From a virus (Duplodnaviria; Caudoviricetes), in the IMG/VR virus record IMGVR_UViG_3300033068_001019, positions 2,391 to 66,390 of that record: a DNA stretch of 64,000 nt; one strand, 5' to 3'. Shown in pieces: positions 1 through 64,000 of the stretch. How positions within the stretch are numbered: the first letter of the stretch is position 1; each line of letters opens with the position of its first letter. The translations under genes and the position numbers were made by a program. The notes beneath the pieces were generated by a model. That model was not told the DNA's origin, did not search any database, and saw only the letters and a list, made by a program, of their open reading frames with translations.

Positions 1-1988
1 GCGTCGATCATCAGCATCTGCTCGGCGACGACGATCCGGGCCAGGGCCTGGACCAGGTTCTCGCACAGCAAGCCGCCATAGATCTTCTTGCGTATGTCAC
101 CGGACTGGTAGCTCCACTCGTCCCAGCCCTTGTCACCCATGGCCTTGCGCAGGTCTGGGTACTTCAGGGCCAGACCGTTGGGTAACGCGATGTAGCCGTA
201 GCCGATCTCCAGGCACTTATAGGTGATGGGTTGCGCGCGCTCGTCGGCCATGTGCTCGATCCACTGGGCGCAGGTCTTCCAGCCCTGCTCGATCTTGTTG
301 TTGTTGCGGCGGTACAGGTTGACGATGCGGTGGCATTCCTCCAGGCTGAAGTAGACCTTCGGGCCGCCGAGGGCACCCTTGGCCAGCGTCATTTGGAGTT
401 TGGGGGCTCCCATCTGGAAGCCCAAGCCCAGCACGCAGACCTTGCCAATGAAGCGCTCGAGCTTGTCCTCGGTCGTGATCTCACGTCCATAGACCGAGTC
501 GGCGAAGCGGCAGTAGGCGTCGCGGTTCTCGCCGCGGGCCACGCCCAGGGTCTTGTCCCAGGTGTCGGCCTTGCGAAAGGCGTCGAGCAGGTCGTCCTGG
601 TTCCAGAGCCAACCGTTGACACGGGCTTCGATCTGACCTGAGTCGACGACGGCCATCTGGTGGCCGTCGTCGGCTTCGATGGACAGGCGCAGTTCACCAC
701 CACGGGTGAGGTTCTGCATGTTCATCTTGTTGTTGCCACCCCAGCGCAGGGTGTGCGCGCGGGCATAGGCATAGCCGACTGGCAGCTTCATGCCGTTCTT
801 GCCGGCTTCGAGGAAGCGCTCGGCGCGGGTGATGTTGGTCGTGGACTTGACCGAGATCCGCACGTCGACGAGTTGCTGCAGACGGACTTGCCGGGCGCTG
901 GCTTTGAGCACATCGCCGGCATCCTCGGGGTCGAGGTCGGGGAAGAGTTCCCAGACTTTCTCCGGCAGGTTGACGAAGTCCAGGTCATCCTTGGCGAAGG
1001 CATAGACATACTTCTCGTCGAGCGTGAGGGCTTTTTGCTCGGCGTTGCGCTTGACCCAGGCCGGGCTGATCTTGCGTGGGAGCTGGTCCTCGGTCAGGCC
1101 AGCGGCCATGAGCAGAGCGGCGAACTTGTCGTTGCTGCCGATCACGCGTTTGACGATCAGCATGTCGCGCTCTTCGCCCTGGAGCGCTCGTTCGGCGCCG
1201 GTCTTGAGTGTGGTCTTGTCGTCGTAGTCGCGCGGGTTGAGCACGCTGAGCATCAGCTCTTTACGTGCAGCGATCTCGCGCTCGTACTCGGCTTGGACCC
1301 GGGGGATGTTGACGCGCAGGACCGGTGCGCAGAACATCCGCACGGTCATATGGATCAGCTCGAGTTCGCTGGGTGGATAGACGGCGTGCATTGCCTTGAA
1401 GATGCGGAACATTTCGTCCACGTCGTTGATGCAATACTCAGCCGAACGGCTCCACAGTGGTTTGTCGGCGAACAGTTCCTTGAAGCGCAGCCCCTTCATG
1501 CCCTCGACGCCACCATCGAGCTTGCCCTGGCCGCCATAGTGGATCGACACGTCGTGCAGGCCGGCGCCGATCTCATTGCTGTGCAGGCCGCGGGCCATGG
1601 ACAGGGTGCAGTAATACTTGGCCGGAATGATGCCGTAGTGGTGGCTCAGAATGAAGCCATCGAACTGGGTGTTGTGACACAGCAGGCTGTGGGTTTTCCA
1701 GTTGATCTTGGCCAGCTCGGCTTTGATCTTGGGGCCTGGCACCAGTCGGGTCTTCTTGCCGCCGATCTTGATACCGACCATCAGCGCCTCGAAGCGCGGG
1801 TCCCGGATGTACTCCGAGGTCGACATCTTCTTGAGCGTGTAGTCGGTGTCGTAGTGGGTCTCGAAGTCCAGACTGACCAGGCGATCCCAGTCGATGGGTG
1901 CCGGATCGAACTGGAACTTCGGGGTGGCCTTGGGCGTCAGCAGCGTGGCGACTTTCCTGGATTTTCTTGTGGCGGTGGTCCAGCTCAT
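1..1988 (-). CDS. polA: Family A DNA polymerase (C-terminus runs off the window)
   Basis: Translated by hand from ATG at 1988: exonuclease motifs LDFETHY and HNTQFD, polymerase motifs HTLRWGG, NMQNL, DSGQIEARV, GKVCVLGLGF, ENLVQALAR. Start overlaps the helicase stop (ATGA). Confidence 0.95.
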   Translation of the reverse strand, partial: MSWTTATRKSRKVATLLTPKATPKFQFDPAPIDWDRLVSLDFETHYDTDYTLKKMSTSEYIRDPRFEALMVGIKIGGKKTRLVPGPKIKAELAKINWKTHSLLCHNTQFDGFILSHHYGIIPAKYYCTLSMARGLHSNEIGAGLHDVSIHYGGQGKLDGGVEGMKGLRFKELFADKPLWSRSAEYCINDVDEMFRIFKAMHAVYPPSELELIHMTVRMFCAPVLRVNIPRVQAEYEREIAARKELMLSVLNPRDYDDKTTLKTGAERALQGEERDMLIVKRVIGSNDKFAALLMAAGLTEDQLPRKISPAWVKRNAEQKALTLDEKYVYAFAKDDLDFVNLPEKVWELFPDLDPEDAGDVLKASARQVRLQQLVDVRISVKSTTNITRAERFLEAGKNGMKLPVGYAYARAHTLRWGGNNKMNMQNLTRGGELRLSIEADDGHQMAVVDSGQIEARVNGWLWNQDDLLDAFRKADTWDKTLGVARGENRDAYCRFADSVYGREITTEDKLERFIGKVCVLGLGFQMGAPKLQMTLAKGALGGPKVYFSLEECHRIVNLYRRNNNKIEQGWKTCAQWIEHMADERAQPITYKCLEIGYGYIALPNGLALKYPDLRKAMGDKGWDEWSYQSGDIRKKIYGGLLCENLVQALARIVVAEQMLMID

Positions 1989-3343
1989 GATGCAAAGAGG
2001 TCGAGGAGGTTTTTCATGCGTGCGTTCTTGCTTTGCAGGATTTCGTACACGCGCTCGTCGATCGTTCCAGGTGCCACGATCGTGATGGTCTCGGTCTTAT
2101 TCTTTTGCCCCATGCGGTGTTGCCGCTTGGAGCCTTGCTCGAACAGTTCCAGGTCGTAGGTCGGCGAGGACCAGATCGTGGTGGTGCCACGGGTCAGGGT
2201 CAGGCCGTGGGCCGCTGAACGCGGGTGGGCGAACATCACCTGGTAGCGTCCGGCCTGGTAGCCAGCGACCATGCTGGTGCGTTCGTCGTCGGTGGAGTCG
2301 CCATCGAGCACGCAGAAGGTGATCCCGCGTTTGTCAGCCTCGGCGGTCAGGGCGTCGCGCTGGTGCTTCCAGTGGAAGAACACCAGGCTGTGCTGACGTT
2401 CCTCGACCAGATCCAGGATCATCTTGTAGCGGCCGTCGTCGACCAGCACCATGCCTTCGGGGCCGTAGACCGCGCCGCTGGCGATTTGCAACAGCTTGCC
2501 GGCCACGACGGCGGCGTTGACGGCGGTGATGAGCGCGCCGGTCTTCTTGACCTCCAGCATCTGGGTCTGTTCCATCTGGTCGTAGGCTTTGCGCTGCTTG
2601 GGGGTCAGCTCGTACTCCAGGGTGTAGCGGTGGTTGGCTGGGATGTCGACGCAGTCTTCGAACTTGTGCCGGATCACGATGTCCTGCAGCAGGCCGAACA
2701 CGGCTTCTTCGGCGCCGTCCTTGTCGGCCCACTGGATGGCATTGGTGCTTTTGCCGACCTGTGTAGGTTCGCAGACGGCGTTGCGGAAGGCATAGAAGCT
2801 ACTGCCCAGGCGTTTGCCTTCGTCCAGCAGATAGACCTGGTGCCACACATCGGTGATGGAGCGGCCGTTGGGTGTACCGGTCATGGCGCGGCGGTACTTG
2901 AAGTGCTTGGCGATCTTGGCCATGGCACGGCTGCGCTGGCTGGTGTGGTGCTTGTAGGCTGATGACTCGTCGATGACCAGTGTGTCGAACTTGTCGAAGA
3001 AGCCCTTCTTTTGCTGGGCCAGCCACTTGGCGGCATCCAGGTTGGTGACATACACGTCAGCTTCCTGGGCGAAGACTTCGCCGCGGTCGGCTGCCGTGGC
3101 CACGGCGACCTTCAGGTTGGGGGTGAACTTCTTGAAGTCGTTGAACCAGGTGCTGCGCAGCAGGGTGCGTGGAGCCAGTACCAGGGCGCATTTGCCTTTC
3201 TTTTTCGTCCGACGATAGTCGAAGTCCCAGGCTGCTACGGCAGTCTTGCCAGTGCCAGGGTCGCTGCAGTCATAGACTATCGGGGTGGTCTTGGCGTGGG
3301 TCAGCGATTTCTTCTGGTGGGCGAATGGGGCAGGCTTGGTCAT
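1985..3343 (-). CDS. SNF2-family helicase
   Basis: Walker A DPGTGKT, DESS box, MTGTP, HGLTLT, RQHRMGQ; start moved to MTKPAPFAHQ. Confidence 0.92.
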   Translation of the reverse strand: MTKPAPFAHQKKSLTHAKTTPIVYDCSDPGTGKTAVAAWDFDYRRTKKKGKCALVLAPRTLLRSTWFNDFKKFTPNLKVAVATAADRGEVFAQEADVYVTNLDAAKWLAQQKKGFFDKFDTLVIDESSAYKHHTSQRSRAMAKIAKHFKYRRAMTGTPNGRSITDVWHQVYLLDEGKRLGSSFYAFRNAVCEPTQVGKSTNAIQWADKDGAEEAVFGLLQDIVIRHKFEDCVDIPANHRYTLEYELTPKQRKAYDQMEQTQMLEVKKTGALITAVNAAVVAGKLLQIASGAVYGPEGMVLVDDGRYKMILDLVEERQHSLVFFHWKHQRDALTAEADKRGITFCVLDGDSTDDERTSMVAGYQAGRYQVMFAHPRSAAHGLTLTRGTTTIWSSPTYDLELFEQGSKRQHRMGQKNKTETITIVAPGTIDERVYEILQSKNARMKNLLDLFAS

Positions 3344-3536
3344 AGACGGCAATCCTTTCGAGGGCCTCGGTGCGGTTATTGCTGATGTACTCGACACTCC
3401 ACATCTCAGGGATGCCAGCAGTGAGCACGATGGCTTCATGCCCGAGCAGCCGGGCTGTGGCGAGATCCAGGGTGAGCTGTGGGCCGTATCGGCGTTCGAG
3501 GTCGCGCAAGTGCTGGCGACGCTGCTTCGAGTTCAT
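3270..3536 (-). CDS. Hypothetical protein
   Basis: ORF from MNSKQRR fills the gap between exonuclease and helicase but overlaps the helicase start. Confidence 0.4.
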   Translation of the reverse strand: MNSKQRRQHLRDLERRYGPQLTLDLATARLLGHEAIVLTAGIPEMWSVEYISNNRTEALERIAVYDQACPIRPPEEIADPRQDHPDSL

Positions 3537-3728
3537 GGTGTCCTTCGAGCGCAAGAGATGTTGGGGTCCCGGCATGTGCGTTCCCTGGCCGGGGCAAGGT
3601 GGGGAGGAGTGATTGGGCGAGGTATGGAAGGCGAGTACCTCGGCAGGCCCTTTCATTTACCTGTGGCTTTTCGACGCACCTACTTCGACACAGGTCAGTC
3701 ATCCCGCTCTGCCGGCAGGACGCGGAGA

Positions 3729-4472
3729 TCATTTGCGCTTGGGTTTGGCTCCAGGCAGGCTTTGGACGCCGACCTGGCATTGACCGCCGTTCCAGGGGCC
3801 GTACTGGCACCACTTGCAGGAATGGACGTTGGGGTTGGGCTCCCACTTGGTGCAGGTGGTGAGCTTGTGGCCGCGCCGGTCGAAGTTGCTGCGGTATTTG
3901 AGACCCTTCTCACGCATGAAGGACACGCTGGTCAGGTTCTCGCCGGGCTTCTGGTCCAGATACCAGAGCTCGGCGTTGACATGCTCCAACTTGGGGTAGC
4001 GCATGAAAGAGACGAGTTGGTAGAGGTTCAGCTGTTCGCCGTGCTTGATCTCGTTGCCGAACTTGCGCCCGGTCTTGAAGTCGATCACCGTGGCGTGGGT
4101 CTCGCTGTGGAAGACGATGGCGTCGAGCTTGAGGCGCAGCCAGGCGGTCTTCCAGTCGGCGACTTCCCAGTCGCGGTTCATGCCCCATTCGCCCTCGAGG
4201 CTGACCAGGCCGTCGGCGTGCAGCACGCGCAGCAGGTCGATCTGGGGGCCAAAGTGCAGAGCAGCTTCGGGGGCGAGGGTGTTGGAGGTGCCGTTGATGT
4301 ATTCCTCGCACGACGTGTGGATGCGGGTGCCGCGGTCGTTGGCATGCTCGGTCTTGCCCGGGGGCAGGGGCCGCTCGGGCTCGGGGATTTTTTGGTCGTG
4401 CTTCAGCCAGCACAGGAACTTGCAGGTCTCGAAGTCCTGCAGCTTGCTGAAGGACCAGCTGTTGATTGCCAT
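3729..4472 (-). CDS. Cas4/RecB-like PD-(D/E)XK exonuclease with Fe-S cysteines
   Basis: SWSFSKLQDFETC, LKLDAI...IDFKTG, QLNLY, C-terminal CKWC...C. Confidence 0.88.
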   Translation of the reverse strand: MAINSWSFSKLQDFETCKFLCWLKHDQKIPEPERPLPPGKTEHANDRGTRIHTSCEEYINGTSNTLAPEAALHFGPQIDLLRVLHADGLVSLEGEWGMNRDWEVADWKTAWLRLKLDAIVFHSETHATVIDFKTGRKFGNEIKHGEQLNLYQLVSFMRYPKLEHVNAELWYLDQKPGENLTSVSFMREKGLKYRSNFDRRGHKLTTCTKWEPNPNVHSCKWCQYGPWNGGQCQVGVQSLPGAKPKRK

Positions 4473-4510
4473 ATCGTTTCTCGTTTCTTTGTTCGTTCGA
4501 CGACAAACGA

Positions 4511-5008
4511 TTATGCACCAGTCGGAGCCAGCCGTGGGCGCAGATCGGGGCTGTTGAGCTTGTCGTAGTGACAGTCGATGGTTCGCACCGGGCGAGCCAA
4601 TTCGTAGCCTTCTTCACCAAAGTCTTCGGATTCGATGTCGTCGTCGTTTTCGCCGATGCGAACGAAGGCACCGCACAGGAAGGCCTCGGGGCTGTCTGGC
4701 TCACATTCGGAATACAGCCCCTCGAAGTGCTGGTAGATGTGGGTGTGGGCTTGAACGTCTGGGTAGGCCTTAAACCACTTCCAGTGCGTGCCGCCCGCAC
4801 CCAGGATGGCGACGGCGGCATCTATGCAGGTCAGCTTGGTGTCGGTTGGCGTTGCCATGAACGTAATGGGTACGTCGTCCATGACTTTCCATTCGTCGAG
4901 GACTTCCTTCGTGATGTCGTCGCCGTTCAGGCGCAGGGCGGCGAACTCACGCAGAATAATTTCCTTGGGGCCGCGCACGACTATACGGACGTTGGATTCG
5001 TAGCCCAT
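4511..5008 (-). CDS. Hypothetical protein
   Basis: 165-aa ORF with phage-like codon use, in operon context. Confidence 0.7.
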   Translation of the reverse strand: MGYESNVRIVVRGPKEIILREFAALRLNGDDITKEVLDEWKVMDDVPITFMATPTDTKLTCIDAAVAILGAGGTHWKWFKAYPDVQAHTHIYQHFEGLYSECEPDSPEAFLCGAFVRIGENDDDIESEDFGEEGYELARPVRTIDCHYDKLNSPDLRPRLAPTGA

Positions 5009-5023
5009 GATCCATGTCTCCTA

Positions 5024-5293
5024 TCAGGTGTAGAGTGGATAGATACCGGTAAGCCGGTAGGTAAGCGCATCGATCGGTTCGACGAAGACGATGTTGGGGC
5101 AGGCGGAGTAGCCTGACGTTGCGAGCTCCCTGCTGTTTGGGCACTCGTTCGAGTATTTGCGTGCTTTGTTGACGTGGCTGTGGTCACGGTCGCGATCAAA
5201 CTCTCTGGAAAACACACAGCTGTTGCAGGGGGGATAATCCCGCGGAACGGGCAGCGCAACGACCTCGCGGCCCTCGACGATGCGTTTATCCAT
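5024..5293 (-). CDS. Small Cys-rich protein, paralogue 1
   Basis: MDKRIVEGREVVA...CNSC...C...C...FVEPIDALTYRLTGIYP; termini nearly identical to the adjacent gene. Confidence 0.75.
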   Translation of the reverse strand: MDKRIVEGREVVALPVPRDYPPCNSCVFSREFDRDRDHSHVNKARKYSNECPNSRELATSGYSACPNIVFVEPIDALTYRLTGIYPLYT

Positions 5294-5537
5294 GGTGTTT
5301 CTCCGAGGCCTTGTAGACCGGATAGATACCCGTGAGCCGGCCGGTGAGCGCATCGATCGGCTTGACGAAGAAGACGCCCAGGCAAGGTATGCTGTCCTCG
5401 ATGCTGTTCTTTATCGGGGCGCAAGGTAGCTTCCCACGAGTGGAGAACAGGCAGTGCTGGCAAGCCGAAACCGAAAATCCTGCGGCTTCTATCGGGATAG
5501 CAACGACCTCGTGACCCTCGACGATGCGCTTGTCCAC
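5286..5537 (-). CDS. Small Cys-rich protein, paralogue 2
   Basis: GTG start; MDKRIVEGHEVVA...CQHC...C...C...FVKPIDALTGRLTGIYP. Confidence 0.75.
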   Translation of the reverse strand: MDKRIVEGHEVVAIPIEAAGFSVSACQHCLFSTRGKLPCAPIKNSIEDSIPCLGVFFVKPIDALTGRLTGIYPVYKASEKHHG

Positions 5538-5538
5538 G

Positions 5539-6675
5539 TCACACCTCGATCTGGATGGTCTCGCCGATCTGAGCGATCTGCCCGGAGGTGCAGCACCAGA
5601 GCACCGGGAAGTCGGCGCTGCTGGGCTGTGGGCCGTAGAGGTCGGTCAGGTAGATCAGGCATTCGGGTTGGAGGCCTTGCGTTTCGATGTGCTTGAACGG
5701 CGGGCGGAAATCGGTGCCGCCGCCGCCGCACATCTCGAACTTCAGTTCGTCATGCGGGTCGTAGGCGTCGATGCGGTTGATCTCGGCGTCGCAGTAGATG
5801 ACGTGGGTCTTGATGGGGCGCACGGCCGATACCAACGCCTTGATCTCGGAGCCGAAGACGCTGAGCGTGTGCTGGTCGATCGAGCCCGAGGTGTCGATAC
5901 AGACCACGATCTCGCCCATGTTCTCGGACCAGAGCCCAGGCAAGTAGACGCCGGCCGACAGGTAGCGCCGGTTGGGGCGCGACCAGCTGTAGTCGTCCTT
6001 GCTGATCTGGGTGATGAACTGGCGCAGTTGGTCGCGCCAATTCACCTTGGGCGGAGCGGTGATCTCTTCGACGAAGCGTTGCAGAGCGCCGGGAAGCTGA
6101 CCCTGGGCCTTGGCGGCGTTGACGGCCTGCACGGTTGCGAGCTTCCAGTCGACGCTGGTGTGTTCTTGGTCGGCAGGATCGCCGTCCATGATCTCATCCA
6201 GCGGAGAGCCGACGCTGTCTTCGTTGCCAGAATCGTCGCCATTGTCTTCCGGCAGCAGGTTGTAGATCTGGTCTGCCGTCATGTCGCGATAGGCGGGGTT
6301 GATCAGCCAGCTGTCGCCGATCTCGAAGCCGGAGTCTTGCAACACCAGGTTGATGGCGAAGTCGCCGGCTTGGTTCCATCGACGGGGGCTGCGATTACCG
6401 CGCCGACCGATGTGCTCGAAGACACAGTGCATGACCTCGTGGGCTATCGCGCTGCGGGTCAGGCTGTCGGTCAGTTCGTTGACGACGAAGTCGGGGTTGT
6501 AGAAGCAGTGCTTGCCGTCAACCGCCAGGGTCTGGATGTTGTGCCGCTCGACCAACTTCAAACGAAGCGCGAGCATGCCGAAGAAGCCATGGCCCTTGTT
6601 CAGCAGCAGCTGAGCGCGGGCGATGGTCAGCTTCTTGAGTGCGGCGGCGCTGTTGGGGCTAGAGGGTTTGGTCAT
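5539..6675 (-). CDS. DUF2201-type metallopeptidase fused to a vWA domain
   Basis: HEVMH zincin motif, MIDAS DTSGS, GGGGTDF, YLTD. Confidence 0.9.
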   Translation of the reverse strand: MTKPSSPNSAAALKKLTIARAQLLLNKGHGFFGMLALRLKLVERHNIQTLAVDGKHCFYNPDFVVNELTDSLTRSAIAHEVMHCVFEHIGRRGNRSPRRWNQAGDFAINLVLQDSGFEIGDSWLINPAYRDMTADQIYNLLPEDNGDDSGNEDSVGSPLDEIMDGDPADQEHTSVDWKLATVQAVNAAKAQGQLPGALQRFVEEITAPPKVNWRDQLRQFITQISKDDYSWSRPNRRYLSAGVYLPGLWSENMGEIVVCIDTSGSIDQHTLSVFGSEIKALVSAVRPIKTHVIYCDAEINRIDAYDPHDELKFEMCGGGGTDFRPPFKHIETQGLQPECLIYLTDLYGPQPSSADFPVLWCCTSGQIAQIGETIQIEV

Positions 6676-6839
6676 GATGTCAAGATCTCGTTGATTTGTT
6701 TGATCTTCGCGAAGAGCTTGGCGTCAGCTTCGGAGCTGAAGCTGGCGATCCAGGTGCTGTTCCCTTTGGGCGGATTTTCGAAGACCTCCCACTCGGGGAG
6801 GCTGTTGTTGGCATTCAGGTGGATGGAGTAGGTGCTCAT
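6672..6839 (-). CDS. Hypothetical protein
   Basis: 55-aa ORF with ATGA-type overlaps on both sides. Confidence 0.6.
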   Translation of the reverse strand: MSTYSIHLNANNSLPEWEVFENPPKGNSTWIASFSSEADAKLFAKIKQINEILTS

Positions 6840-7561
6840 GAAAAACCCCCACAAACGCGCGCGGGCGGTGTAGTGTTGGGGATGACCCTGGATTCCTTGG
6901 CGCCGTGGATGTGATACAAGGCGTCCCGGAATTTGTCGGTGTCCTTCAAGAACTCAGCCAGTTCCAGCCAATGGTCCGAATTTGTGACATCGAGGTGGTT
7001 GATGCGGTCTGGAAGGGCGTTGGACTGAACTCCCCAACCAACCAGTTTTTCGGTGGCCTTGTACCAGTCCATGAAGGGTTTGATCATCCGGCGGACTTCA
7101 GCGCTTTTTTCCTTGTCGATGAATTCACGCTGGCGGTCTTTTGTACCTCCGATGATCTGCCACAGCGCGTTACCGCAGGGGCGGAGTAAGAAAGGGTGGC
7201 CGTTGGAGGCAAACCAGGCCGTACCTTCTTCGGTTTCCACGCGAAGCAAGGTGTTGTCGACGCTGATACCGCTGGGTAGCATGCGATGCAGAAACGCGTT
7301 GGAGGAATTGCTGTTGTAGAGCTGCACCTCGACCTGACCGTTCTCGTGATAGACGACATGGTCGCATTGATAGAGCGTGCAGCTGTACGAGCCATCGTTC
7401 CGTTTGACCAGCCGTTTGTGCGGCATGGTGTTACGGTCCAACGGGCGCCAGTTGTCTTCCCAACCAGCGCGTTTGGAAGGTTCTGTGTGACTGAACCATT
7501 CCTTGCAGTCCTGGTACGAAGATAGGAACGGCAGCCGGTGACTTTGGATGGCGAAAGCCAT
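6836..7561 (-). CDS. Hypothetical protein
   Basis: 241-aa ORF coupled to its neighbours. Confidence 0.75.
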   Translation of the reverse strand: MAFAIQSHRLPFLSSYQDCKEWFSHTEPSKRAGWEDNWRPLDRNTMPHKRLVKRNDGSYSCTLYQCDHVVYHENGQVEVQLYNSNSSNAFLHRMLPSGISVDNTLLRVETEEGTAWFASNGHPFLLRPCGNALWQIIGGTKDRQREFIDKEKSAEVRRMIKPFMDWYKATEKLVGWGVQSNALPDRINHLDVTNSDHWLELAEFLKDTDKFRDALYHIHGAKESRVIPNTTPPARVCGGFS

Positions 7562-7563
7562 GA

Positions 7564-8391
7564 TCAGCTCCAGGGCATCTTGGCCAGGATGTCGGCGGCG
7601 CCGTCAGCCAGGCGTTTGCGTGTCAGTGGGTTGTCGCGGATGCTGTCGGGCGGGACGATCAGTTGCTTGATGTCGGCCTCCATCTGGGTAATCGCCGGGT
7701 CTTCGGTGATGTTGAGGCCCGACAGCACCGAGACCAGATCCTGGGCGTTCTCCATCAGGCTGTCGTGGATGCGGCCGTTTTCCTTCGAGCACTGCTCGGC
7801 AATGCGCTGCAGCACCTCGCGGGCGCGGGTGTAGCAGTCCTTGACGGCCTTGGCCTGGCGTGCGTTGACGGCATCGGTGATCTGCTGGCGGATCTCGGCT
7901 TGGGTTTCGGCGTCGACCTCGACGCGGAAGTCGCCGGCATCGGGCACTGGTGTGATCAACAGGTCGACATCGAAGGCGCTCTGCAGCTTGTTCACGTCCG
8001 GGTAGTCGTCGGGCTGATACATGGTGCCCAGGCGCAGGCGTGCGTCGGTGACGAGCTGGGGGTAGAGCTTCAGGAAGTCGGTCTTGGCCTTCTCGAACTT
8101 CGTCTTGAGGTCGTTGATTTCCTGGCGGTACTCCATGAACAGTTTGGACGGCAGCAGGCGTTGGCCCTTGTCGGACCAGGGCAGGGTGCGGCTGTAGTGG
8201 TATTTGCGGATCTGCCCGGCCAGGGCGTCGATCTCGGCCAGGTGCGCCTTGTCGATCAGGCGCTTGTTGTAGCGCCCGGCGTCCTTGGCGGCGTGGGCCA
8301 TCTCGACCTCGGCCGAGACGGTCTTGTCGTGCTTGGTGGCGGTCCATTTGGAGATGGTGAGATCGACCAGCATGCTTTTGTCTTGAATCAT
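7564..8391 (-). CDS. DUF3150-like helical protein (usual partner of phage MoxR/vWA)
   Basis: MLVDLTISKWTATKHDK, RYNKRLI, YHYSRTLPWSDKGQRLLP, YPD...FDVD; start MIQDKS. Confidence 0.75.
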   Translation of the reverse strand: MIQDKSMLVDLTISKWTATKHDKTVSAEVEMAHAAKDAGRYNKRLIDKAHLAEIDALAGQIRKYHYSRTLPWSDKGQRLLPSKLFMEYRQEINDLKTKFEKAKTDFLKLYPQLVTDARLRLGTMYQPDDYPDVNKLQSAFDVDLLITPVPDAGDFRVEVDAETQAEIRQQITDAVNARQAKAVKDCYTRAREVLQRIAEQCSKENGRIHDSLMENAQDLVSVLSGLNITEDPAITQMEADIKQLIVPPDSIRDNPLTRKRLADGAADILAKMPWS

Positions 8392-8639
8392 GGTGCTTCT
8401 CCTGTGAGTTTCTTGGTGAGGTAGTCCGTAATGGACGTGACGTAAAAACCACGAGACTCTTTCGTCTGGCATACCCGTGCGCGCCCAGTAGCAAAGCAGC
8501 TGGTGGTGTTTTTATCTCTGTGGTCGTCATCGAACCCATCCAAATGCTCTGCGTAAAAGCAGCACACATGACATGCAGAGAGTTCGTTCGACTCTATGAG
8601 GAATACTTTCCTGCCGGAAACGACAATCGGTTCAGCCAT
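8388..8639 (-). CDS. Small Cys-rich protein, distant paralogue 3
   Basis: IVVSGRKV...CHVC...C...C...FYVTSITDYLTKKLTG resembles the 5024-5537 pair. Confidence 0.65.
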   Translation of the reverse strand: MAEPIVVSGRKVFLIESNELSACHVCCFYAEHLDGFDDDHRDKNTTSCFATGRARVCQTKESRGFYVTSITDYLTKKLTGEAP

Positions 8640-8826
8640 GTTTATTCTCCGGGAGGATGAATTTGATGATCTCGCACCCCAGCGGATGATTAGGCTTTCC
8701 GTAGGCGTCGTGCGAGATCATGTCGTAGCAGTTTGGACAGAACAGACCGGTGAAGCCGAAGTAGTTATTCAGGCGCCACCACTGCCCGTTGCGGTCCTGC
8801 GGTTTTCCACAGTTAGTGCAGTTCAT
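8632..8826 (-). CDS. Zinc-finger protein
   Basis: CTNC...CPNC. Confidence 0.7.
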   Translation of the reverse strand: MNCTNCGKPQDRNGQWWRLNNYFGFTGLFCPNCYDMISHDAYGKPNHPLGCEIIKFILPENKHG

Positions 8827-8877
8827 GCGTCGGGTGGTTCAGGTTATTCGAGCCTAAAATCGCTCCGGGTTGTGTGG

Positions 8878-9087
8878 TTAGCCAGCCGCCTGGGATGTGC
8901 TGACGGCCAGCTCGTAGGTTGCAGGGGTGGGCCCGTTGGGGCTCCAGTGGTTGGCGTAGCCAGGGGTCGTGCGGCCAACTACTCGTTGGCTTCGGGTCTG
9001 CCAGAGCGTGTGATCCTTTCGGGACACAGGAATGATGTCCCTTGGCCCGACGTAGGCCAGGAACTCTTCTCGGGATACCTTGCGCAT
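8878..9087 (-). CDS. Hypothetical protein
   Basis: 69-aa ORF in operon. Confidence 0.6.
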   Translation of the reverse strand: MRKVSREEFLAYVGPRDIIPVSRKDHTLWQTRSQRVVGRTTPGYANHWSPNGPTPATYELAVSTSQAAG

Positions 9088-9088
9088 G

Positions 9089-9412
9089 TCAGCTCACTTT
9101 GAAGTGCGGAATGACATTACCTTGCAGCGGCTCAGGTCCCGCAGGCTTTCGCCAAAGCCCTGCGCTTGCCGGCCCTCTGGGAACTCCGTCGAGTTTGGAA
9201 ATCGCCACGAAGTGGGTGGCGCTCTGCCATGTTCGACGAGCCTCGAAACGGGACATATCCCAATCGTCCTGGGTGGCACCCTTGGAACGAACGTCGTTGG
9301 TGAATGCCGCCACCAGGCCACGCGCCAGCTGGCGCGCCAGCTTCTGGTTTGGCAAGGTCAGGCTTTCAGTGTGTGCGCCTCCGCGCATGCCGAACTCGAC
9401 GACGTACTTCAT
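9089..9412 (-). CDS. Hypothetical protein
   Basis: Start MKYVVEFG overlaps the GNAT stop. Confidence 0.65.
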   Translation of the reverse strand: MKYVVEFGMRGGAHTESLTLPNQKLARQLARGLVAAFTNDVRSKGATQDDWDMSRFEARRTWQSATHFVAISKLDGVPRGPASAGLWRKPAGPEPLQGNVIPHFKVS

Positions 9413-9780
9413 GTCGGCTCCCCATAGGCGGACTCGATCTCGCGACCGGAGTGCGAGCAGATCAGCGGCTCCTTCGTCACCAACCAGCCCCAGAGCTGGG
9501 TAATGCCGCCGGTTCGGGAGTTCGGGATGTTCTGCAACAAGTGCCATCCGGCGCGTTCCAGGACCGCGCGTTGGCGGTCATTGGACGAGTCGACCGTGCA
9601 GGTCGCATAGTCGTAGCCCAGGCGGGCCAGCAGATTCATCTGGTCGCGTTTGAGTTCGTGGCCAAGGCCCTTGCCGCGGTGCGCCGGGTGGACAAAGAGT
9701 CCGTGGCAGTGAGCAATTTGCGGCTGACTCGGGACGCTATCGAGCTCGTAGGCACCGTATTCAGTTGCATAACGCGCCAT
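9409..9780 (-). CDS. GNAT-family N-acetyltransferase
   Basis: Motif A FVHPAHRGKGLG; motif B-like TVDSSN...LERAGW. Confidence 0.8.
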   Translation of the reverse strand: MARYATEYGAYELDSVPSQPQIAHCHGLFVHPAHRGKGLGHELKRDQMNLLARLGYDYATCTVDSSNDRQRAVLERAGWHLLQNIPNSRTGGITQLWGWLVTKEPLICSHSGREIESAYGEPT

Positions 9781-9783
9781 TTT

Positions 9784-10281
9784 TTACTCCTGGTTTTCAG
9801 GCTGGCCGATCTTTCGGCACTTGCCGTTTTTGATGAAGCTGCGAACGATCTGGAGGGCTCGCTCGATCTGGGCCGTGGTGCAGACATCGAGCTGAGCGTC
9901 GTGGATTTCCATGCCGGATCGGATGGTCGTCATCTCCGGGCCGGTGAATAGAAAGCGGCCGGTTTTTGCGCCGCGTGTAGCCATGTCGTACAGGGCGTGT
10001 TGGGCCGTACGGATTTCCTGGTTGTATTCGGCACCAATGCCGAGTGCTGTGCCGTTGGCCAGTGCGTCGGCGGTATTGAATGCGCCGACCAAGACATCGA
10101 CATGGCGAATAGTTCCTTGTCCGCGGCGCAGCATGTCGAAGGCGTCGTGGCATCGGATCTTGAGCCTCGTCGTGTAGTCTTCCGGGAGAAGGCTCAGACT
10201 TTCCTTGACCCAATCCATCGTGTTGAGGATCAGGGTCTTGGCTGGCCGGTAGCGTTTCCGGGGTTTCTTGTTGCCGGGCAT
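9784..10281 (-). CDS. Hypothetical phage protein
   Basis: 165 aa with basic N-terminus KKPRKRYRP. Confidence 0.7.
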   Translation of the reverse strand: MPGNKKPRKRYRPAKTLILNTMDWVKESLSLLPEDYTTRLKIRCHDAFDMLRRGQGTIRHVDVLVGAFNTADALANGTALGIGAEYNQEIRTAQHALYDMATRGAKTGRFLFTGPEMTTIRSGMEIHDAQLDVCTTAQIERALQIVRSFIKNGKCRKIGQPENQE

Positions 10282-10282
10282 T

Positions 10283-10483
10283 TCAGCTCAGGATTTCGTG
10301 GAGCGCCTTGGCCAGGCACAACAAGGAGAAGATCAGGACTGCGGTAATGACGGCGTCCAGGCGCGGGGAATGGACTGGTTTCCAGTGCGCTTGGTAGTGC
10401 TCGGCAAGGCCGTCCTCCATCTTGCGGCGAACAGGGCAGTCGCGGCCTTGACGGCAGTTTCCGTATTCATCGCAGCAGTTCAT
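10283..10483 (-). CDS. Small Cys-rich membrane protein
   Basis: MNCCDEYGNCRQGRDCPVR plus a C-terminal hydrophobic helix. Confidence 0.7.
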   Translation of the reverse strand: MNCCDEYGNCRQGRDCPVRRKMEDGLAEHYQAHWKPVHSPRLDAVITAVLIFSLLCLAKALHEILS

Positions 10484-10495
10484 GATTTGTCTCCT

Positions 10496-10702
10496 CTACA
10501 GCTCAGTCATCTTGTAGGTAATCCACGCGACGTGGAATTTTTCTCGGACCAACTTGAAGTTGTTGGGGTGATTTACCAGGAAGGCGTAATTTTCTGGGGG
10601 GCGCAACTTTTTTGCTTCGGGCGTCTTAGACCACCTCTGATAGAAAAGCCCTCGGCGCTGTAGTTCCGTCCATTCCTTTTTGTTGGTGGGCAGTAAGCTC
10701 AT
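10496..10702 (-). CDS. Hypothetical protein
   Basis: 68-aa lower-GC ORF in operon. Confidence 0.55.
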   Translation of the reverse strand: MSLLPTNKKEWTELQRRGLFYQRWSKTPEAKKLRPPENYAFLVNHPNNFKLVREKFHVAWITYKMTEL

Positions 10703-10929
10703 AGTTCCCCCAATACTCGCTTTTCAGCGAGCCAGTACAGCCAGTCATTCCATTGAGCCAGAGCCTCGGGGTTGCCTCTCATCGCGTTGTGCCTACAGAC
10801 GCGCTTCAGAAAAATTGAATTGGGTCTGAGTGAAATGAATTTCGACCAGGCCCAGTGAGGTGCCTCGAAGCTCGGCTCAATGAACTTGGCTGGCGTTACA
10901 GGAGCACTTCCTGATTTGCTGTTACCCAT
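10699..10929 (-). CDS. Hypothetical protein
   Basis: Start MGNSKSG; overlaps the end of the ATPase gene. Confidence 0.45.
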   Translation of the reverse strand: MGNSKSGSAPVTPAKFIEPSFEAPHWAWSKFISLRPNSIFLKRVCRHNAMRGNPEALAQWNDWLYWLAEKRVLGEL

Positions 10930-11906
10930 TTGATGTAGTCCTTGTTTTGGGTCAGCGTGCGGTTGGCCATGGCCACCGAACGCATGAACAGGACCTGGAA
11001 CTCGATGGGCAGCCGTTCGACGTAGGTCAGCAGGCGGCCGAACGAATTCGGTGTGGCCTTCTTGTCCAGCATCGTGCAGACGGCGTACTTGGCCGCGGGC
11101 GATTCGGGCACCGGGGCGGTATCGGGTGCGACCAGGATCTCGTCGGCGGTTGGCAGCTCGGCCGCCAGCTTGCTGAAGGCCAAGTATTCGGCCGCGGCGC
11201 CTTCGCCGACCGTGCCCTTGATGAGCTCGTACTCGGTGTCGGCAGGCAGGTTGGAGCGGGCCACGTCGTCGACGAAGACCCAGGAGCGCGGCGTGGGGAA
11301 GGCGCGTTCGTTGGCCGACGGATCGAAGCTGTGCAGCAGATGCGGGCGGAACTTGATGAAAGCCCGGGTGACATCGGATACGCCCGTCTTGGTGGCCCAG
11401 TCGTACCAGTCGTCGACATCCACTTGGAAGTCGATGTGGACGAAGCGGTTGGCCAGGGCGCTCGGCATCGTGTGGACCACGGCGCGGTCGCCAGCGCGGT
11501 TGCCGGCCGCCAGCACAGCCCATCCGTCGGGAAGGGTGTATTCACCGATGCGGCGGTTCAGGATCAGCTGGTAGGCGGCTGCCTGGACGCTCTGCGTGGC
11601 GCTGTTCATCTCGTCGAGGAACAGGATGCCCTTGGATTTGGGGTCATGCGGCAGGAAGTCGGGCGGCACGAACGACATCTGGCGGGTCTTGCTGCGGCCG
11701 GTGCCGACTTCTTCGATGGTCGGGAAGCCCTTGAGGTCGACCGGGTCCATCAGGTTGAGGCGTACGTCGCGCAGTTCCAGACCGGCGTTCTCGGCGACGG
11801 TGCGGACGATGTCCGACTTGCCGGCGCCGGGGGGACCCCAGATGAATGCGGGGCGTTTGCGGCTGACGAGGTGGGTCAGCGAGTTGATGACTTGGGAGGG
11901 TTTCAC
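10896..11906 (-). CDS. MoxR-like AAA+ ATPase
   Basis: GPPGAGKS, ILFLDEMN, LAAGN, ALANRF. Confidence 0.92.
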   Translation of the reverse strand: MKPSQVINSLTHLVSRKRPAFIWGPPGAGKSDIVRTVAENAGLELRDVRLNLMDPVDLKGFPTIEEVGTGRSKTRQMSFVPPDFLPHDPKSKGILFLDEMNSATQSVQAAAYQLILNRRIGEYTLPDGWAVLAAGNRAGDRAVVHTMPSALANRFVHIDFQVDVDDWYDWATKTGVSDVTRAFIKFRPHLLHSFDPSANERAFPTPRSWVFVDDVARSNLPADTEYELIKGTVGEGAAAEYLAFSKLAAELPTADEILVAPDTAPVPESPAAKYAVCTMLDKKATPNSFGRLLTYVERLPIEFQVLFMRSVAMANRTLTQNKDYIKWVTANQEVLL

Positions 11907-11975
11907 GATGTTTCCTTTCGGTCTGTCCAGGAAAAGTTGAACGATAAACGAACTCAGGGCGAGTTCGTTGGGGGG

Positions 11976-12158
11976 TTAGCGGGGGGTCGCGTTCTTCACC
12001 TTGTGGTGGTCCGGGCCGGGGGTCACGACGTAGGAGCCGTCGCCTTCTTTATTGAGCTCGTCGCGCTTGACCTTGGCGGCTTTTTTGTCGCCGAAGAAGA
12101 GGTCGGCGACGATGCGGCCGGTGGTGGTGTTGCGCAGGGCAAAGAGTTTGAGCTTCAT
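11976..12158 (-). CDS. Hypothetical protein
   Basis: 60-aa ORF directly downstream of a sigma70-like promoter. Confidence 0.7.
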   Translation of the reverse strand: MKLKLFALRNTTTGRIVADLFFGDKKAAKVKRDELNKEGDGSYVVTPGPDHHKVKNATPR

Positions 12159-12191
12159 GATGATCCGCTTGGTTCGTTGAACGATGAACGA

Positions 12192-12219
12192 ATTGTAGGC
12201 CTGAAAACAGGCTTGTCTA
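12192..12219 (-). promoter_or_regulatory. Sigma70-like promoter followed immediately by an operator-like 18-mer
   Basis: TAGACA-16 nt-TACAAT on the minus strand, then TCGTTCATCGTTCAACGA (12174-12191). Confidence 0.65.
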
Positions 12220-12351
12220 GTCCTTACGTCCGTCGCTTATTTTGAATTCGATGTGGAGGTCGTTGATGGCGTCGGCTATGCGGTGCAGCGCGTGGATGAT
12301 GGCCACGGCGGCGATGCTGATGAAGAGAGTCAGGATCTCGATGCTGGTCAT
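12217..12351 (-). CDS. Small membrane protein
   Basis: 44 aa with an N-terminal hydrophobic helix; ATGA overlap. Confidence 0.55.
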   Translation of the reverse strand: MTSIEILTLFISIAAVAIIHALHRIADAINDLHIEFKISDGRKD

Positions 12352-12560
12352 GGTATGTCGTCTTCCTTGAAGTGCTTCTTCGGGAACTCGTGCCAGCCAT
12401 ACGCCAAGTCGACGCCTGCACGAGCGATGTGGTGATCGTCGAACTGGGCCAGCACGATCCCAGGCTTGTCGCTGTCTTGGATGAGCGCGTGCAGTCCGGG
12501 TTTGACGTTCCAGCCCGTTTTCGGGCCGGTGTAGGTGGCGCCCTTGATTTGCTGGGTCAT
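12348..12560 (-). CDS. Hypothetical protein
   Basis: Start MTQQIKG with ATGA overlaps. Confidence 0.65.
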   Translation of the reverse strand: MTQQIKGATYTGPKTGWNVKPGLHALIQDSDKPGIVLAQFDDHHIARAGVDLAYGWHEFPKKHFKEDDIP

Positions 12561-13075
12561 GGCCGGCTGTCCACGAATTCGGCCAGGTGCTGTACGTCGT
12601 CTTGCAACGCGCTGATCGCGGCGGCCAGCTTGCTGGAAGCGACCTTGATGCTGCGCAGCTTCTCGATCTCCTGTTCCTTCTCGGTGATGAGGCTGAAGAT
12701 CTGCGCATCGGTCATCTGGGTGGCGTCGACGCCCTGAATGAAGGTCTTGATCTCGATGGTCTTGTTGGTGTCGATCATGGTGGATTCCTTGATGAGGTTG
12801 GCGTAGTTGTTGAGGTCGTTGATCAGTTGCTGGCCGTGGGGGGTGATGAAGTAGTCCTCGTCGTCGTAGGGGTTGCGTTCGATCAGGCTGAGTTTGCACA
12901 AGCGAGTGAGGACAGAGTCGCCTTTCCGTTCCATGGTCAAGGCCATCTCTTTCAGAGACGCGCCTTTGATGAACAGTCGGGTCAAGGTGTCCTCCATCTC
13001 GAGGGTCCACGGCAAGCCGTGGTTCTCGCGGATCATCCTGTCAGTGCGGGCGAAGCTCGTGTCGTAGGGTGTCAT
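12557..13075 (-). CDS. Hypothetical protein, possible N-terminal HTH and C-terminal coiled coil
   Basis: WTLEMEDTL...SLKEMALTMERKGDSVLTRL resembles a Myb/HTH-like unit. Confidence 0.65.
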   Translation of the reverse strand: MTPYDTSFARTDRMIRENHGLPWTLEMEDTLTRLFIKGASLKEMALTMERKGDSVLTRLCKLSLIERNPYDDEDYFITPHGQQLINDLNNYANLIKESTMIDTNKTIEIKTFIQGVDATQMTDAQIFSLITEKEQEIEKLRSIKVASSKLAAAISALQDDVQHLAEFVDSRP

Positions 13076-15510
13076 ACCGTGGCTGCTTTCTTGGTGACGG
13101 CTTTTTTCGCGGCGGGTGCTGCGGGTTTGGCCGGTTTAGTTGGTGCGGTTGGCGGAGCGAAGTGCATGGCGGTGTAACCAGCGAACTTCGCCACGTCTTT
13201 CCAGGTGACTTTCATGCCCCGCACGCTCTTGCCACCGACCCACACCACTTCGAGGTGAATGCGGTGGTGCTTGAGCAGCGCGGTGAACTTGTTGGGAGAC
13301 TGGGGCACGCCGCCGATCGTGAAGTCGAACATCGTGCGCAGCTCTTCGCGGCTGATGTTGCACTGTCCGTTGGGGGCGGTGCGCAGCATCAGGGCCTTGA
13401 GGACCTCGGTGTAGTCGAGGACCTTGTTGTTCTGCAGCGTGTTGCGCTGGTGGCTGTTGTCGGTGGGCAGCTGTTCGAGGAAGAACTCGAAGGAACCCTC
13501 GAGCAGAGCCGAGCCGACGGTGTCGATCGAGGATTCGCTGATCGAGATCATCGTGTCGCGGTCGTCGGTGTGGATCACCTGGCCTGCCTTGTCGAAGTCG
13601 ACCGGCATGTTGGCCAGGTAGTCGTAGAACGGCTGCAGTTCTTTTTCGATCTGCTTGATCTCCTGGTCGGTGATGATGAGCTTGTTGGGTTGGTAGCGTC
13701 CGACGTTGAAGCGACGGTCCTCCTTGTCGATGGAGATCGGATCGGACATGTTGGACATGAAGATCCAGTTGGTGTAGTTGCGCACCTCGGTGGCGTTGGC
13801 GTACATCGCGCGGATGGCCACGGTCATCTCGGTGATGAAGTTCTTGAGCTTGGCCATGACGCCCCGCTCGTTTTGCAGCGCCTTGGTTTGGACCTCGTCG
13901 ACGAAGACCAAGAAGCTGCTCTCCATGAAGTGGTTGTACTTCTCGTTGAGTTCCTCCATGCGACGTGTGGCGGTGTGGGTGCCGAAGAGCGGACGCAGGA
14001 TGTTGTTGGTCAGGATGCCCTTGCCGGTGCCGTGCGTGCCGTGCAGCACCCAGGCGGTGCGGGTGCGGTCGCGCGACTGCACGATGGCGCCCAGCCAATT
14101 CACGAAGTGGATCAGCACGTCGGGGTCGTTGCCCAGGGCGTTGTCCATGACCTTGAGGATGGTCTTGGGGATGGCCTTGGGCATCTTGGTGCCGACGTTG
14201 AGCATGTACTGCGTGGGCTGGAACTTGTTGACGATGCGGTTGCTGGTGTCGACGCGGACCATGTCCTGTGGATCGAAGACCAGATCCCATTCCGGGACGA
14301 AGTCGCCCATGGGCACGCCGTACTGCTTGGCGAAGTGGCGCAGCTGGGTTTCGTTCTTGGCGGGCACGATGTCCAGGTTGTCGGTGGTCTGGTCGTAGGT
14401 GCCGCGCCAGTAGACGCCGGTCGTGCGGTCGCAGAAAGCGAGGTAGAGCAGGCCGCTGGAGCTGGTCCGCGTGGAAGAGCCGCTGCCGGTGAGCTGTTCC
14501 CAGTAGCTGGGCAACAGCTCTTTGGTCAGGTAGCTCGGCTCACCCTTGAAGTTGTGGATGTAGTCCGGTCTGTCCTCGGGGTGGTAATAGGCCCAGCTGT
14601 CGCCGCCGTTGAGGTTGAAGTAGACGAAGCCGCGCTCGGTCTTCATCTCGGTGATGATGGCCTCGTCCGGCTTGAGCATGACCTCGGTGCTGCCCACCAT
14701 CTTGGTGATGTGCTTGCGCTTGGGCAAGCCCAGACCTTCGCGTAGCTCGTCGACACGCTTGTGTGTCAACTCCTTGTTCTTGGTGGTGCTGTTGATGGTT
14801 CCAGCCAGACTGACCTTGTCGTGGCGCTTCTTGACCAGTTGGATGCGGGGCTGCTTGCCCATCGGGTCCTTGATGCCCTTGAGGGTCGGGGGCGCGATGT
14901 AGATCAGCTTGTCGTTCTGGCAGGCCGAGATGTCCAGCGGCCAGGAGATGGAGTTGCCAGTCTTGGTCAACCCCATGGCTTCGCGCAGGAGCGGTAGTTC
15001 GTGGTTTTTTTGGATCAGCCACTGTTTGAGCAGTGGGGCCGCGTACGGGCGATCGAGCAGCAAGAACACATGGGCTCGGATCTTGGAGTCGAGGATGCCG
15101 TACGACGCAGACCATTGGATCACGTAACTTACGTCACCCAAACCCATCTCCTGGAGGAAGAGGTCGATGGTTAGGGGGACGGACTGCGTGCTGCCTGATG
15201 GCAGCACCAGGTCGATCGTGTCGGGCAGGCCATCCAGATCCAGCACGATCCACTCGGTGACGGCGTTGCTGTCGGTGCTGCCAGCGCGTGACTCGCGCAC
15301 CAGTGGTCTGGCAATGGAGCCCTTCAGCAGGCAGTGGCCTTGGGCGGCGTGATCCTTGATCAGGGTCTCCAGCTGTTGCAGGCTGTTGCACGTCTCGTTG
15401 ATCGACGTGAACTCCCACGTCATGGGGTAAGGGGTCTTCACCACACCAGAGGAGGTCTTGGTGTAGGACTTGGTAAGGCGTTCAGACGCCTGCAGGAACT
15501 CGAGTTGCAT
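13072..15510 (-). CDS. Primase-helicase (AEP-like N-terminus, SF3/DUF5906 helicase)
   Basis: LDLDG and RAHVF primase motifs; HGTHGTGKG Walker A, VFVDE Walker B, DRRFNV. ATG at 15510 preferred over TTG at 15525. Confidence 0.9.
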   Translation of the reverse strand: MQLEFLQASERLTKSYTKTSSGVVKTPYPMTWEFTSINETCNSLQQLETLIKDHAAQGHCLLKGSIARPLVRESRAGSTDSNAVTEWIVLDLDGLPDTIDLVLPSGSTQSVPLTIDLFLQEMGLGDVSYVIQWSASYGILDSKIRAHVFLLLDRPYAAPLLKQWLIQKNHELPLLREAMGLTKTGNSISWPLDISACQNDKLIYIAPPTLKGIKDPMGKQPRIQLVKKRHDKVSLAGTINSTTKNKELTHKRVDELREGLGLPKRKHITKMVGSTEVMLKPDEAIITEMKTERGFVYFNLNGGDSWAYYHPEDRPDYIHNFKGEPSYLTKELLPSYWEQLTGSGSSTRTSSSGLLYLAFCDRTTGVYWRGTYDQTTDNLDIVPAKNETQLRHFAKQYGVPMGDFVPEWDLVFDPQDMVRVDTSNRIVNKFQPTQYMLNVGTKMPKAIPKTILKVMDNALGNDPDVLIHFVNWLGAIVQSRDRTRTAWVLHGTHGTGKGILTNNILRPLFGTHTATRRMEELNEKYNHFMESSFLVFVDEVQTKALQNERGVMAKLKNFITEMTVAIRAMYANATEVRNYTNWIFMSNMSDPISIDKEDRRFNVGRYQPNKLIITDQEIKQIEKELQPFYDYLANMPVDFDKAGQVIHTDDRDTMISISESSIDTVGSALLEGSFEFFLEQLPTDNSHQRNTLQNNKVLDYTEVLKALMLRTAPNGQCNISREELRTMFDFTIGGVPQSPNKFTALLKHHRIHLEVVWVGGKSVRGMKVTWKDVAKFAGYTAMHFAPPTAPTKPAKPAAPAAKKAVTKKAATV

Positions 15511-15559
15511 GATGACATCTTTCAACGATGAACGAACAACGGGTCGTATGGTACTCCTT

Positions 15560-15702
15560 CTTTTTCCTTTTTACTTCTCTCTTTAACCTTACATTCTTAC
15601 ATTCTTACACTAGAAAAGTTATAAATGAGATTAAGTAGAGAGAAGAGTAGTAAAAAGAAAAAAAGTATAAAGAGAAGTTAGAGTCGCGGTAAGAATGTAG
15701 GT
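15560..15702. other. Origin-like element A (CTTACATT iterons, AT-rich spacer, inverted iterons)
   Basis: CTTACATTCTTACATTCTTACA at 15588-15609, 79-nt AT-rich spacer, GTAAGAATGTAG at 15689-15700; lies upstream of the primase gene. Confidence 0.65.
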
Positions 15703-15803
15703 TCGTAGACCTACCCTTCGTCGCCCATACCCTCGGCCGTCCTAGTTCGAAGATGGACGAGGTCAAGAGCTGAGCCCTCGTCCTCGTCCTCGTCCGTCGT
15801 CGC

Positions 15804-17033
15804 TTACTCGAAGCGACCTTCTTCAGCACCCAGCACGTTGTAGTCGTGTTGGGCGCTTGCGTCGTCGTTCGCTTCGTCGAGCTTTTGCTGCTCGATGAGA
15901 TCAGCCAGGTCGTTCAGGCCAGGCTTCTTGCTTTGGCGCTGTTTGTCCAGGCGCACGCGTTCGGCAGCAGCAGCCGCGGCAGCAGCCTGCATGCTGGCAG
16001 CGCGTTCTGCCTGTTGATCAGCAGCCGTGATCTCTTCGCCATTGAGCGACCTGGCCACGGTGTCGCTGACGCGACCGACAGGCTTGCTCTCGTTGCGCGC
16101 AGTGATCCGGCGCGACACCGGGGTGTTGCGTGCCTCGTTGTCGCCACGGTTGGGCGTGTAGTTGTACATGAACTCTTCCAGACCGGCGTACCGGCTGCTG
16201 TCGAGCATCTTGCAGAACTCCTTGTCCCAGCCGTTGATGAGGCCTTTCAGCTTGCTGGCCTCGGCGATCTTGCCGGCGCGGTCGAGCTTGCTGTACTTGA
16301 TCGACTTCATGGCGGAGTCGACGCAGCGTTCGATCTTGCCACGCATGTTTTCGATGAGGCCGATTTGCGTGCGCAGTGACAGCTCATCGAACGTGCCCTC
16401 GTCGTTTCCGAACGACAGCAGCAGCCCGACGATGTCTTCGCCGTAGGTCTTCCAGATGTTGTCTTCCTGGGCCTGGGCGGCGATCCACTCGGCCTCGGTG
16501 AGACGCCATTCGGAGTTTTCGACCTTGGTCGCGTATTCGGCGTAGGTCTCGGTGTCGAAGTCGTCTTGCGGGTCGGCCAGCAGCATGACGCTGTTGCGCC
16601 AGCCGTCTTCGATGTCGCCTTCCGTGAATGCGACGCCACGCACCTTGAAGCCGGGGCGGATGCGCTTGATGCCGCCTTCATCGACCAGGTCTTGCAGGTC
16701 GAAGTTGAGCTTGTTCGCGTACAGCACCAGCTCGCGAAGGGTTATGAACATGTCCTTCTGCGCTTCCATGCCGGCGCTTTCCAGCAGCTCGTTGTTGAAG
16801 TCGCCGCAGCGCAGTTCTGCGAACATCTCATTGAAGGAGTCGATGTGCGACAGGCCGTGCTCGCTGCGGTTGTCGAACATCGCCTTTGTGCGGCTGACCA
16901 GGTACTGGCCTGCCAGTTTGGCCGCACGATAGGCCACGCTTCCGCGTAGCTTCAGCAGCGGGCTGACCCGGTACTGCGGGTCGAGGGTGTTGATGACATC
17001 TTCGATGGTCATGGTGTTGTGGCTTGCGTTCAT
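15804..17033 (-). CDS. Hypothetical early protein (409 aa)
   Basis: Long ORF with strong GC3 bias; start MNASHNT. Confidence 0.8.
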   Translation of the reverse strand: MNASHNTMTIEDVINTLDPQYRVSPLLKLRGSVAYRAAKLAGQYLVSRTKAMFDNRSEHGLSHIDSFNEMFAELRCGDFNNELLESAGMEAQKDMFITLRELVLYANKLNFDLQDLVDEGGIKRIRPGFKVRGVAFTEGDIEDGWRNSVMLLADPQDDFDTETYAEYATKVENSEWRLTEAEWIAAQAQEDNIWKTYGEDIVGLLLSFGNDEGTFDELSLRTQIGLIENMRGKIERCVDSAMKSIKYSKLDRAGKIAEASKLKGLINGWDKEFCKMLDSSRYAGLEEFMYNYTPNRGDNEARNTPVSRRITARNESKPVGRVSDTVARSLNGEEITAADQQAERAASMQAAAAAAAAERVRLDKQRQSKKPGLNDLADLIEQQKLDEANDDASAQHDYNVLGAEEGRFE

Positions 17034-17110
17034 GATCTTCTCCAGTGGTTTTTGCTTGATGAAGTCGGGATGACTTCGCGCTGGGCTGCTCGCAACCCAG
17101 CACGCTGGCA

Positions 17111-17308
17111 TCAGTAGGTGCGGTTGGGTTCCTTGCCGATGCTGTCGACCAGGCGTTTGGCGTTGGCCAGATCGAGGCCGTATTGCTTCTTCATGAACCT
17201 GACTGCGGTGACTTTTTTGTCGTCGCGGTTCAGATCCATGATGAGTTCATGCTCAGCTTCTGTAATGTCGAAGCTCTTGGGCATCATGTAGGTGATGGTC
17301 GGCATCAT
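17111..17308 (-). CDS. Small protein with ribosomal L7/L12 C-terminal-like motif
   Basis: KKVTAVRFMKKQYGLDLANAKRLVD matches the K-I-x-A-I-K...GLxLxEAKxLV pattern. Confidence 0.6.
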   Translation of the reverse strand: MMPTITYMMPKSFDITEAEHELIMDLNRDDKKVTAVRFMKKQYGLDLANAKRLVDSIGKEPNRTY

Positions 17309-17529
17309 TACTCCTTGGGGTCGGTGAGGCCTGCCATCAGCATCGCCTCGTGGTGGGGGTGTCCGTCGAGCCTGAGCTCTTCGTAGCGGTAGACCGGCTC
17401 GCAGTACGCTTCTTCCAGACGCTCGACGAGTGCGTCGTACTCGAGCGAGTTGGGTGAGACGCGCTCGCACGCGTCGATGACAGCGCGGTCGCGTGCTTCG
17501 GTGAGCAGCACGATGCTTCGCAAGTGCAT
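17308..17529 (-). CDS. Hypothetical protein
   Basis: Start MHLRSIV. Confidence 0.6.
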   Translation of the reverse strand: MHLRSIVLLTEARDRAVIDACERVSPNSLEYDALVERLEEAYCEPVYRYEELRLDGHPHHEAMLMAGLTDPKE

Positions 17530-17531
17530 GA

Positions 17532-17687
17532 CTATCTCCAGCGGTAGGTCCTGCTGATCTCGTGACCGCAGATGGTGTTGACGAGGTCGCCCGTGCGACC
17601 TTCCGAGTGCATGCGCGGAGTGCCGATTTCGAGGTAGCCTTCGCGGATGGCGAAGACCACTCGGGTGAACGGGCCCGATGCGTACAT
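17532..17687 (-). CDS. Hypothetical protein (51 aa, below the ORF-track cutoff)
   Basis: MYASGPFTRVVFAIREGYLEIG...RWR, GC3-biased, fills the gap exactly. Confidence 0.55.
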   Translation of the reverse strand: MYASGPFTRVVFAIREGYLEIGTPRMHSEGRTGDLVNTICGHEISRTYRWR

Positions 17688-17690
17688 GGC

Positions 17691-17885
17691 TCATTCCTCG
17701 ACGATGGTGACTTTGATCTTGCGCACCTTGCGCACCTTGCGCTGCTTGCGGTATGGGGACAGGCCCGGGTCGACTGGGTTGAAGTCGAGGTCGTCGTCGT
17801 CATCCTCGACCTCAACCCAGTCGATTTCGAGGACAGTTTCTTCGGCCAGCGAAGGTTCGTGGTGCAGCACGATGTGAACGCTCAT
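17691..17885 (-). CDS. Hypothetical acidic/basic protein
   Basis: Start MSVHIV with GGAG upstream. Confidence 0.6.
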   Translation of the reverse strand: MSVHIVLHHEPSLAEETVLEIDWVEVEDDDDDLDFNPVDPGLSPYRKQRKVRKVRKIKVTIVEE

Positions 17886-17973
17886 GGCGCTCTCCTTGAA
17901 AACGCAGGGCAGCACCGCGCCGCCCTGAACCAAACAAGCGGAACAGGCGGCGCGGCTCTGCCGCGACGAACGA

Positions 17974-18285
17974 CTAGCGCAGCTCTTCGACCTTGTAGGC
18001 CAGCACGCCGCGCTTGTATTTCTCGTCCGGGGTGATGTGCCCGAACCACATGCGCGCGAGCTTCACCGTGACGATGGAGCACACGAACGCGAACACGCCA
18101 GACATCGTTCCGATGAGCGTGCCCCAATGAATGGTGATGTTTGTTATGAGAAACATCACATGTAGTGATCTTTGTTTTGACAAAGATCCAAGCACCCGCA
18201 GCCGGGTTCGAACCGGCAGCATGGTGAGCAGAACGAACTCGAACAGGATGTTGAGCACGCCGAACAGAAGGACGGCGTCGATCAT
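17974..18285 (-). CDS. Membrane protein (about 3 hydrophobic segments)
   Basis: AAGGAGG RBS before MIDAVLLF. Confidence 0.75.
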   Translation of the reverse strand: MIDAVLLFGVLNILFEFVLLTMLPVRTRLRVLGSLSKQRSLHVMFLITNITIHWGTLIGTMSGVFAFVCSIVTVKLARMWFGHITPDEKYKRGVLAYKVEELR

Positions 18286-18337
18286 GGTTGACCTCCTTGG
18301 GTGGTGGGTTGGGTGGCGCGGCGAAGCACGACAAAGC

Positions 18338-18369
18338 ACGAAGCAACGAAGCGACGAAGCAACGAAGCA
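18338..18369. repeat. Tandem 8-mer ACGAAGC(A/G) x4
   Basis: Read directly; a degenerate x3 copy lies at 19889-19912. Confidence 0.85.
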
Positions 18370-18571
18370 ACGGCGCCCGGGTGGGGGCAGCTGCGTGGTG
18401 CCGCGCTCGTGCTGCGCGGTGCTCGGGGCGTCGACGCCGCACGCCGTGCCGGGTGGGCGTCGAGCCCTCGCCCATAAAGACCCGCCGCGTGGCCACGCAC
18501 GCAGCGCCAGGCACGAGGCCGAAGCCTCGCACCCGCCACGACGCAGCGCGCGCCGTGGGCTGCGCCAGCGC

Positions 18572-18916
18572 TTACTTGCGCTGGAGCAAGAAGCGCTCGA
18601 TGTCCTGCATGTCCTCCTTCAGTGCGCCGAAGAACGCCTTGGCCGGGCCGACGAACGGTGCGACGAAGCGGATCACCTTCGCGTACACGCGGGCGTACTT
18701 GAAGAAGATCTCGTCGTTGATCTCGATCACGACGTGGCTGGGCCGACCCGACAGGTCTTGGCACACGTCGACCGAGAAGTTCGCCAAGTGGCTGATCGGC
18801 TCGATCTTGCGGGCCTCGTCCGCATCGGCGGTGGTGATGAGCTCGGCCTTGACCAGCTCGCCGACGACGATGTTGGCCACGTCCTGGACGGTGGTGGTGC
18901 TGATGTAGATACGCAT
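18572..18916 (-). CDS. Hypothetical early protein
   Basis: Start MRIYIST with GGAGA upstream. Confidence 0.75.
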   Translation of the reverse strand: MRIYISTTTVQDVANIVVGELVKAELITTADADEARKIEPISHLANFSVDVCQDLSGRPSHVVIEINDEIFFKYARVYAKVIRFVAPFVGPAKAFFGALKEDMQDIERFLLQRK

Positions 18917-18939
18917 GATGGTCTCCGGTGAGTGAAGCA

Positions 18940-18977
18940 AACAAAGGGTGGAGCGCCAGCACCATTGCCGGCGCTCC
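18940..18977 (-). terminator. Possible intrinsic terminator
   Basis: GGAGCGCCGGC-AATGGT-GCTGGCGCTCC followed by ACCCTTTGTTT on the minus strand. Confidence 0.45.
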
Positions 18978-18986
18978 GGGTGAATT

Positions 18987-19403
18987 TCAGGCGGCCGATC
19001 CCTGGGCCGCGGCCTTGAGTTCGGCCATACGCGCCATGACCAAGTCGCGGTCGACGAAGGCGCCTTCCGCCAGGCCGAGTTCGGCGCGCAGCTGCGCCAG
19101 CGCGACGAACCAAAGGTTGGGCTGCGTCTTGACCGGCATGCGGCCGACCTGTGTGCCGCGCGCCTCGTTCGACCGCAGACTGACGACCTCGGCGCGCAGG
19201 GTCTTGAACGCTTCGCTGGCGAGGTTGAGCCGGCCGTTGAGGACGGTGACCGCTTCAGTGAGGCCGGCGACCATCTGGCCGAGCTTGGCAATGGTCTCGG
19301 CATTCGTGACGGCGGCGGCCTCGAGGTCGGCGCGTTGTGCATCGAACGCAGCTTGTTGGGCTGCGAGGGCGGCCTCGAGGGACGCAACAGTGGTCTTGGA
19401 CAT
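18987..19403 (-). CDS. Coiled-coil early protein
   Basis: 138-aa Ala-rich heptads; GGAGA RBS. Confidence 0.75.
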   Translation of the reverse strand: MSKTTVASLEAALAAQQAAFDAQRADLEAAAVTNAETIAKLGQMVAGLTEAVTVLNGRLNLASEAFKTLRAEVVSLRSNEARGTQVGRMPVKTQPNLWFVALAQLRAELGLAEGAFVDRDLVMARMAELKAAAQGSAA

Positions 19404-19471
19404 GGCGGTTCTCCGGGGTGTGTTGGGTGGATCACCGCCGGCCTGCGCCAGCGGTGTGTGCAGGTGGCGGC

Positions 19472-19765
19472 TTACGCCGTGGCCTTGGTGGCCTTGCGGG
19501 TGGTGGCCTCGGCCTGGGCCTGGGTCTTGGCCTCGGCGCGCAGCCTGAGCAGCTCGGCGCGACGGGCCTCGGCCTTGGCCTGCGCCAGCGCGAGGTTGCG
19601 GTCCATCGCTTCGCAGCGGTCTTCCCAGGCGATCACCACACCCTCGCTGAAGCCTTCGCCGATCTCGCCAGTGGCCGCGATAGCCATCTCAGCGCCTTTG
19701 TAGGCCGTGGCTGCGGTCCAGCCGACGACTTTGCCGAGACGGACACCGATTTCCTTTGCAGCCAT
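19472..19765 (-). CDS. Hypothetical early protein
   Basis: Start MAAKEIG with GGAG upstream. Confidence 0.7.
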   Translation of the reverse strand: MAAKEIGVRLGKVVGWTAATAYKGAEMAIAATGEIGEGFSEGVVIAWEDRCEAMDRNLALAQAKAEARRAELLRLRAEAKTQAQAEATTRKATKATA

Positions 19766-20238
19766 GCTGCTCTCCTTCCGCGCCATGTGGGCGCATGCGA
19801 GGACCGGATCAACACGTCCGATCAACTCACACACACCGAATGGGCGGCGCAGCTTGCTGCGACGTAAGACAAGACCAGGACCAGGACGACGAAGCAACGA
19901 GGCAACGACGCAGGCCAGGCGCGCGGCCGGGGTGGGGTGGTGGTGAGCACACCTGACCCGCGAGCACCGCGACGCTGTGCTGCTGCTCTTGCTGTTGCCT
20001 GTGCGTGGTCGGCGACGCAGGCTGCGCCAGCTGACCCTGCACCCGGTGCGTGGTGGGTGGAGCGCTGGGACCCCTATGCCTGGGCGTAAACCGAATCCGA
20101 ACCGGGGGTGCTGTTTGACGCATACCCGTATATGTCTCTACGCCCCCGTCCCCCGCTTCCAAACCCGGAGTACAAAAAAATTTTGCAAAAAAATCCAACG
20201 GGCTAAAATCGCCTCATTTCGTTCAACGACAGACGATC

Positions 20239-20856
20239 ATGCCGGCCGGTTCACCCACCACCAAGTCCACCTCGATCCGCCGCGGCAAGTCCACCGACGC
20301 GGACCGCGGCGCGGCCGTGCGCAAGGCGCCCAACACCGGGACCATGGCAGCCGCCGCCGAGATCGACCCAGACAAGCCACTCACCGAGAAGCAGCGCCTG
20401 TTCGCCGAGAACTACGCCCGGGGCGACTCGATCCCCAACGCCATGGCCCGCGCAGGCTACTCCACCGCGCAGTACAGCCTGGGCTACCGGATGGTGAAGA
20501 TGCCCAACGTCCTGCGGGTCATCGACGAAGAGCGCCACCTCTTCGAAGAGGCCAACGAGATGAGCCGCAAGAAGGTCATGGAGATGCTGATGGAGAGCTA
20601 CGACATGGCCAAGCTGGCCGGCGAGCCCGCCAGCATGGTCTCGGCCGCCCGGGAGATCGGTCGGATGTGCGGCTACTACGAGCCCAAGAAGGTCGACGTG
20701 AACGTCAACGTCCAGAGCGCCGTGGCCATGGGCCGCCTGAGCACCCTGTCGGACGCCGATCTGCTCAAGATGATCGAGTCCTCCGGCGGCACCCCGCTCC
20801 TGACCCCCCTGGACGGCCTGGAGCAGGCCCTGGGGGACGAGATCGACGGCGCCTGA
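20239..20856 (+). CDS. terS: Terminase small subunit
   Basis: LTEKQRLFAENY...AMARAGYS HTH pattern; first gene of the structural arm. Confidence 0.8.
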   Translation: MPAGSPTTKSTSIRRGKSTDADRGAAVRKAPNTGTMAAAAEIDPDKPLTEKQRLFAENYARGDSIPNAMARAGYSTAQYSLGYRMVKMPNVLRVIDEERHLFEEANEMSRKKVMEMLMESYDMAKLAGEPASMVSAAREIGRMCGYYEPKKVDVNVNVQSAVAMGRLSTLSDADLLKMIESSGGTPLLTPLDGLEQALGDEIDGA

Positions 20857-20939
20857 GCCCTACCCAGCCACCAACCCCGAAAACGCCTCCTACGCCCTCC
20901 CTCAACCCCCTGCAGAAGGCCTCGGCCGGAAGGACCACC

Positions 20940-21224
20940 ATGATCCGCGGAACCGATGGCCTCGACTACCAAGACCTCACGGAAAGACTCCTCGGCAACC
21001 CCGCCGACACGCCGAGGAACGCGTGGGTCGTCCACCTCCGCAAGCCCCAGCAAAGCCCGGGGACCCTCCAAGCGGTCATCGACCTCCCCTTCGACGCCAG
21101 CGTCGACGACTGCATCAAAGCCGTCAACCGCCACCGAGCCCAGGCCCACCTCCGAGCCTACGCCGGCAAGCGCGCCAGCACCCTCATCGTCGACGAGTTC
21201 GGGCTCCCCACCCAGCCCACCTAA
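20940..21224 (+). CDS. 94-aa protein overlapping the TerL N-terminal frame
   Basis: AAGGA RBS and strong C3 codon bias. Confidence 0.65.
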   Translation: MIRGTDGLDYQDLTERLLGNPADTPRNAWVVHLRKPQQSPGTLQAVIDLPFDASVDDCIKAVNRHRAQAHLRAYAGKRASTLIVDEFGLPTQPT

Positions 21225-22842
21225 CCCCCTCGCGCTGGCCCAGAAGGAGCTGGCCGAGCGGGTGCTGTGCAAGCGCCGGCTGATCCCCTTCACCCAGCGC
21301 ATCAACCCGCGCTACGACGCCGGCTGGGTCCACCGCGACATCGCGCGCCGGCTCGAGAAGTTCAGCGACGACGTGGCCAAGGGCCTGTCCCCCCGGCTGA
21401 TGATCCTGATGCCGCCGCGCCACGGCAAGAGCGAGCTGGCCAGCCGCATGTTCCCGGCCTGGCACCTGGGGCGCAACCCCGACCACGAAATGATCGCCTG
21501 CTCGTACAACGTGAGCCTGGCGATGAGCTTCTCCCGCAAGGTCAAGGAGGTGCTGAACGACCCGAGCTACCAGAGCGTGTTCGAGGCCCGCCTGCACCCC
21601 GACTTCCAGGCCAACGAGGAGTGGGGCCTTCAGGGCACGCGTGGCGGCTACGTGGCGGCCGGCGTCGGTGGCGGTATCACCGGCAAGGGCGCACACGTCC
21701 TGCTGATCGACGACCCGATCAAGAACGCCGAGGAGGCCGACAGCGCCGAGACGCGCGAGAAGCTCTGGGACTGGTACGGCTCGACCGCCTACACCCGCTT
21801 GGCGCCCGGCGGCGGCGTGCTGGTGATCCAGACCTGGTGGCACGACGACGACCTCGCCGGCCGGCTGCAGGTGGCCATGGCCGAGGACCCCGACGCCGAC
21901 CAGTTCGAGCTCGTGAAGTACCCGGCGATCGCCGAGAGCGACGAGTTCCTGAACCTCGACACGGACCTGATCGAGTACGACGTGGCTCCGTTGGCCGACC
22001 TCTACGACCCGAAGCACCCCAGCACCACGCCACCGCACGGCGCCGAGTTCACCTGCGCCAGCACCGGCACTCGCTACCGCTTCCTGCGCGCCAAGGGCCG
22101 CGCGCTGCACCCCGAGCGCTACGACCTGGTCAAGCTCAACCGGATCAAGAAGACGATCCCGGCGCGCTTCTGGGCCGCGCTGTACCAGCAGAACCCGGTG
22201 CCGGACGACGGGGCGTTCTTCCTGAAGGAGCAGTTCCGCCGCGCGCCGCTACCGCGCCTGACCACCTCCAACGTGTTCGTCGCGGTGGACTTCGCCATCA
22301 GCGAGAAGAAGCAGAACGACTACACCGTGATCGCCGTCGGCCTGCAGGATGAGGACGACATGCTGCACGTCGCCGAGGTCATCCGGTTCAAGTCCGGCGA
22401 CGGCATGTTCATCGTCGAGAGCATCCTCAACGCTTGCAAGCGGTGGCATAATCCGAGCCTAGTGCTCGGGTTCGAGGACGGGCAGATCTTCCGCGCTATC
22501 GAAACGCTTCTGAAGAAGCGCATGAGGGAGCGGAGGTTCTACCCCTCGACCCAGCTCTTGAAACCCATCACCGACAAGCTGGCCCGCGCAAGACCTTTGC
22601 AAGGGCGGATGCAGCAGGGGATGGTGAGCTTCGCTGATGGTGCTGAGTGGTTCGACGCCGCTCGCACGGAGATGCTTCGGTTTCCGGCCGGTGTGCATGA
22701 CGACCAAGTCGACGCGCTGGCCTGGATGGCGACCATGGCGGTGGGCCGCGAGCCCCCGCGCATCAAACAGGCGAAGGCTCAGAAGTCATGGAAAGACAAG
22801 CTCAGAGGATATGGCGGGACGGTCGGGCACATGGCGGCCTGA
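20956..22842 (+). CDS. terL: Terminase large subunit (start uncertain)
   Basis: PPRHGKS Walker A, LLIDDPIK Walker B, VDFA and HDDQVDAL nuclease motifs. Confidence 0.93.
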   Translation: MASTTKTSRKDSSATPPTRRGTRGSSTSASPSKARGPSKRSSTSPSTPASTTASKPSTATEPRPTSEPTPASAPAPSSSTSSGSPPSPPNPLALAQKELAERVLCKRRLIPFTQRINPRYDAGWVHRDIARRLEKFSDDVAKGLSPRLMILMPPRHGKSELASRMFPAWHLGRNPDHEMIACSYNVSLAMSFSRKVKEVLNDPSYQSVFEARLHPDFQANEEWGLQGTRGGYVAAGVGGGITGKGAHVLLIDDPIKNAEEADSAETREKLWDWYGSTAYTRLAPGGGVLVIQTWWHDDDLAGRLQVAMAEDPDADQFELVKYPAIAESDEFLNLDTDLIEYDVAPLADLYDPKHPSTTPPHGAEFTCASTGTRYRFLRAKGRALHPERYDLVKLNRIKKTIPARFWAALYQQNPVPDDGAFFLKEQFRRAPLPRLTTSNVFVAVDFAISEKKQNDYTVIAVGLQDEDDMLHVAEVIRFKSGDGMFIVESILNACKRWHNPSLVLGFEDGQIFRAIETLLKKRMRERRFYPSTQLLKPITDKLARARPLQGRMQQGMVSFADGAEWFDAARTEMLRFPAGVHDDQVDALAWMATMAVGREPPRIKQAKAQKSWKDKLRGYGGTVGHMAA

Positions 22843-22873
22843 CCGGGGGCAGCGGCTACGCTGGGAGCCGGCC

Positions 22874-23227
22874 ATGAGCTGCCCCCGCTTCATCGCCGAG
22901 AGCATGGCCCTGCGCACCGCCGCGCACCTGGCCCACCTCACCACCACCTCTTACGCCCAACACGTTGCTCTGAGCGACTTCTATTCGTCCCTCGTCGAAC
23001 TAGCTGACAGCTACGCCGAGGTCTACATGGGCCTCAATGCCCGCATCGAGAGCTTCCCCGTCGTGCAGACCCCGCGCGGCGACATCGTCTCCAACCTGGA
23101 AGACTACCTCGAGGTCGTGCGCGATGAGCAGAAGGAAGACCATGGCTCCGAGGCCCTGAAGAACATCCTCGCCGAGGTCGAAGAGCTGACGGCTCGGACT
23201 CTTTACAAGCTCCGAAACCTGAAGTAG
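22874..23227 (+). CDS. DUF5856 / ferritin-like four-helix protein
   Basis: HLTTTSYAQHVALSDFY...DSYAEVYMG...ILAEVEELTARTLYKL pattern. Confidence 0.7.
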   Translation: MSCPRFIAESMALRTAAHLAHLTTTSYAQHVALSDFYSSLVELADSYAEVYMGLNARIESFPVVQTPRGDIVSNLEDYLEVVRDEQKEDHGSEALKNILAEVEELTARTLYKLRNLK

Positions 23228-23234
23228 GCCCATC

Positions 23235-25388
23235 ATGCCCATCGACACCAAGATCGCCACCAAGCAGTGGGTCCGGTACGCCTGGGCCCGAGACAATGGC
23301 CATGCCAAGTACGTCGAGAAGGCTGAGAAATGCGACGCCTTCTTTCGCGGCGACCAGTGGGACCGGGCTGACAAGATTGCCCTCGAACGCGTGCGCCGCC
23401 CGGCCATGACGATCAACAAGATCCTCTCGACCATCAGCAACGTGATGGGCGAGCAGATCTTCAACCGCGCCGAGGTGAGCTTCCGCCCGCGCAGCGGCTC
23501 GCCGGCCGAGACCGCTGAGATCCTGACCAAGGTCTTCAAGCAGATCAGCGACAACAACCAGCTCGACTGGAAGCGCAGCGATATGTTCGCCGACGGCATC
23601 ATCACCAGCCGTGGCTTCCTGGACGTGCGGATCGACCACAGCGACTCGATGCAGGGCGAGGTCCGCATCGAGAGCCTGAACCCGAAGAACGTCATCATCG
23701 ACCCGGACGGCGAGGAGTACGACCCCGACACCTGGGGCGAGGTCTTCACGACAAAGTGGGTCACGGCCGACGACATCGCGGTGCTCTACAACGAGGAAGA
23801 CGCCGAGCTGCTGCGCAACCGCGAGCAGAGCTACTTCCCCTACGGCTACGACTCGATCCAGGCCTATCGCGACCGCTTCGGCGACCGCTTCAACCCGATG
23901 TACACGGGCGACTACGACAACAGCAACGTGATGCGCAACATCCGGCTGATCGAGCGCCAGTATCGCGAGCTCGACCGCCAGAAGCACTTCGTGAGCCCTG
24001 AAACGGGTGACATGCGCGCCATCCCGGCGGACTTCGACCGCGACCGTATTTCGTTGTTCGTCGAACGGTTCGGCTTCCAGGTCACGACGAAGCTGGTGCG
24101 CCGCATCAAGTGGACGGTGATCGCCGACAACTGCGTGCTGCACGACGACTGGAGCCCCTATAAGCACTTCACGGTCGTGCCCTACTTCCCGCACTTCCGC
24201 CGTGGCACCACGATCGGCCTGGTCGAGAACCTGACCGGTCCGCAGGAGGTGCTGAACAAGGTCACGAGCCAGGAGCTGCACATCGTCAACACGACGGCCA
24301 ACAGCGGCTGGAAGGTCAAGGCCGGCGGCCTGGTCAACATGACGGTCGAGGAGCTGGAAGAGAAGGGCGCCCAGACCGGCCTGGTGGTCGAGGTCACGGA
24401 CCTGGATGCCATCGAGAAGATCCAGCCCAACCAGACCCCGCAGGGTCTGGACCGCGTCAGCTACAAGGCCGAGGAGAGCATCAAGACGATCTCCGGCGTG
24501 TCCGACTCGATGCAGGGCTTCGACCGCGAGGACGTGGCCGCCAAGGCGATCGAGAAGAAGCGCCAGGCCGGCAGCACGAACCTGGCCAAGCCGCTGGACA
24601 ACCTCACCCGCACCGACTTCATCCTGGCGCGCAACGTGCTGGATCTGGTCCAGACTTTCTACACCGAGGAGCGCATCCTCACCATCACCCACGACCAGGT
24701 GACGGGCGACACCGAGGACTTCACGATCAACCAGGTCACGCCCGAAGGCACCGTGGTCAACGACCTGACCGTCGGCGAGTACGGCGTGGTCGTCACTTCG
24801 GTGCCGGTGCGCGAGACGCTGGAGGACAGCCAGTTCGAGCAGGCCGTGGCCCTGCGCGAACTGGGCGTGGCCATCCCCGACGCCGTGCTGATCGACTCCA
24901 GCCGCCTGATGAACAAGAAGGACATCATCCGCGAGATGCAGGGCAGCCAGGACACCCCGGAGGCGCAGGCCCAGCGCGAGCTGCAGCAGCGCGCGCAGCA
25001 GGCCGAGGTGTCCAAAGCCGAAGGCGAAGCCGCCCAGAAGCACGCCGACGCGCAACTCAAGCAGGCCAAGGTCCAGGAGACCATGGTCAACACCCAGATC
25101 GCTGCCCAGGGCGAGCCGGACGACGGCTCCGGGCAGGCGAAGATGGCCGAGGCCGAGATCAAGGCTGGCCAGGCAGAGCATGAAGCGTCCCTGAAGGAGC
25201 GCGAATTTGAGCGTGACACACAGCTCGCGATGATGGAGTTCGGGCTCAAGCGCGAACAACAGCAGAACGAGCTGCGCCTCAAAGCGCACCAGATGGCCGC
25301 GGACCGAGCAGACCGCCGCGCACAGATGACAGCCCAAGCAGCGGCGGCTGCACAGCAACCGCAACAACCCGCGAAAGGCAACCCATGA
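23235..25388 (+). CDS. Portal protein
   Basis: 717 aa after TerL; FFRGDQW, RPAMTINKI; helical C-terminal barrel typical of podoviruses. Confidence 0.88.
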   Translation: MPIDTKIATKQWVRYAWARDNGHAKYVEKAEKCDAFFRGDQWDRADKIALERVRRPAMTINKILSTISNVMGEQIFNRAEVSFRPRSGSPAETAEILTKVFKQISDNNQLDWKRSDMFADGIITSRGFLDVRIDHSDSMQGEVRIESLNPKNVIIDPDGEEYDPDTWGEVFTTKWVTADDIAVLYNEEDAELLRNREQSYFPYGYDSIQAYRDRFGDRFNPMYTGDYDNSNVMRNIRLIERQYRELDRQKHFVSPETGDMRAIPADFDRDRISLFVERFGFQVTTKLVRRIKWTVIADNCVLHDDWSPYKHFTVVPYFPHFRRGTTIGLVENLTGPQEVLNKVTSQELHIVNTTANSGWKVKAGGLVNMTVEELEEKGAQTGLVVEVTDLDAIEKIQPNQTPQGLDRVSYKAEESIKTISGVSDSMQGFDREDVAAKAIEKKRQAGSTNLAKPLDNLTRTDFILARNVLDLVQTFYTEERILTITHDQVTGDTEDFTINQVTPEGTVVNDLTVGEYGVVVTSVPVRETLEDSQFEQAVALRELGVAIPDAVLIDSSRLMNKKDIIREMQGSQDTPEAQAQRELQQRAQQAEVSKAEGEAAQKHADAQLKQAKVQETMVNTQIAAQGEPDDGSGQAKMAEAEIKAGQAEHEASLKEREFERDTQLAMMEFGLKREQQQNELRLKAHQMAADRADRRAQMTAQAAAAAQQPQQPAKGNP

Positions 25389-26443
25389 ACCCGCTCCTGA
25401 AAGCCCTGATGCGCCGCCTGCAAGCCCCGATGGACGGCGACGGCAACGACCTGGGGGGTGGCACACCCCCCGACCGTGGCGACGACTTCACCCCCACCGA
25501 CGACGAGCCGGCTACCAAGACGCCCGAACCCAAGCCGGCCGCCGCGAAGCCGGGCGAGGCCAGCGACCCCGATGCTGACCCCGATGCTGACCCCGATGCC
25601 GACCCCGACGCCAGCGGCGACCCCGACCCCGATGCGGACCCCGACGCCGAGGCAAAGGCCAAGGACGAACCCAAGAAGAAGGACCAGCGCATCCCGCTGT
25701 CCCGCCACAAGGAAATGCTCGAGAAGGAGCGCGCCAAGCGCGCCGAACTCGAGCAGAAGCTGCAGCAGTACCAGCGCGGCAGCGACGTGGCCGAACTCAA
25801 CGAGAACATCACCAAGGCCGAGGAGCGCATCCTCGGCATGGAGAAGGAGTACGCCAAGCTCCTCGCCGATGGTGAAGTCGAGAAGGCCACGACCCTGATG
25901 GGCCAGATCCGCCAGATCGAGCGCCAGATGTCCGAGGCCAAGAGCGACATGAAGATCGCCGCCGCCGAGGCGCGCGCAACCGAGCGGGCGCGCTACAACA
26001 TCGCGCTCGAGCGCATCGAGAAGGCTTACCCGCAGCTCGACCCCAACGGCGACGAGTACGACGCCGAGCTGATGCAGGATGTCGTGGACCTGAAGGCGTC
26101 TTACGAGGCACGTCGTGGTCTGACCCCGACCGACGCCATGCAGAAGGCTGTCGAGAAGCTGGTCGGCGCGCGCACCGCGACACAGAAGAAGGTCCTCGAC
26201 ACCACGCCGCGCGTCACCGAGAAGGACGTGGCGGAGGAAGTCAAGGCTGAGCGCAAGAAGGAAGCCGTCAAGAAGACCCTCGAGGCCGTGGGCAAGCAGC
26301 CGCCCAGCGCCGCCAAAGTGGGCCTGGACAGCGACAAGGCTGGCGGCGCCCTCACGCCGAAGGACGTGCTGAAGCTCAGCCAGGACGACTTCAGCAAGCT
26401 CAGCGACGAGATGCTCGCCCGCCTGCGCGGCGATGAACTGTGA
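25385..26443 (+). CDS. Scaffolding protein
   Basis: Acidic DPDA repeats, RIPLSRHKE, coiled coils; sits between portal and capsid. Confidence 0.75.
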   Translation: MNPLLKALMRRLQAPMDGDGNDLGGGTPPDRGDDFTPTDDEPATKTPEPKPAAAKPGEASDPDADPDADPDADPDASGDPDPDADPDAEAKAKDEPKKKDQRIPLSRHKEMLEKERAKRAELEQKLQQYQRGSDVAELNENITKAEERILGMEKEYAKLLADGEVEKATTLMGQIRQIERQMSEAKSDMKIAAAEARATERARYNIALERIEKAYPQLDPNGDEYDAELMQDVVDLKASYEARRGLTPTDAMQKAVEKLVGARTATQKKVLDTTPRVTEKDVAEEVKAERKKEAVKKTLEAVGKQPPSAAKVGLDSDKAGGALTPKDVLKLSQDDFSKLSDEMLARLRGDEL

Positions 26444-26802
26444 AGGACACGACCATGATGCACATACCTTCTCCCTTGCCCAAGACCACCGACGAGTGGC
26501 TGGAGCTCAAGATCCAGGCCAAGGGTCTGAACGCACCGCGCGTGACCCCGGCCGACCTCGACGCCAACATCGTCCACACCGAGATTGTCAAGCACGTCAG
26601 CCACAGCGGTCAGGTGCTGCGCTGGGCGGTGCTGACGACGCGCAATGGGTTTGCCGTCACCGGCCGCCCATCCGCAAGCGTATCTGCGGAGAACGACGAC
26701 GCCGAGACCGGCGAAGAAGTGGCGATCGAGAATGCCCGCAACGAGCTCTGGCCCCTCATGGGCTACGAACTGCGCAGCAAGCTGCACCAGGAGCAAGCAT
26801 GA
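26440..26802 (+). CDS. N4 gp49/Sf6 gp66-family protein (Acb4-like sponge candidate)
   Basis: RVTPADLDANI...LTTRNGFAVTG..SASVSAENDDAETGEEVAIENARNELWPLMGYELR. Confidence 0.75.
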   Translation: MKDTTMMHIPSPLPKTTDEWLELKIQAKGLNAPRVTPADLDANIVHTEIVKHVSHSGQVLRWAVLTTRNGFAVTGRPSASVSAENDDAETGEEVAIENARNELWPLMGYELRSKLHQEQA

Positions 26803-27233
26803 ACCACTACATCGGCACCAAGATCGTTCGCGCGGAGCCCATGACGCGCCAGACCTACAACGACTTCCGCGGCTGGACGCTGCCGGCCGACGAGGACGGC
26901 GCGGACGAGGGCTACCTCGTTGAGTACCTCGACGGCGGCAAGCCGAACGTCCCGACCCACGCCGGCTACGTCAGCTGGAGTCCGAAGGCACAGTTCGACA
27001 ACACTTACCGCGTGCTCGGCAGCCTGACTTTCGGCATGGCTCTCGAGATGCTCAAGAAGGGCCGTCGCGTCGCACGCGCCGGCTGGAACGGCGCCGGCCA
27101 GTTCGTCTTCCTGATGCCCGCCATGTCGCCGTACCGCGCTTACCTGGCGCTGAAGACGGCACAGGGCGACATCGCCACCTGGGCGCCCAGCTGCAGCGAT
27201 GCACTGGCCGAGGACTGGACCATCGTGGAGTGA
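26799..27233 (+). CDS. tad2: DUF2829 / Tad2-like protein with an extra N-terminal YIGTK domain
   Basis: LTFGMALEMLKKGRRVARAGWNGAGQFV...WAPSCSDALAEDW. Confidence 0.8.
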   Translation: MNHYIGTKIVRAEPMTRQTYNDFRGWTLPADEDGADEGYLVEYLDGGKPNVPTHAGYVSWSPKAQFDNTYRVLGSLTFGMALEMLKKGRRVARAGWNGAGQFVFLMPAMSPYRAYLALKTAQGDIATWAPSCSDALAEDWTIVE

Positions 27234-27237
27234 CGCC

Positions 27238-27459
27238 ATGAGCCAGTACCAACCCCACGAACAGCGCGTGATCGACGAGAAAGCCGATCTTGACGCTCGC
27301 GCCGCCAAGCTGGCGGTGTTCCTGAATGGCGAGGTCTTCGCCGGCCTACCGCTGGTGGACCAGCAGCTCCTGGCGCTCCAGCACGATGCCATGGGTGCCT
27401 ACAGCTACATCCTGGGCGAGCGCATCGCGCGCTTCAAGCCCGTCGAGGTGCAGCCGTGA
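27238..27459 (+). CDS. crAss001_48-related helical hairpin protein
   Basis: PHEQRVIDEKADLDAR..KL..F...Q..AM..YS.ILGERIARF. Confidence 0.7.
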   Translation: MSQYQPHEQRVIDEKADLDARAAKLAVFLNGEVFAGLPLVDQQLLALQHDAMGAYSYILGERIARFKPVEVQP

Positions 27460-27695
27460 ACGCCTTCGACTCCGCCCTCATACCCTCCGAGGCCGACGAT
27501 CCGAACGTCTGGCGTCTTCGGGGCCGGATCTCCGAGATCACGCAGGCGATCGACAAGGAGAACGCCACGCTGAGCAACCTCAATGAGGAGGCCACGCGCC
27601 TCGAGAACAAGCGGCGCTGGGTCCGCGAGGCGGTTGGAGCCCTGGAACTCGAGAAGTCGCTGCTCCAGGCCTGGATCAACACCACCCAGAAATAA
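27456..27695 (+). CDS. Coiled-coil hypothetical protein
   Basis: 79 aa; GTGA overlap with the upstream gene. Confidence 0.7.
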   Translation: MNAFDSALIPSEADDPNVWRLRGRISEITQAIDKENATLSNLNEEATRLENKRRWVREAVGALELEKSLLQAWINTTQK

Positions 27696-27722
27696 CGGCT
27701 TGCCATGGGTCGTTGCGGCCCT

Positions 27723-27767
27723 TGACCTCGTTTGTCGTTCGACGAACGAGGTCTTTTTTCGTACACT
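27723..27767 (+). repeat. 45-bp terminator/promoter/operator unit, copy 1
   Basis: GACCTCGTT...AACGAGGTC stem plus T6; TCGACG-17-TACACT; 41/45 identical to 28243-28287. Confidence 0.85.
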
Positions 27768-27812
27768 TGCCGAGGCGCCGCCGGCGCCACCCAACCAACC
27801 ACCGAGGTAACT

Positions 27813-37448: not shown

Positions 37449-38611
37449 CCTACGAAAAATTCATCGGCCTCAACAACGTGCAGCCAGCCCACCGCCTCAA
37501 GTCCGCCGAGCTCTACACCGCATCGGATGTGGACATCGGCATGGACAGCGAGCTGCGACGGCGCAAGGGTTACAGCCTGGTGCAAGAGGTCTGCCACAAG
37601 AACCTCCACCAGGCTCCGGGCTTCATGCTGGCGACCTGCAACGGCGACCTGTGCCGGACCGACGGTGTGGCCCAGACGCTGCTCTACCCGTCGATCGGCA
37701 CCGACCGTGTCTGGTACTGCGACCTGCCTGACGGGAGGACCACATTCAGCAACGGCCTCATCCACGGCATTACGGACGGCACGACGACCACCGAGTGGGG
37801 CGTGCCTCTGCCACCAAGTATCGGCGCACTGACGCCAGTGAGTGGGCAACTCCATCCAGGCGATTATCAATACGCAGTTACGTACGTACGTATTTCTGAT
37901 GGTCTCGAAGGCGGGCCCAGTTACTCGAACCCGGTCCCTGTCCCTGACGGCGGCATCCTGCTGACCGGGCTGCCCGAGGAGCCGGGCTACATGATCAACG
38001 TCTACCTCTCTGGCCACAACGGCGGCGAGATGTACAAGGCGGGCTCCACGTTCAACAGCTCCTTCGGCTACCTGGGCACGAACGCCGCGCTCACGCTCCC
38101 CATCCGCACCGACTTCCTGGAGCCCATGCCTGTCGGCACCGTGACGGCGTTCTGGCGCGGCCGGGTCCTGGTGGCTGACGGCGCGGTCCTCTGGGCGTCG
38201 AAGACCCACCAGCCCGAGCTGTGCGACAAGCGCCGCGACTTCAAGCAGTTCAGCGCACCGATCACCCTGATCCAGCCGGTCGACAACGGTGTGTTCGTGG
38301 GCACCACCGAAGAGCTGGCGTTCCTTGCCGGCGATGAGTTCGACAAGCTCGTGTATCGCCAGGCCATGACCGGGCGCGTGGTGCTGGGCTCTGGCGTGGC
38401 GGTCAAGGCCGAGCAGCTGCAGCAGCAGAAGGGCAGCAACGAGTCCGGCTCGGCCATGGTGTGTATCGCCGACGGCGTCATCGTCTTCGGCTACAACGGG
38501 GGCAGCGTGCGCCGCGTGACGGAGGGCCGCTACCGCACCGCCGTCGCCGAGGTGGCCGCGACGTTCCGCGTCCAGGACGGCATCCCCCAGTACATCGCGG
38601 TGCCGCTGTGA
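37442..38611 (+). CDS. Tail tubular/nozzle-like protein
   Basis: Start MLTYEKFIGLNN; beta-propeller-like composition. Confidence 0.6.
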   Translation: MLTYEKFIGLNNVQPAHRLKSAELYTASDVDIGMDSELRRRKGYSLVQEVCHKNLHQAPGFMLATCNGDLCRTDGVAQTLLYPSIGTDRVWYCDLPDGRTTFSNGLIHGITDGTTTTEWGVPLPPSIGALTPVSGQLHPGDYQYAVTYVRISDGLEGGPSYSNPVPVPDGGILLTGLPEEPGYMINVYLSGHNGGEMYKAGSTFNSSFGYLGTNAALTLPIRTDFLEPMPVGTVTAFWRGRVLVADGAVLWASKTHQPELCDKRRDFKQFSAPITLIQPVDNGVFVGTTEELAFLAGDEFDKLVYRQAMTGRVVLGSGVAVKAEQLQQQKGSNESGSAMVCIADGVIVFGYNGGSVRRVTEGRYRTAVAEVAATFRVQDGIPQYIAVPL

Positions 38612-40707
38612 GTACGCTCGACATCGACTGGTTCAGCTTCGGCGGCGACGCCAAGCCCGGCCGCGTGCCGACGCGAGTGGTCGTCAAGGGCCCGCAGGGG
38701 TACGAACTGACCGCTGGTCAGCGCGGAGGACTCAACCAGGTCTTCCGTCAGTTCGCCACGCTGGTGAGGACATCACCCATCCCCGACGGCTTCCATACCA
38801 GGCGCATGCGCCTGGGTGATGGGAGCCGGATCGAGATGGTGGCCAACAACGGCGTCTACCAGGTCGTGATCTACCCGGCGGTGGGTGGCGCGGCACCGAG
38901 CGAGGCGCTGAGCGGGTTCCTGTTCGTGCCAGCCCGCACCACCTGGGAGAACGCGGCCGGAGGGTGGAGGTCCTGGTTGGACTACGCCCCCGACATTTAT
39001 GTCGCCCCTGGGTACGCCGCTAAGAAGGCCCCGCCAGCGCTCTCCGCTCCCCCCTCTGTCGTCGGCAAGCCCGGCGAGGTGCGAAAGCTATACCCAACCA
39101 CCAAGATCCAGCGGATGCCTGGTCCGAGGTATTGGCAGGGTGGCGAGGAGTTCAACAACATGCGGCTCCGCTGGCGAGGCGCCCCGCGCAAGTACCTGCC
39201 CTTCCGCGAGTATGTGGCTCGGATCGCGCTCGTCGCCACGGGCCACATCAATCCCGCCGGATGGGTAGACGATCCGGCTGCCTATCTGTCCCAGGCCTCG
39301 AGGTTCCTGTGGCTCGGGCAGGGCCGGCGCGAGACGGAGGTGGCCTACATCTTCTCGGCCTGCCTTCATAGGCCCCCTGATAGCGGGGGACCTGGAAACG
39401 TCTTTGTCCGGGTGTTCGGGATCGCACGCGACGACTCCCCCGGGTTCAGTGTCTGCGACCTGGTGCCAGAGGGCGTCCCTCCCGGGCTGTCCACCCTCGA
39501 GGCACTGATGTCGGCCTCGCGCCTGGTCGTGCATGCAGAGTATCCGCTACCAGGGGACTACGACGCCGGAGGGCTCAGCGCGGACCCCGAGGACGGGAAG
39601 TGGAAGTTCCTGTGGGCACCCGAGTTCAACGGTCGGGGCGACAAGATGGCCGTGGCCATCGCACGCAAGGAGGTGGGCAGCACCAGCCCTTACGAACTGG
39701 TGTGTGAGATGGACCCGGTCAGCTTCGTGGCTGCAGGCGAGCAGCGGTCGTTCACCTACTCCACGAGTAGCGGCACCACAGGAATCGGCTGGCACGAAGA
39801 CGGGGGCTACATGACCCTCGTCTCCAGCAACGACATCAGCAGCGGTAGCTGGGGTGGGAGGCGCTATGTCGCATGCGACTACGCCGGAGACGAGTTCGTG
39901 ACGGTGTGGGTCGAGACCGAGGGCAGCAGCAGCGGCTCCAGCAACTTCTCGTGGACGTGGGGTGATCCAGGGAGCGCCGCCTGGTCATCCAGCGGTGCCT
40001 TCCAGGAGGACACGACGGTCTATCACTCCGTGCTGGGCACTCTGTACTCACATGGCGCGGCGACGACATCATCCAGCAGCCAGACGACGACCAGCGGGAC
40101 GTTCTCGAACTCAGGGCAGCAGGCGACCAGCCTGGAGTTCACTGCGGACCTCGCCATCGGGTTCATCCACCTGGGGGCTTTGGAATCCTCCCGCCCCGGC
40201 GCCTCATTGACGAGCTCCGGCAGCGAGGTCGTGGCCACATTCACGACGACATCGTCATACACCGGACGGGTTTTCTTCGGAGGTGAGACGCTTGCGCTGG
40301 CGACGTGGGCGGAGGGCAGATCCGACGAGGCGAGATATACCTTCTCCCCCTCCTGGGTGATGGAGTTCTCCCGCACCGTTGAGACCCGGGACTTCACCGA
40401 GGACATGCGCGGGGGACCCTACTCCTACTCGAACTACGACGGCAACGACATTTACAGCGCCCGGTGCGCCCACGACTACCGGGTCTGCGCGGTCACGAAA
40501 GACCGGGCCGGGGTGTACCTGGGCGTGGGGGCGCTGAACGACCCGAGGGCAGACATCGTCGACCCCTCCGAGCATCCGCCGACCACCTACGAGAGTCTGT
40601 TCCTGCAGAAAGGTCAGGACGGCATCCAGGCCTGGCCGGCTCCAGTTTGGTGGGGTGCGAATGCGGCGGGCGAGAACCCCATGCACCTCGGGGCGGTCTT
40701 CATCTAA
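38608..40707 (+). CDS. Virion structural protein
   Basis: GTG start overlapping the upstream stop; 699 aa. Confidence 0.65.
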   Translation: MSTLDIDWFSFGGDAKPGRVPTRVVVKGPQGYELTAGQRGGLNQVFRQFATLVRTSPIPDGFHTRRMRLGDGSRIEMVANNGVYQVVIYPAVGGAAPSEALSGFLFVPARTTWENAAGGWRSWLDYAPDIYVAPGYAAKKAPPALSAPPSVVGKPGEVRKLYPTTKIQRMPGPRYWQGGEEFNNMRLRWRGAPRKYLPFREYVARIALVATGHINPAGWVDDPAAYLSQASRFLWLGQGRRETEVAYIFSACLHRPPDSGGPGNVFVRVFGIARDDSPGFSVCDLVPEGVPPGLSTLEALMSASRLVVHAEYPLPGDYDAGGLSADPEDGKWKFLWAPEFNGRGDKMAVAIARKEVGSTSPYELVCEMDPVSFVAAGEQRSFTYSTSSGTTGIGWHEDGGYMTLVSSNDISSGSWGGRRYVACDYAGDEFVTVWVETEGSSSGSSNFSWTWGDPGSAAWSSSGAFQEDTTVYHSVLGTLYSHGAATTSSSSQTTTSGTFSNSGQQATSLEFTADLAIGFIHLGALESSRPGASLTSSGSEVVATFTTTSSYTGRVFFGGETLALATWAEGRSDEARYTFSPSWVMEFSRTVETRDFTEDMRGGPYSYSNYDGNDIYSARCAHDYRVCAVTKDRAGVYLGVGALNDPRADIVDPSEHPPTTYESLFLQKGQDGIQAWPAPVWWGANAAGENPMHLGAVFI

Positions 40708-40716
40708 GGAGCGAAC

Positions 40717-41154
40717 ATGAACACCATCGTCATGAACACCATGACCGGCGCGGTCACGGAATACACGAACCACGACTTCGACAGCATCACACCGACGCAC
40801 GCCGGGTCGGCGCTGGGTTTGTACGCTTTCGGCGGCAACCTCGACGTGGCCGAGCCCATCGTCTCCAGTGTCGTCACCGGCAAGACCCACCAGGGCGACA
40901 CCCGCAAGAAGCACGTCGACATCGTGTTCTTCGCCGTCAAAGGTTCGGGTACTGCCCGCATGACTGTGCATGGAGAAGTCGCCACGTACAGCTACAATTT
41001 CGTGATCGAACAGGGTGGTGAATCGCGCAGCAAGCCTGGGCGTGGAATCCGTGAGAACTACCTGGCGTTCGGGTTCAGCAACTCGGGCGGCCAGGACTTT
41101 CAGCTTGACCGGATCGAGGCCAACATCGGCCAGTCCGTCACACGGAGGACATAG
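40717..41154 (+). CDS. Virion structural protein
   Basis: MNTIVMNTMTGAVTEY; AAGGAG RBS. Confidence 0.7.
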   Translation: MNTIVMNTMTGAVTEYTNHDFDSITPTHAGSALGLYAFGGNLDVAEPIVSSVVTGKTHQGDTRKKHVDIVFFAVKGSGTARMTVHGEVATYSYNFVIEQGGESRSKPGRGIRENYLAFGFSNSGGQDFQLDRIEANIGQSVTRRT

Positions 41155-41156
41155 CC

Positions 41157-42989
41157 ATGACGGCATGGAGCACCTATTCGTCGGGGGCCGCAGCGAAAGC
41201 GGACACCCTGTTCGCCTATGCGGAAGGCGTAGCCACAGGGCACGCCGCCAGCGCCGCGGACATCGCGGCGGCCCTGGCCAGCTCGGTCGCCGCGCCGCCC
41301 AGCATCAACGCGAGCTTCGCGATGCCGCAACAGCCGGCACTGCCGCCGTTGCCGGCTACCCCATCCCTGTCACCGATCACCTTCAACATGCCATCGGCGC
41401 CCGGAGGTGTGAGCGAGGCGGCGCCATCGTTCTCGGTCAGCACGTTCGACGAGGTAGCCCCGACCATCACGCTGCCCAACGCCCCGGCGGTCAACTACGG
41501 CACCGCTCCAGCTGTCCCTGCGGTCGGCGCGGTCGCCATACCGGACGCCCCGGAGGTCGTGGCGCCGTCGGTCCCGGCCTACCTTGCGGTGTCCACGCAC
41601 TCACTCGACACGATCGACCTGCACGAGGACTGGTTGACTCGCCTGGAGCAGATCCCGACGCTCGACCTGCTCTCGCCCACGCCCTACAGCTACACCCCAA
41701 GCCCGAAGTACGCCTCGGCGCTGCTGGATGCGCTCAAGGACAAGATCAACCAGCGTCTGCAGGGCGGCACCGGCCTGCCCCCAGCCATCGAGCAGGCGAT
41801 CTGGGACCGGGCTCGCGACCGCGAGACGGCGATCGCCCAGGCCAACGTCGACGAGATCCAGCGCCAGTCCGAGGCCCTGGGGTTCCGGCTCCCGGCCGGC
41901 GTGACAATCGCCCAGACGCGCCAGGCGCAGCAGAGCTACTACGACAAGCTGAGCGAGCTGTCGCGCGACATCAGCATCAAGCAGGCCGACCTCGAACAGG
42001 CCAACCTCAAGCACGCGATCGAAGAGGGCCTCAAGCTCGAGAGCCAGCTCCTGGACTACGCCATGAAGCTCGAGCAGATCGGTTTCGAGTCGGCGAAGTT
42101 CGGTGCCGAGAACGCCGTCCAGGCTTACAACGCCGTGGTCGATGCCTACAAGGCCTCGCTGTCCGGCTACCAGACCTACGCGCAGGCCTATGAGACGGTC
42201 ATCAAGGCTGAGCTCTCGCGCATCGAGATCTTCAAGGGTAAGCTGGCCGGCGAGGAGACCAAGGCCAACATCAACCGCACGCTGGTCGAGCAGTACAAGG
42301 CGGCCATCGAAGCGGGCATGGCCCAGGTGAAGGTCTACGAGGCCCAGGTCGGCGGCGCCAAGGCCCTCATCGAGCTCGAGGCCACGAAGCTGGGTGCTGC
42401 GGGTGAGCAGATCAAGGCCTACGTCGCCCAGGTCAACGCCGAGACCGCCAAGGTCGAGGCCTACAAGGCCAGCGTGCAGGGCGAAGCCACCAAGGTCGAG
42501 ATCTACAAGGCGAAGGCCCAGGCCTTCGCCTCGGTGTCGGCGACGCAGGCCGAGCACTCGCGCGCACTGATCGCCCGCTACGAGGGGATCTACCGGGCGC
42601 AGGCCTCGCGCTACGACGGCTACCGGGCGCAGGTCGAGGCTGAGAGCGCGCGCATCCAGGCCATCGCGCACCAGAACAGCCAGGCCGTCGAGATGTACAA
42701 AACCACCGCCACCTACAACACCGCCATGGTGCAGAACCTGAACAGCCAGTGGGGCGCGGCGATCAAGGGCGCGGAGGCTGCGAGCTCGATCGCCCTGTCC
42801 GCGGCCAAGGCCAACGCCGACGCCCACATCGCCCACTCGGCGGCGCGACTCGACGCCTCCAAGGTCGGTGCCCAGGTCGCCGCCCAGCTCGCGGCGAGCG
42901 CGATGTCCATGGTCCACGCCAGCGTGTCGGTCAACGACAGCGCGACCATCAGCGGTAGCGACAACTTCAACACCAGCTACAACTACTGA
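41157..42989 (+). CDS. Helical virion protein (tail or ejection)
   Basis: 610 aa with a long Ala/Glu/Gln coiled-coil C-terminal half. Confidence 0.7.
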   Translation: MTAWSTYSSGAAAKADTLFAYAEGVATGHAASAADIAAALASSVAAPPSINASFAMPQQPALPPLPATPSLSPITFNMPSAPGGVSEAAPSFSVSTFDEVAPTITLPNAPAVNYGTAPAVPAVGAVAIPDAPEVVAPSVPAYLAVSTHSLDTIDLHEDWLTRLEQIPTLDLLSPTPYSYTPSPKYASALLDALKDKINQRLQGGTGLPPAIEQAIWDRARDRETAIAQANVDEIQRQSEALGFRLPAGVTIAQTRQAQQSYYDKLSELSRDISIKQADLEQANLKHAIEEGLKLESQLLDYAMKLEQIGFESAKFGAENAVQAYNAVVDAYKASLSGYQTYAQAYETVIKAELSRIEIFKGKLAGEETKANINRTLVEQYKAAIEAGMAQVKVYEAQVGGAKALIELEATKLGAAGEQIKAYVAQVNAETAKVEAYKASVQGEATKVEIYKAKAQAFASVSATQAEHSRALIARYEGIYRAQASRYDGYRAQVEAESARIQAIAHQNSQAVEMYKTTATYNTAMVQNLNSQWGAAIKGAEAASSIALSAAKANADAHIAHSAARLDASKVGAQVAAQLAASAMSMVHASVSVNDSATISGSDNFNTSYNY

Positions 42990-43093
42990 TCCGGGTCGCC
43001 GGCAGGAGACATGCCGGCCCCCCTTGTGTAAAATCCGGCCCATATACACCGGAGCCGCGGGCTGTGAAGGTGTTCCCACCGAGGAACACTGCC

Positions 43094-45343
43094 ATGACCT
43101 ACCCGCTCGACCTGCTGGACCCTCCGGGCTCTGGGCGGGTTACTCCCAACCCGGTCCCGCGCGCGCCAGAGGGCACCCTGCGGGGCGACGTGACTTCCCG
43201 CAACTTCTGGGCAGCCGGCCCGCAGCCTGGCGGTGCGCCAGCAGCACAGCCAGGCCCTGCCCCTGCTGCACAGGCCGCCCCCGCTCCGGCGCCCGGCCGC
43301 GCACTTGTTCCGACGGACGGTGCCCGGATGGTGTCCGGCGATCGCATGGCCGTCCCAGGCACCCCCTACAGGCCGAACTTCACCATCCCGATGGGCGAGA
43401 TCCCGCCAGGCGCAGGGCCTGCCCCGGCCTCCGCAGGGCTCCGTGACGCCGCCTACTCCGCCGGCCAGAAGGTCGGGCCGGCTGTCAGCGCCGGCAAGGA
43501 GTGGCTGTTCGGCGCCGCCCGCGAGGCTGCCCCAGCTGCCGCTGCCGCTGAGCCGGCCAAGACCGCGCTTGGCCGAGCCGGCCAGGCAGTGAGCGGGTTC
43601 GGCTCCAAGGTGGGGGAACGCCTCGGCAAGGCAGCGCACGTCGCCGGCCGCATCGGGGGCATCGCCGCGACGGCCGAGTCCTTCGGGCAGAACGTCGAGG
43701 GCATGGGCAACGTCTTCTACAACGACAAGGCGACGTTCAGCGACAAGGCGGCGGCCGGCGTCGAGGGTGCGGGCAACATCATCGGCACCGGCCTCCTGTC
43801 GCTGGGCAGCAAGCTCCCGATCGCCGGCCCGCTCATTGCCGGCGCTGTCGGCCCGAACCCGGCTTCCCGCCTCGCCGACATCACCAACGACTCCGTCCTG
43901 GACAAGTTCAACCCGGGCAAAGGATTCGGCACGACCCGAGCCGAGCAGATGTTGGGCATGACCCCGAACAACGCTGCTGCAGCGCCGGCACAGCCCCCGG
44001 CCGCACCAGTCCAGGCCCAGGCACCTGCCGCGCCGGCTCAGGCCGCACCCACCATCCCGGCGCAGCCGGGCTTCACCGAGCGCTCCCCCGGCATCTACCA
44101 GCGCGGCAAGAACGAGTTCTCGGACGCCGCCGGCCTGCGCGACCCCGGCTTCTGGGCGCGCGGCGAGATCAGCCCGCAGAACATGCGTGCGGCCGACGCC
44201 ATGGACGCCCGCTACCGCGCCCAGGCCAGCGCGGCGCCGAGCGCTCCGGGTGGCTCCCAGTACCAGCGCGAGGTCGAGGAAGCCAACGCCCGCAACGCCA
44301 TGGGCGCCATGATCGGCGCCAGTCAGCGTAGCATCCTGCCTGGCGGTGGCATCCTCTCCAAGGAGTTCCAGGAGCAGAGCAACCGGGAGAGCGCCGCCCG
44401 CCGCCTGGCTGAGCAGGCCGAGCGCCGGCCCGGCGAGACCGCTGCGGCCCACAACGCCCGGGTGGGCATGGCCAAGGCCGTCATGGACCGCGACCAGCGC
44501 GAGGTCGAGTCCGTGCGTGGCGACAACACCAACCGCCGCGGTCAGGACCTGGGCTACAGCTCCACCACCCGGGGCCAGGACCTGAACTACGGCGCCACCT
44601 TGCGCGGCCAGGACATGGAGCTGCAGGGCAGGATCGCACCCAAGCAGATGGAGATCCAGATGATGATGGCGCAGCGCCAGCGCCTGGCCGACCTGGCCAA
44701 CGGCTCGCGCACGGCGGGGCCGGACGGCAAACCTGGCGCCGTCGACTACATCGCCGCGCAGCAGCGCGCGCTGCTGATGGGCGACGCAACGTCCGCCGAG
44801 GCGCTCGGGAAGATGGTCAGCAACGTGCAGGGCCAGACTGCCGCGGCCCAGGGCATCGACGACGGCTTCCAGAAAAAGTTGGCCAGCCGGGTAGCTATCC
44901 CGCTGATGAAGGACGGTCAGCCCACCGGTCAGCGCGACGAGGTGGCCGAGGCTGCCATGGTCAGCCAGTTGATGCAGAGTCACCCGGAGCTGAACCAGCT
45001 GAGTCCCGCGCAGCTGAACGAGGCCCTGCCCAAGCTGCTGGCCCAGCAGACCCTACTGAAGAAGTGGAACGACGCCGGGCAGAACTCCGGCATCGGTTGG
45101 CGGGGTGAGTGGGTCCCTTCCTACAACAAGCGCGTGCCCCAGTCGGCGACGGTGCTGGCACCCGGCAGTCTGTCCCACCTCACGCCCGAGAACCGCGGGT
45201 GGTGGGCCGGTGCTGGTGGGCGGACGGGCGACACCGTACTGCGTGACAGCCAGGGGTGGGACAGCACCTACAACCTGGGCCCGCTGAACGCCCTCGAGGC
45301 CGAGACCCTGCGCGAGTGGACCACTCCGACCAACAAAAAGTAA
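43094..45343 (+). CDS. Internal virion (ejection) protein
   Basis: Ala/Gly/Pro/Gln-rich, RGQD repeats; precedes the giant protein. Confidence 0.7.
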   Translation: MTYPLDLLDPPGSGRVTPNPVPRAPEGTLRGDVTSRNFWAAGPQPGGAPAAQPGPAPAAQAAPAPAPGRALVPTDGARMVSGDRMAVPGTPYRPNFTIPMGEIPPGAGPAPASAGLRDAAYSAGQKVGPAVSAGKEWLFGAAREAAPAAAAAEPAKTALGRAGQAVSGFGSKVGERLGKAAHVAGRIGGIAATAESFGQNVEGMGNVFYNDKATFSDKAAAGVEGAGNIIGTGLLSLGSKLPIAGPLIAGAVGPNPASRLADITNDSVLDKFNPGKGFGTTRAEQMLGMTPNNAAAAPAQPPAAPVQAQAPAAPAQAAPTIPAQPGFTERSPGIYQRGKNEFSDAAGLRDPGFWARGEISPQNMRAADAMDARYRAQASAAPSAPGGSQYQREVEEANARNAMGAMIGASQRSILPGGGILSKEFQEQSNRESAARRLAEQAERRPGETAAAHNARVGMAKAVMDRDQREVESVRGDNTNRRGQDLGYSSTTRGQDLNYGATLRGQDMELQGRIAPKQMEIQMMMAQRQRLADLANGSRTAGPDGKPGAVDYIAAQQRALLMGDATSAEALGKMVSNVQGQTAAAQGIDDGFQKKLASRVAIPLMKDGQPTGQRDEVAEAAMVSQLMQSHPELNQLSPAQLNEALPKLLAQQTLLKKWNDAGQNSGIGWRGEWVPSYNKRVPQSATVLAPGSLSHLTPENRGWWAGAGGRTGDTVLRDSQGWDSTYNLGPLNALEAETLREWTTPTNKK

Positions 45344-45355
45344 CCGGGATTCGAC

Positions 45356-48300
45356 ATGCCGACACTCCGCGACCTGGCCCCCGGCTACTCCGGCGCCCTC
45401 TCCGATCTGGCCCCCGGCTCTGCGCCACCCCAAGGCGGGGTGGGCGGCGGGGTGGCGGACTTGCCCACGAACTATGCCCCCGACCCGCGCCCGACCATGC
45501 GCGAGTTCGAGCGCAATGGCATGAACCAGATCGAGAAGGGCTACCGATCCGGCCGGATCACGGACCAGGCCAACTGGCTGGCCAACCAGGAAGCCCTGGC
45601 GGCAGCCAGCGGTGACACACGCAAGGCCGCGAGCCTGCGCGACGAGATCACCAGCCTGCAGCAGGAGGCTGCCTACTTCGCCCCGCGCGAGCAGGACGTG
45701 ACCAAGCTCGGCTGGGACCCTGCGCGCATCGTTGACTGGGCCGGCGGCGCCATCGGCTCGACCGCGGCGTCGATGCAGGACGGCCTGGTGTCTGGCGCTG
45801 GCCTGCGCGGCGCAGCGGCGGCGGCTGGGCTCATCCCCCACCCACTCGCTCAAGGGGCCAGCAAGCTCCTGGGTGGCGCCTCGATCGCCGTGCCCTTCGC
45901 GACGAACTACCTGTCGAATGCCGGCGAGACCTACAACGAGATGGCGAACGACAAGGCGCTGATGGCGAGCACCACGCCGATGCAGCGCCTGGCGACGGGC
46001 GCAGGCGCCGGCCTGGTCATGGGTGCGCTCGACACCATCGGCGATGCCAGCCTGCTGCGGCGCGGCCTGGGCGGCACGATGGGCAGCAAGACCATCGACA
46101 CCGCGCTCGATGCCGGCGGTTTCGCCGGCCGGTTCGTCAAGGACAACCTACTCGAGGGCGTCACCGAGGTGGCCCAGACCGGCGTGCAGAAGGCCGGGCA
46201 CAGCCTGCTCAACCCGAACCGTGACACCAGCGGCGACGTGGGCGAATACATCAACTCGTTCGCCCAGGCAGCAGTCGGCGGCATGCCCATGTCTGCCGCC
46301 GGTAACGCCGTGCAGTCTGCGCGCGAGACCCTACAGAACCGCGTCGGCCCCGAGGCCGACAAGGCTGCCGGCTCCAAGCGGGGCGACGAGATTGACCTGC
46401 GCACCGGCAAGACGACCAGCGGCGCTGACGCGCCGGCCGAGGACATCATCCGCGCCGCCGCCAGCGCGCCGACGCACAAGTTCACCGCCGAGCAGCAGGC
46501 CCGGCGCGATCTGCTGGACGGCAGCTTCGACATCCCGGACGACCCGATCGACCTGGAGCTCAAGACCACCGACCGCTGGACCGGGCTGAAGGAAGAGCTC
46601 GCCCGCCAGGGCGCCAAGCCGGAAGCCCAGAAGCTCATGACGGACCTTGACGCCGTCGATCTGTCGGACCCGCTGGCCAACGAGCACCCGGCCATGAAGG
46701 CGGCGGCGGACTTCGTGCGCCCCTACGCCGGCCTGGACGAGGAGCAGCTGGCCAAGGCCATGAAGTCGGTGAGCAAGCGGGGCCGCAAGCTGAGCACCTA
46801 CGAACCGGACGACCCCCGGGACAGCGGCATGCTGGGTGAAGCCGGCCCGAACGTGGCCGGCGTCGACACCAGCAAGATGGCGCCGACCGACCCCAAGAAG
46901 TTCGCTGCGCAGCAGCGCGTGCGCCGCGAGGTCCAGCGCCAGATCGAGGAGAACGCCAAGAACGCCGCCGGCCTACTGGAGTACGCGCTGGTGGGCGGCG
47001 AGACTGGCAAGCGCGCGCCGGCAGCGCAGCGCAACGCCTTGCGCCAGATGGCCACCGAGATCGCCAACATGGCTCACATCAAGGGCCAGCCGGAGCCCGG
47101 CGAGCTGTTCGCCGCCGAGCGCTACGGGCGCATCATCGGGTCGCTGTTGAAGGAAGGCACCCCCGAGACGCTGCAGCAAGTCGGCTACTCGACCGGCGCA
47201 CAGGGTTCGCCGCTGTTCTCCGCGCTGCTGGGTGCCGCCGTGCGCGCATCCGGCCGGCTGGACAGCACCGCCGCCAAGCAGGAGCGGATCAACCGCGACA
47301 CCGCCGCCAACCAGCTGGTCAGCCTGATCCCGAAGGACACGCTGACCGCGCTCATGGAGAAGGGCGTGAACCTTCAGGGCGACGAGAACCAGCGCCACTT
47401 CATGCTCGACGGCCTCGAGTCGTTCTTCTATGATGGTGAGGGTCCTTTCACCGAGAAGAAGCTCACGTCGATGCTGGGCAAGGAGACCCTGGGCAAGCTC
47501 CGGGAGTTCTTCACCCGCCCGATCGAGGCCCGCTTCGACCAAGAGTCGGCCATCGACGAAGGAGACCTGAACGACGTGGCCGAGGCCCAGGCGGCCGAAG
47601 CCGACGAGTTCGTCAAACAGCACGCCAGCAACGCCGTCGACCGGAGCTCGCCCGAGCGCCTGGTGTTCGCCCATGGCCGGCGTGACACGACCGAGGATGC
47701 CCGTGCCCAGTTCAGCGGCGAGCTTGTTGGCAAGGTGCGCGAGGCCCTCAAGCGCGGCACGGGCCTGACCGGCGTCAAGCTGCCGTCGATCGCCCGCATG
47801 CCAGAGCTCGACGAGGCTGGCGAGTGGAGCGCCGAGGACATGCTGTCCACATTCGACCCGGAGGCCAAGGACATCGAGCTGCCGGCGCGCGGCGACGACG
47901 CTGGCACCACGGCGGTGCTGCCGGCCAACTCCAAGCTCTGGCGCGTGGCCAAGTACGCGACGGAGCGCTTCGCCGGAAACGAAGAGACCGGCGAGCAGCC
48001 GACCCACGCTGTGCGCCTGTCCACCGTCAAGGAGGAGCTGGATGCTGCCGGCGTCCACCCGAACAGCCGCCTGGACCTGATGCTGGGCTACCTGCTGGCC
48101 GGCAAGAAGATCAACGACGCCGACGCACAGAAGCTCAGCCGCGATCTGCGCCACGCCCGCGCCACGAGGATCATGCTGGACAAGATCAACCGCGTGCTGA
48201 CCGACACGAGCGCGATGCCACTGCGCGACCGGGCGGCCAAGCTCCTGCAGCCGGAGCGCGTCGACCCGGCGGGCAAGGTGATCCCGAGCGACCTGCAGCG

Positions 48301-51300
48301 CGCGGCTAAGCTGCTGCCCGAAGCTGACCGAGCCGCCCTGAGCGAGGCACGGCAGGGCAGCAGCCAGGCCGAGCGCCTGCGCACCACGCTGCTGGCTCTG
48401 GCCAAAGGCCTGACCGCCGCGGCCGATGCGCGCAGCCAAGGCTTCAAGGAGTCGCTGGGCCTGCACGTTGAGGCGGGTGATGTCGACCAGGCCGTCAACG
48501 AGTTCTTCAACAACCGCTTCCAGGTGGTCGCCGAGCAGAAGACCAACCGCGACCACGACAAGATGTCGGCGCAGGACATCAAGCGCATGACCGACAGCGC
48601 GCAGGGGCGGCTGGACGCGGCTGAAAAGGCCGGCATCGGTCTGGAGCCCGAGGCGCGCGAGCAGGCCCGGCGCAAGGTCCTGGCCGAGGAGGGCACGATC
48701 CTGTTCATGAAGGGCAGCAAGGAGCTGGCTATCCGAGCCCACGACCTGGTCAACTGGTCGCGCAACGCCCTGTTCAGCACGACGGCATCCAAGGAGGTCA
48801 GCAAGCTGGACAAGGCCACGCGCGAGGGCTACCTCAACCACCTGAGCCAGGGCATCGCCGCCCTACTGGACTCGGGCCACGCCAGCAACATCTACACCTA
48901 CGGCTGGGACGGCCGGCTGGGTAAGGAGTCGCGACGCGCCATGAAGTGGCCACTGGGAGCACGTCAGGACCACCAGAAGCAGCGCCGCTTCCCTGGCTCG
49001 TTCCCGATCGAGGGCGGTGTGGAGACCAAGACCATCGGCCAGATCCAGTACGGGCGCGACAAGAGGGCCGCGGGGCGCATGGGTGATGGCCAGCTGCTCG
49101 ACCCGATGGAACGCAGCCTGCTCGACATCGCGGCAGCCGACGAGCGGTCGGAGGAAGCCGCCAGGAAGTTCCAGGACGGCGAGCGCAAGAGCTTCGCCGA
49201 TCTGGAGCGGGCTGACCCCGAGGGCGACGGCTACGCGATGGAGGTCGACCGCAACGAAGGGCTCGAGCGCGACCTCGAAGAGCGCGCCTACCTCAAGCGC
49301 CAGAAGGACATCCAGTGGGCGGCCAAGACGACCGCCGAGGACCAGGCCGGCACCGTGCCCATGAACCCGGACTTCGCACCGAAGCCGGTGAAGGGCCCGG
49401 ATGGGAAGTTCCAGAACCCGACCAACCCCGAGGTCAAGCTCAACCCCGAGCAGGCGAAGGCTGATCAGCAGCGCGCCTCCTGGCTGCGCGGCGAGATCAA
49501 CCGGCTGAAGGCGCTGCACCTGAGCGGCGGACCGCAAGCAGACCGGGCCATGCGCCGCATCGTCGCCCTGTCGCAGTCGCTGAAGGAACTCGACGCTCGT
49601 GGCAAGGTCGAGGGTCCTGGAGCCAGTGCCAGGCCAGCTTCCTGGGGCGAGCAGCTGGCGGACCCGAACGCGCCGATCCAGGTGCGCGAGCACAAGGGCT
49701 CAGGCTACGCCGCGCGCACCCGCGAGAATGCCAACGCAGCCGGCGCCACGGTCGCCATCGCGGCGGACTTCACGACCCCCGGTGAGAAGCTGACGGCGAG
49801 CGCCGCCGGCAATAGCCTGCTGCAGATCGACATCAACACCAAGCCGCAGGACGCCGGCCGGCAGCTGGCCGAACACATGCGCAAGCTGGGCGCGGACACG
49901 CTGAACGTGGCCGGCAACGGCATCTACACCCTGGCGGTCCACGGCTTCGACCAGGCGCGCGTGAACAAGGTCGTCCACGACATCCTGGCGGTGGCCAACA
50001 AGATCTGGCCGATCAAGGGCATCGTGTCGGGCGGCCAGACCGGCGTGGACATTGCCGGCGCCGTGGCGGCGAAGGTGCTGGGCATCCCCGCCACGATCAC
50101 CCTGCCCAAGGGCTACCGCCAGCGCGGCGTTGACGGGGTGGACGCGAACCACACCCGCGCGCAGATCGGCGCCCAGATCCTGGATGGCGCCAAGGCGCTG
50201 GGCTGGCAGCCGCCGGCTGGGACCCAAGCGAAGTCGGAACGCGCTGCCGCGCCAGCGCAGGCCAAGCCTGTCAACGTGTGGTACGGCAGCGGCGAGAACG
50301 CCGAACTCAGCAACCTGGCTGCGCGCCCATTCGAGGCTGGCGGCAGGAAGTACCTCTCGGTCGAGCACGCCTACCAGTCGTGGAAGAGCGGGAAGTTCGA
50401 TCAGGCGACCTACGACAAGTACCAGACGGCGGGTCGCAAGATCGCCGGCACGCTGGGCACCAAGACCGAGGGTGGCTGGAACGTGCGCCTGATGGAGCGC
50501 CTGGTCAAGCTGTCGTTCGAGCAGAACCCCACCGCCGCGCAGGCGTTGCTGGCTACCGGCGACGCACCGATCACCCACACCCAGGACGCTGGCGTGTGGA
50601 AGACCGAGTTCCCGCGCATCCTCGAGAAGGTCCGCAGCGAGCTGGCGAGCAAGCCGGCCGCGGCCCGGCCGACCCCCGGTCAGGTCCAGGCCACCCCCGC
50701 CCCTACTTCCATGGTCCAGGCGGCCAAGGCAGCGGCGGCGCAGGACTCCTGGAACGACGTTCCCACAGACCGCAAGCTCTCGGCCTATGAACCGGACCCC
50801 GGAAAAACGGCTCAGGAGCGCCCGGACCCGCTGACCCAGCCTACCCCCTCGGACGAGGATCTGGAGCGCGTGCGGGCCCATCTGGGCCGCATGCTGGGGG
50901 ACAAGATCAAGGTCGTGTTCGAGAAGACCCTCGACGCTCAGGGTGAGTGGGTCGAAACTGATAAAACGATCCGCCTCGCTATCAGTTCTGTCATGCCGAT
51001 GCTCAGCACGGCGAACCACGAGGCCCTACACGCCTTCTTCTCGGGCGTGCTGGCTAACCACCCAGGCGCCAAGGAGACGCTGCTGGCGGTGGCCACCGAC
51101 GCGCGCAACCTGGGTCGCGTGGAGGCGATCCTGGCCAAGGGCAAGGACGGCAACAAGGCAGCGATCGAAGCCATGCGCGCCAGCCCCGAAGAGGCCTTGG
51201 CCTACACCTTCCAGTTCTGGGCCGAAGGCCTGCTGCCCATCGACAAGAAGCCGCAAGGGTTCTTCCAGAAGATCCAGCGCTTCCTGCGCGAGGTGTTCGG

Positions 51301-53647
51301 CCTGGTGCGCGACAGCGAAAAGGCCCTCGAGGTCTTCCAGGCCCTGTACGACGGCAAGATGGCCGAGCCGTCCGCCGCGCAGAAGGCGCTCGACGGCATC
51401 ATGGCCTCGGGTGAGCGCGGCAAGCGGTGGCGCCAGAAGACGGACAAGCAGCTCGAGCGGATGCGCTCGATGGTCATGACCTCGCACCACATGATGCGCA
51501 ACAGCGAAAGCGCGGCCATGCGCGACATCGCCGCGAAGTTCTTCACCAACGCCGGCAGCACCAAGCTGGGCACCGAGCCGGGCATCCTGAACCGCCGTGA
51601 CACCGAGAGCAAGAAGTGGGCGACCGAGTTCCAGCTCCTGCTCAAGGGGCTGAGCCAGGAGGACATCGCCAGCATGGCCAAGCACGACAACGAGCACAAG
51701 TGGGAGGATCACCCGGACCCGGAGCTCAACAAGCGGCTGCGGGCGCTGTACGCCATGACGCGCCGGTTCCGCGAGGACTACCTGCTGCCGGCCGGCATCG
51801 AGCTGGGCATGCGCGACGTGCAGGAGCTGGCCAGCGGTGGCGAGGACCACCGCTACACGCCCATGGTCTGGAGCGTGCAGACCCTAATCGACAAGAAGGA
51901 CGACTTCTTCGCGATGCTCAAGCAGGAGCGCTACAACAAGACCATGAACGAGATGCTGGCCACGATGCGTCAGGTCAAGCCGGACGCCGAGGCGGACGAT
52001 GTGATCGACGCCATCTACCAACTCCTGATCGACCGCAATGGGGTGGAGGAGGTCGGAAAGCTGGACGCCCAGCGCGAGGACGGCGTGCTGTCCCCATTCT
52101 TCGCCAGCGAGAACGCCCGCAAGCTGGACTGGATCACGCAGGAGGACCGCGGTCCGTTCCTGAGCCAGGACCTGATCTACAAGATGACCTCCTACCTCCA
52201 CCAGGGTGTGCGCGCGGCCGAGTACGTGCGGACCTGGGGGCCCGGCGGCAAGATGCTCAAGGAGCTGCTGGTGCGCGAGGGTGACGTGACGGGCATTGAT
52301 GCCAAGGGCGAGCCAATCACCGCCACGGCCGACGGCCCATTCATGCGCGAGCTGCGCGAGGCTGCCGCCGCGCAGAAGATCCCAGCCGACAAGGTCGAGG
52401 ACTGGGTCCAGCGCCGCTACGACGATGAGACACGCGCGGTTGGCGCCATAGAGGGTGTGCTGGGCAAAGACATCAGCGAGAGCATGCGCAAGCTCAACAG
52501 CGGACTGATGGCCTACCAGAACGCCCGGTTGCTGCCGCTGGCGGTCTTCAGCTCGATGCTCGACCCGAACAACATCCTGGTCTCGGGCGGCAAGCTCGAC
52601 GACATGATCTACGCCTACCTGCGCGGCATGAAGGCGGTGTGGCGAACCTGGAAGGACCTGGCGTCGGGCACTGAGCTCAAGCCCGAGGAGGACCGTGACG
52701 CGCTGGATGCGATGGCCGTCGGTGCGATCGACAACAACGTGTTCCTGGAGCGCCAGGGCAACGTCCAGGTGTCGGAGTACATGACCAACGCGGCGCATCG
52801 GTTCAACAGCAAGTTCTTCCTGGCCAACGGCCTGACCATGTGGGACCGCCAGATGCGGATCAGCGCCACACGCGCGGGCATGAAGTTCATCGAGCGCAAC
52901 CTCAAGGGCGTGGACGCCGACAGCGAGCGCAAACTCCAGGCCCTGGGCCTGCCCGCCGACAAGGCCGTGACCGACAAGGATGGCCGTCTGGTGGTCGACC
53001 CAAGGCTGCTGGCCACCCAGCGTGCGCAGGAGCTGGCCGGCGCCGGCTGGGAGAAGGCCACGCCGGCGCAGCGCAAGCAGTGGGCACTCAACCAGCTGGC
53101 CAAGGCGCGCGACGACGTGAAGCCCCAGCAGGAGGCGGTCAAGCGGTTTGTGCAGCGCTCGGTGCTGTCACCCAACGCAGCGCAGCGCCCGGCTTGGGCC
53201 AGCGACCCGCACTACGCCGCGCTGTTCCACCTGAAGTCATTCACCTACAGCTTCCAGGAGACCATCCTGCAGCATGCCCGCGAGGAGGCCGAGGCGGGCA
53301 ACTATCGTCCGGGCATGCAGCTGCTGGCCGGCATCCCCATCATGATCGCCGCCGACATCACGAAGGCGCTGATCACGGGTGGTGGCTCGCTGCCGGGCTA
53401 CATGGCCAACTGGGGTGTGGCCGACTGGGTGCTGCATGGCATCGGCCGCGCCGGCATGAGCGGTGTGGGCGAGATCGGCCTGAACGCCTGGGGCGACCCG
53501 ACCAGCCTACTGGGCCCGACCGTCGACCAGATCAGCGACACAATCATGGACCCAGGCAAGAAGTTCGGGTCGCTCGACATGGTTCCTGGGCTGCGCATCA
53601 TCCACCCGAACATCGGGCTGGATGTGTTCGACCACGCCGACTGGTGA
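45356..53647 (+). CDS. Giant internal virion/polyvalent protein with SLOG, NADAR and HExxH domains
   Basis: 2763 aa; YAARTRENA...LNVAGNGIY...IVSGGQTGVD (about aa 1441-1617); LSN...SVEHAYQSWK...LLATG...W (about aa 1637-1763); HEALH at aa 1888. Confidence 0.85.
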   Translation: MPTLRDLAPGYSGALSDLAPGSAPPQGGVGGGVADLPTNYAPDPRPTMREFERNGMNQIEKGYRSGRITDQANWLANQEALAAASGDTRKAASLRDEITSLQQEAAYFAPREQDVTKLGWDPARIVDWAGGAIGSTAASMQDGLVSGAGLRGAAAAAGLIPHPLAQGASKLLGGASIAVPFATNYLSNAGETYNEMANDKALMASTTPMQRLATGAGAGLVMGALDTIGDASLLRRGLGGTMGSKTIDTALDAGGFAGRFVKDNLLEGVTEVAQTGVQKAGHSLLNPNRDTSGDVGEYINSFAQAAVGGMPMSAAGNAVQSARETLQNRVGPEADKAAGSKRGDEIDLRTGKTTSGADAPAEDIIRAAASAPTHKFTAEQQARRDLLDGSFDIPDDPIDLELKTTDRWTGLKEELARQGAKPEAQKLMTDLDAVDLSDPLANEHPAMKAAADFVRPYAGLDEEQLAKAMKSVSKRGRKLSTYEPDDPRDSGMLGEAGPNVAGVDTSKMAPTDPKKFAAQQRVRREVQRQIEENAKNAAGLLEYALVGGETGKRAPAAQRNALRQMATEIANMAHIKGQPEPGELFAAERYGRIIGSLLKEGTPETLQQVGYSTGAQGSPLFSALLGAAVRASGRLDSTAAKQERINRDTAANQLVSLIPKDTLTALMEKGVNLQGDENQRHFMLDGLESFFYDGEGPFTEKKLTSMLGKETLGKLREFFTRPIEARFDQESAIDEGDLNDVAEAQAAEADEFVKQHASNAVDRSSPERLVFAHGRRDTTEDARAQFSGELVGKVREALKRGTGLTGVKLPSIARMPELDEAGEWSAEDMLSTFDPEAKDIELPARGDDAGTTAVLPANSKLWRVAKYATERFAGNEETGEQPTHAVRLSTVKEELDAAGVHPNSRLDLMLGYLLAGKKINDADAQKLSRDLRHARATRIMLDKINRVLTDTSAMPLRDRAAKLLQPERVDPAGKVIPSDLQRAAKLLPEADRAALSEARQGSSQAERLRTTLLALAKGLTAAADARSQGFKESLGLHVEAGDVDQAVNEFFNNRFQVVAEQKTNRDHDKMSAQDIKRMTDSAQGRLDAAEKAGIGLEPEAREQARRKVLAEEGTILFMKGSKELAIRAHDLVNWSRNALFSTTASKEVSKLDKATREGYLNHLSQGIAALLDSGHASNIYTYGWDGRLGKESRRAMKWPLGARQDHQKQRRFPGSFPIEGGVETKTIGQIQYGRDKRAAGRMGDGQLLDPMERSLLDIAAADERSEEAARKFQDGERKSFADLERADPEGDGYAMEVDRNEGLERDLEERAYLKRQKDIQWAAKTTAEDQAGTVPMNPDFAPKPVKGPDGKFQNPTNPEVKLNPEQAKADQQRASWLRGEINRLKALHLSGGPQADRAMRRIVALSQSLKELDARGKVEGPGASARPASWGEQLADPNAPIQVREHKGSGYAARTRENANAAGATVAIAADFTTPGEKLTASAAGNSLLQIDINTKPQDAGRQLAEHMRKLGADTLNVAGNGIYTLAVHGFDQARVNKVVHDILAVANKIWPIKGIVSGGQTGVDIAGAVAAKVLGIPATITLPKGYRQRGVDGVDANHTRAQIGAQILDGAKALGWQPPAGTQAKSERAAAPAQAKPVNVWYGSGENAELSNLAARPFEAGGRKYLSVEHAYQSWKSGKFDQATYDKYQTAGRKIAGTLGTKTEGGWNVRLMERLVKLSFEQNPTAAQALLATGDAPITHTQDAGVWKTEFPRILEKVRSELASKPAAARPTPGQVQATPAPTSMVQAAKAAAAQDSWNDVPTDRKLSAYEPDPGKTAQERPDPLTQPTPSDEDLERVRAHLGRMLGDKIKVVFEKTLDAQGEWVETDKTIRLAISSVMPMLSTANHEALHAFFSGVLANHPGAKETLLAVATDARNLGRVEAILAKGKDGNKAAIEAMRASPEEALAYTFQFWAEGLLPIDKKPQGFFQKIQRFLREVFGLVRDSEKALEVFQALYDGKMAEPSAAQKALDGIMASGERGKRWRQKTDKQLERMRSMVMTSHHMMRNSESAAMRDIAAKFFTNAGSTKLGTEPGILNRRDTESKKWATEFQLLLKGLSQEDIASMAKHDNEHKWEDHPDPELNKRLRALYAMTRRFREDYLLPAGIELGMRDVQELASGGEDHRYTPMVWSVQTLIDKKDDFFAMLKQERYNKTMNEMLATMRQVKPDAEADDVIDAIYQLLIDRNGVEEVGKLDAQREDGVLSPFFASENARKLDWITQEDRGPFLSQDLIYKMTSYLHQGVRAAEYVRTWGPGGKMLKELLVREGDVTGIDAKGEPITATADGPFMRELREAAAAQKIPADKVEDWVQRRYDDETRAVGAIEGVLGKDISESMRKLNSGLMAYQNARLLPLAVFSSMLDPNNILVSGGKLDDMIYAYLRGMKAVWRTWKDLASGTELKPEEDRDALDAMAVGAIDNNVFLERQGNVQVSEYMTNAAHRFNSKFFLANGLTMWDRQMRISATRAGMKFIERNLKGVDADSERKLQALGLPADKAVTDKDGRLVVDPRLLATQRAQELAGAGWEKATPAQRKQWALNQLAKARDDVKPQQEAVKRFVQRSVLSPNAAQRPAWASDPHYAALFHLKSFTYSFQETILQHAREEAEAGNYRPGMQLLAGIPIMIAADITKALITGGGSLPGYMANWGVADWVLHGIGRAGMSGVGEIGLNAWGDPTSLLGPTVDQISDTIMDPGKKFGSLDMVPGLRIIHPNIGLDVFDHADW

Positions 53648-53651
53648 CACA

Positions 53652-53790
53652 CGGACTTACGTCCTTACCAGCCACCTAACTTTGCTTTACCCAATCTTTT
53701 ATTTTCTCTACTCCTTCTCTATCTAACTTCAATTACAACTTTTCTATTGTAAGAATGTAAGAATGTAAGAGGGTAGGAAGAGAGAAAATA
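53652..53790. other. Origin-like element B (inverted copy of element A)
   Basis: TGTAAGAATGTAAGAATGTAAG at 53748-53769 is the exact reverse complement of 15588-15609; CTTACGTCCTTAC lies 79 nt away. Confidence 0.65.
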
Positions 53791-53873
53791 AGGGTTGGCG
53801 CCCCTTTCCCCGAACCCCATACCTGCTATGCGTAAAGAAAAAGAGCCCGAAGGCCCTTGTGGTTGTCGGGTAG

Positions 53874-54143
53874 CTATCTCAAATACACGACGGTCTCGTC
53901 CCAGCACTCGCGTGTGTAGACCACGACTTCGGGTGACTTCGGGTCGGTCGGGTCGGCCTTGTACCGTGAGAGGATCGGGCCGAGGGTTTCCATGTTCCTG
54001 GCGTTGCGCCTGGCCTCGCTCTCGGTGATGTGGCCATGCTCGTTGATGGCATGCCGGCAGATCAGGTCGAGCGGTATCCGTTTGAGCTTCATGCGGGCGT
54101 CGGAGGTGAGCTTGATCTCGCCGAGGAGGAAGTTGGTCTGCAT
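53874..54143 (-). CDS. Plasmid-related small protein
   Basis: FLLGEIKLT...RHA...G...N......SRY...TVVYL resembles a common plasmid/phage family. Confidence 0.6.
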   Translation of the reverse strand: MQTNFLLGEIKLTSDARMKLKRIPLDLICRHAINEHGHITESEARRNARNMETLGPILSRYKADPTDPKSPEVVVYTRECWDETVVYLR

Positions 54144-54145
54144 GG

Positions 54146-54400
54146 TTAGGCAAATCCTAATGTAATTGCAAGCACTGAGAAGATGATGTACGCCACCACG
54201 AGCCACGCGATGATTTTGCCGGCGGTCAGGAAGAACCGCCTACTCGTGTCGCCAGCCATTGCATTCACGGTGTTCGCGGCGGCGGTTTTCACATCTTCGA
54301 TGTGCTGCTTTCGTTGAAGTTCTTGTGCGAGCGCCATTCGCTCGCGCTCGAGTTTGATTCGCGCGGTCTCGAGTTCTATTTCTCTGAGTTCGTCGCTCAT
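54146..54400 (-). CDS. Coiled-coil plus C-terminal TM protein (lower GC)
   Basis: GGGGGA RBS; hydrophobic C-terminus. Confidence 0.7.
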   Translation of the reverse strand: MSDELREIELETARIKLERERMALAQELQRKQHIEDVKTAAANTVNAMAGDTSRRFFLTAGKIIAWLVVAYIIFSVLAITLGFA

Positions 54401-54421
54401 GATTCCCCCCCTGTGGTATTG

Positions 54422-54709
54422 CTACTCTATTCCCTGCTTTGCGAATTCATCAACGTCGAGCCCGATAAGCCGGCGGCTGGCCATGATGTAGTCGCTGAGT
54501 TCGTCGACTTGTCTTTTCATCTTGGGCACGTCGCGCTCGTAGCTGGAGAAGTTGGTGATGACGTGGATTTCTGATGTCGGTGTGCCCGTCTGTACACGGT
54601 CGGTGTAAGCAGCGACGACGTAGTAGTCAAACTCTTCATCGGGCTCTTTGAACATCATCACCTTGCGGTACATGTGAGCAGGTAGCAACAGAAGCTCTCG
54701 TAGTTCCAT
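54422..54709 (-). CDS. Hypothetical protein (lower GC)
   Basis: Start MELRELL with GGGGAG upstream. Confidence 0.65.
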   Translation of the reverse strand: MELRELLLLPAHMYRKVMMFKEPDEEFDYYVVAAYTDRVQTGTPTSEIHVITNFSSYERDVPKMKRQVDELSDYIMASRRLIGLDVDEFAKQGIE

Positions 54710-54839
54710 AGGCTCTCCCCTTGAACAGTTTGTATTTCTACCATAAACCGGGGTGGAACAGCGCAGCTGTGGAACCTCGGAACCTGGTGCGGTGGTGCTG
54801 CCTGTGAGCAAGTCGTCGACCAGTGCGGTCGCTCGCTGC

Positions 54840-54962
54840 TTCTTAAAAATATCTCTTCTTATTAGGGGCTCAGGCTGAGCTGTATTTCTGGGGTAAACAG
54901 CTCAGTGTGAGCCGCTTCAGGTGTTGATACAGCTCACACTGATACGGGTCAGTGTGAGCTGT
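54840..54962. repeat. Putative plasmid-type origin: AT-rich tract plus GCTCA-N3-TGAGC palindromes
   Basis: Copies at 54868, 54900, 54932 (partial) and 54947; 14-bp inverted repeat 54929-54942/54949-54962. Confidence 0.65.
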
Positions 54963-54970
54963 GTACAACT

Positions 54971-55627
54971 TCAGGCCTTGCCAGCCTCGCGCAAGATCTT
55001 GCGGATCTGCTCTCTGACCTCCGGCGGGATGGTCGGATTGTTGAGGTTGACCTGCACGGCGTTGTCGGTGGCCACGTTGACCGTCAGGTGCTCGATATGC
55101 ACGATCTTGGCCGAGCCCAGGTCGCCGCTCATCAGCACGTTCTTGAGGTCGGCCATGGCGTGCTTGACGCCGCTGGGCAGGTAGTCCCAGGTGGCCACGG
55201 CCGCCGGCCTGCCGTGCTCATCAGCGATGTCGACTTTTTCACGCAACGTGTAGACGTTGTTGCGGCCCCGCTTCTCCTTCGTGAGGTAGCCGCAGGTCTC
55301 GAGCGTCTTCAGCTCTCGCTTGACTTGGGCGAGGGACATGCCCGACTTCTCGGTGATGAGCTCGAGGCCGGGGAAGGCATGCCCTGTGTTGAAGTTGGTG
55401 TGCGCCTTGATCACGGCATAGACCGTGAAGGCATGTGGTCCCATTCTGGCCACGTCGCCGTTCTGGATCATGGCTTTGAACAAGTGGAACCACTGGATCT
55501 CAGCGGCGAACGTCTGCTGCGCGGGGCCATCGGCTTCCGCGTGCTGTCCTGGTTTTTCCGATTGACGCAGCTCAGGCTGAGCTGTATCTGAGATGTGGCT
55601 CAGTGTGAGCTGTTTCGGGCCAGCCAT
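54971..55627 (-). CDS. HTH/wHTH replication-initiator-like protein
   Basis: AFTVYAVIKAHTNFNTGHAFPGLELITEKSGMS...VKRELKTLETCGYL...GRNNVYTL (HTH_36-like). Confidence 0.7.
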   Translation of the reverse strand: MAGPKQLTLSHISDTAQPELRQSEKPGQHAEADGPAQQTFAAEIQWFHLFKAMIQNGDVARMGPHAFTVYAVIKAHTNFNTGHAFPGLELITEKSGMSLAQVKRELKTLETCGYLTKEKRGRNNVYTLREKVDIADEHGRPAAVATWDYLPSGVKHAMADLKNVLMSGDLGSAKIVHIEHLTVNVATDNAVQVNLNNPTIPPEVREQIRKILREAGKA

Positions 55628-55899
55628 TCTGTGACTGCTTCGGTCAGCAGCTCCTGTGATGTGGCTTCACGCTCTACACACAGCCGTTTGATGGCCATGT
55701 ATTCGTCGTAGCCGACCTTGAGGGTCAGCGCTTTGTAGTAGGGCGTCTTGCGCGGCTTGCCAGGTGTCTGCTGCTCGGGTTCAGTAGCAGGTAGGTGTGC
55801 CGGCGGGTGTGCTATTGGTTGTTCTGGTGCCAGGTTGGGGGTGGAAGCCTTGGCCTCGCCCTTGCTGATCAGGCCGGTGAGCGGAGTGGGTTTGTTCAT
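55600..55899 (-). CDS. ParG-like ribbon-helix-helix centromere-binding protein
   Basis: Disordered N-terminus, then KALTLKV...YMAIKRLC...SQELLTEAV; directly downstream of parA. Confidence 0.7.
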   Translation of the reverse strand: MNKPTPLTGLISKGEAKASTPNLAPEQPIAHPPAHLPATEPEQQTPGKPRKTPYYKALTLKVGYDEYMAIKRLCVEREATSQELLTEAVTEWLARNSSH

Positions 55900-55906
55900 G
55901 GCGCCC

Positions 55907-56539
55907 TCACTTCTTCAGCTGAACGGAGAGGTACTGCCAGAGCTCGGTTATCTCCTTGGCAGATGGGCCGCTGGCGTCGGTCTCCTGCACGGTGCGGCCG
56001 TCCGTCATGGAAGAGGCGAAGCCTGTGCGCTGCATGAGGATGGCCGGTGCGACGGTGCCGTGCTGGCTCAGTGCGATCGCTGCCTCGCCTGTGATTTTCG
56101 CCCGGTTGGCGGCGCCGTTGACGACGAAGACCATGCGTTTGCCGGCCTGTTCGACCAGCTCGATAGTGGCGCCGATCGCGCGTAGGTCGTGCGGGCTCGG
56201 TCGTGTGGGGACCAGGACCAGGTCGGCGTGCGGCAGGATGGCCTGCAGCGTGGTCTTGGACTCCTCGTTCATGCCCGGGGGCGTGTCGATGATGACCAGT
56301 TGGGTGCCAGCAGCTCTAAGTGCGGCGAGCGTGTCGCCGAGGTGGTGGATGTCCGCTTGGGCGAACTGCGGCGTGCTCGCCTCGCGGGCATTCCACCAGG
56401 ACGCAAGGTTGCCTTGCTCGTCAGTGTCAATGATGACCACAGGTCCGTCCCCACGTCGTTCCGCTTCAACGCTGAGATGACCGGAGATAGTTGTTTTTCC
56501 AACGCCGCCTTTGCGACTTGCCGTGACTATTACCTTCAT
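55907..56539 (-). CDS. parA: Type Ib ParA ATPase
   Basis: KGGVGKTT deviant Walker A, IDTDEQG, IIDTPP, PTRPSPHDL; 210 aa. Confidence 0.93.
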   Translation of the reverse strand: MKVIVTASRKGGVGKTTISGHLSVEAERRGDGPVVIIDTDEQGNLASWWNAREASTPQFAQADIHHLGDTLAALRAAGTQLVIIDTPPGMNEESKTTLQAILPHADLVLVPTRPSPHDLRAIGATIELVEQAGKRMVFVVNGAANRAKITGEAAIALSQHGTVAPAILMQRTGFASSMTDGRTVQETDASGPSAKEITELWQYLSVQLKK

Positions 56540-56619
56540 GCTGTAGATCCAGTAGTGAGTGCATGAGGATTGTAAGTCGTGTCTCCGTGCGGCGCTCGCT
56601 GTTTTTCGGAGTGCAGCTC

Positions 56620-56641
56620 TACGAATTTACGTACGTACGTA
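56620..56641. promoter_or_regulatory. Putative parS/operator TACG-N4-TACGTACGTACGTA
   Basis: Upstream of parA; the same arrangement recurs at 37871-37892. Confidence 0.55.
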
Positions 56642-56681
56642 GATAACTGTAGTGGTCGAATCGCTATGCTGATAAGTTCGA

Positions 56682-64000: not shown

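Follow-up and report, generated by a model that had tools for sequence, protein, structure and literature searches.

What are four small genes doing between the scaffold and capsid genes of a tailed phage? In the window (the whole stretch of 64,000 nucleotides analysed here), g1 to g4 are plus-strand open reading frames at 26440-27695, directly 3' of the scaffold gene, and they are as tightly packed as a sequence-only reading of the same DNA had described them, overlapping or nearly abutting. Our results make it likely that they form an anti-immune-signalling cargo cassette at the 3' end of the portal-scaffold late operon of an uncultured tailed phage of about 66 kb. As judged from their sequences, g1, the C-terminal domain of g2, and g3 are members of three experimentally characterised families of sponge proteins, and the profiles that the sequence-only reading had named (PF11195, PF13876, and crAss001_48) all matched far above their curated cut-offs.

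The organisation of the locus is the first line of evidence. The scaffold-like gene (25385-26443, plus strand, 352 aa) is an open reading frame between the portal and capsid genes, with homologues at the corresponding place in 74 related loci; a Pfam profile search gave no match above cut-off for it. Its stop is overlapped, as GTGA, by the GTG start of g1 at 26440 (26440-26802, plus strand), from which g1 would encode 120 aa; translation more probably begins at the ATG at 26455 (115 aa), which AAGGA precedes by 7 nt. The remaining genes follow on the same strand: g2 (26799-27233) overlaps the g1 stop as ATGA, g3 (27238-27459) starts 4 nt past the g2 stop, and the start of g4 (27456-27695) overlaps the g3 stop as GTGA. 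In-frame GC3 is 0.83-0.93 across all four, so they have the appearance of genuine genes that share the codon usage of the phage. Overlap of stops with starts would couple the translation of g1-g4 mutually and to that of the scaffold gene, and such coupling would make the operon a counterpart, with separate genes, of the multi-domain sponge fusions known from other phages. A megablast search of 23000-31000 against sequenced phages returned no match.

The product of g1 belongs to the Acb4 family. It matched the full length of PF13876 in Pfam (E 6e-17; 62.4 bits against a cut-off of 27; profile positions 1-82 of 82) and phrog_322 in PHROG (E 2.7e-41), and it is 31% identical to gp48 of phage N4, which is itself a PF13876 protein (E 9e-35) and matches the Acb4 structure PDB 9E4W. 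Searched against PDB sequences, g1 gave no match, and its link to 9E4W runs only via N4 gp48. Chang et al. (bioRxiv 10.1101/2024.12.30.630793) describe PF13876 as Acb4, an identity that the sequence-only reading had named correctly. In Acb4 of phage SPO1, the ligand-contact residues are K36, F48, E49, V56, Y57, F62, N63, I66, T70, and K81; we mapped these onto g1 through N4 gp48 by two pairwise alignments, in which K36 and K81 were unmappable. Among the cGAMP contacts that could be mapped in this way, g1 keeps only the phenylalanine equivalent to F48 and differs at the equivalents of E49, Y57, F62, N63, I66, and T70. The Acb4 protein of N4 also differs at most SPO1 contact positions yet is a working sponge with another preference, which indicates that the contact residues set specificity, not membership.

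The C-terminal domain of g2 (residues 77-144; 27027-27233, plus strand) is of the Tad2 family. Residues 77-143 matched PF11195 (E 2.2e-21; 76.6 bits against a cut-off of 25), which Pfam now names Tad2-like, in agreement with the earlier equation of DUF2829 with Tad2. By sequence, the domain matched the solved Tad2 proteins 9EIB (E 1.2e-20), 8V3E (E 1.4e-20), and 8SME (E 4e-12). The AF2 model of g2 (pLDDT 95; full-length pTM 0.81) likewise places this domain on the Tad2 fold, with a Z of 13.0 to 9EIB (rmsd 1.2 A over 70 residues, 63% identity), a Z of 12.7 to 8KBI, and a Foldseek E of 1.6e-7. Its closest solved relative is ModTad2 (MoTad2; 8V3E, 9EIB) from a Myroides odoratus prophage, which lacks the 73-residue N-terminal domain that g2 has, and whose internal loop is about 16 residues longer than that of the g2 domain.

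The sequence-only reading had proposed the 73-aa product of g3, a crAss001_48-like protein, as a candidate new sponge. That proposal has been overtaken: g3 matched PF21825 (crAss001_48; E 2.1e-18; 66.4 bits against a cut-off of 24.8; profile positions 2-61 of 61), and this family was published in 2025 as Sequestin, which sequesters 3'cADPR and inhibits type I Thoeris (Tal et al., bioRxiv 10.1101/2025.07.12.664507), so g3 is a member of a known family and not a new one. In SequestinA, R8, E12, Q47, and R61 are the predicted ligand contacts; anti-Thoeris activity was lost when E12, Q47, or R61 was changed to alanine but not in R8A (Tal et al., bioRxiv 10.1101/2025.07.12.664507). By inspection of the sequence, rather than by structural alignment, all four are kept in g3 as R10, E14, Q48, and R62, and their spacings (4, 34, 14) equal those of SequestinB (4, 34, 14) and nearly equal those of SequestinA (4, 35, 14). 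No relevant match to g3 was found among PDB sequences.

These memberships suggest how the cassette could act. Acb4 proteins assemble as homotetramers with four interfacial nucleotide pockets, Tad2 proteins are homotetramers that sequester gcADPR, His-ADPR, or cyclic nucleotides, and Sequestin is an antiparallel dimer that binds 3'cADPR. From these families we infer that g1, the Tad2 domain of g2, and g3 each form a small homo-oligomer, with pockets between its subunits that would sequester the nucleotide second messengers of CBASS, Thoeris, or Pycsar-type defences, so that the host effectors would never be switched on. [quoted passage not shown] With three of the four genes in published sponge families, and with such islands already described, the core of the cassette is known biology.

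The N-terminal part of g2 raises a question of its own. Residues 1-73 (26799-27017, plus strand) are the additional YIGTK...SWSPK domain that had been pointed out on the Tad2 protein from the sequence alone, a highly conserved module that accompanies sponge families and for which there was no Pfam or NCBIfam match above cut-off. It occurs in 1471 cluster representatives at E<=1e-3. Among the best 150 of these, Tad2 is present in 52, Sequestin in 39, Acb4 in 18, and an Acb2/Tad1 hairpin in 2, and the domain may lie on either side of its partner, stands alone in 11, and is never found in tandem copies. Clusters of the domain alone, of 67-78 aa and with 75-114 members, also exist and are mostly viral. 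A further fusion partner matches Lockin (PDB 9P8L, E 7e-17), and another more weakly resembles a Yersinia phage protein annotated as RyR-domain-containing (Foldseek E 1.2e-2). In the best 80 viral loci, the domain is always fused, never alone, and its partner is a sponge in 76. It is thus strongly associated with sponge families. Its other fusion partners are mostly singletons, some of them probably mis-called open reading frames, and these other partners were left out of the family count.

Conservation of the domain is very high: in the 150 top-ranking representatives, drawn from clusters built at 50% identity, it is 58-75% identical to the query. Y20, Y57, and W60 do not vary, K8, R17, and R24 hardly do, and its hosts range from Escherichia to Clostridium. 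AF2 predicts a beta-alpha-beta-beta-alpha arrangement (pLDDT 96), and the domain is acidic (pI 5.1) with a conserved acidic loop. Against solved structures, its profile matched Tad2 entries only, via the fused partners, and a Foldseek search with the isolated model gave nothing at E<=0.001. Lockin 9P8L was matched by neither the profile nor the model, though the same libraries matched 9P8L for the fusion partner. In a wide structural search, the best hit was DUF1653 (3BE3, Z 3.9), followed by chromo, Tudor, and CarD-type modules at a Z of about 3; we read these as sharing only a common small beta-sheet-plus-helix arrangement. According to a Sorek-lab preprint, an extra domain in some sponge homologues resembles the phage L decoration protein Dec (PDB 6E3C). 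For the YIGTK...SWSPK domain, hhalign gave Dec a probability of 0.1-0.9% in three set-ups, which covered the single Dec sequence and a 41-sequence alignment of its family, and 6E3C was absent from the fold-search lists for the model; because that alignment is low in diversity, a distant kinship could have escaped detection. A likeness to Dec seen by eye (GYLVEY...SWSPKxxFExxY against GYLFRS...LYMSKTAFEANY) is without statistical support, and the domain is therefore not termed Dec-like here.

The most likely role of this domain would be a direct contribution to anti-signalling, whether as a helper of the sponge to which it is joined or as a further ligand-binding module. The helper reading, to which we give a little less than an even chance, takes it to be a small chromo/Tudor-like adaptor that modifies the stability, higher-order assembly, or localisation of the sponge, or one whose binding partner is a conserved macromolecule of host or phage. 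Covalent attachment to a sponge in 76 of the 80 viral loci is what would be expected of such a helper, and it is consistent with this that the partners differ in symmetry (dimers, tetramers, and hexamers), that the surface of the domain is acidic, that the weak fold likeness is to protein- or peptide-binding modules, and that the full-length pTM of the g2 model can be read as both domains packing together. The stand-alone copies fit a helper less well, however; partners that are structurally unrelated, with the domain on either side of them, argue against one specific interdomain interface, and a protein target would hardly explain why phages of distant hosts conserve the domain so strongly.

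Given this conservation and host range, a small universal ligand would be a likelier target than a host protein, and this is one of several points in favour of a bolder reading, that the domain is a new autonomous sponge family whose own ligand widens the coverage of the proteins that carry it. Its fusion signature is that of Sequestin, only broader, extending over Tad2, Sequestin, Acb4, the Acb2/Tad1 hairpin, Lockin, and, weakly, an RyR-type protein; copies that stand alone exist, and the lack of tandem copies among the best 150 representatives is as expected if the domain adds a distinct specificity. Nor had it been among the proteins screened by Tal et al., since the SWSP motif is absent from their Table S2 and the domain is not one of their 124 tested candidates. 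A literature search for its motif strings returned nothing relevant. We nevertheless consider this reading unlikely: known sponge pockets are positively charged, whereas the domain is acidic overall and in its conserved loop, no kinship with a solved sponge could be detected, it is always fused in the best 80 viral loci, and it is not among the proteins reported from a structure-guided screen in which short phage proteins were searched for oligomers with basic pockets. If it were correct, the cassette would hold four sponge specificities, not three. This domain, carried by the model phage N4 and nameless in the databases, is joined to most known sponge families, which is evidence of the type that identified Sequestin.

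The last gene of the cassette is of a different kind. The 79-aa acidic product of g4 (27456-27695) gave only weak coiled-coil-type matches. Its GC3 is 0.88 in frame, compared with 0.61 and 0.42 in the other two frames, and it has a single homologue, 85% identical. A PHROG search gave no match, Pfam and NCBIfam gave none above cut-off, the nearest ESM Atlas clusters (score 0.85) are unnamed, and the gene is absent from 80 related phage loci. It is an orphan cargo gene, and beyond adjacency nothing favours the earlier suggestion that this coiled-coil protein is a candidate sponge or anti-defence protein.

Comparison with related phages showed the cassette to be optional cargo: the region from scaffold to capsid gene is a lineage-specific hot spot. 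Across the 74 related loci, the scaffold-to-capsid gap ranges from 179 to 4521 bp; it is shorter than 400 bp in 14, including the closest relative (93% capsid identity), in which it is empty, and it carries Acb4, Tad2, or the extra domain with Tad2 in 33. Sponge genes are the commonest recognisable cargo of a hot spot that lies inside a head-assembly operon. That g1-g4 might instead be head-assembly or decoration accessories with incidental matches to sponge families is highly improbable: this position is classical for decoration or protease genes, and the likeness to Dec reported in the Sorek-lab preprint would suit such a role, but the closest relative and 13 others have no room for a gene here, so the proteins are dispensable for the capsid, the same families in N4-like phages lie apart from the head genes and adjoin that of the virion RNA polymerase, and the extra domain scored below 1% against Dec, with 6E3C in no fold search.

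The sequence-only reading had placed the cassette between scaffold and capsid genes, which is where it lies, and had left unmentioned a further gene before the capsid gene. This gene (27813-28223, plus strand), which separates g4 from the capsid gene, encodes a 136-aa, moron-like type IV prepilin (PF00114, E 2.5e-11; PF07963, E 5e-9; TIGR02532); it is absent from 80 related phage loci and is separate cargo in the same hot spot. The major capsid protein gene follows at 28419-29528 on the plus strand (PF13252, E 7e-43).

Two copies of a 45-bp element flank the prepilin gene. The first, at 27723-27767 on the plus strand, is a strong terminator-like hairpin directly 3' of g4, with a 13-bp stem (27724-27753) and a T run, and it is the only strong one with a T run in the scanned stretch. 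The second (28243-28287, plus strand; 41 of 45 positions identical) overlaps a promoter-like site (TTGACG-17-TACACT, 28259-28287) just upstream of the capsid gene. The first copy would, as a terminator-like element, close the portal-scaffold-cassette unit. Because the cassette appears to be coupled to the scaffold gene and the sole strong terminator follows g4, coexpression with the head genes is plausible; a link between head-gene timing and the triggering of CBASS is conjecture. The sponge genes characterised so far have been reported as early genes or as members of replication-side islands (bioRxiv 10.1101/2024.12.30.630793; bioRxiv 10.64898/2026.06.04.730250). A late head-operon position is unusual for sponges, and late expression could come too late to block signalling. 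A hot spot in this place invites one to ask whether the late synthesis of some sponges is deliberate, so that they are made together with the structural proteins by which signalling defences are triggered.

The nearest known counterpart of the cassette is found in phage N4, in which gp48 (Acb4) and gp49 (extra domain and Tad2) are encoded in the same order by overlapping genes; the window adds a separate Sequestin gene, the orphan gene, and the prepilin gene. N4-like phages have anti-signalling hot spots with Tad2, Acb4, and Sequestin (Fedorova et al., bioRxiv 10.64898/2026.06.04.730250). Theirs is likewise a variable island with several sponge families, but it lies between the primase-polymerase and virion RNA polymerase genes, whereas that of the window lies between scaffold and capsid and is coupled to the late head operon. 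The same families are also combined within single proteins that can block several signals: Acb4-Tad2 in Pasteurella phage Pm86 and Acb4-Sequestin, gp59, in Pseudomonas phage Ab09. Acb4-Tad2 fusions block both CBASS and Thoeris, and Sequestin itself was found via its fusions to Tad2 and Acb4 (Tal et al., bioRxiv 10.1101/2025.07.12.664507); Lockin occurs as a fusion partner of the YIGTK...SWSPK domain, and other fusions join that domain to Tad2 and Sequestin (extra domain-Tad2-Sequestin) or to Acb4 and Sequestin (Acb4-extra domain-Sequestin). Here, g3 is a stand-alone gene, in contrast to the fusions of the discovery set, and it adjoins Tad2 and Acb4 genes, the very association behind the discovery of its family. 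Compared with the Pm86 and Ab09 proteins, the modules are split over three genes that appear to be translationally coupled, and the window thereby offers a clear natural example of sponge modules kept as separate, coupled genes in the order in which they stand in the fused forms.

The four small plus-strand genes (g1 to g4) between the scaffold and capsid genes of this phage form a probable anti-signaling sponge island, a kind already known, with two candidate passengers: an extra domain at the N terminus of g2 (residues 1-73, YIGTK...SWSPK; the YIGTK domain) and the g4 product. HMM searches with PF13876, PF11195, and PF21825 (crAss001_48) gave matches in g1, the C-terminal part of g2, and g3, respectively. 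The Acb4 and Tad2 assignments of the sequence-only reading were thereby upheld; its proposal that g3 encodes a candidate new sponge was not, because PF21825 is the already published Sequestin family, which binds 3'cADPR and blocks type I Thoeris (Tal et al., bioRxiv 10.1101/2025.07.12.664507). The g3 match is strong (E 2.1e-18, Pfam), and R10, E14, Q48, and R62 are spaced as R8, E12, Q47, and R61 of SequestinA.

The g1 product covers the entire PF13876 profile (E 6e-17, Pfam), that of the Acb4 family of tetrameric sponges of CBASS cyclic dinucleotides, for which the SPO1 structure is 9E4W (Chang et al., bioRxiv 10.1101/2024.12.30.630793). When its contact residues were placed on 9E4W via phage N4 gp48 as an intermediate, the guanine-stacking Phe was the only one kept, and the adenine-pocket and backbone contacts differed; since N4 Acb4 moreover prefers c-di-AMP, the ligand is not readable from family membership. 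Residues 77-143 of g2 match both PF11195 ("Tad2-like"; E 2.2e-21, Pfam) and, by sequence, solved Tad2 proteins (E 1e-20), and fitting an AF2 model (pLDDT 95) to ModTad2 (9EIB) gives Z 13.0 and an rmsd of 1.2 A over 70 residues. Compared with ModTad2, the Tad2 domain has about 16 fewer residues joining the FLMPA and YRAYLALK strands (window 27100-27135, g2 residues about 105-112), and this shorter loop may alter a putative ligand pocket. Ligands vary widely among Tad2 homologs, and about one-quarter of assayed sponge homologs were active against none of seven systems.

No Pfam or NCBIfam model was found for the YIGTK domain, and literature searches found no paper naming it, yet it occurs in 1471 cluster representatives (E<=1e-3), with 1783 matches among 90%-identity clusters, and in 124 sequenced phages whose hosts include Escherichia, Vibrio, Klebsiella, Pseudomonas, and Clostridium. 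Five positions are invariant (Y20, G38, Y57, W60, and P62) and 25 more are at least 90% conserved, an unusually high level. Among the best 150 of the 1471 representatives, its Pfam partners were Tad2 (52), Sequestin (39), and Acb4 (18), more rarely an Acb2/Tad1 hairpin (2) or a WDGH domain (1); architectures called with purpose-built domain HMMs in the same 150 were YIGTK-Tad2 (45), YIGTK-Sequestin (22), the domain alone (11), YIGTK-Acb4 (7), Acb4-YIGTK-Sequestin (5), and rarer orders. The partner list reaches past the families named in Pfam, because residues 131-211 of one representative (P0207), fused to the YIGTK domain, match Lockin (PDB 9P8L, E 7e-17) and because a weaker Foldseek match (E 1.2e-2; 59 columns, 36% identical) is to a protein of Yersinia phage vB_YenM_TG1 (A0A0B4ZZN3, BFVD) annotated as RyR-domain-containing, the RyR-type domain being a sponge-like family (Fedorova et al., bioRxiv 10.64898/2026.06.04.730250). 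The Lockin and Sequestin tables of Tal et al. (bioRxiv 10.1101/2025.07.12.664507) also include YIGTK fusions; the domain is absent from the 124 candidates assayed there. In the same study, Sequestin came to notice as the Pfam family most often fused to Tad2 and Acb4. Of the best 80 viral loci, 76 have the YIGTK domain joined to a known sponge family, and 18 have another sponge gene within 600 bp.

Alone, the YIGTK domain is confidently predicted to fold as beta-alpha-beta-beta-alpha (pLDDT 96). No convincing solved relative was identified: Foldseek returned nothing at E<=0.001, and the best VIA match was DUF1653 (Z 3.9), ahead of chromo, Tudor, and CarD-type modules with Z near 3. A Sorek-lab preprint removed sponge homologs carrying "PF21825 or PDB 6E3C," the latter being the phage L decoration protein Dec; profile comparison of the YIGTK domain with Dec and with a Dec family alignment of low diversity gave probabilities of <1%. 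We tentatively consider the YIGTK domain a helper or adaptor, a reading that falls somewhat short of even odds. That it is itself a sponge, an autonomous ligand-binding module, seems somewhat less likely still: the wide range of fusion partners, the existence of stand-alone copies, the absence of tandem self-repeats, and the aromatic and basic residues kept in phages of very distant hosts speak for such a module, whereas a classical sponge would fit poorly with its overall acidity (pI 5.1) and conserved acidic loop, with its having gone unreported by a structure-guided screen that sought basic pockets in oligomers, and with its almost invariable covalent attachment to a sponge. The YIGTK domain is a widespread, unnamed candidate that is simple to put to the test.

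The close packing of the four genes described from sequence was confirmed. Following the scaffold gene (25385-26443, + strand), g1 (26440-26802) has a GTG start that shares a GTGA with the stop of that gene, g2 (26799-27233) overlaps the g1 stop as ATGA, g3 (27238-27459) starts 4 nt past the g2 stop, and g4 (27456-27695) overlaps the g3 stop as GTGA; the capsid gene (28419-29528, + strand; PF13252, E 7e-43) lies downstream. The g1 start is ambiguous, and ATG 26455, with AAGGA 7 nt upstream and a 115-aa product, is likelier than GTG 26440. A purine-rich, Shine-Dalgarno-like stretch precedes g2, g3, and g4 by 5 to 7 nt. In-frame GC3 of 0.83 to 0.93 across g1 to g4, resembling the portal, scaffold, and capsid genes, makes all four credible as genes that follow the codon usage of the phage itself; for g4 it is 0.88, against 0.61 and 0.42 in the other two frames. 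This 79-residue acidic protein has one homolog (85% identical) and weak, below-threshold family-level matches of coiled-coil type, with no other informative match in Pfam, NCBIfam, PHROG, or the ESM Atlas; only its adjacency and coupling speak for an anti-defense role. A terminator with a 13-bp stem and a T run (27724-27753) follows g4, and a hairpin scan found none comparable between the portal gene and g4; we infer that the portal-scaffold transcription unit ends with the cassette. Together with the coupling to the scaffold gene, this makes coexpression with head proteins likely.

The interval between scaffold and capsid genes is a hot spot in which the cassette is optional cargo. The capsid protein has hundreds of IMG/VR relatives, of which the best 80 loci (73 to 93% identical) were compared. 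In the 74 loci with both genes, the gap ranges from 179 to 4521 bp and is below 400 bp in 14, including the closest relative (93% identity, L003); it contains one or more of Acb4, Tad2, and YIGTK plus Tad2 in 33, in varying order, and other cargo in 27. In five loci, Acb4 or tandem Sequestin is found instead in the portal-scaffold interval. Other cargo of the scaffold-capsid interval includes large proteins without a Pfam match (899 aa in L007, L010, L014, and L053, at 3135-5834), a GDSL-lipase-like protein with a 722-aa unknown protein (L064, 1582-5298), and a GIY-YIG/NUMOD3 homing endonuclease (L034, 4279-5034). YIGTK plus Tad2 recurs in the hot spot of L016 (4322-5277) and L040 (5228-5737), in one of which Acb4 comes after rather than before it, indicating that the cassettes were put together or shuffled independently. 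The same head module occurs in more distant Comamonadaceae prophages, with cargo mostly absent at this place; the nearest genome-bin relatives are labeled Proteobacteria, Verminephrobacter, and Azoarcus, and the host is likely betaproteobacterial. A structural role is strongly disfavored because the cassette is dispensable in relatives; more plausible as a head accessory than the cassette genes is the 135-aa gene immediately downstream of the capsid gene (29589-29996; sole match phrog_32685, of unknown function), kept in every related locus. Between the cassette and the capsid gene lies a type IV prepilin gene (27813-28223; GFTLLE leader motif, PF00114, PF07963), bracketed by 45-bp repeats (27723-27767 and 28243-28287, 41/45 identical). 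Each repeat is a terminator-like hairpin and the second overlaps a promoter-like site, TTGACG-17-TACACT; the gene resembles a moron that was inserted when the terminator-promoter element was duplicated. Neither it nor g4 was found in the 80 related loci, only in the window.

A close known counterpart is in phage N4, where gp48 (PF13876, E 9e-35) is overlapped by the next gene, gp49, which combines a YIGTK domain with Tad2, in the same order as g1 and g2. The concept of an anti-signaling island is already published, since Fedorova et al. (bioRxiv 10.64898/2026.06.04.730250) describe an N4-type hot spot with Tad2, Tad3, Acb4, and Sequestin as redundant anti-signaling genes. In N4-like genomes that hot spot is on the replication side, and SPO1 Acb4 activity appears early (Chang et al., bioRxiv 10.1101/2024.12.30.630793), so the position seen here is unusual; that it reflects signaling defenses triggered by late structural proteins would be conjecture. 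In contrast to the N4-type island, the cassette here sits in a head operon, coupled to the scaffold gene.

Follow-up and report, generated by a model that had tools for sequence, protein, structure and literature searches.

Phage NADAR enzymes and virion-delivered proteins

The logic proposed for polyvalent proteins is that they are delivered together with the invading DNA (Iyer, Burroughs, Anand, de Souza, Aravind, 2017, PMC5512222). Phage NADAR proteins, including AdfN of phage T4, take ADP-ribose off DNA and neutralise the DarTG1 system (PMC11825919; PMC11125620). T4 AdfN is not packaged and needs another T4 factor for full activity (PMC11825919). A Glu/Lys pair was proven essential in the EcC7 NADAR, PnNADAR and T4 AdfN (PMC11825919; PMC11543638), and a charged catalytic residue of the last strand is Glu in the YbiA type, Asp in the BC4488/DarG1 type (EcC7 D171) and His in the gp30.3 type. 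Iyer et al. (2022, PMC9503650) predicted that NADARs are packaged into virions and that phages couple them with SLOG domains, and argued that phage NADAR and SLOG domains act mainly on soluble ADP-ribose derivatives and not on DNA. No member of the cpYpsA-type SLOG family with a demonstrated biochemical activity was found in the searched literature.

A giant structural gene with an exchangeable middle

The window analysed here is a stretch of 64,000 nucleotides from the record, 99% complete, of an uncultured 66-kb phage. All features described below lie on its plus strand. Positions 45356-53647 form a single unbroken open reading frame of 2763 aa plus stop, as read from the ORF list and the translation, with its ATG 12 nt downstream of the stop of the preceding frame. 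The TerL, portal, major capsid and tail genes are located upstream on the same strand, and the terminators of converging minus-strand genes occur at 53.79-53.86 kb, just downstream; this agrees with the original prediction that the giant gene is the last of the structural genes, at the end of the rightward operon. The three motifs from which its domains had been proposed were found where expected: SGGQTGVD at aa 1558 (nt 50027), EHAYQ at aa 1670 (nt 50363) and HEALH at aa 1888 (nt 51017).

More than 100 relatives of the protein share conserved N- and C-terminal parts and a variable middle. The conserved N-terminal module (aa 1 to ~1315, 45356-49300) has a Gly/Ala-rich start and is 49-56% identical to that of the close relatives P0003-P0005 and 25-40% identical to that of more distant ones. 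Pfam gave no family for the N-terminal 1430 aa, for the C-terminal 650 aa or for P0003-P0005. In the protein atlas the N-terminal 1435 aa matched unnamed viral clusters only, with a weak LPD22 label, below the reliable level, on 12% of one cluster.

The C-terminal module (aa 1805-2763, 50768-53644) is homologous to proteins of phages KPP25 and phiR18, with 27.6% identity over aa 1817-2745 (tblastn, E 3e-82), and matches phrog_30152 ‘virion structural protein’ (E 3.5e-85), the annotation also carried by the KPP25/phiR18 homologues. The KPP25-type layout, a C-terminal module of ~900 aa with a zincin core ~800-950 aa from the C-terminus, was found in 80 IMG/VR loci and 10 genome loci when a multi-sequence C-terminal alignment was used as query; a single C-terminal sequence retrieved none from genomes or viral contigs. 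The trimmed alignment has 41 invariant columns, and its profile gave nothing meaningful against PDB sequences. Hydropathy revealed a single plausible hydrophobic stretch (aa 2656-2674), besides weak ones near the N-terminus; these are not enough to claim membrane insertion.

The homology of the C-terminal third with ‘virion structural protein’ of KPP25, together with the position of the gene, suggests that the giant protein is probably a component of the virion. In the passages searched for ejection or core proteins, the cryo-EM study of the KPP25-like phage A1002 says nothing of a protein of this kind, and in the paper on phage tf the particle proteins were identified by gel size only. Homology with the C-terminus of the N4 virion RNA polymerase (vRNAP) was also considered. 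BLASTP matches were non-significant (E 1.3 around the HExxH motif, E 2.3 for a collinear stretch near the end) and hhalign gave a probability of 0.14 with the multi-sequence alignment and with its trimmed C-terminal counterpart; the relationship gained no support and was kept only as a lead.

Between the two modules, similarity to P0003 and P0004 ends at aa 1315 and picks up again at aa 1805, delimiting a variable slot (aa ~1316-1804, 49301-50767) that here contains SLOG and NADAR domains. The relative P0002, 82% identical overall, keeps the SLOG at about 90% identity, and its NADAR alone is swapped for an unrelated domain of ~125 aa between the same linkers. By eye, the replacement cassette of P0002 looks ASCH-like. 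The left boundary of the NADAR cassette is an Ala-rich linker between SLOG and NADAR (50216-50257), where identity to P0002 breaks and the pLDDT dips to 54. The right boundary is an Ala/Pro-rich linker (aa 1771-1829, 50666-50842), inside which identity to P0002 resumes and the pLDDT of a second model falls below 50. The Ala/Pro linkers that had been proposed as domain separators are borne out by composition, with 35% Ala and 10% Pro in aa 1621-1640 and 19% Ala and 17% Pro in aa 1766-1835.

The expected variable presence of the module was confirmed among 90 related loci, where SLOG occurred in five, NADAR in one and both in none; other slots contained DUF7831, DUF4326 or a weak DprA-like SLOG. 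The middle section of the giant protein thus behaves as an exchangeable cargo slot. Base composition shows no anomaly across the SLOG-NADAR module and so gives no indication that it was acquired very recently. Of the 181 proteins retrieved, 28 combine SLOG and NADAR, with both orders represented, and 11 of the 19 full pairs are borne by carriers lacking the KPP25-type C-terminus. These co-occurrences count in favour of a functional link between the two domains. Standalone versions of both are common in phages.

The permuted SLOG domain

The SLOG domain (aa 1436-1620, 49661-50215; SGGQTGVD at nt 50027-50050) had been described as a cpYpsA-type domain with its halves in swapped order, and profile and structure comparisons agree with that description. 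The isolated segment matches the Pfam cpYpsA family PF12694 with 48.6 bits (cut-off 26.2), and the family profile matches 3IMK, a solved cpYpsA structure, with E 1.9e-11, aligning as two stretches in swapped order (query 112-148 to chain residues 5-41, query 4-82 to chain residues 54-136). The Pfam alignment likewise gives two swapped stretches. The giant-protein domain thus ends with the GGQTGxD unit, with which 3IMK and the Pfam model begin. The AlphaFold model (pLDDT about 97) has 3imk_A as the best match for its N-terminal half (Z 9.2, rmsd 2.3, 107 of 158 residues), in an alignment that spans model residues 1-114 only.

Conservation across 95 homologues reaches at least 90% for the motifs YxxRTxxNA, NxAGNG and GGQTGxD as well as for R1590 and D1596. 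The permuted segment order is common to about 95 homologues, including standalone phage proteins, and phrog_10774 is collinear with the giant-protein SLOG. The permutation is a trait of the family and not a peculiarity of the giant gene. With a profile match above cut-off, conserved motifs and a 3IMK-like Rossmannoid fold, but without the Pfam segment order, the domain was filed as a permuted relative, cpYpsA-like rather than a collinear member of PF12694.

The NADAR domain and its catalytic residues

The NADAR domain (aa 1635-1770, 50258-50665) matches PF08719 with 24.7 bits as an isolated domain (E 3e-5), below the curated threshold of 35.1 bits. Its family profile matches YbiA with E 1.2e-4, and phrog_1017 is matched with E 4e-7. 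The AlphaFold check called for by the original prediction yielded models that fold as SLOG and as NADAR. The NADAR model (pLDDT 94.3) resembles YbiA 2b3w (Z 13.4, 135 aa, rmsd 2.8) and the ADP-ribose-bound Phytophthora NADAR 8bau (Z 13.2, 132 aa), followed by 8bat (Z 8.6); the first unrelated structure has Z 6.3, and the Foldseek probability is 1.00. The relative orientation of SLOG and NADAR was not confidently predicted (model pTM 0.63).

Across 87 NADAR homologues, conservation of residues E1670 (nt 50363-50365) and K1677 (nt 50384-50386) is 90% or higher. Their spacing of 7 equals that of E43/K50 in PnNADAR, E88/K95 in EcC7 and E36/K43 in T4 AdfN, and they align with E36/K43 of T4 gp30.3. 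In the HMMER alignment to YbiA, the position of the catalytic Glu is occupied by T1740, followed by H1741 (nt 50576-50578), both at least 90% conserved in the 87 homologues. A by-eye reading of the T4 AdfN sequence places Lys-His at the matching spot of the last strand, and the T1740-H1741 pair, going by this comparison, resembles the His variant of AdfN.

No DarT or ART matches were found among the neighbours of the giant gene. A search of the record with the DarT model PF14487 gave no match, but the control genomes gave none either; the ART-PolyVal search of the record, with controls also lacking a match, had the same outcome.

The zincin-like domain

A zincin-like metallopeptidase core (aa ~1833-1956, 50852-51223) follows the right linker, with HEALH at nt 51017-51031 and E1945/E1946 at nt 51188-51193. 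H1888, E1889, H1892, E1945 and E1946 do not vary among 22 relatives with identities as low as 23%, and the first four are also invariant in a second set of 20 relatives from viral contigs; the HExxH and EE motifs are present in KPP25. The AlphaFold model of the core (pLDDT about 90) is composed of a helix (model residues 35-49), three strands (54-58, 65-68 and 73-77), the HExxH helix (84-98) and a later, Glu-bearing helix (146-158). No Pfam peptidase model matched the segment. The top structural matches are all zincins, namely anthrax lethal factor (Z 8.4), IrrE (6.6), ArdC (5.9), Spartan (5.3) and selecase (5.0), a moderate strength of match given the modest Z values and Foldseek E values no better than 0.04. 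The zincin-like assignment proposed from the HExxH motif is upheld by these matches and by the invariant downstream Glu, and the C-terminal module appears to hold a zincin-type metallopeptidase that is catalytically intact-looking.

Proposed function and alternatives

The explanation favoured here, with a probability somewhat above even, is that of a polyvalent virion protein of a KPP25-like podophage, probably ejected, whose slot-borne SLOG and NADAR are directed against ADP-ribose-based immunity. The best reading of the pair is that it delivers ADP-ribose-removing or NAD-signal-processing enzymes, probably by injection. The conserved N- and C-terminal modules would serve as a carrier, packaged in the virion and probably exiting it together with the DNA, and the linker-bounded slot between them would take up different small enzyme domains by recombination. 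NADAR would be an active N-glycohydrolase stripping ADP-ribose from nucleobases, guanine first, on incoming and replicating phage DNA, and SLOG might be its partner, binding nucleotides or ADP-ribose or cleaving a second bond. Both could weaken ADP-ribose-based host immunity ahead of all phage gene expression and act again late in infection, when the protein would be made in bulk, and the zincin domain may plausibly trim or release the cargo. Whereas the folds and catalytic residues are read from models and alignments, and the carrier homology and cassette exchange from comparison of relatives, we infer the packaging, ejection and cleavage of the giant protein, as well as its substrate. The zincin hub of polyvalent proteins with its HExxH motif (PMC5512222), the predicted packaging of NADARs (PMC9503650) and the defeat of DarTG1 by phage NADARs (PMC11825919) support this explanation, and a Tad2-like domain encoded by the same phage, described below, also counts in its favour. 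Against it stand the match of NADAR below the Pfam cut-off, the Thr1740-His1741 pair at the third catalytic position, the absence of the putative ssDNA-binding extension of DarG1, the preference of Iyer et al. (2022) for soluble targets, the low-confidence relative orientation of SLOG and NADAR, the silence of the searched A1002 passages, and the KPP25 annotation, which covers the homologous C-terminal part only.

A more ambitious version states that KPP25-type podophages possess a dedicated cargo slot in a giant ejected protein, reloaded by recombination, and that SLOG-NADAR would be the first virion-delivered DNA de-ADP-ribosylase, injected with the genome, erasing DarT1-type guanine marks before expression and released by the zincin on entry. 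Taken as a whole this version is rather unlikely. A phage particle usually contains few copies of its internal proteins, which counts against the favoured explanation.

With the same carrier and delivery, the pair might instead act on soluble NAD-derived molecules and not on modified DNA, each domain cutting a different bond; Thoeris-type cyclic ADP-ribose isomers, ADPr-1''P and ADP-ribose conjugates are candidates, and these signals or toxins would be degraded or sequestered. This alternative has a lesser though appreciable likelihood. Such a division of labour was proposed for phage SLOG, Macro and NADAR domains, and YpsA-clade SLOG domains were implicated in the sensing of cADPR variants (PMC9503650); YbiA itself is a small-molecule N-glycosidase, and the absence of the Asp typical of DarG1, as well as of the extension presumed to bind ssDNA, points the same way. 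All phage NADARs tested so far, however, take ADP-ribose off DNA guanine, the searched literature contains no NADAR activity on cyclic ADP-ribose signals, and a few injected copies would fit local action on the entering DNA equally well. The structural module of the same phage includes a Tad2-like domain (PF11195, 74 bits), so the phage, we infer, already targets NAD-derived immune signals. This gcADPR-sponge domain cuts both ways, as it indicates selection against such signals but would make a second anti-Thoeris tool partly redundant.

It is improbable that the giant protein is not ejected, or that its cargo is cut off before packaging, with SLOG and NADAR active only at a late stage, inside the cytoplasm of the cell that makes the particles, for instance in protecting replicating or packaged DNA, rather than as an effector injected in the first minutes. 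The gene is late by its position in the structural operon and its product would be made in bulk during assembly, the polyvalent, zincin-bearing protein DdrB of phage P1 undergoes processing prior to packaging (PMC5512222), and DarT acts on ssDNA exposed by replication, when late proteins begin to accumulate; yet a late structural protein of 2763 aa would be an odd route to a cytoplasmic enzyme, given the common standalone phage versions, and the recurrence of SLOG and NADAR in giant proteins with unrelated carriers argues for delivery. Least probable of all, SLOG and NADAR would be passengers or spacers devoid of catalytic activity, and the HExxH domain a structural fold serving encapsidation only. 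Conservation of catalytic and ligand-binding residues in the NADAR and SLOG homologues, the invariance of HExxH and the downstream Glu in distant relatives, and the swapping of cassettes as intact domains at linker boundaries all speak against this possibility, although the zincin-containing region of N4 vRNAP is needed for encapsidation of a protein that is packaged unprocessed (PMC5512222) and the NADAR has a sub-threshold Pfam score and a non-canonical third catalytic position.

Should the module be delivered with the DNA, as in the favoured explanation, it would provide a concrete and clonable test case for preloaded ADP-ribose-removing enzymes, so far a prediction of comparative genomics. 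The carrier family, with over 100 giant proteins in phages of ~60-70 kb, is large and previously undescribed, and its exchangeable slot, mostly filled with domains of no assigned function, is a place to seek new counter-defence activities. The giant protein and P0002, near-identical save for the NADAR cassette, constitute a natural experiment on the benefit of the cassette to the phage. Phages, ICP1 among them, very commonly encode the permuted cpYpsA-type SLOG, whose repeated fusion with NADAR narrows the search for its substrate.

Comparison with known systems

With the cpYpsA family (PF12694; PDB 3IMK, ‘putative molybdenum carrier’) the giant-protein SLOG shares the motifs YxxRTxxN, LNxAG, GGQTGxD and PKG and a Rossmannoid core; its identity with the standalone homologues from phages (phrog_10774; ICP1, FLC9) is 42-46%. 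It differs in being permuted relative to 3IMK and Pfam and embedded in a giant virion protein instead of standing alone.

The NADAR has the superfamily fold and the Glu/Lys pair of the DarG1/BC4488 antitoxins (Schuller et al., 2023, PMC11543638), for which hydrolysis of guanine-N2-linked ADP-ribose is the expected chemistry. As far as sequence and model can tell, it is not of the DarG1 antitoxin type, since it lacks the N-terminal beta-beta-alpha extension, proposed to bind ssDNA (the G. lovleyi NADAR aligns only from residue 48, with Z 8.6), and has Thr-His in place of the DarG1 catalytic Asp; nor was an adjacent DarT1 found beside the phage gene. T4 AdfN (gp30.3) is likewise a phage-encoded, non-antitoxin protein with the NADAR fold and the Glu/Lys pair 7 residues apart, and likewise has His and not an acidic residue at or next to the last-strand position that distinguishes the families. 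AdfN is, in contrast, a small standalone protein described with no mention of virion, capsid or packaging (PMC11825919); pairwise similarity between the two is limited to a stretch of 33 residues (E 0.012), and the giant-protein NADAR is nearer to YbiA than to AdfN in both sequence and structure.

KPP25 ORF088 and its phiR18 counterpart (Kochitakasuvirus) are homologous over the C-terminal ~930 aa, HExxH and EE included, and KPP25 is of a podophage lineage with a genome of 64 kb, compared with 66 kb here. Only aa 1817-2745 of the query were aligned by tblastn; the N-terminal part is unaligned and the SLOG/NADAR region has no match in KPP25.

Like the polyvalent proteins of the 2017 survey (PMC5512222), the product of the giant gene is a very large protein of a virion module combining unrelated domains with a zincin-like HExxH...E hub, and the polyvalent logic invoked by the original prediction fits SLOG, NADAR and zincin occurring in one 2763-aa structural-operon protein. 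The peptidase domain of N4 vRNAP also has anthrax lethal factor as its best structural match (PMC5512222), although the C-terminal region of N4 vRNAP has no significant sequence similarity to the giant protein. NADAR and SLOG have no occurrence in the text of the survey, and the carrier here is of the KPP25 type, in which neither an RNA polymerase nor ArdC-N, MuF or any other anchor described so far was found. The statement that no virion-delivered NADAR had been characterised holds for experiments in the searched literature, but not for prediction, given that packaging and SLOG coupling were already anticipated (PMC9503650). The strategy had been predicted, but not on a KPP25-type carrier protein.

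Genomic setting of the giant gene

The window covers nt 2391-66390 of a 66,390-bp virus record that was estimated by CheckV to be 99% complete, and it is therefore phage DNA throughout. The large terminase (20956-22842), portal (23235-25388), major capsid protein (28419-29528) and tail-type genes belong to a late operon on the plus strand, which ends with a single ORF of 2763 codons (45356-53647, plus strand). This ORF starts 12 nt past the stop of the preceding one, and is followed by terminators belonging to converging minus-strand genes. The three motifs of the original prediction were located in the translation where it had placed them, namely SGGQTGVD at aa 1558, EHAYQ at aa 1670, and HEALH at aa 1888.

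A small-gene region (26433-27586, plus strand) was also observed in the structural module. It lies after the portal-scaffold region and before the capsid gene, and its predicted ORFs encode a protein with a Tad2-like domain at aa 199-265 (PF11195, 74 bits; ORF 26433-27233), an N4 gp49/Sf6 gp66-family protein (PF13876; 26440-26802, overlapping in another frame), and a crAss001_48-related protein (27199-27459). Immediately 5' of the major capsid gene lies a type IV pilin gene (27732-28223, plus strand), with Pilin PF00114 and the N-terminal methylation motif. The Tad2-like gene has a parallel in phage N4, where a gene annotated DUF2829, of the Tad2-like family (9004-9486), adjoins that of the virion RNA polymerase (9524-20026).

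The carrier protein and its cargo slot

In a tblastn search of phage genomes, aa 1817-2745 of the giant protein matched the 'virion structural protein' of the Pseudomonas podophages KPP25 and phiR18 (27.6% identity, E 3e-82), and aa 2357-2725 matched phrog_30152, also a 'virion structural protein'. A search of 5.8 billion proteins identified 38 giant relatives; when mapped on the query, their N-terminal (aa 1 to ~1315) and C-terminal (aa ~1805-2763) parts were conserved, with a middle section unrelated or only partly related to it. When the family alignment was used for a pattern scan of IMG/VR, 80 loci were recovered, many of them on contigs of 60-72 kb, with giant ORFs of about 1,800-3,200 aa and the zincin core always ~800-950 aa from the C-terminus. 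The strongest hydrophobic segment, aa 2656-2674 (window 53323-53379, Kyte-Doolittle 1.69), occurs in the conserved Gly-rich C-terminal tail and could be a putative membrane-inserting element of an ejection protein; weaker, Gly/Ala-rich hydrophobic stretches occur at aa 143-234.

Bacterial genomes or MAGs (Caldimonas, Azonexus, Verminephrobacter, and others) contributed ten further related loci. Two of these, on a 771,694-bp contig of Caldimonas sp. and in a Verminephrobacter MAG, lie within large Burkholderiales-type bacterial contigs and are presumably prophages, a location suggestive of betaproteobacterial hosts for the phage lineage; the structural genes, at 65-70% G+C, are consistent with such hosts.

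Whether the module is variably present in relatives had been raised as a check of the original prediction, and this was strongly borne out in protein relatives as well as in IMG/VR and bacterial loci. In the closest relative, the 82%-identical P0002, the SLOG domain is about 90% identical. Identity is lost within the Ala-rich linker, an unrelated segment of ~125 residues stands in place of NADAR, and identity returns in the Ala/Pro linker ahead of the zincin. The replacement segment (aa ~1640-1765) has no Pfam match at E 0.001 or better; by eye, it contains a putative ASCH-like G-K-x-T...T-T-R motif. The next three closest relatives, with 74-78% identity over the C-terminal part, lack both SLOG and NADAR, many others carry SLOG alone, one (P0008) carries NADAR alone, and three (P0023, P0040, and P0041) have both in reversed order, NADAR then SLOG. 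Among the 80 IMG/VR loci, SLOG was present in four, NADAR in one, and both in none; SLOG was present in one of the ten bacterial loci. No Pfam family was recognized in most other slots; the content identified includes DUF7831 (E 1e-39 to 1e-42), DUF4326, and a weak match to the DprA-like family of the SLOG superfamily, as found in the slots of the related loci L063:7001-10000 and L019:7001-10000. Cargo slots thus constitute a reservoir of uncharacterised domains.

The SLOG, NADAR, and zincin-like domains

The cpYpsA-type identity proposed for the SLOG domain (aa 1436-1620) was confirmed with the isolated segment, which scored 48.6 bits against PF12694 (cut-off 26.2). A profile of 41 homologues searched against the PDB matched 3IMK (E 1.9e-11), a solved 'putative molybdenum carrier' representative of cpYpsA. 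The match consists of two stretches in exchanged order, GGQTGxD being N-terminal in 3IMK and C-terminal here, so that the halves are swapped, as had been claimed. In a structural search independent of Foldseek, 3IMK was also the top match (Z 9.2, rmsd 2.3, 107 residues) for the SLOG half of an AlphaFold model of aa 1436-1770, spanning SLOG and NADAR (pLDDT 94.3); the alignment covers model residues 1-114 only, as expected under circular permutation. The permuted order is common to standalone phage homologues, including those of ICP1 and FLC9 (42-46% identity), and phrog_10774 is collinear; it is a trait of the family. Residues Y1451, R1454, T1455, N1458, E1477, N1517-G1522, G1559-D1565, R1590, and D1596 are at least 90% conserved in 95 homologues, a polar set that points to a pocket for ligand binding or catalysis. 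No biochemical activity for the cpYpsA-type SLOG family was reported in the literature found.

The segment predicted as NADAR (aa 1635-1770) scored 24.7 bits (E 3e-5) with the Pfam model, under the curated cut-off of 35.1, and sequence alone is therefore insufficient for the assignment. The fold is settled by structural comparison of the AlphaFold model, which matched E. coli YbiA (Z 13.4, 135 residues, rmsd 2.8), a Phytophthora NADAR with bound ADP-ribose (Z 13.2), and the DarG1-type NADAR of G. lovleyi (Z 8.6), the next unrelated match having a Z of 6.3. De-ADP-ribosylation of guanine depends on a Glu-Lys pair with a spacing of seven residues, E43/K50 in PnNADAR and E88/K95 in the E. coli C7 NADAR (Schuller et al., 2023, PMC11543638); the equivalent pair of AdfN (gp30.3), the counter-defence NADAR of T4, is E36/K43 (PMC11825919). 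Here the pair is E1670 and K1677, which align with the AdfN residues and are at least 90% conserved among 87 NADAR homologues. A third residue, in the last strand, distinguishes the families, being Glu in YbiA, Asp in DarG1, and His in gp30.3 types. This position corresponds to T1740-H1741, both conserved in homologues, and in its motif the domain resembles the His variant.

Identity as a DarG1-type antitoxin was considered and rejected, since the N-terminal extension of such antitoxins is missing and no DarT was found near the domain; a search of the whole record for DarT gave no match, nor did the control genomes of that search. A stretch 57% identical to the domain was observed in Bacillus phage vB_BspM_AgentSmith (46388-46786), underlying a gene annotated as 'putative toprim domain-containing protein', which suggests that this NADAR subfamily occurs in a further type of fusion.

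Searched exhaustively with HMMER, the SLOG-NADAR dyad matched 1,983 proteins with E values of 0.001 or better. Both domains occurred in 28 of the 181 sequences retrieved, in either order and usually 5-35 residues apart, and the carrier had no KPP25-type C-terminus in 11 of 19 full pairs. That the two domains have come together repeatedly and independently on different scaffolds indicates that SLOG and NADAR are functionally coupled, in agreement with Iyer et al. (2022, PMC9503650) and with the jumbo-phage paper by Iyer et al., in which DUF4326 is linked to SLOG and NADAR.

The HExxH segment (aa ~1833-1956) is part of the conserved C-terminal module, outside the variable cargo. Across 22 relatives with identities as low as 23%, no variation was seen at H1888, E1889, H1892, E1945, and E1946, and all but E1946 are also invariant among 20 viral-contig relatives; the equivalent motif of KPP25 is FHESMH...PEER. 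The model (core pLDDT about 90) consists of a helix, three strands, the HExxH helix, two further helices, and a Glu-bearing helix, the same core layout described for polyvalent-protein peptidases (Iyer et al., 2017, PMC5512222). The top Foldseek matches were zincins (anthrax lethal factor, collagenase G, selecase, ArdC, MATCAP, and IrrE), at E 0.04 or worse; re-scored structural matches gave Z values of 8.4 for lethal factor, 6.6 for IrrE, 5.9 for ArdC, 5.3 for Spartan, and 5.0 for selecase. The zincin-like placement of HEALH held, and the segment is accepted as having the fold of a zincin-like metallopeptidase, with a predicted metal site that looks intact.

Possible functions of the module

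Three folded domains with conserved functional residues occur on a carrier that shares homology with proteins annotated as virion components and has a recombining slot. On balance, this arrangement is probably best explained as a delivered module whose activity is DNA de-ADP-ribosylation. The giant protein would be packaged and would exit the particle with the DNA, in the manner of other giant internal podophage proteins and of polyvalent proteins in general (PMC5512222). NADAR would then take ADP-ribose off nucleobases of the phage DNA, SLOG may bind or further process the nucleotide moiety, and the zincin might trim or free the cargo. Every phage NADAR tested so far removed ADP-ribose from guanine and defeated DarTG1 (PMC11825919); as the sole demonstrated activity of phage NADARs, this places DNA narrowly ahead of soluble NAD-derived signals or toxins as the substrate.

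The main rival, delivery of the same module against such soluble substrates, is rather unlikely; it is the reading preferred by Iyer et al. (2022, PMC9503650). It agrees with the missing DarG1 features of NADAR and with the Tad2-like domain of the phage itself, which implies pressure from Thoeris-type signalling, but NADAR activity on such substrates was not reported in the literature found. A late cytoplasmic role of the giant protein without injection is still less likely, as is a module in which the SLOG and NADAR domains are inert.

Comparison with known systems

The finding is well supported and directly testable, yet the concept was anticipated. A virion protein with a zincin hub is of a kind already known from polyvalent proteins, and both NADAR packaging and SLOG-NADAR coupling had been predicted computationally (Iyer et al., 2022, PMC9503650). 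The role of phage NADARs as anti-DarTG1 enzymes was experimentally established for non-packaged proteins (PMC11825919). NADAR and SLOG are unmentioned among the domains of polyvalent proteins (Iyer et al., 2017, PMC5512222), and those of viruses were later described as 'typically standalone' (Iyer et al., 2022, PMC9503650). Three aspects are new: the carrier is a family of giant proteins of the KPP25 type, in which no polymerase was detected and which does not significantly resemble the C-terminus of the N4 virion RNA polymerase; the cargo slot is cleanly demonstrated by a single-domain swap between 82%-identical proteins; and the SLOG permutation is documented relative to the Pfam archetype.
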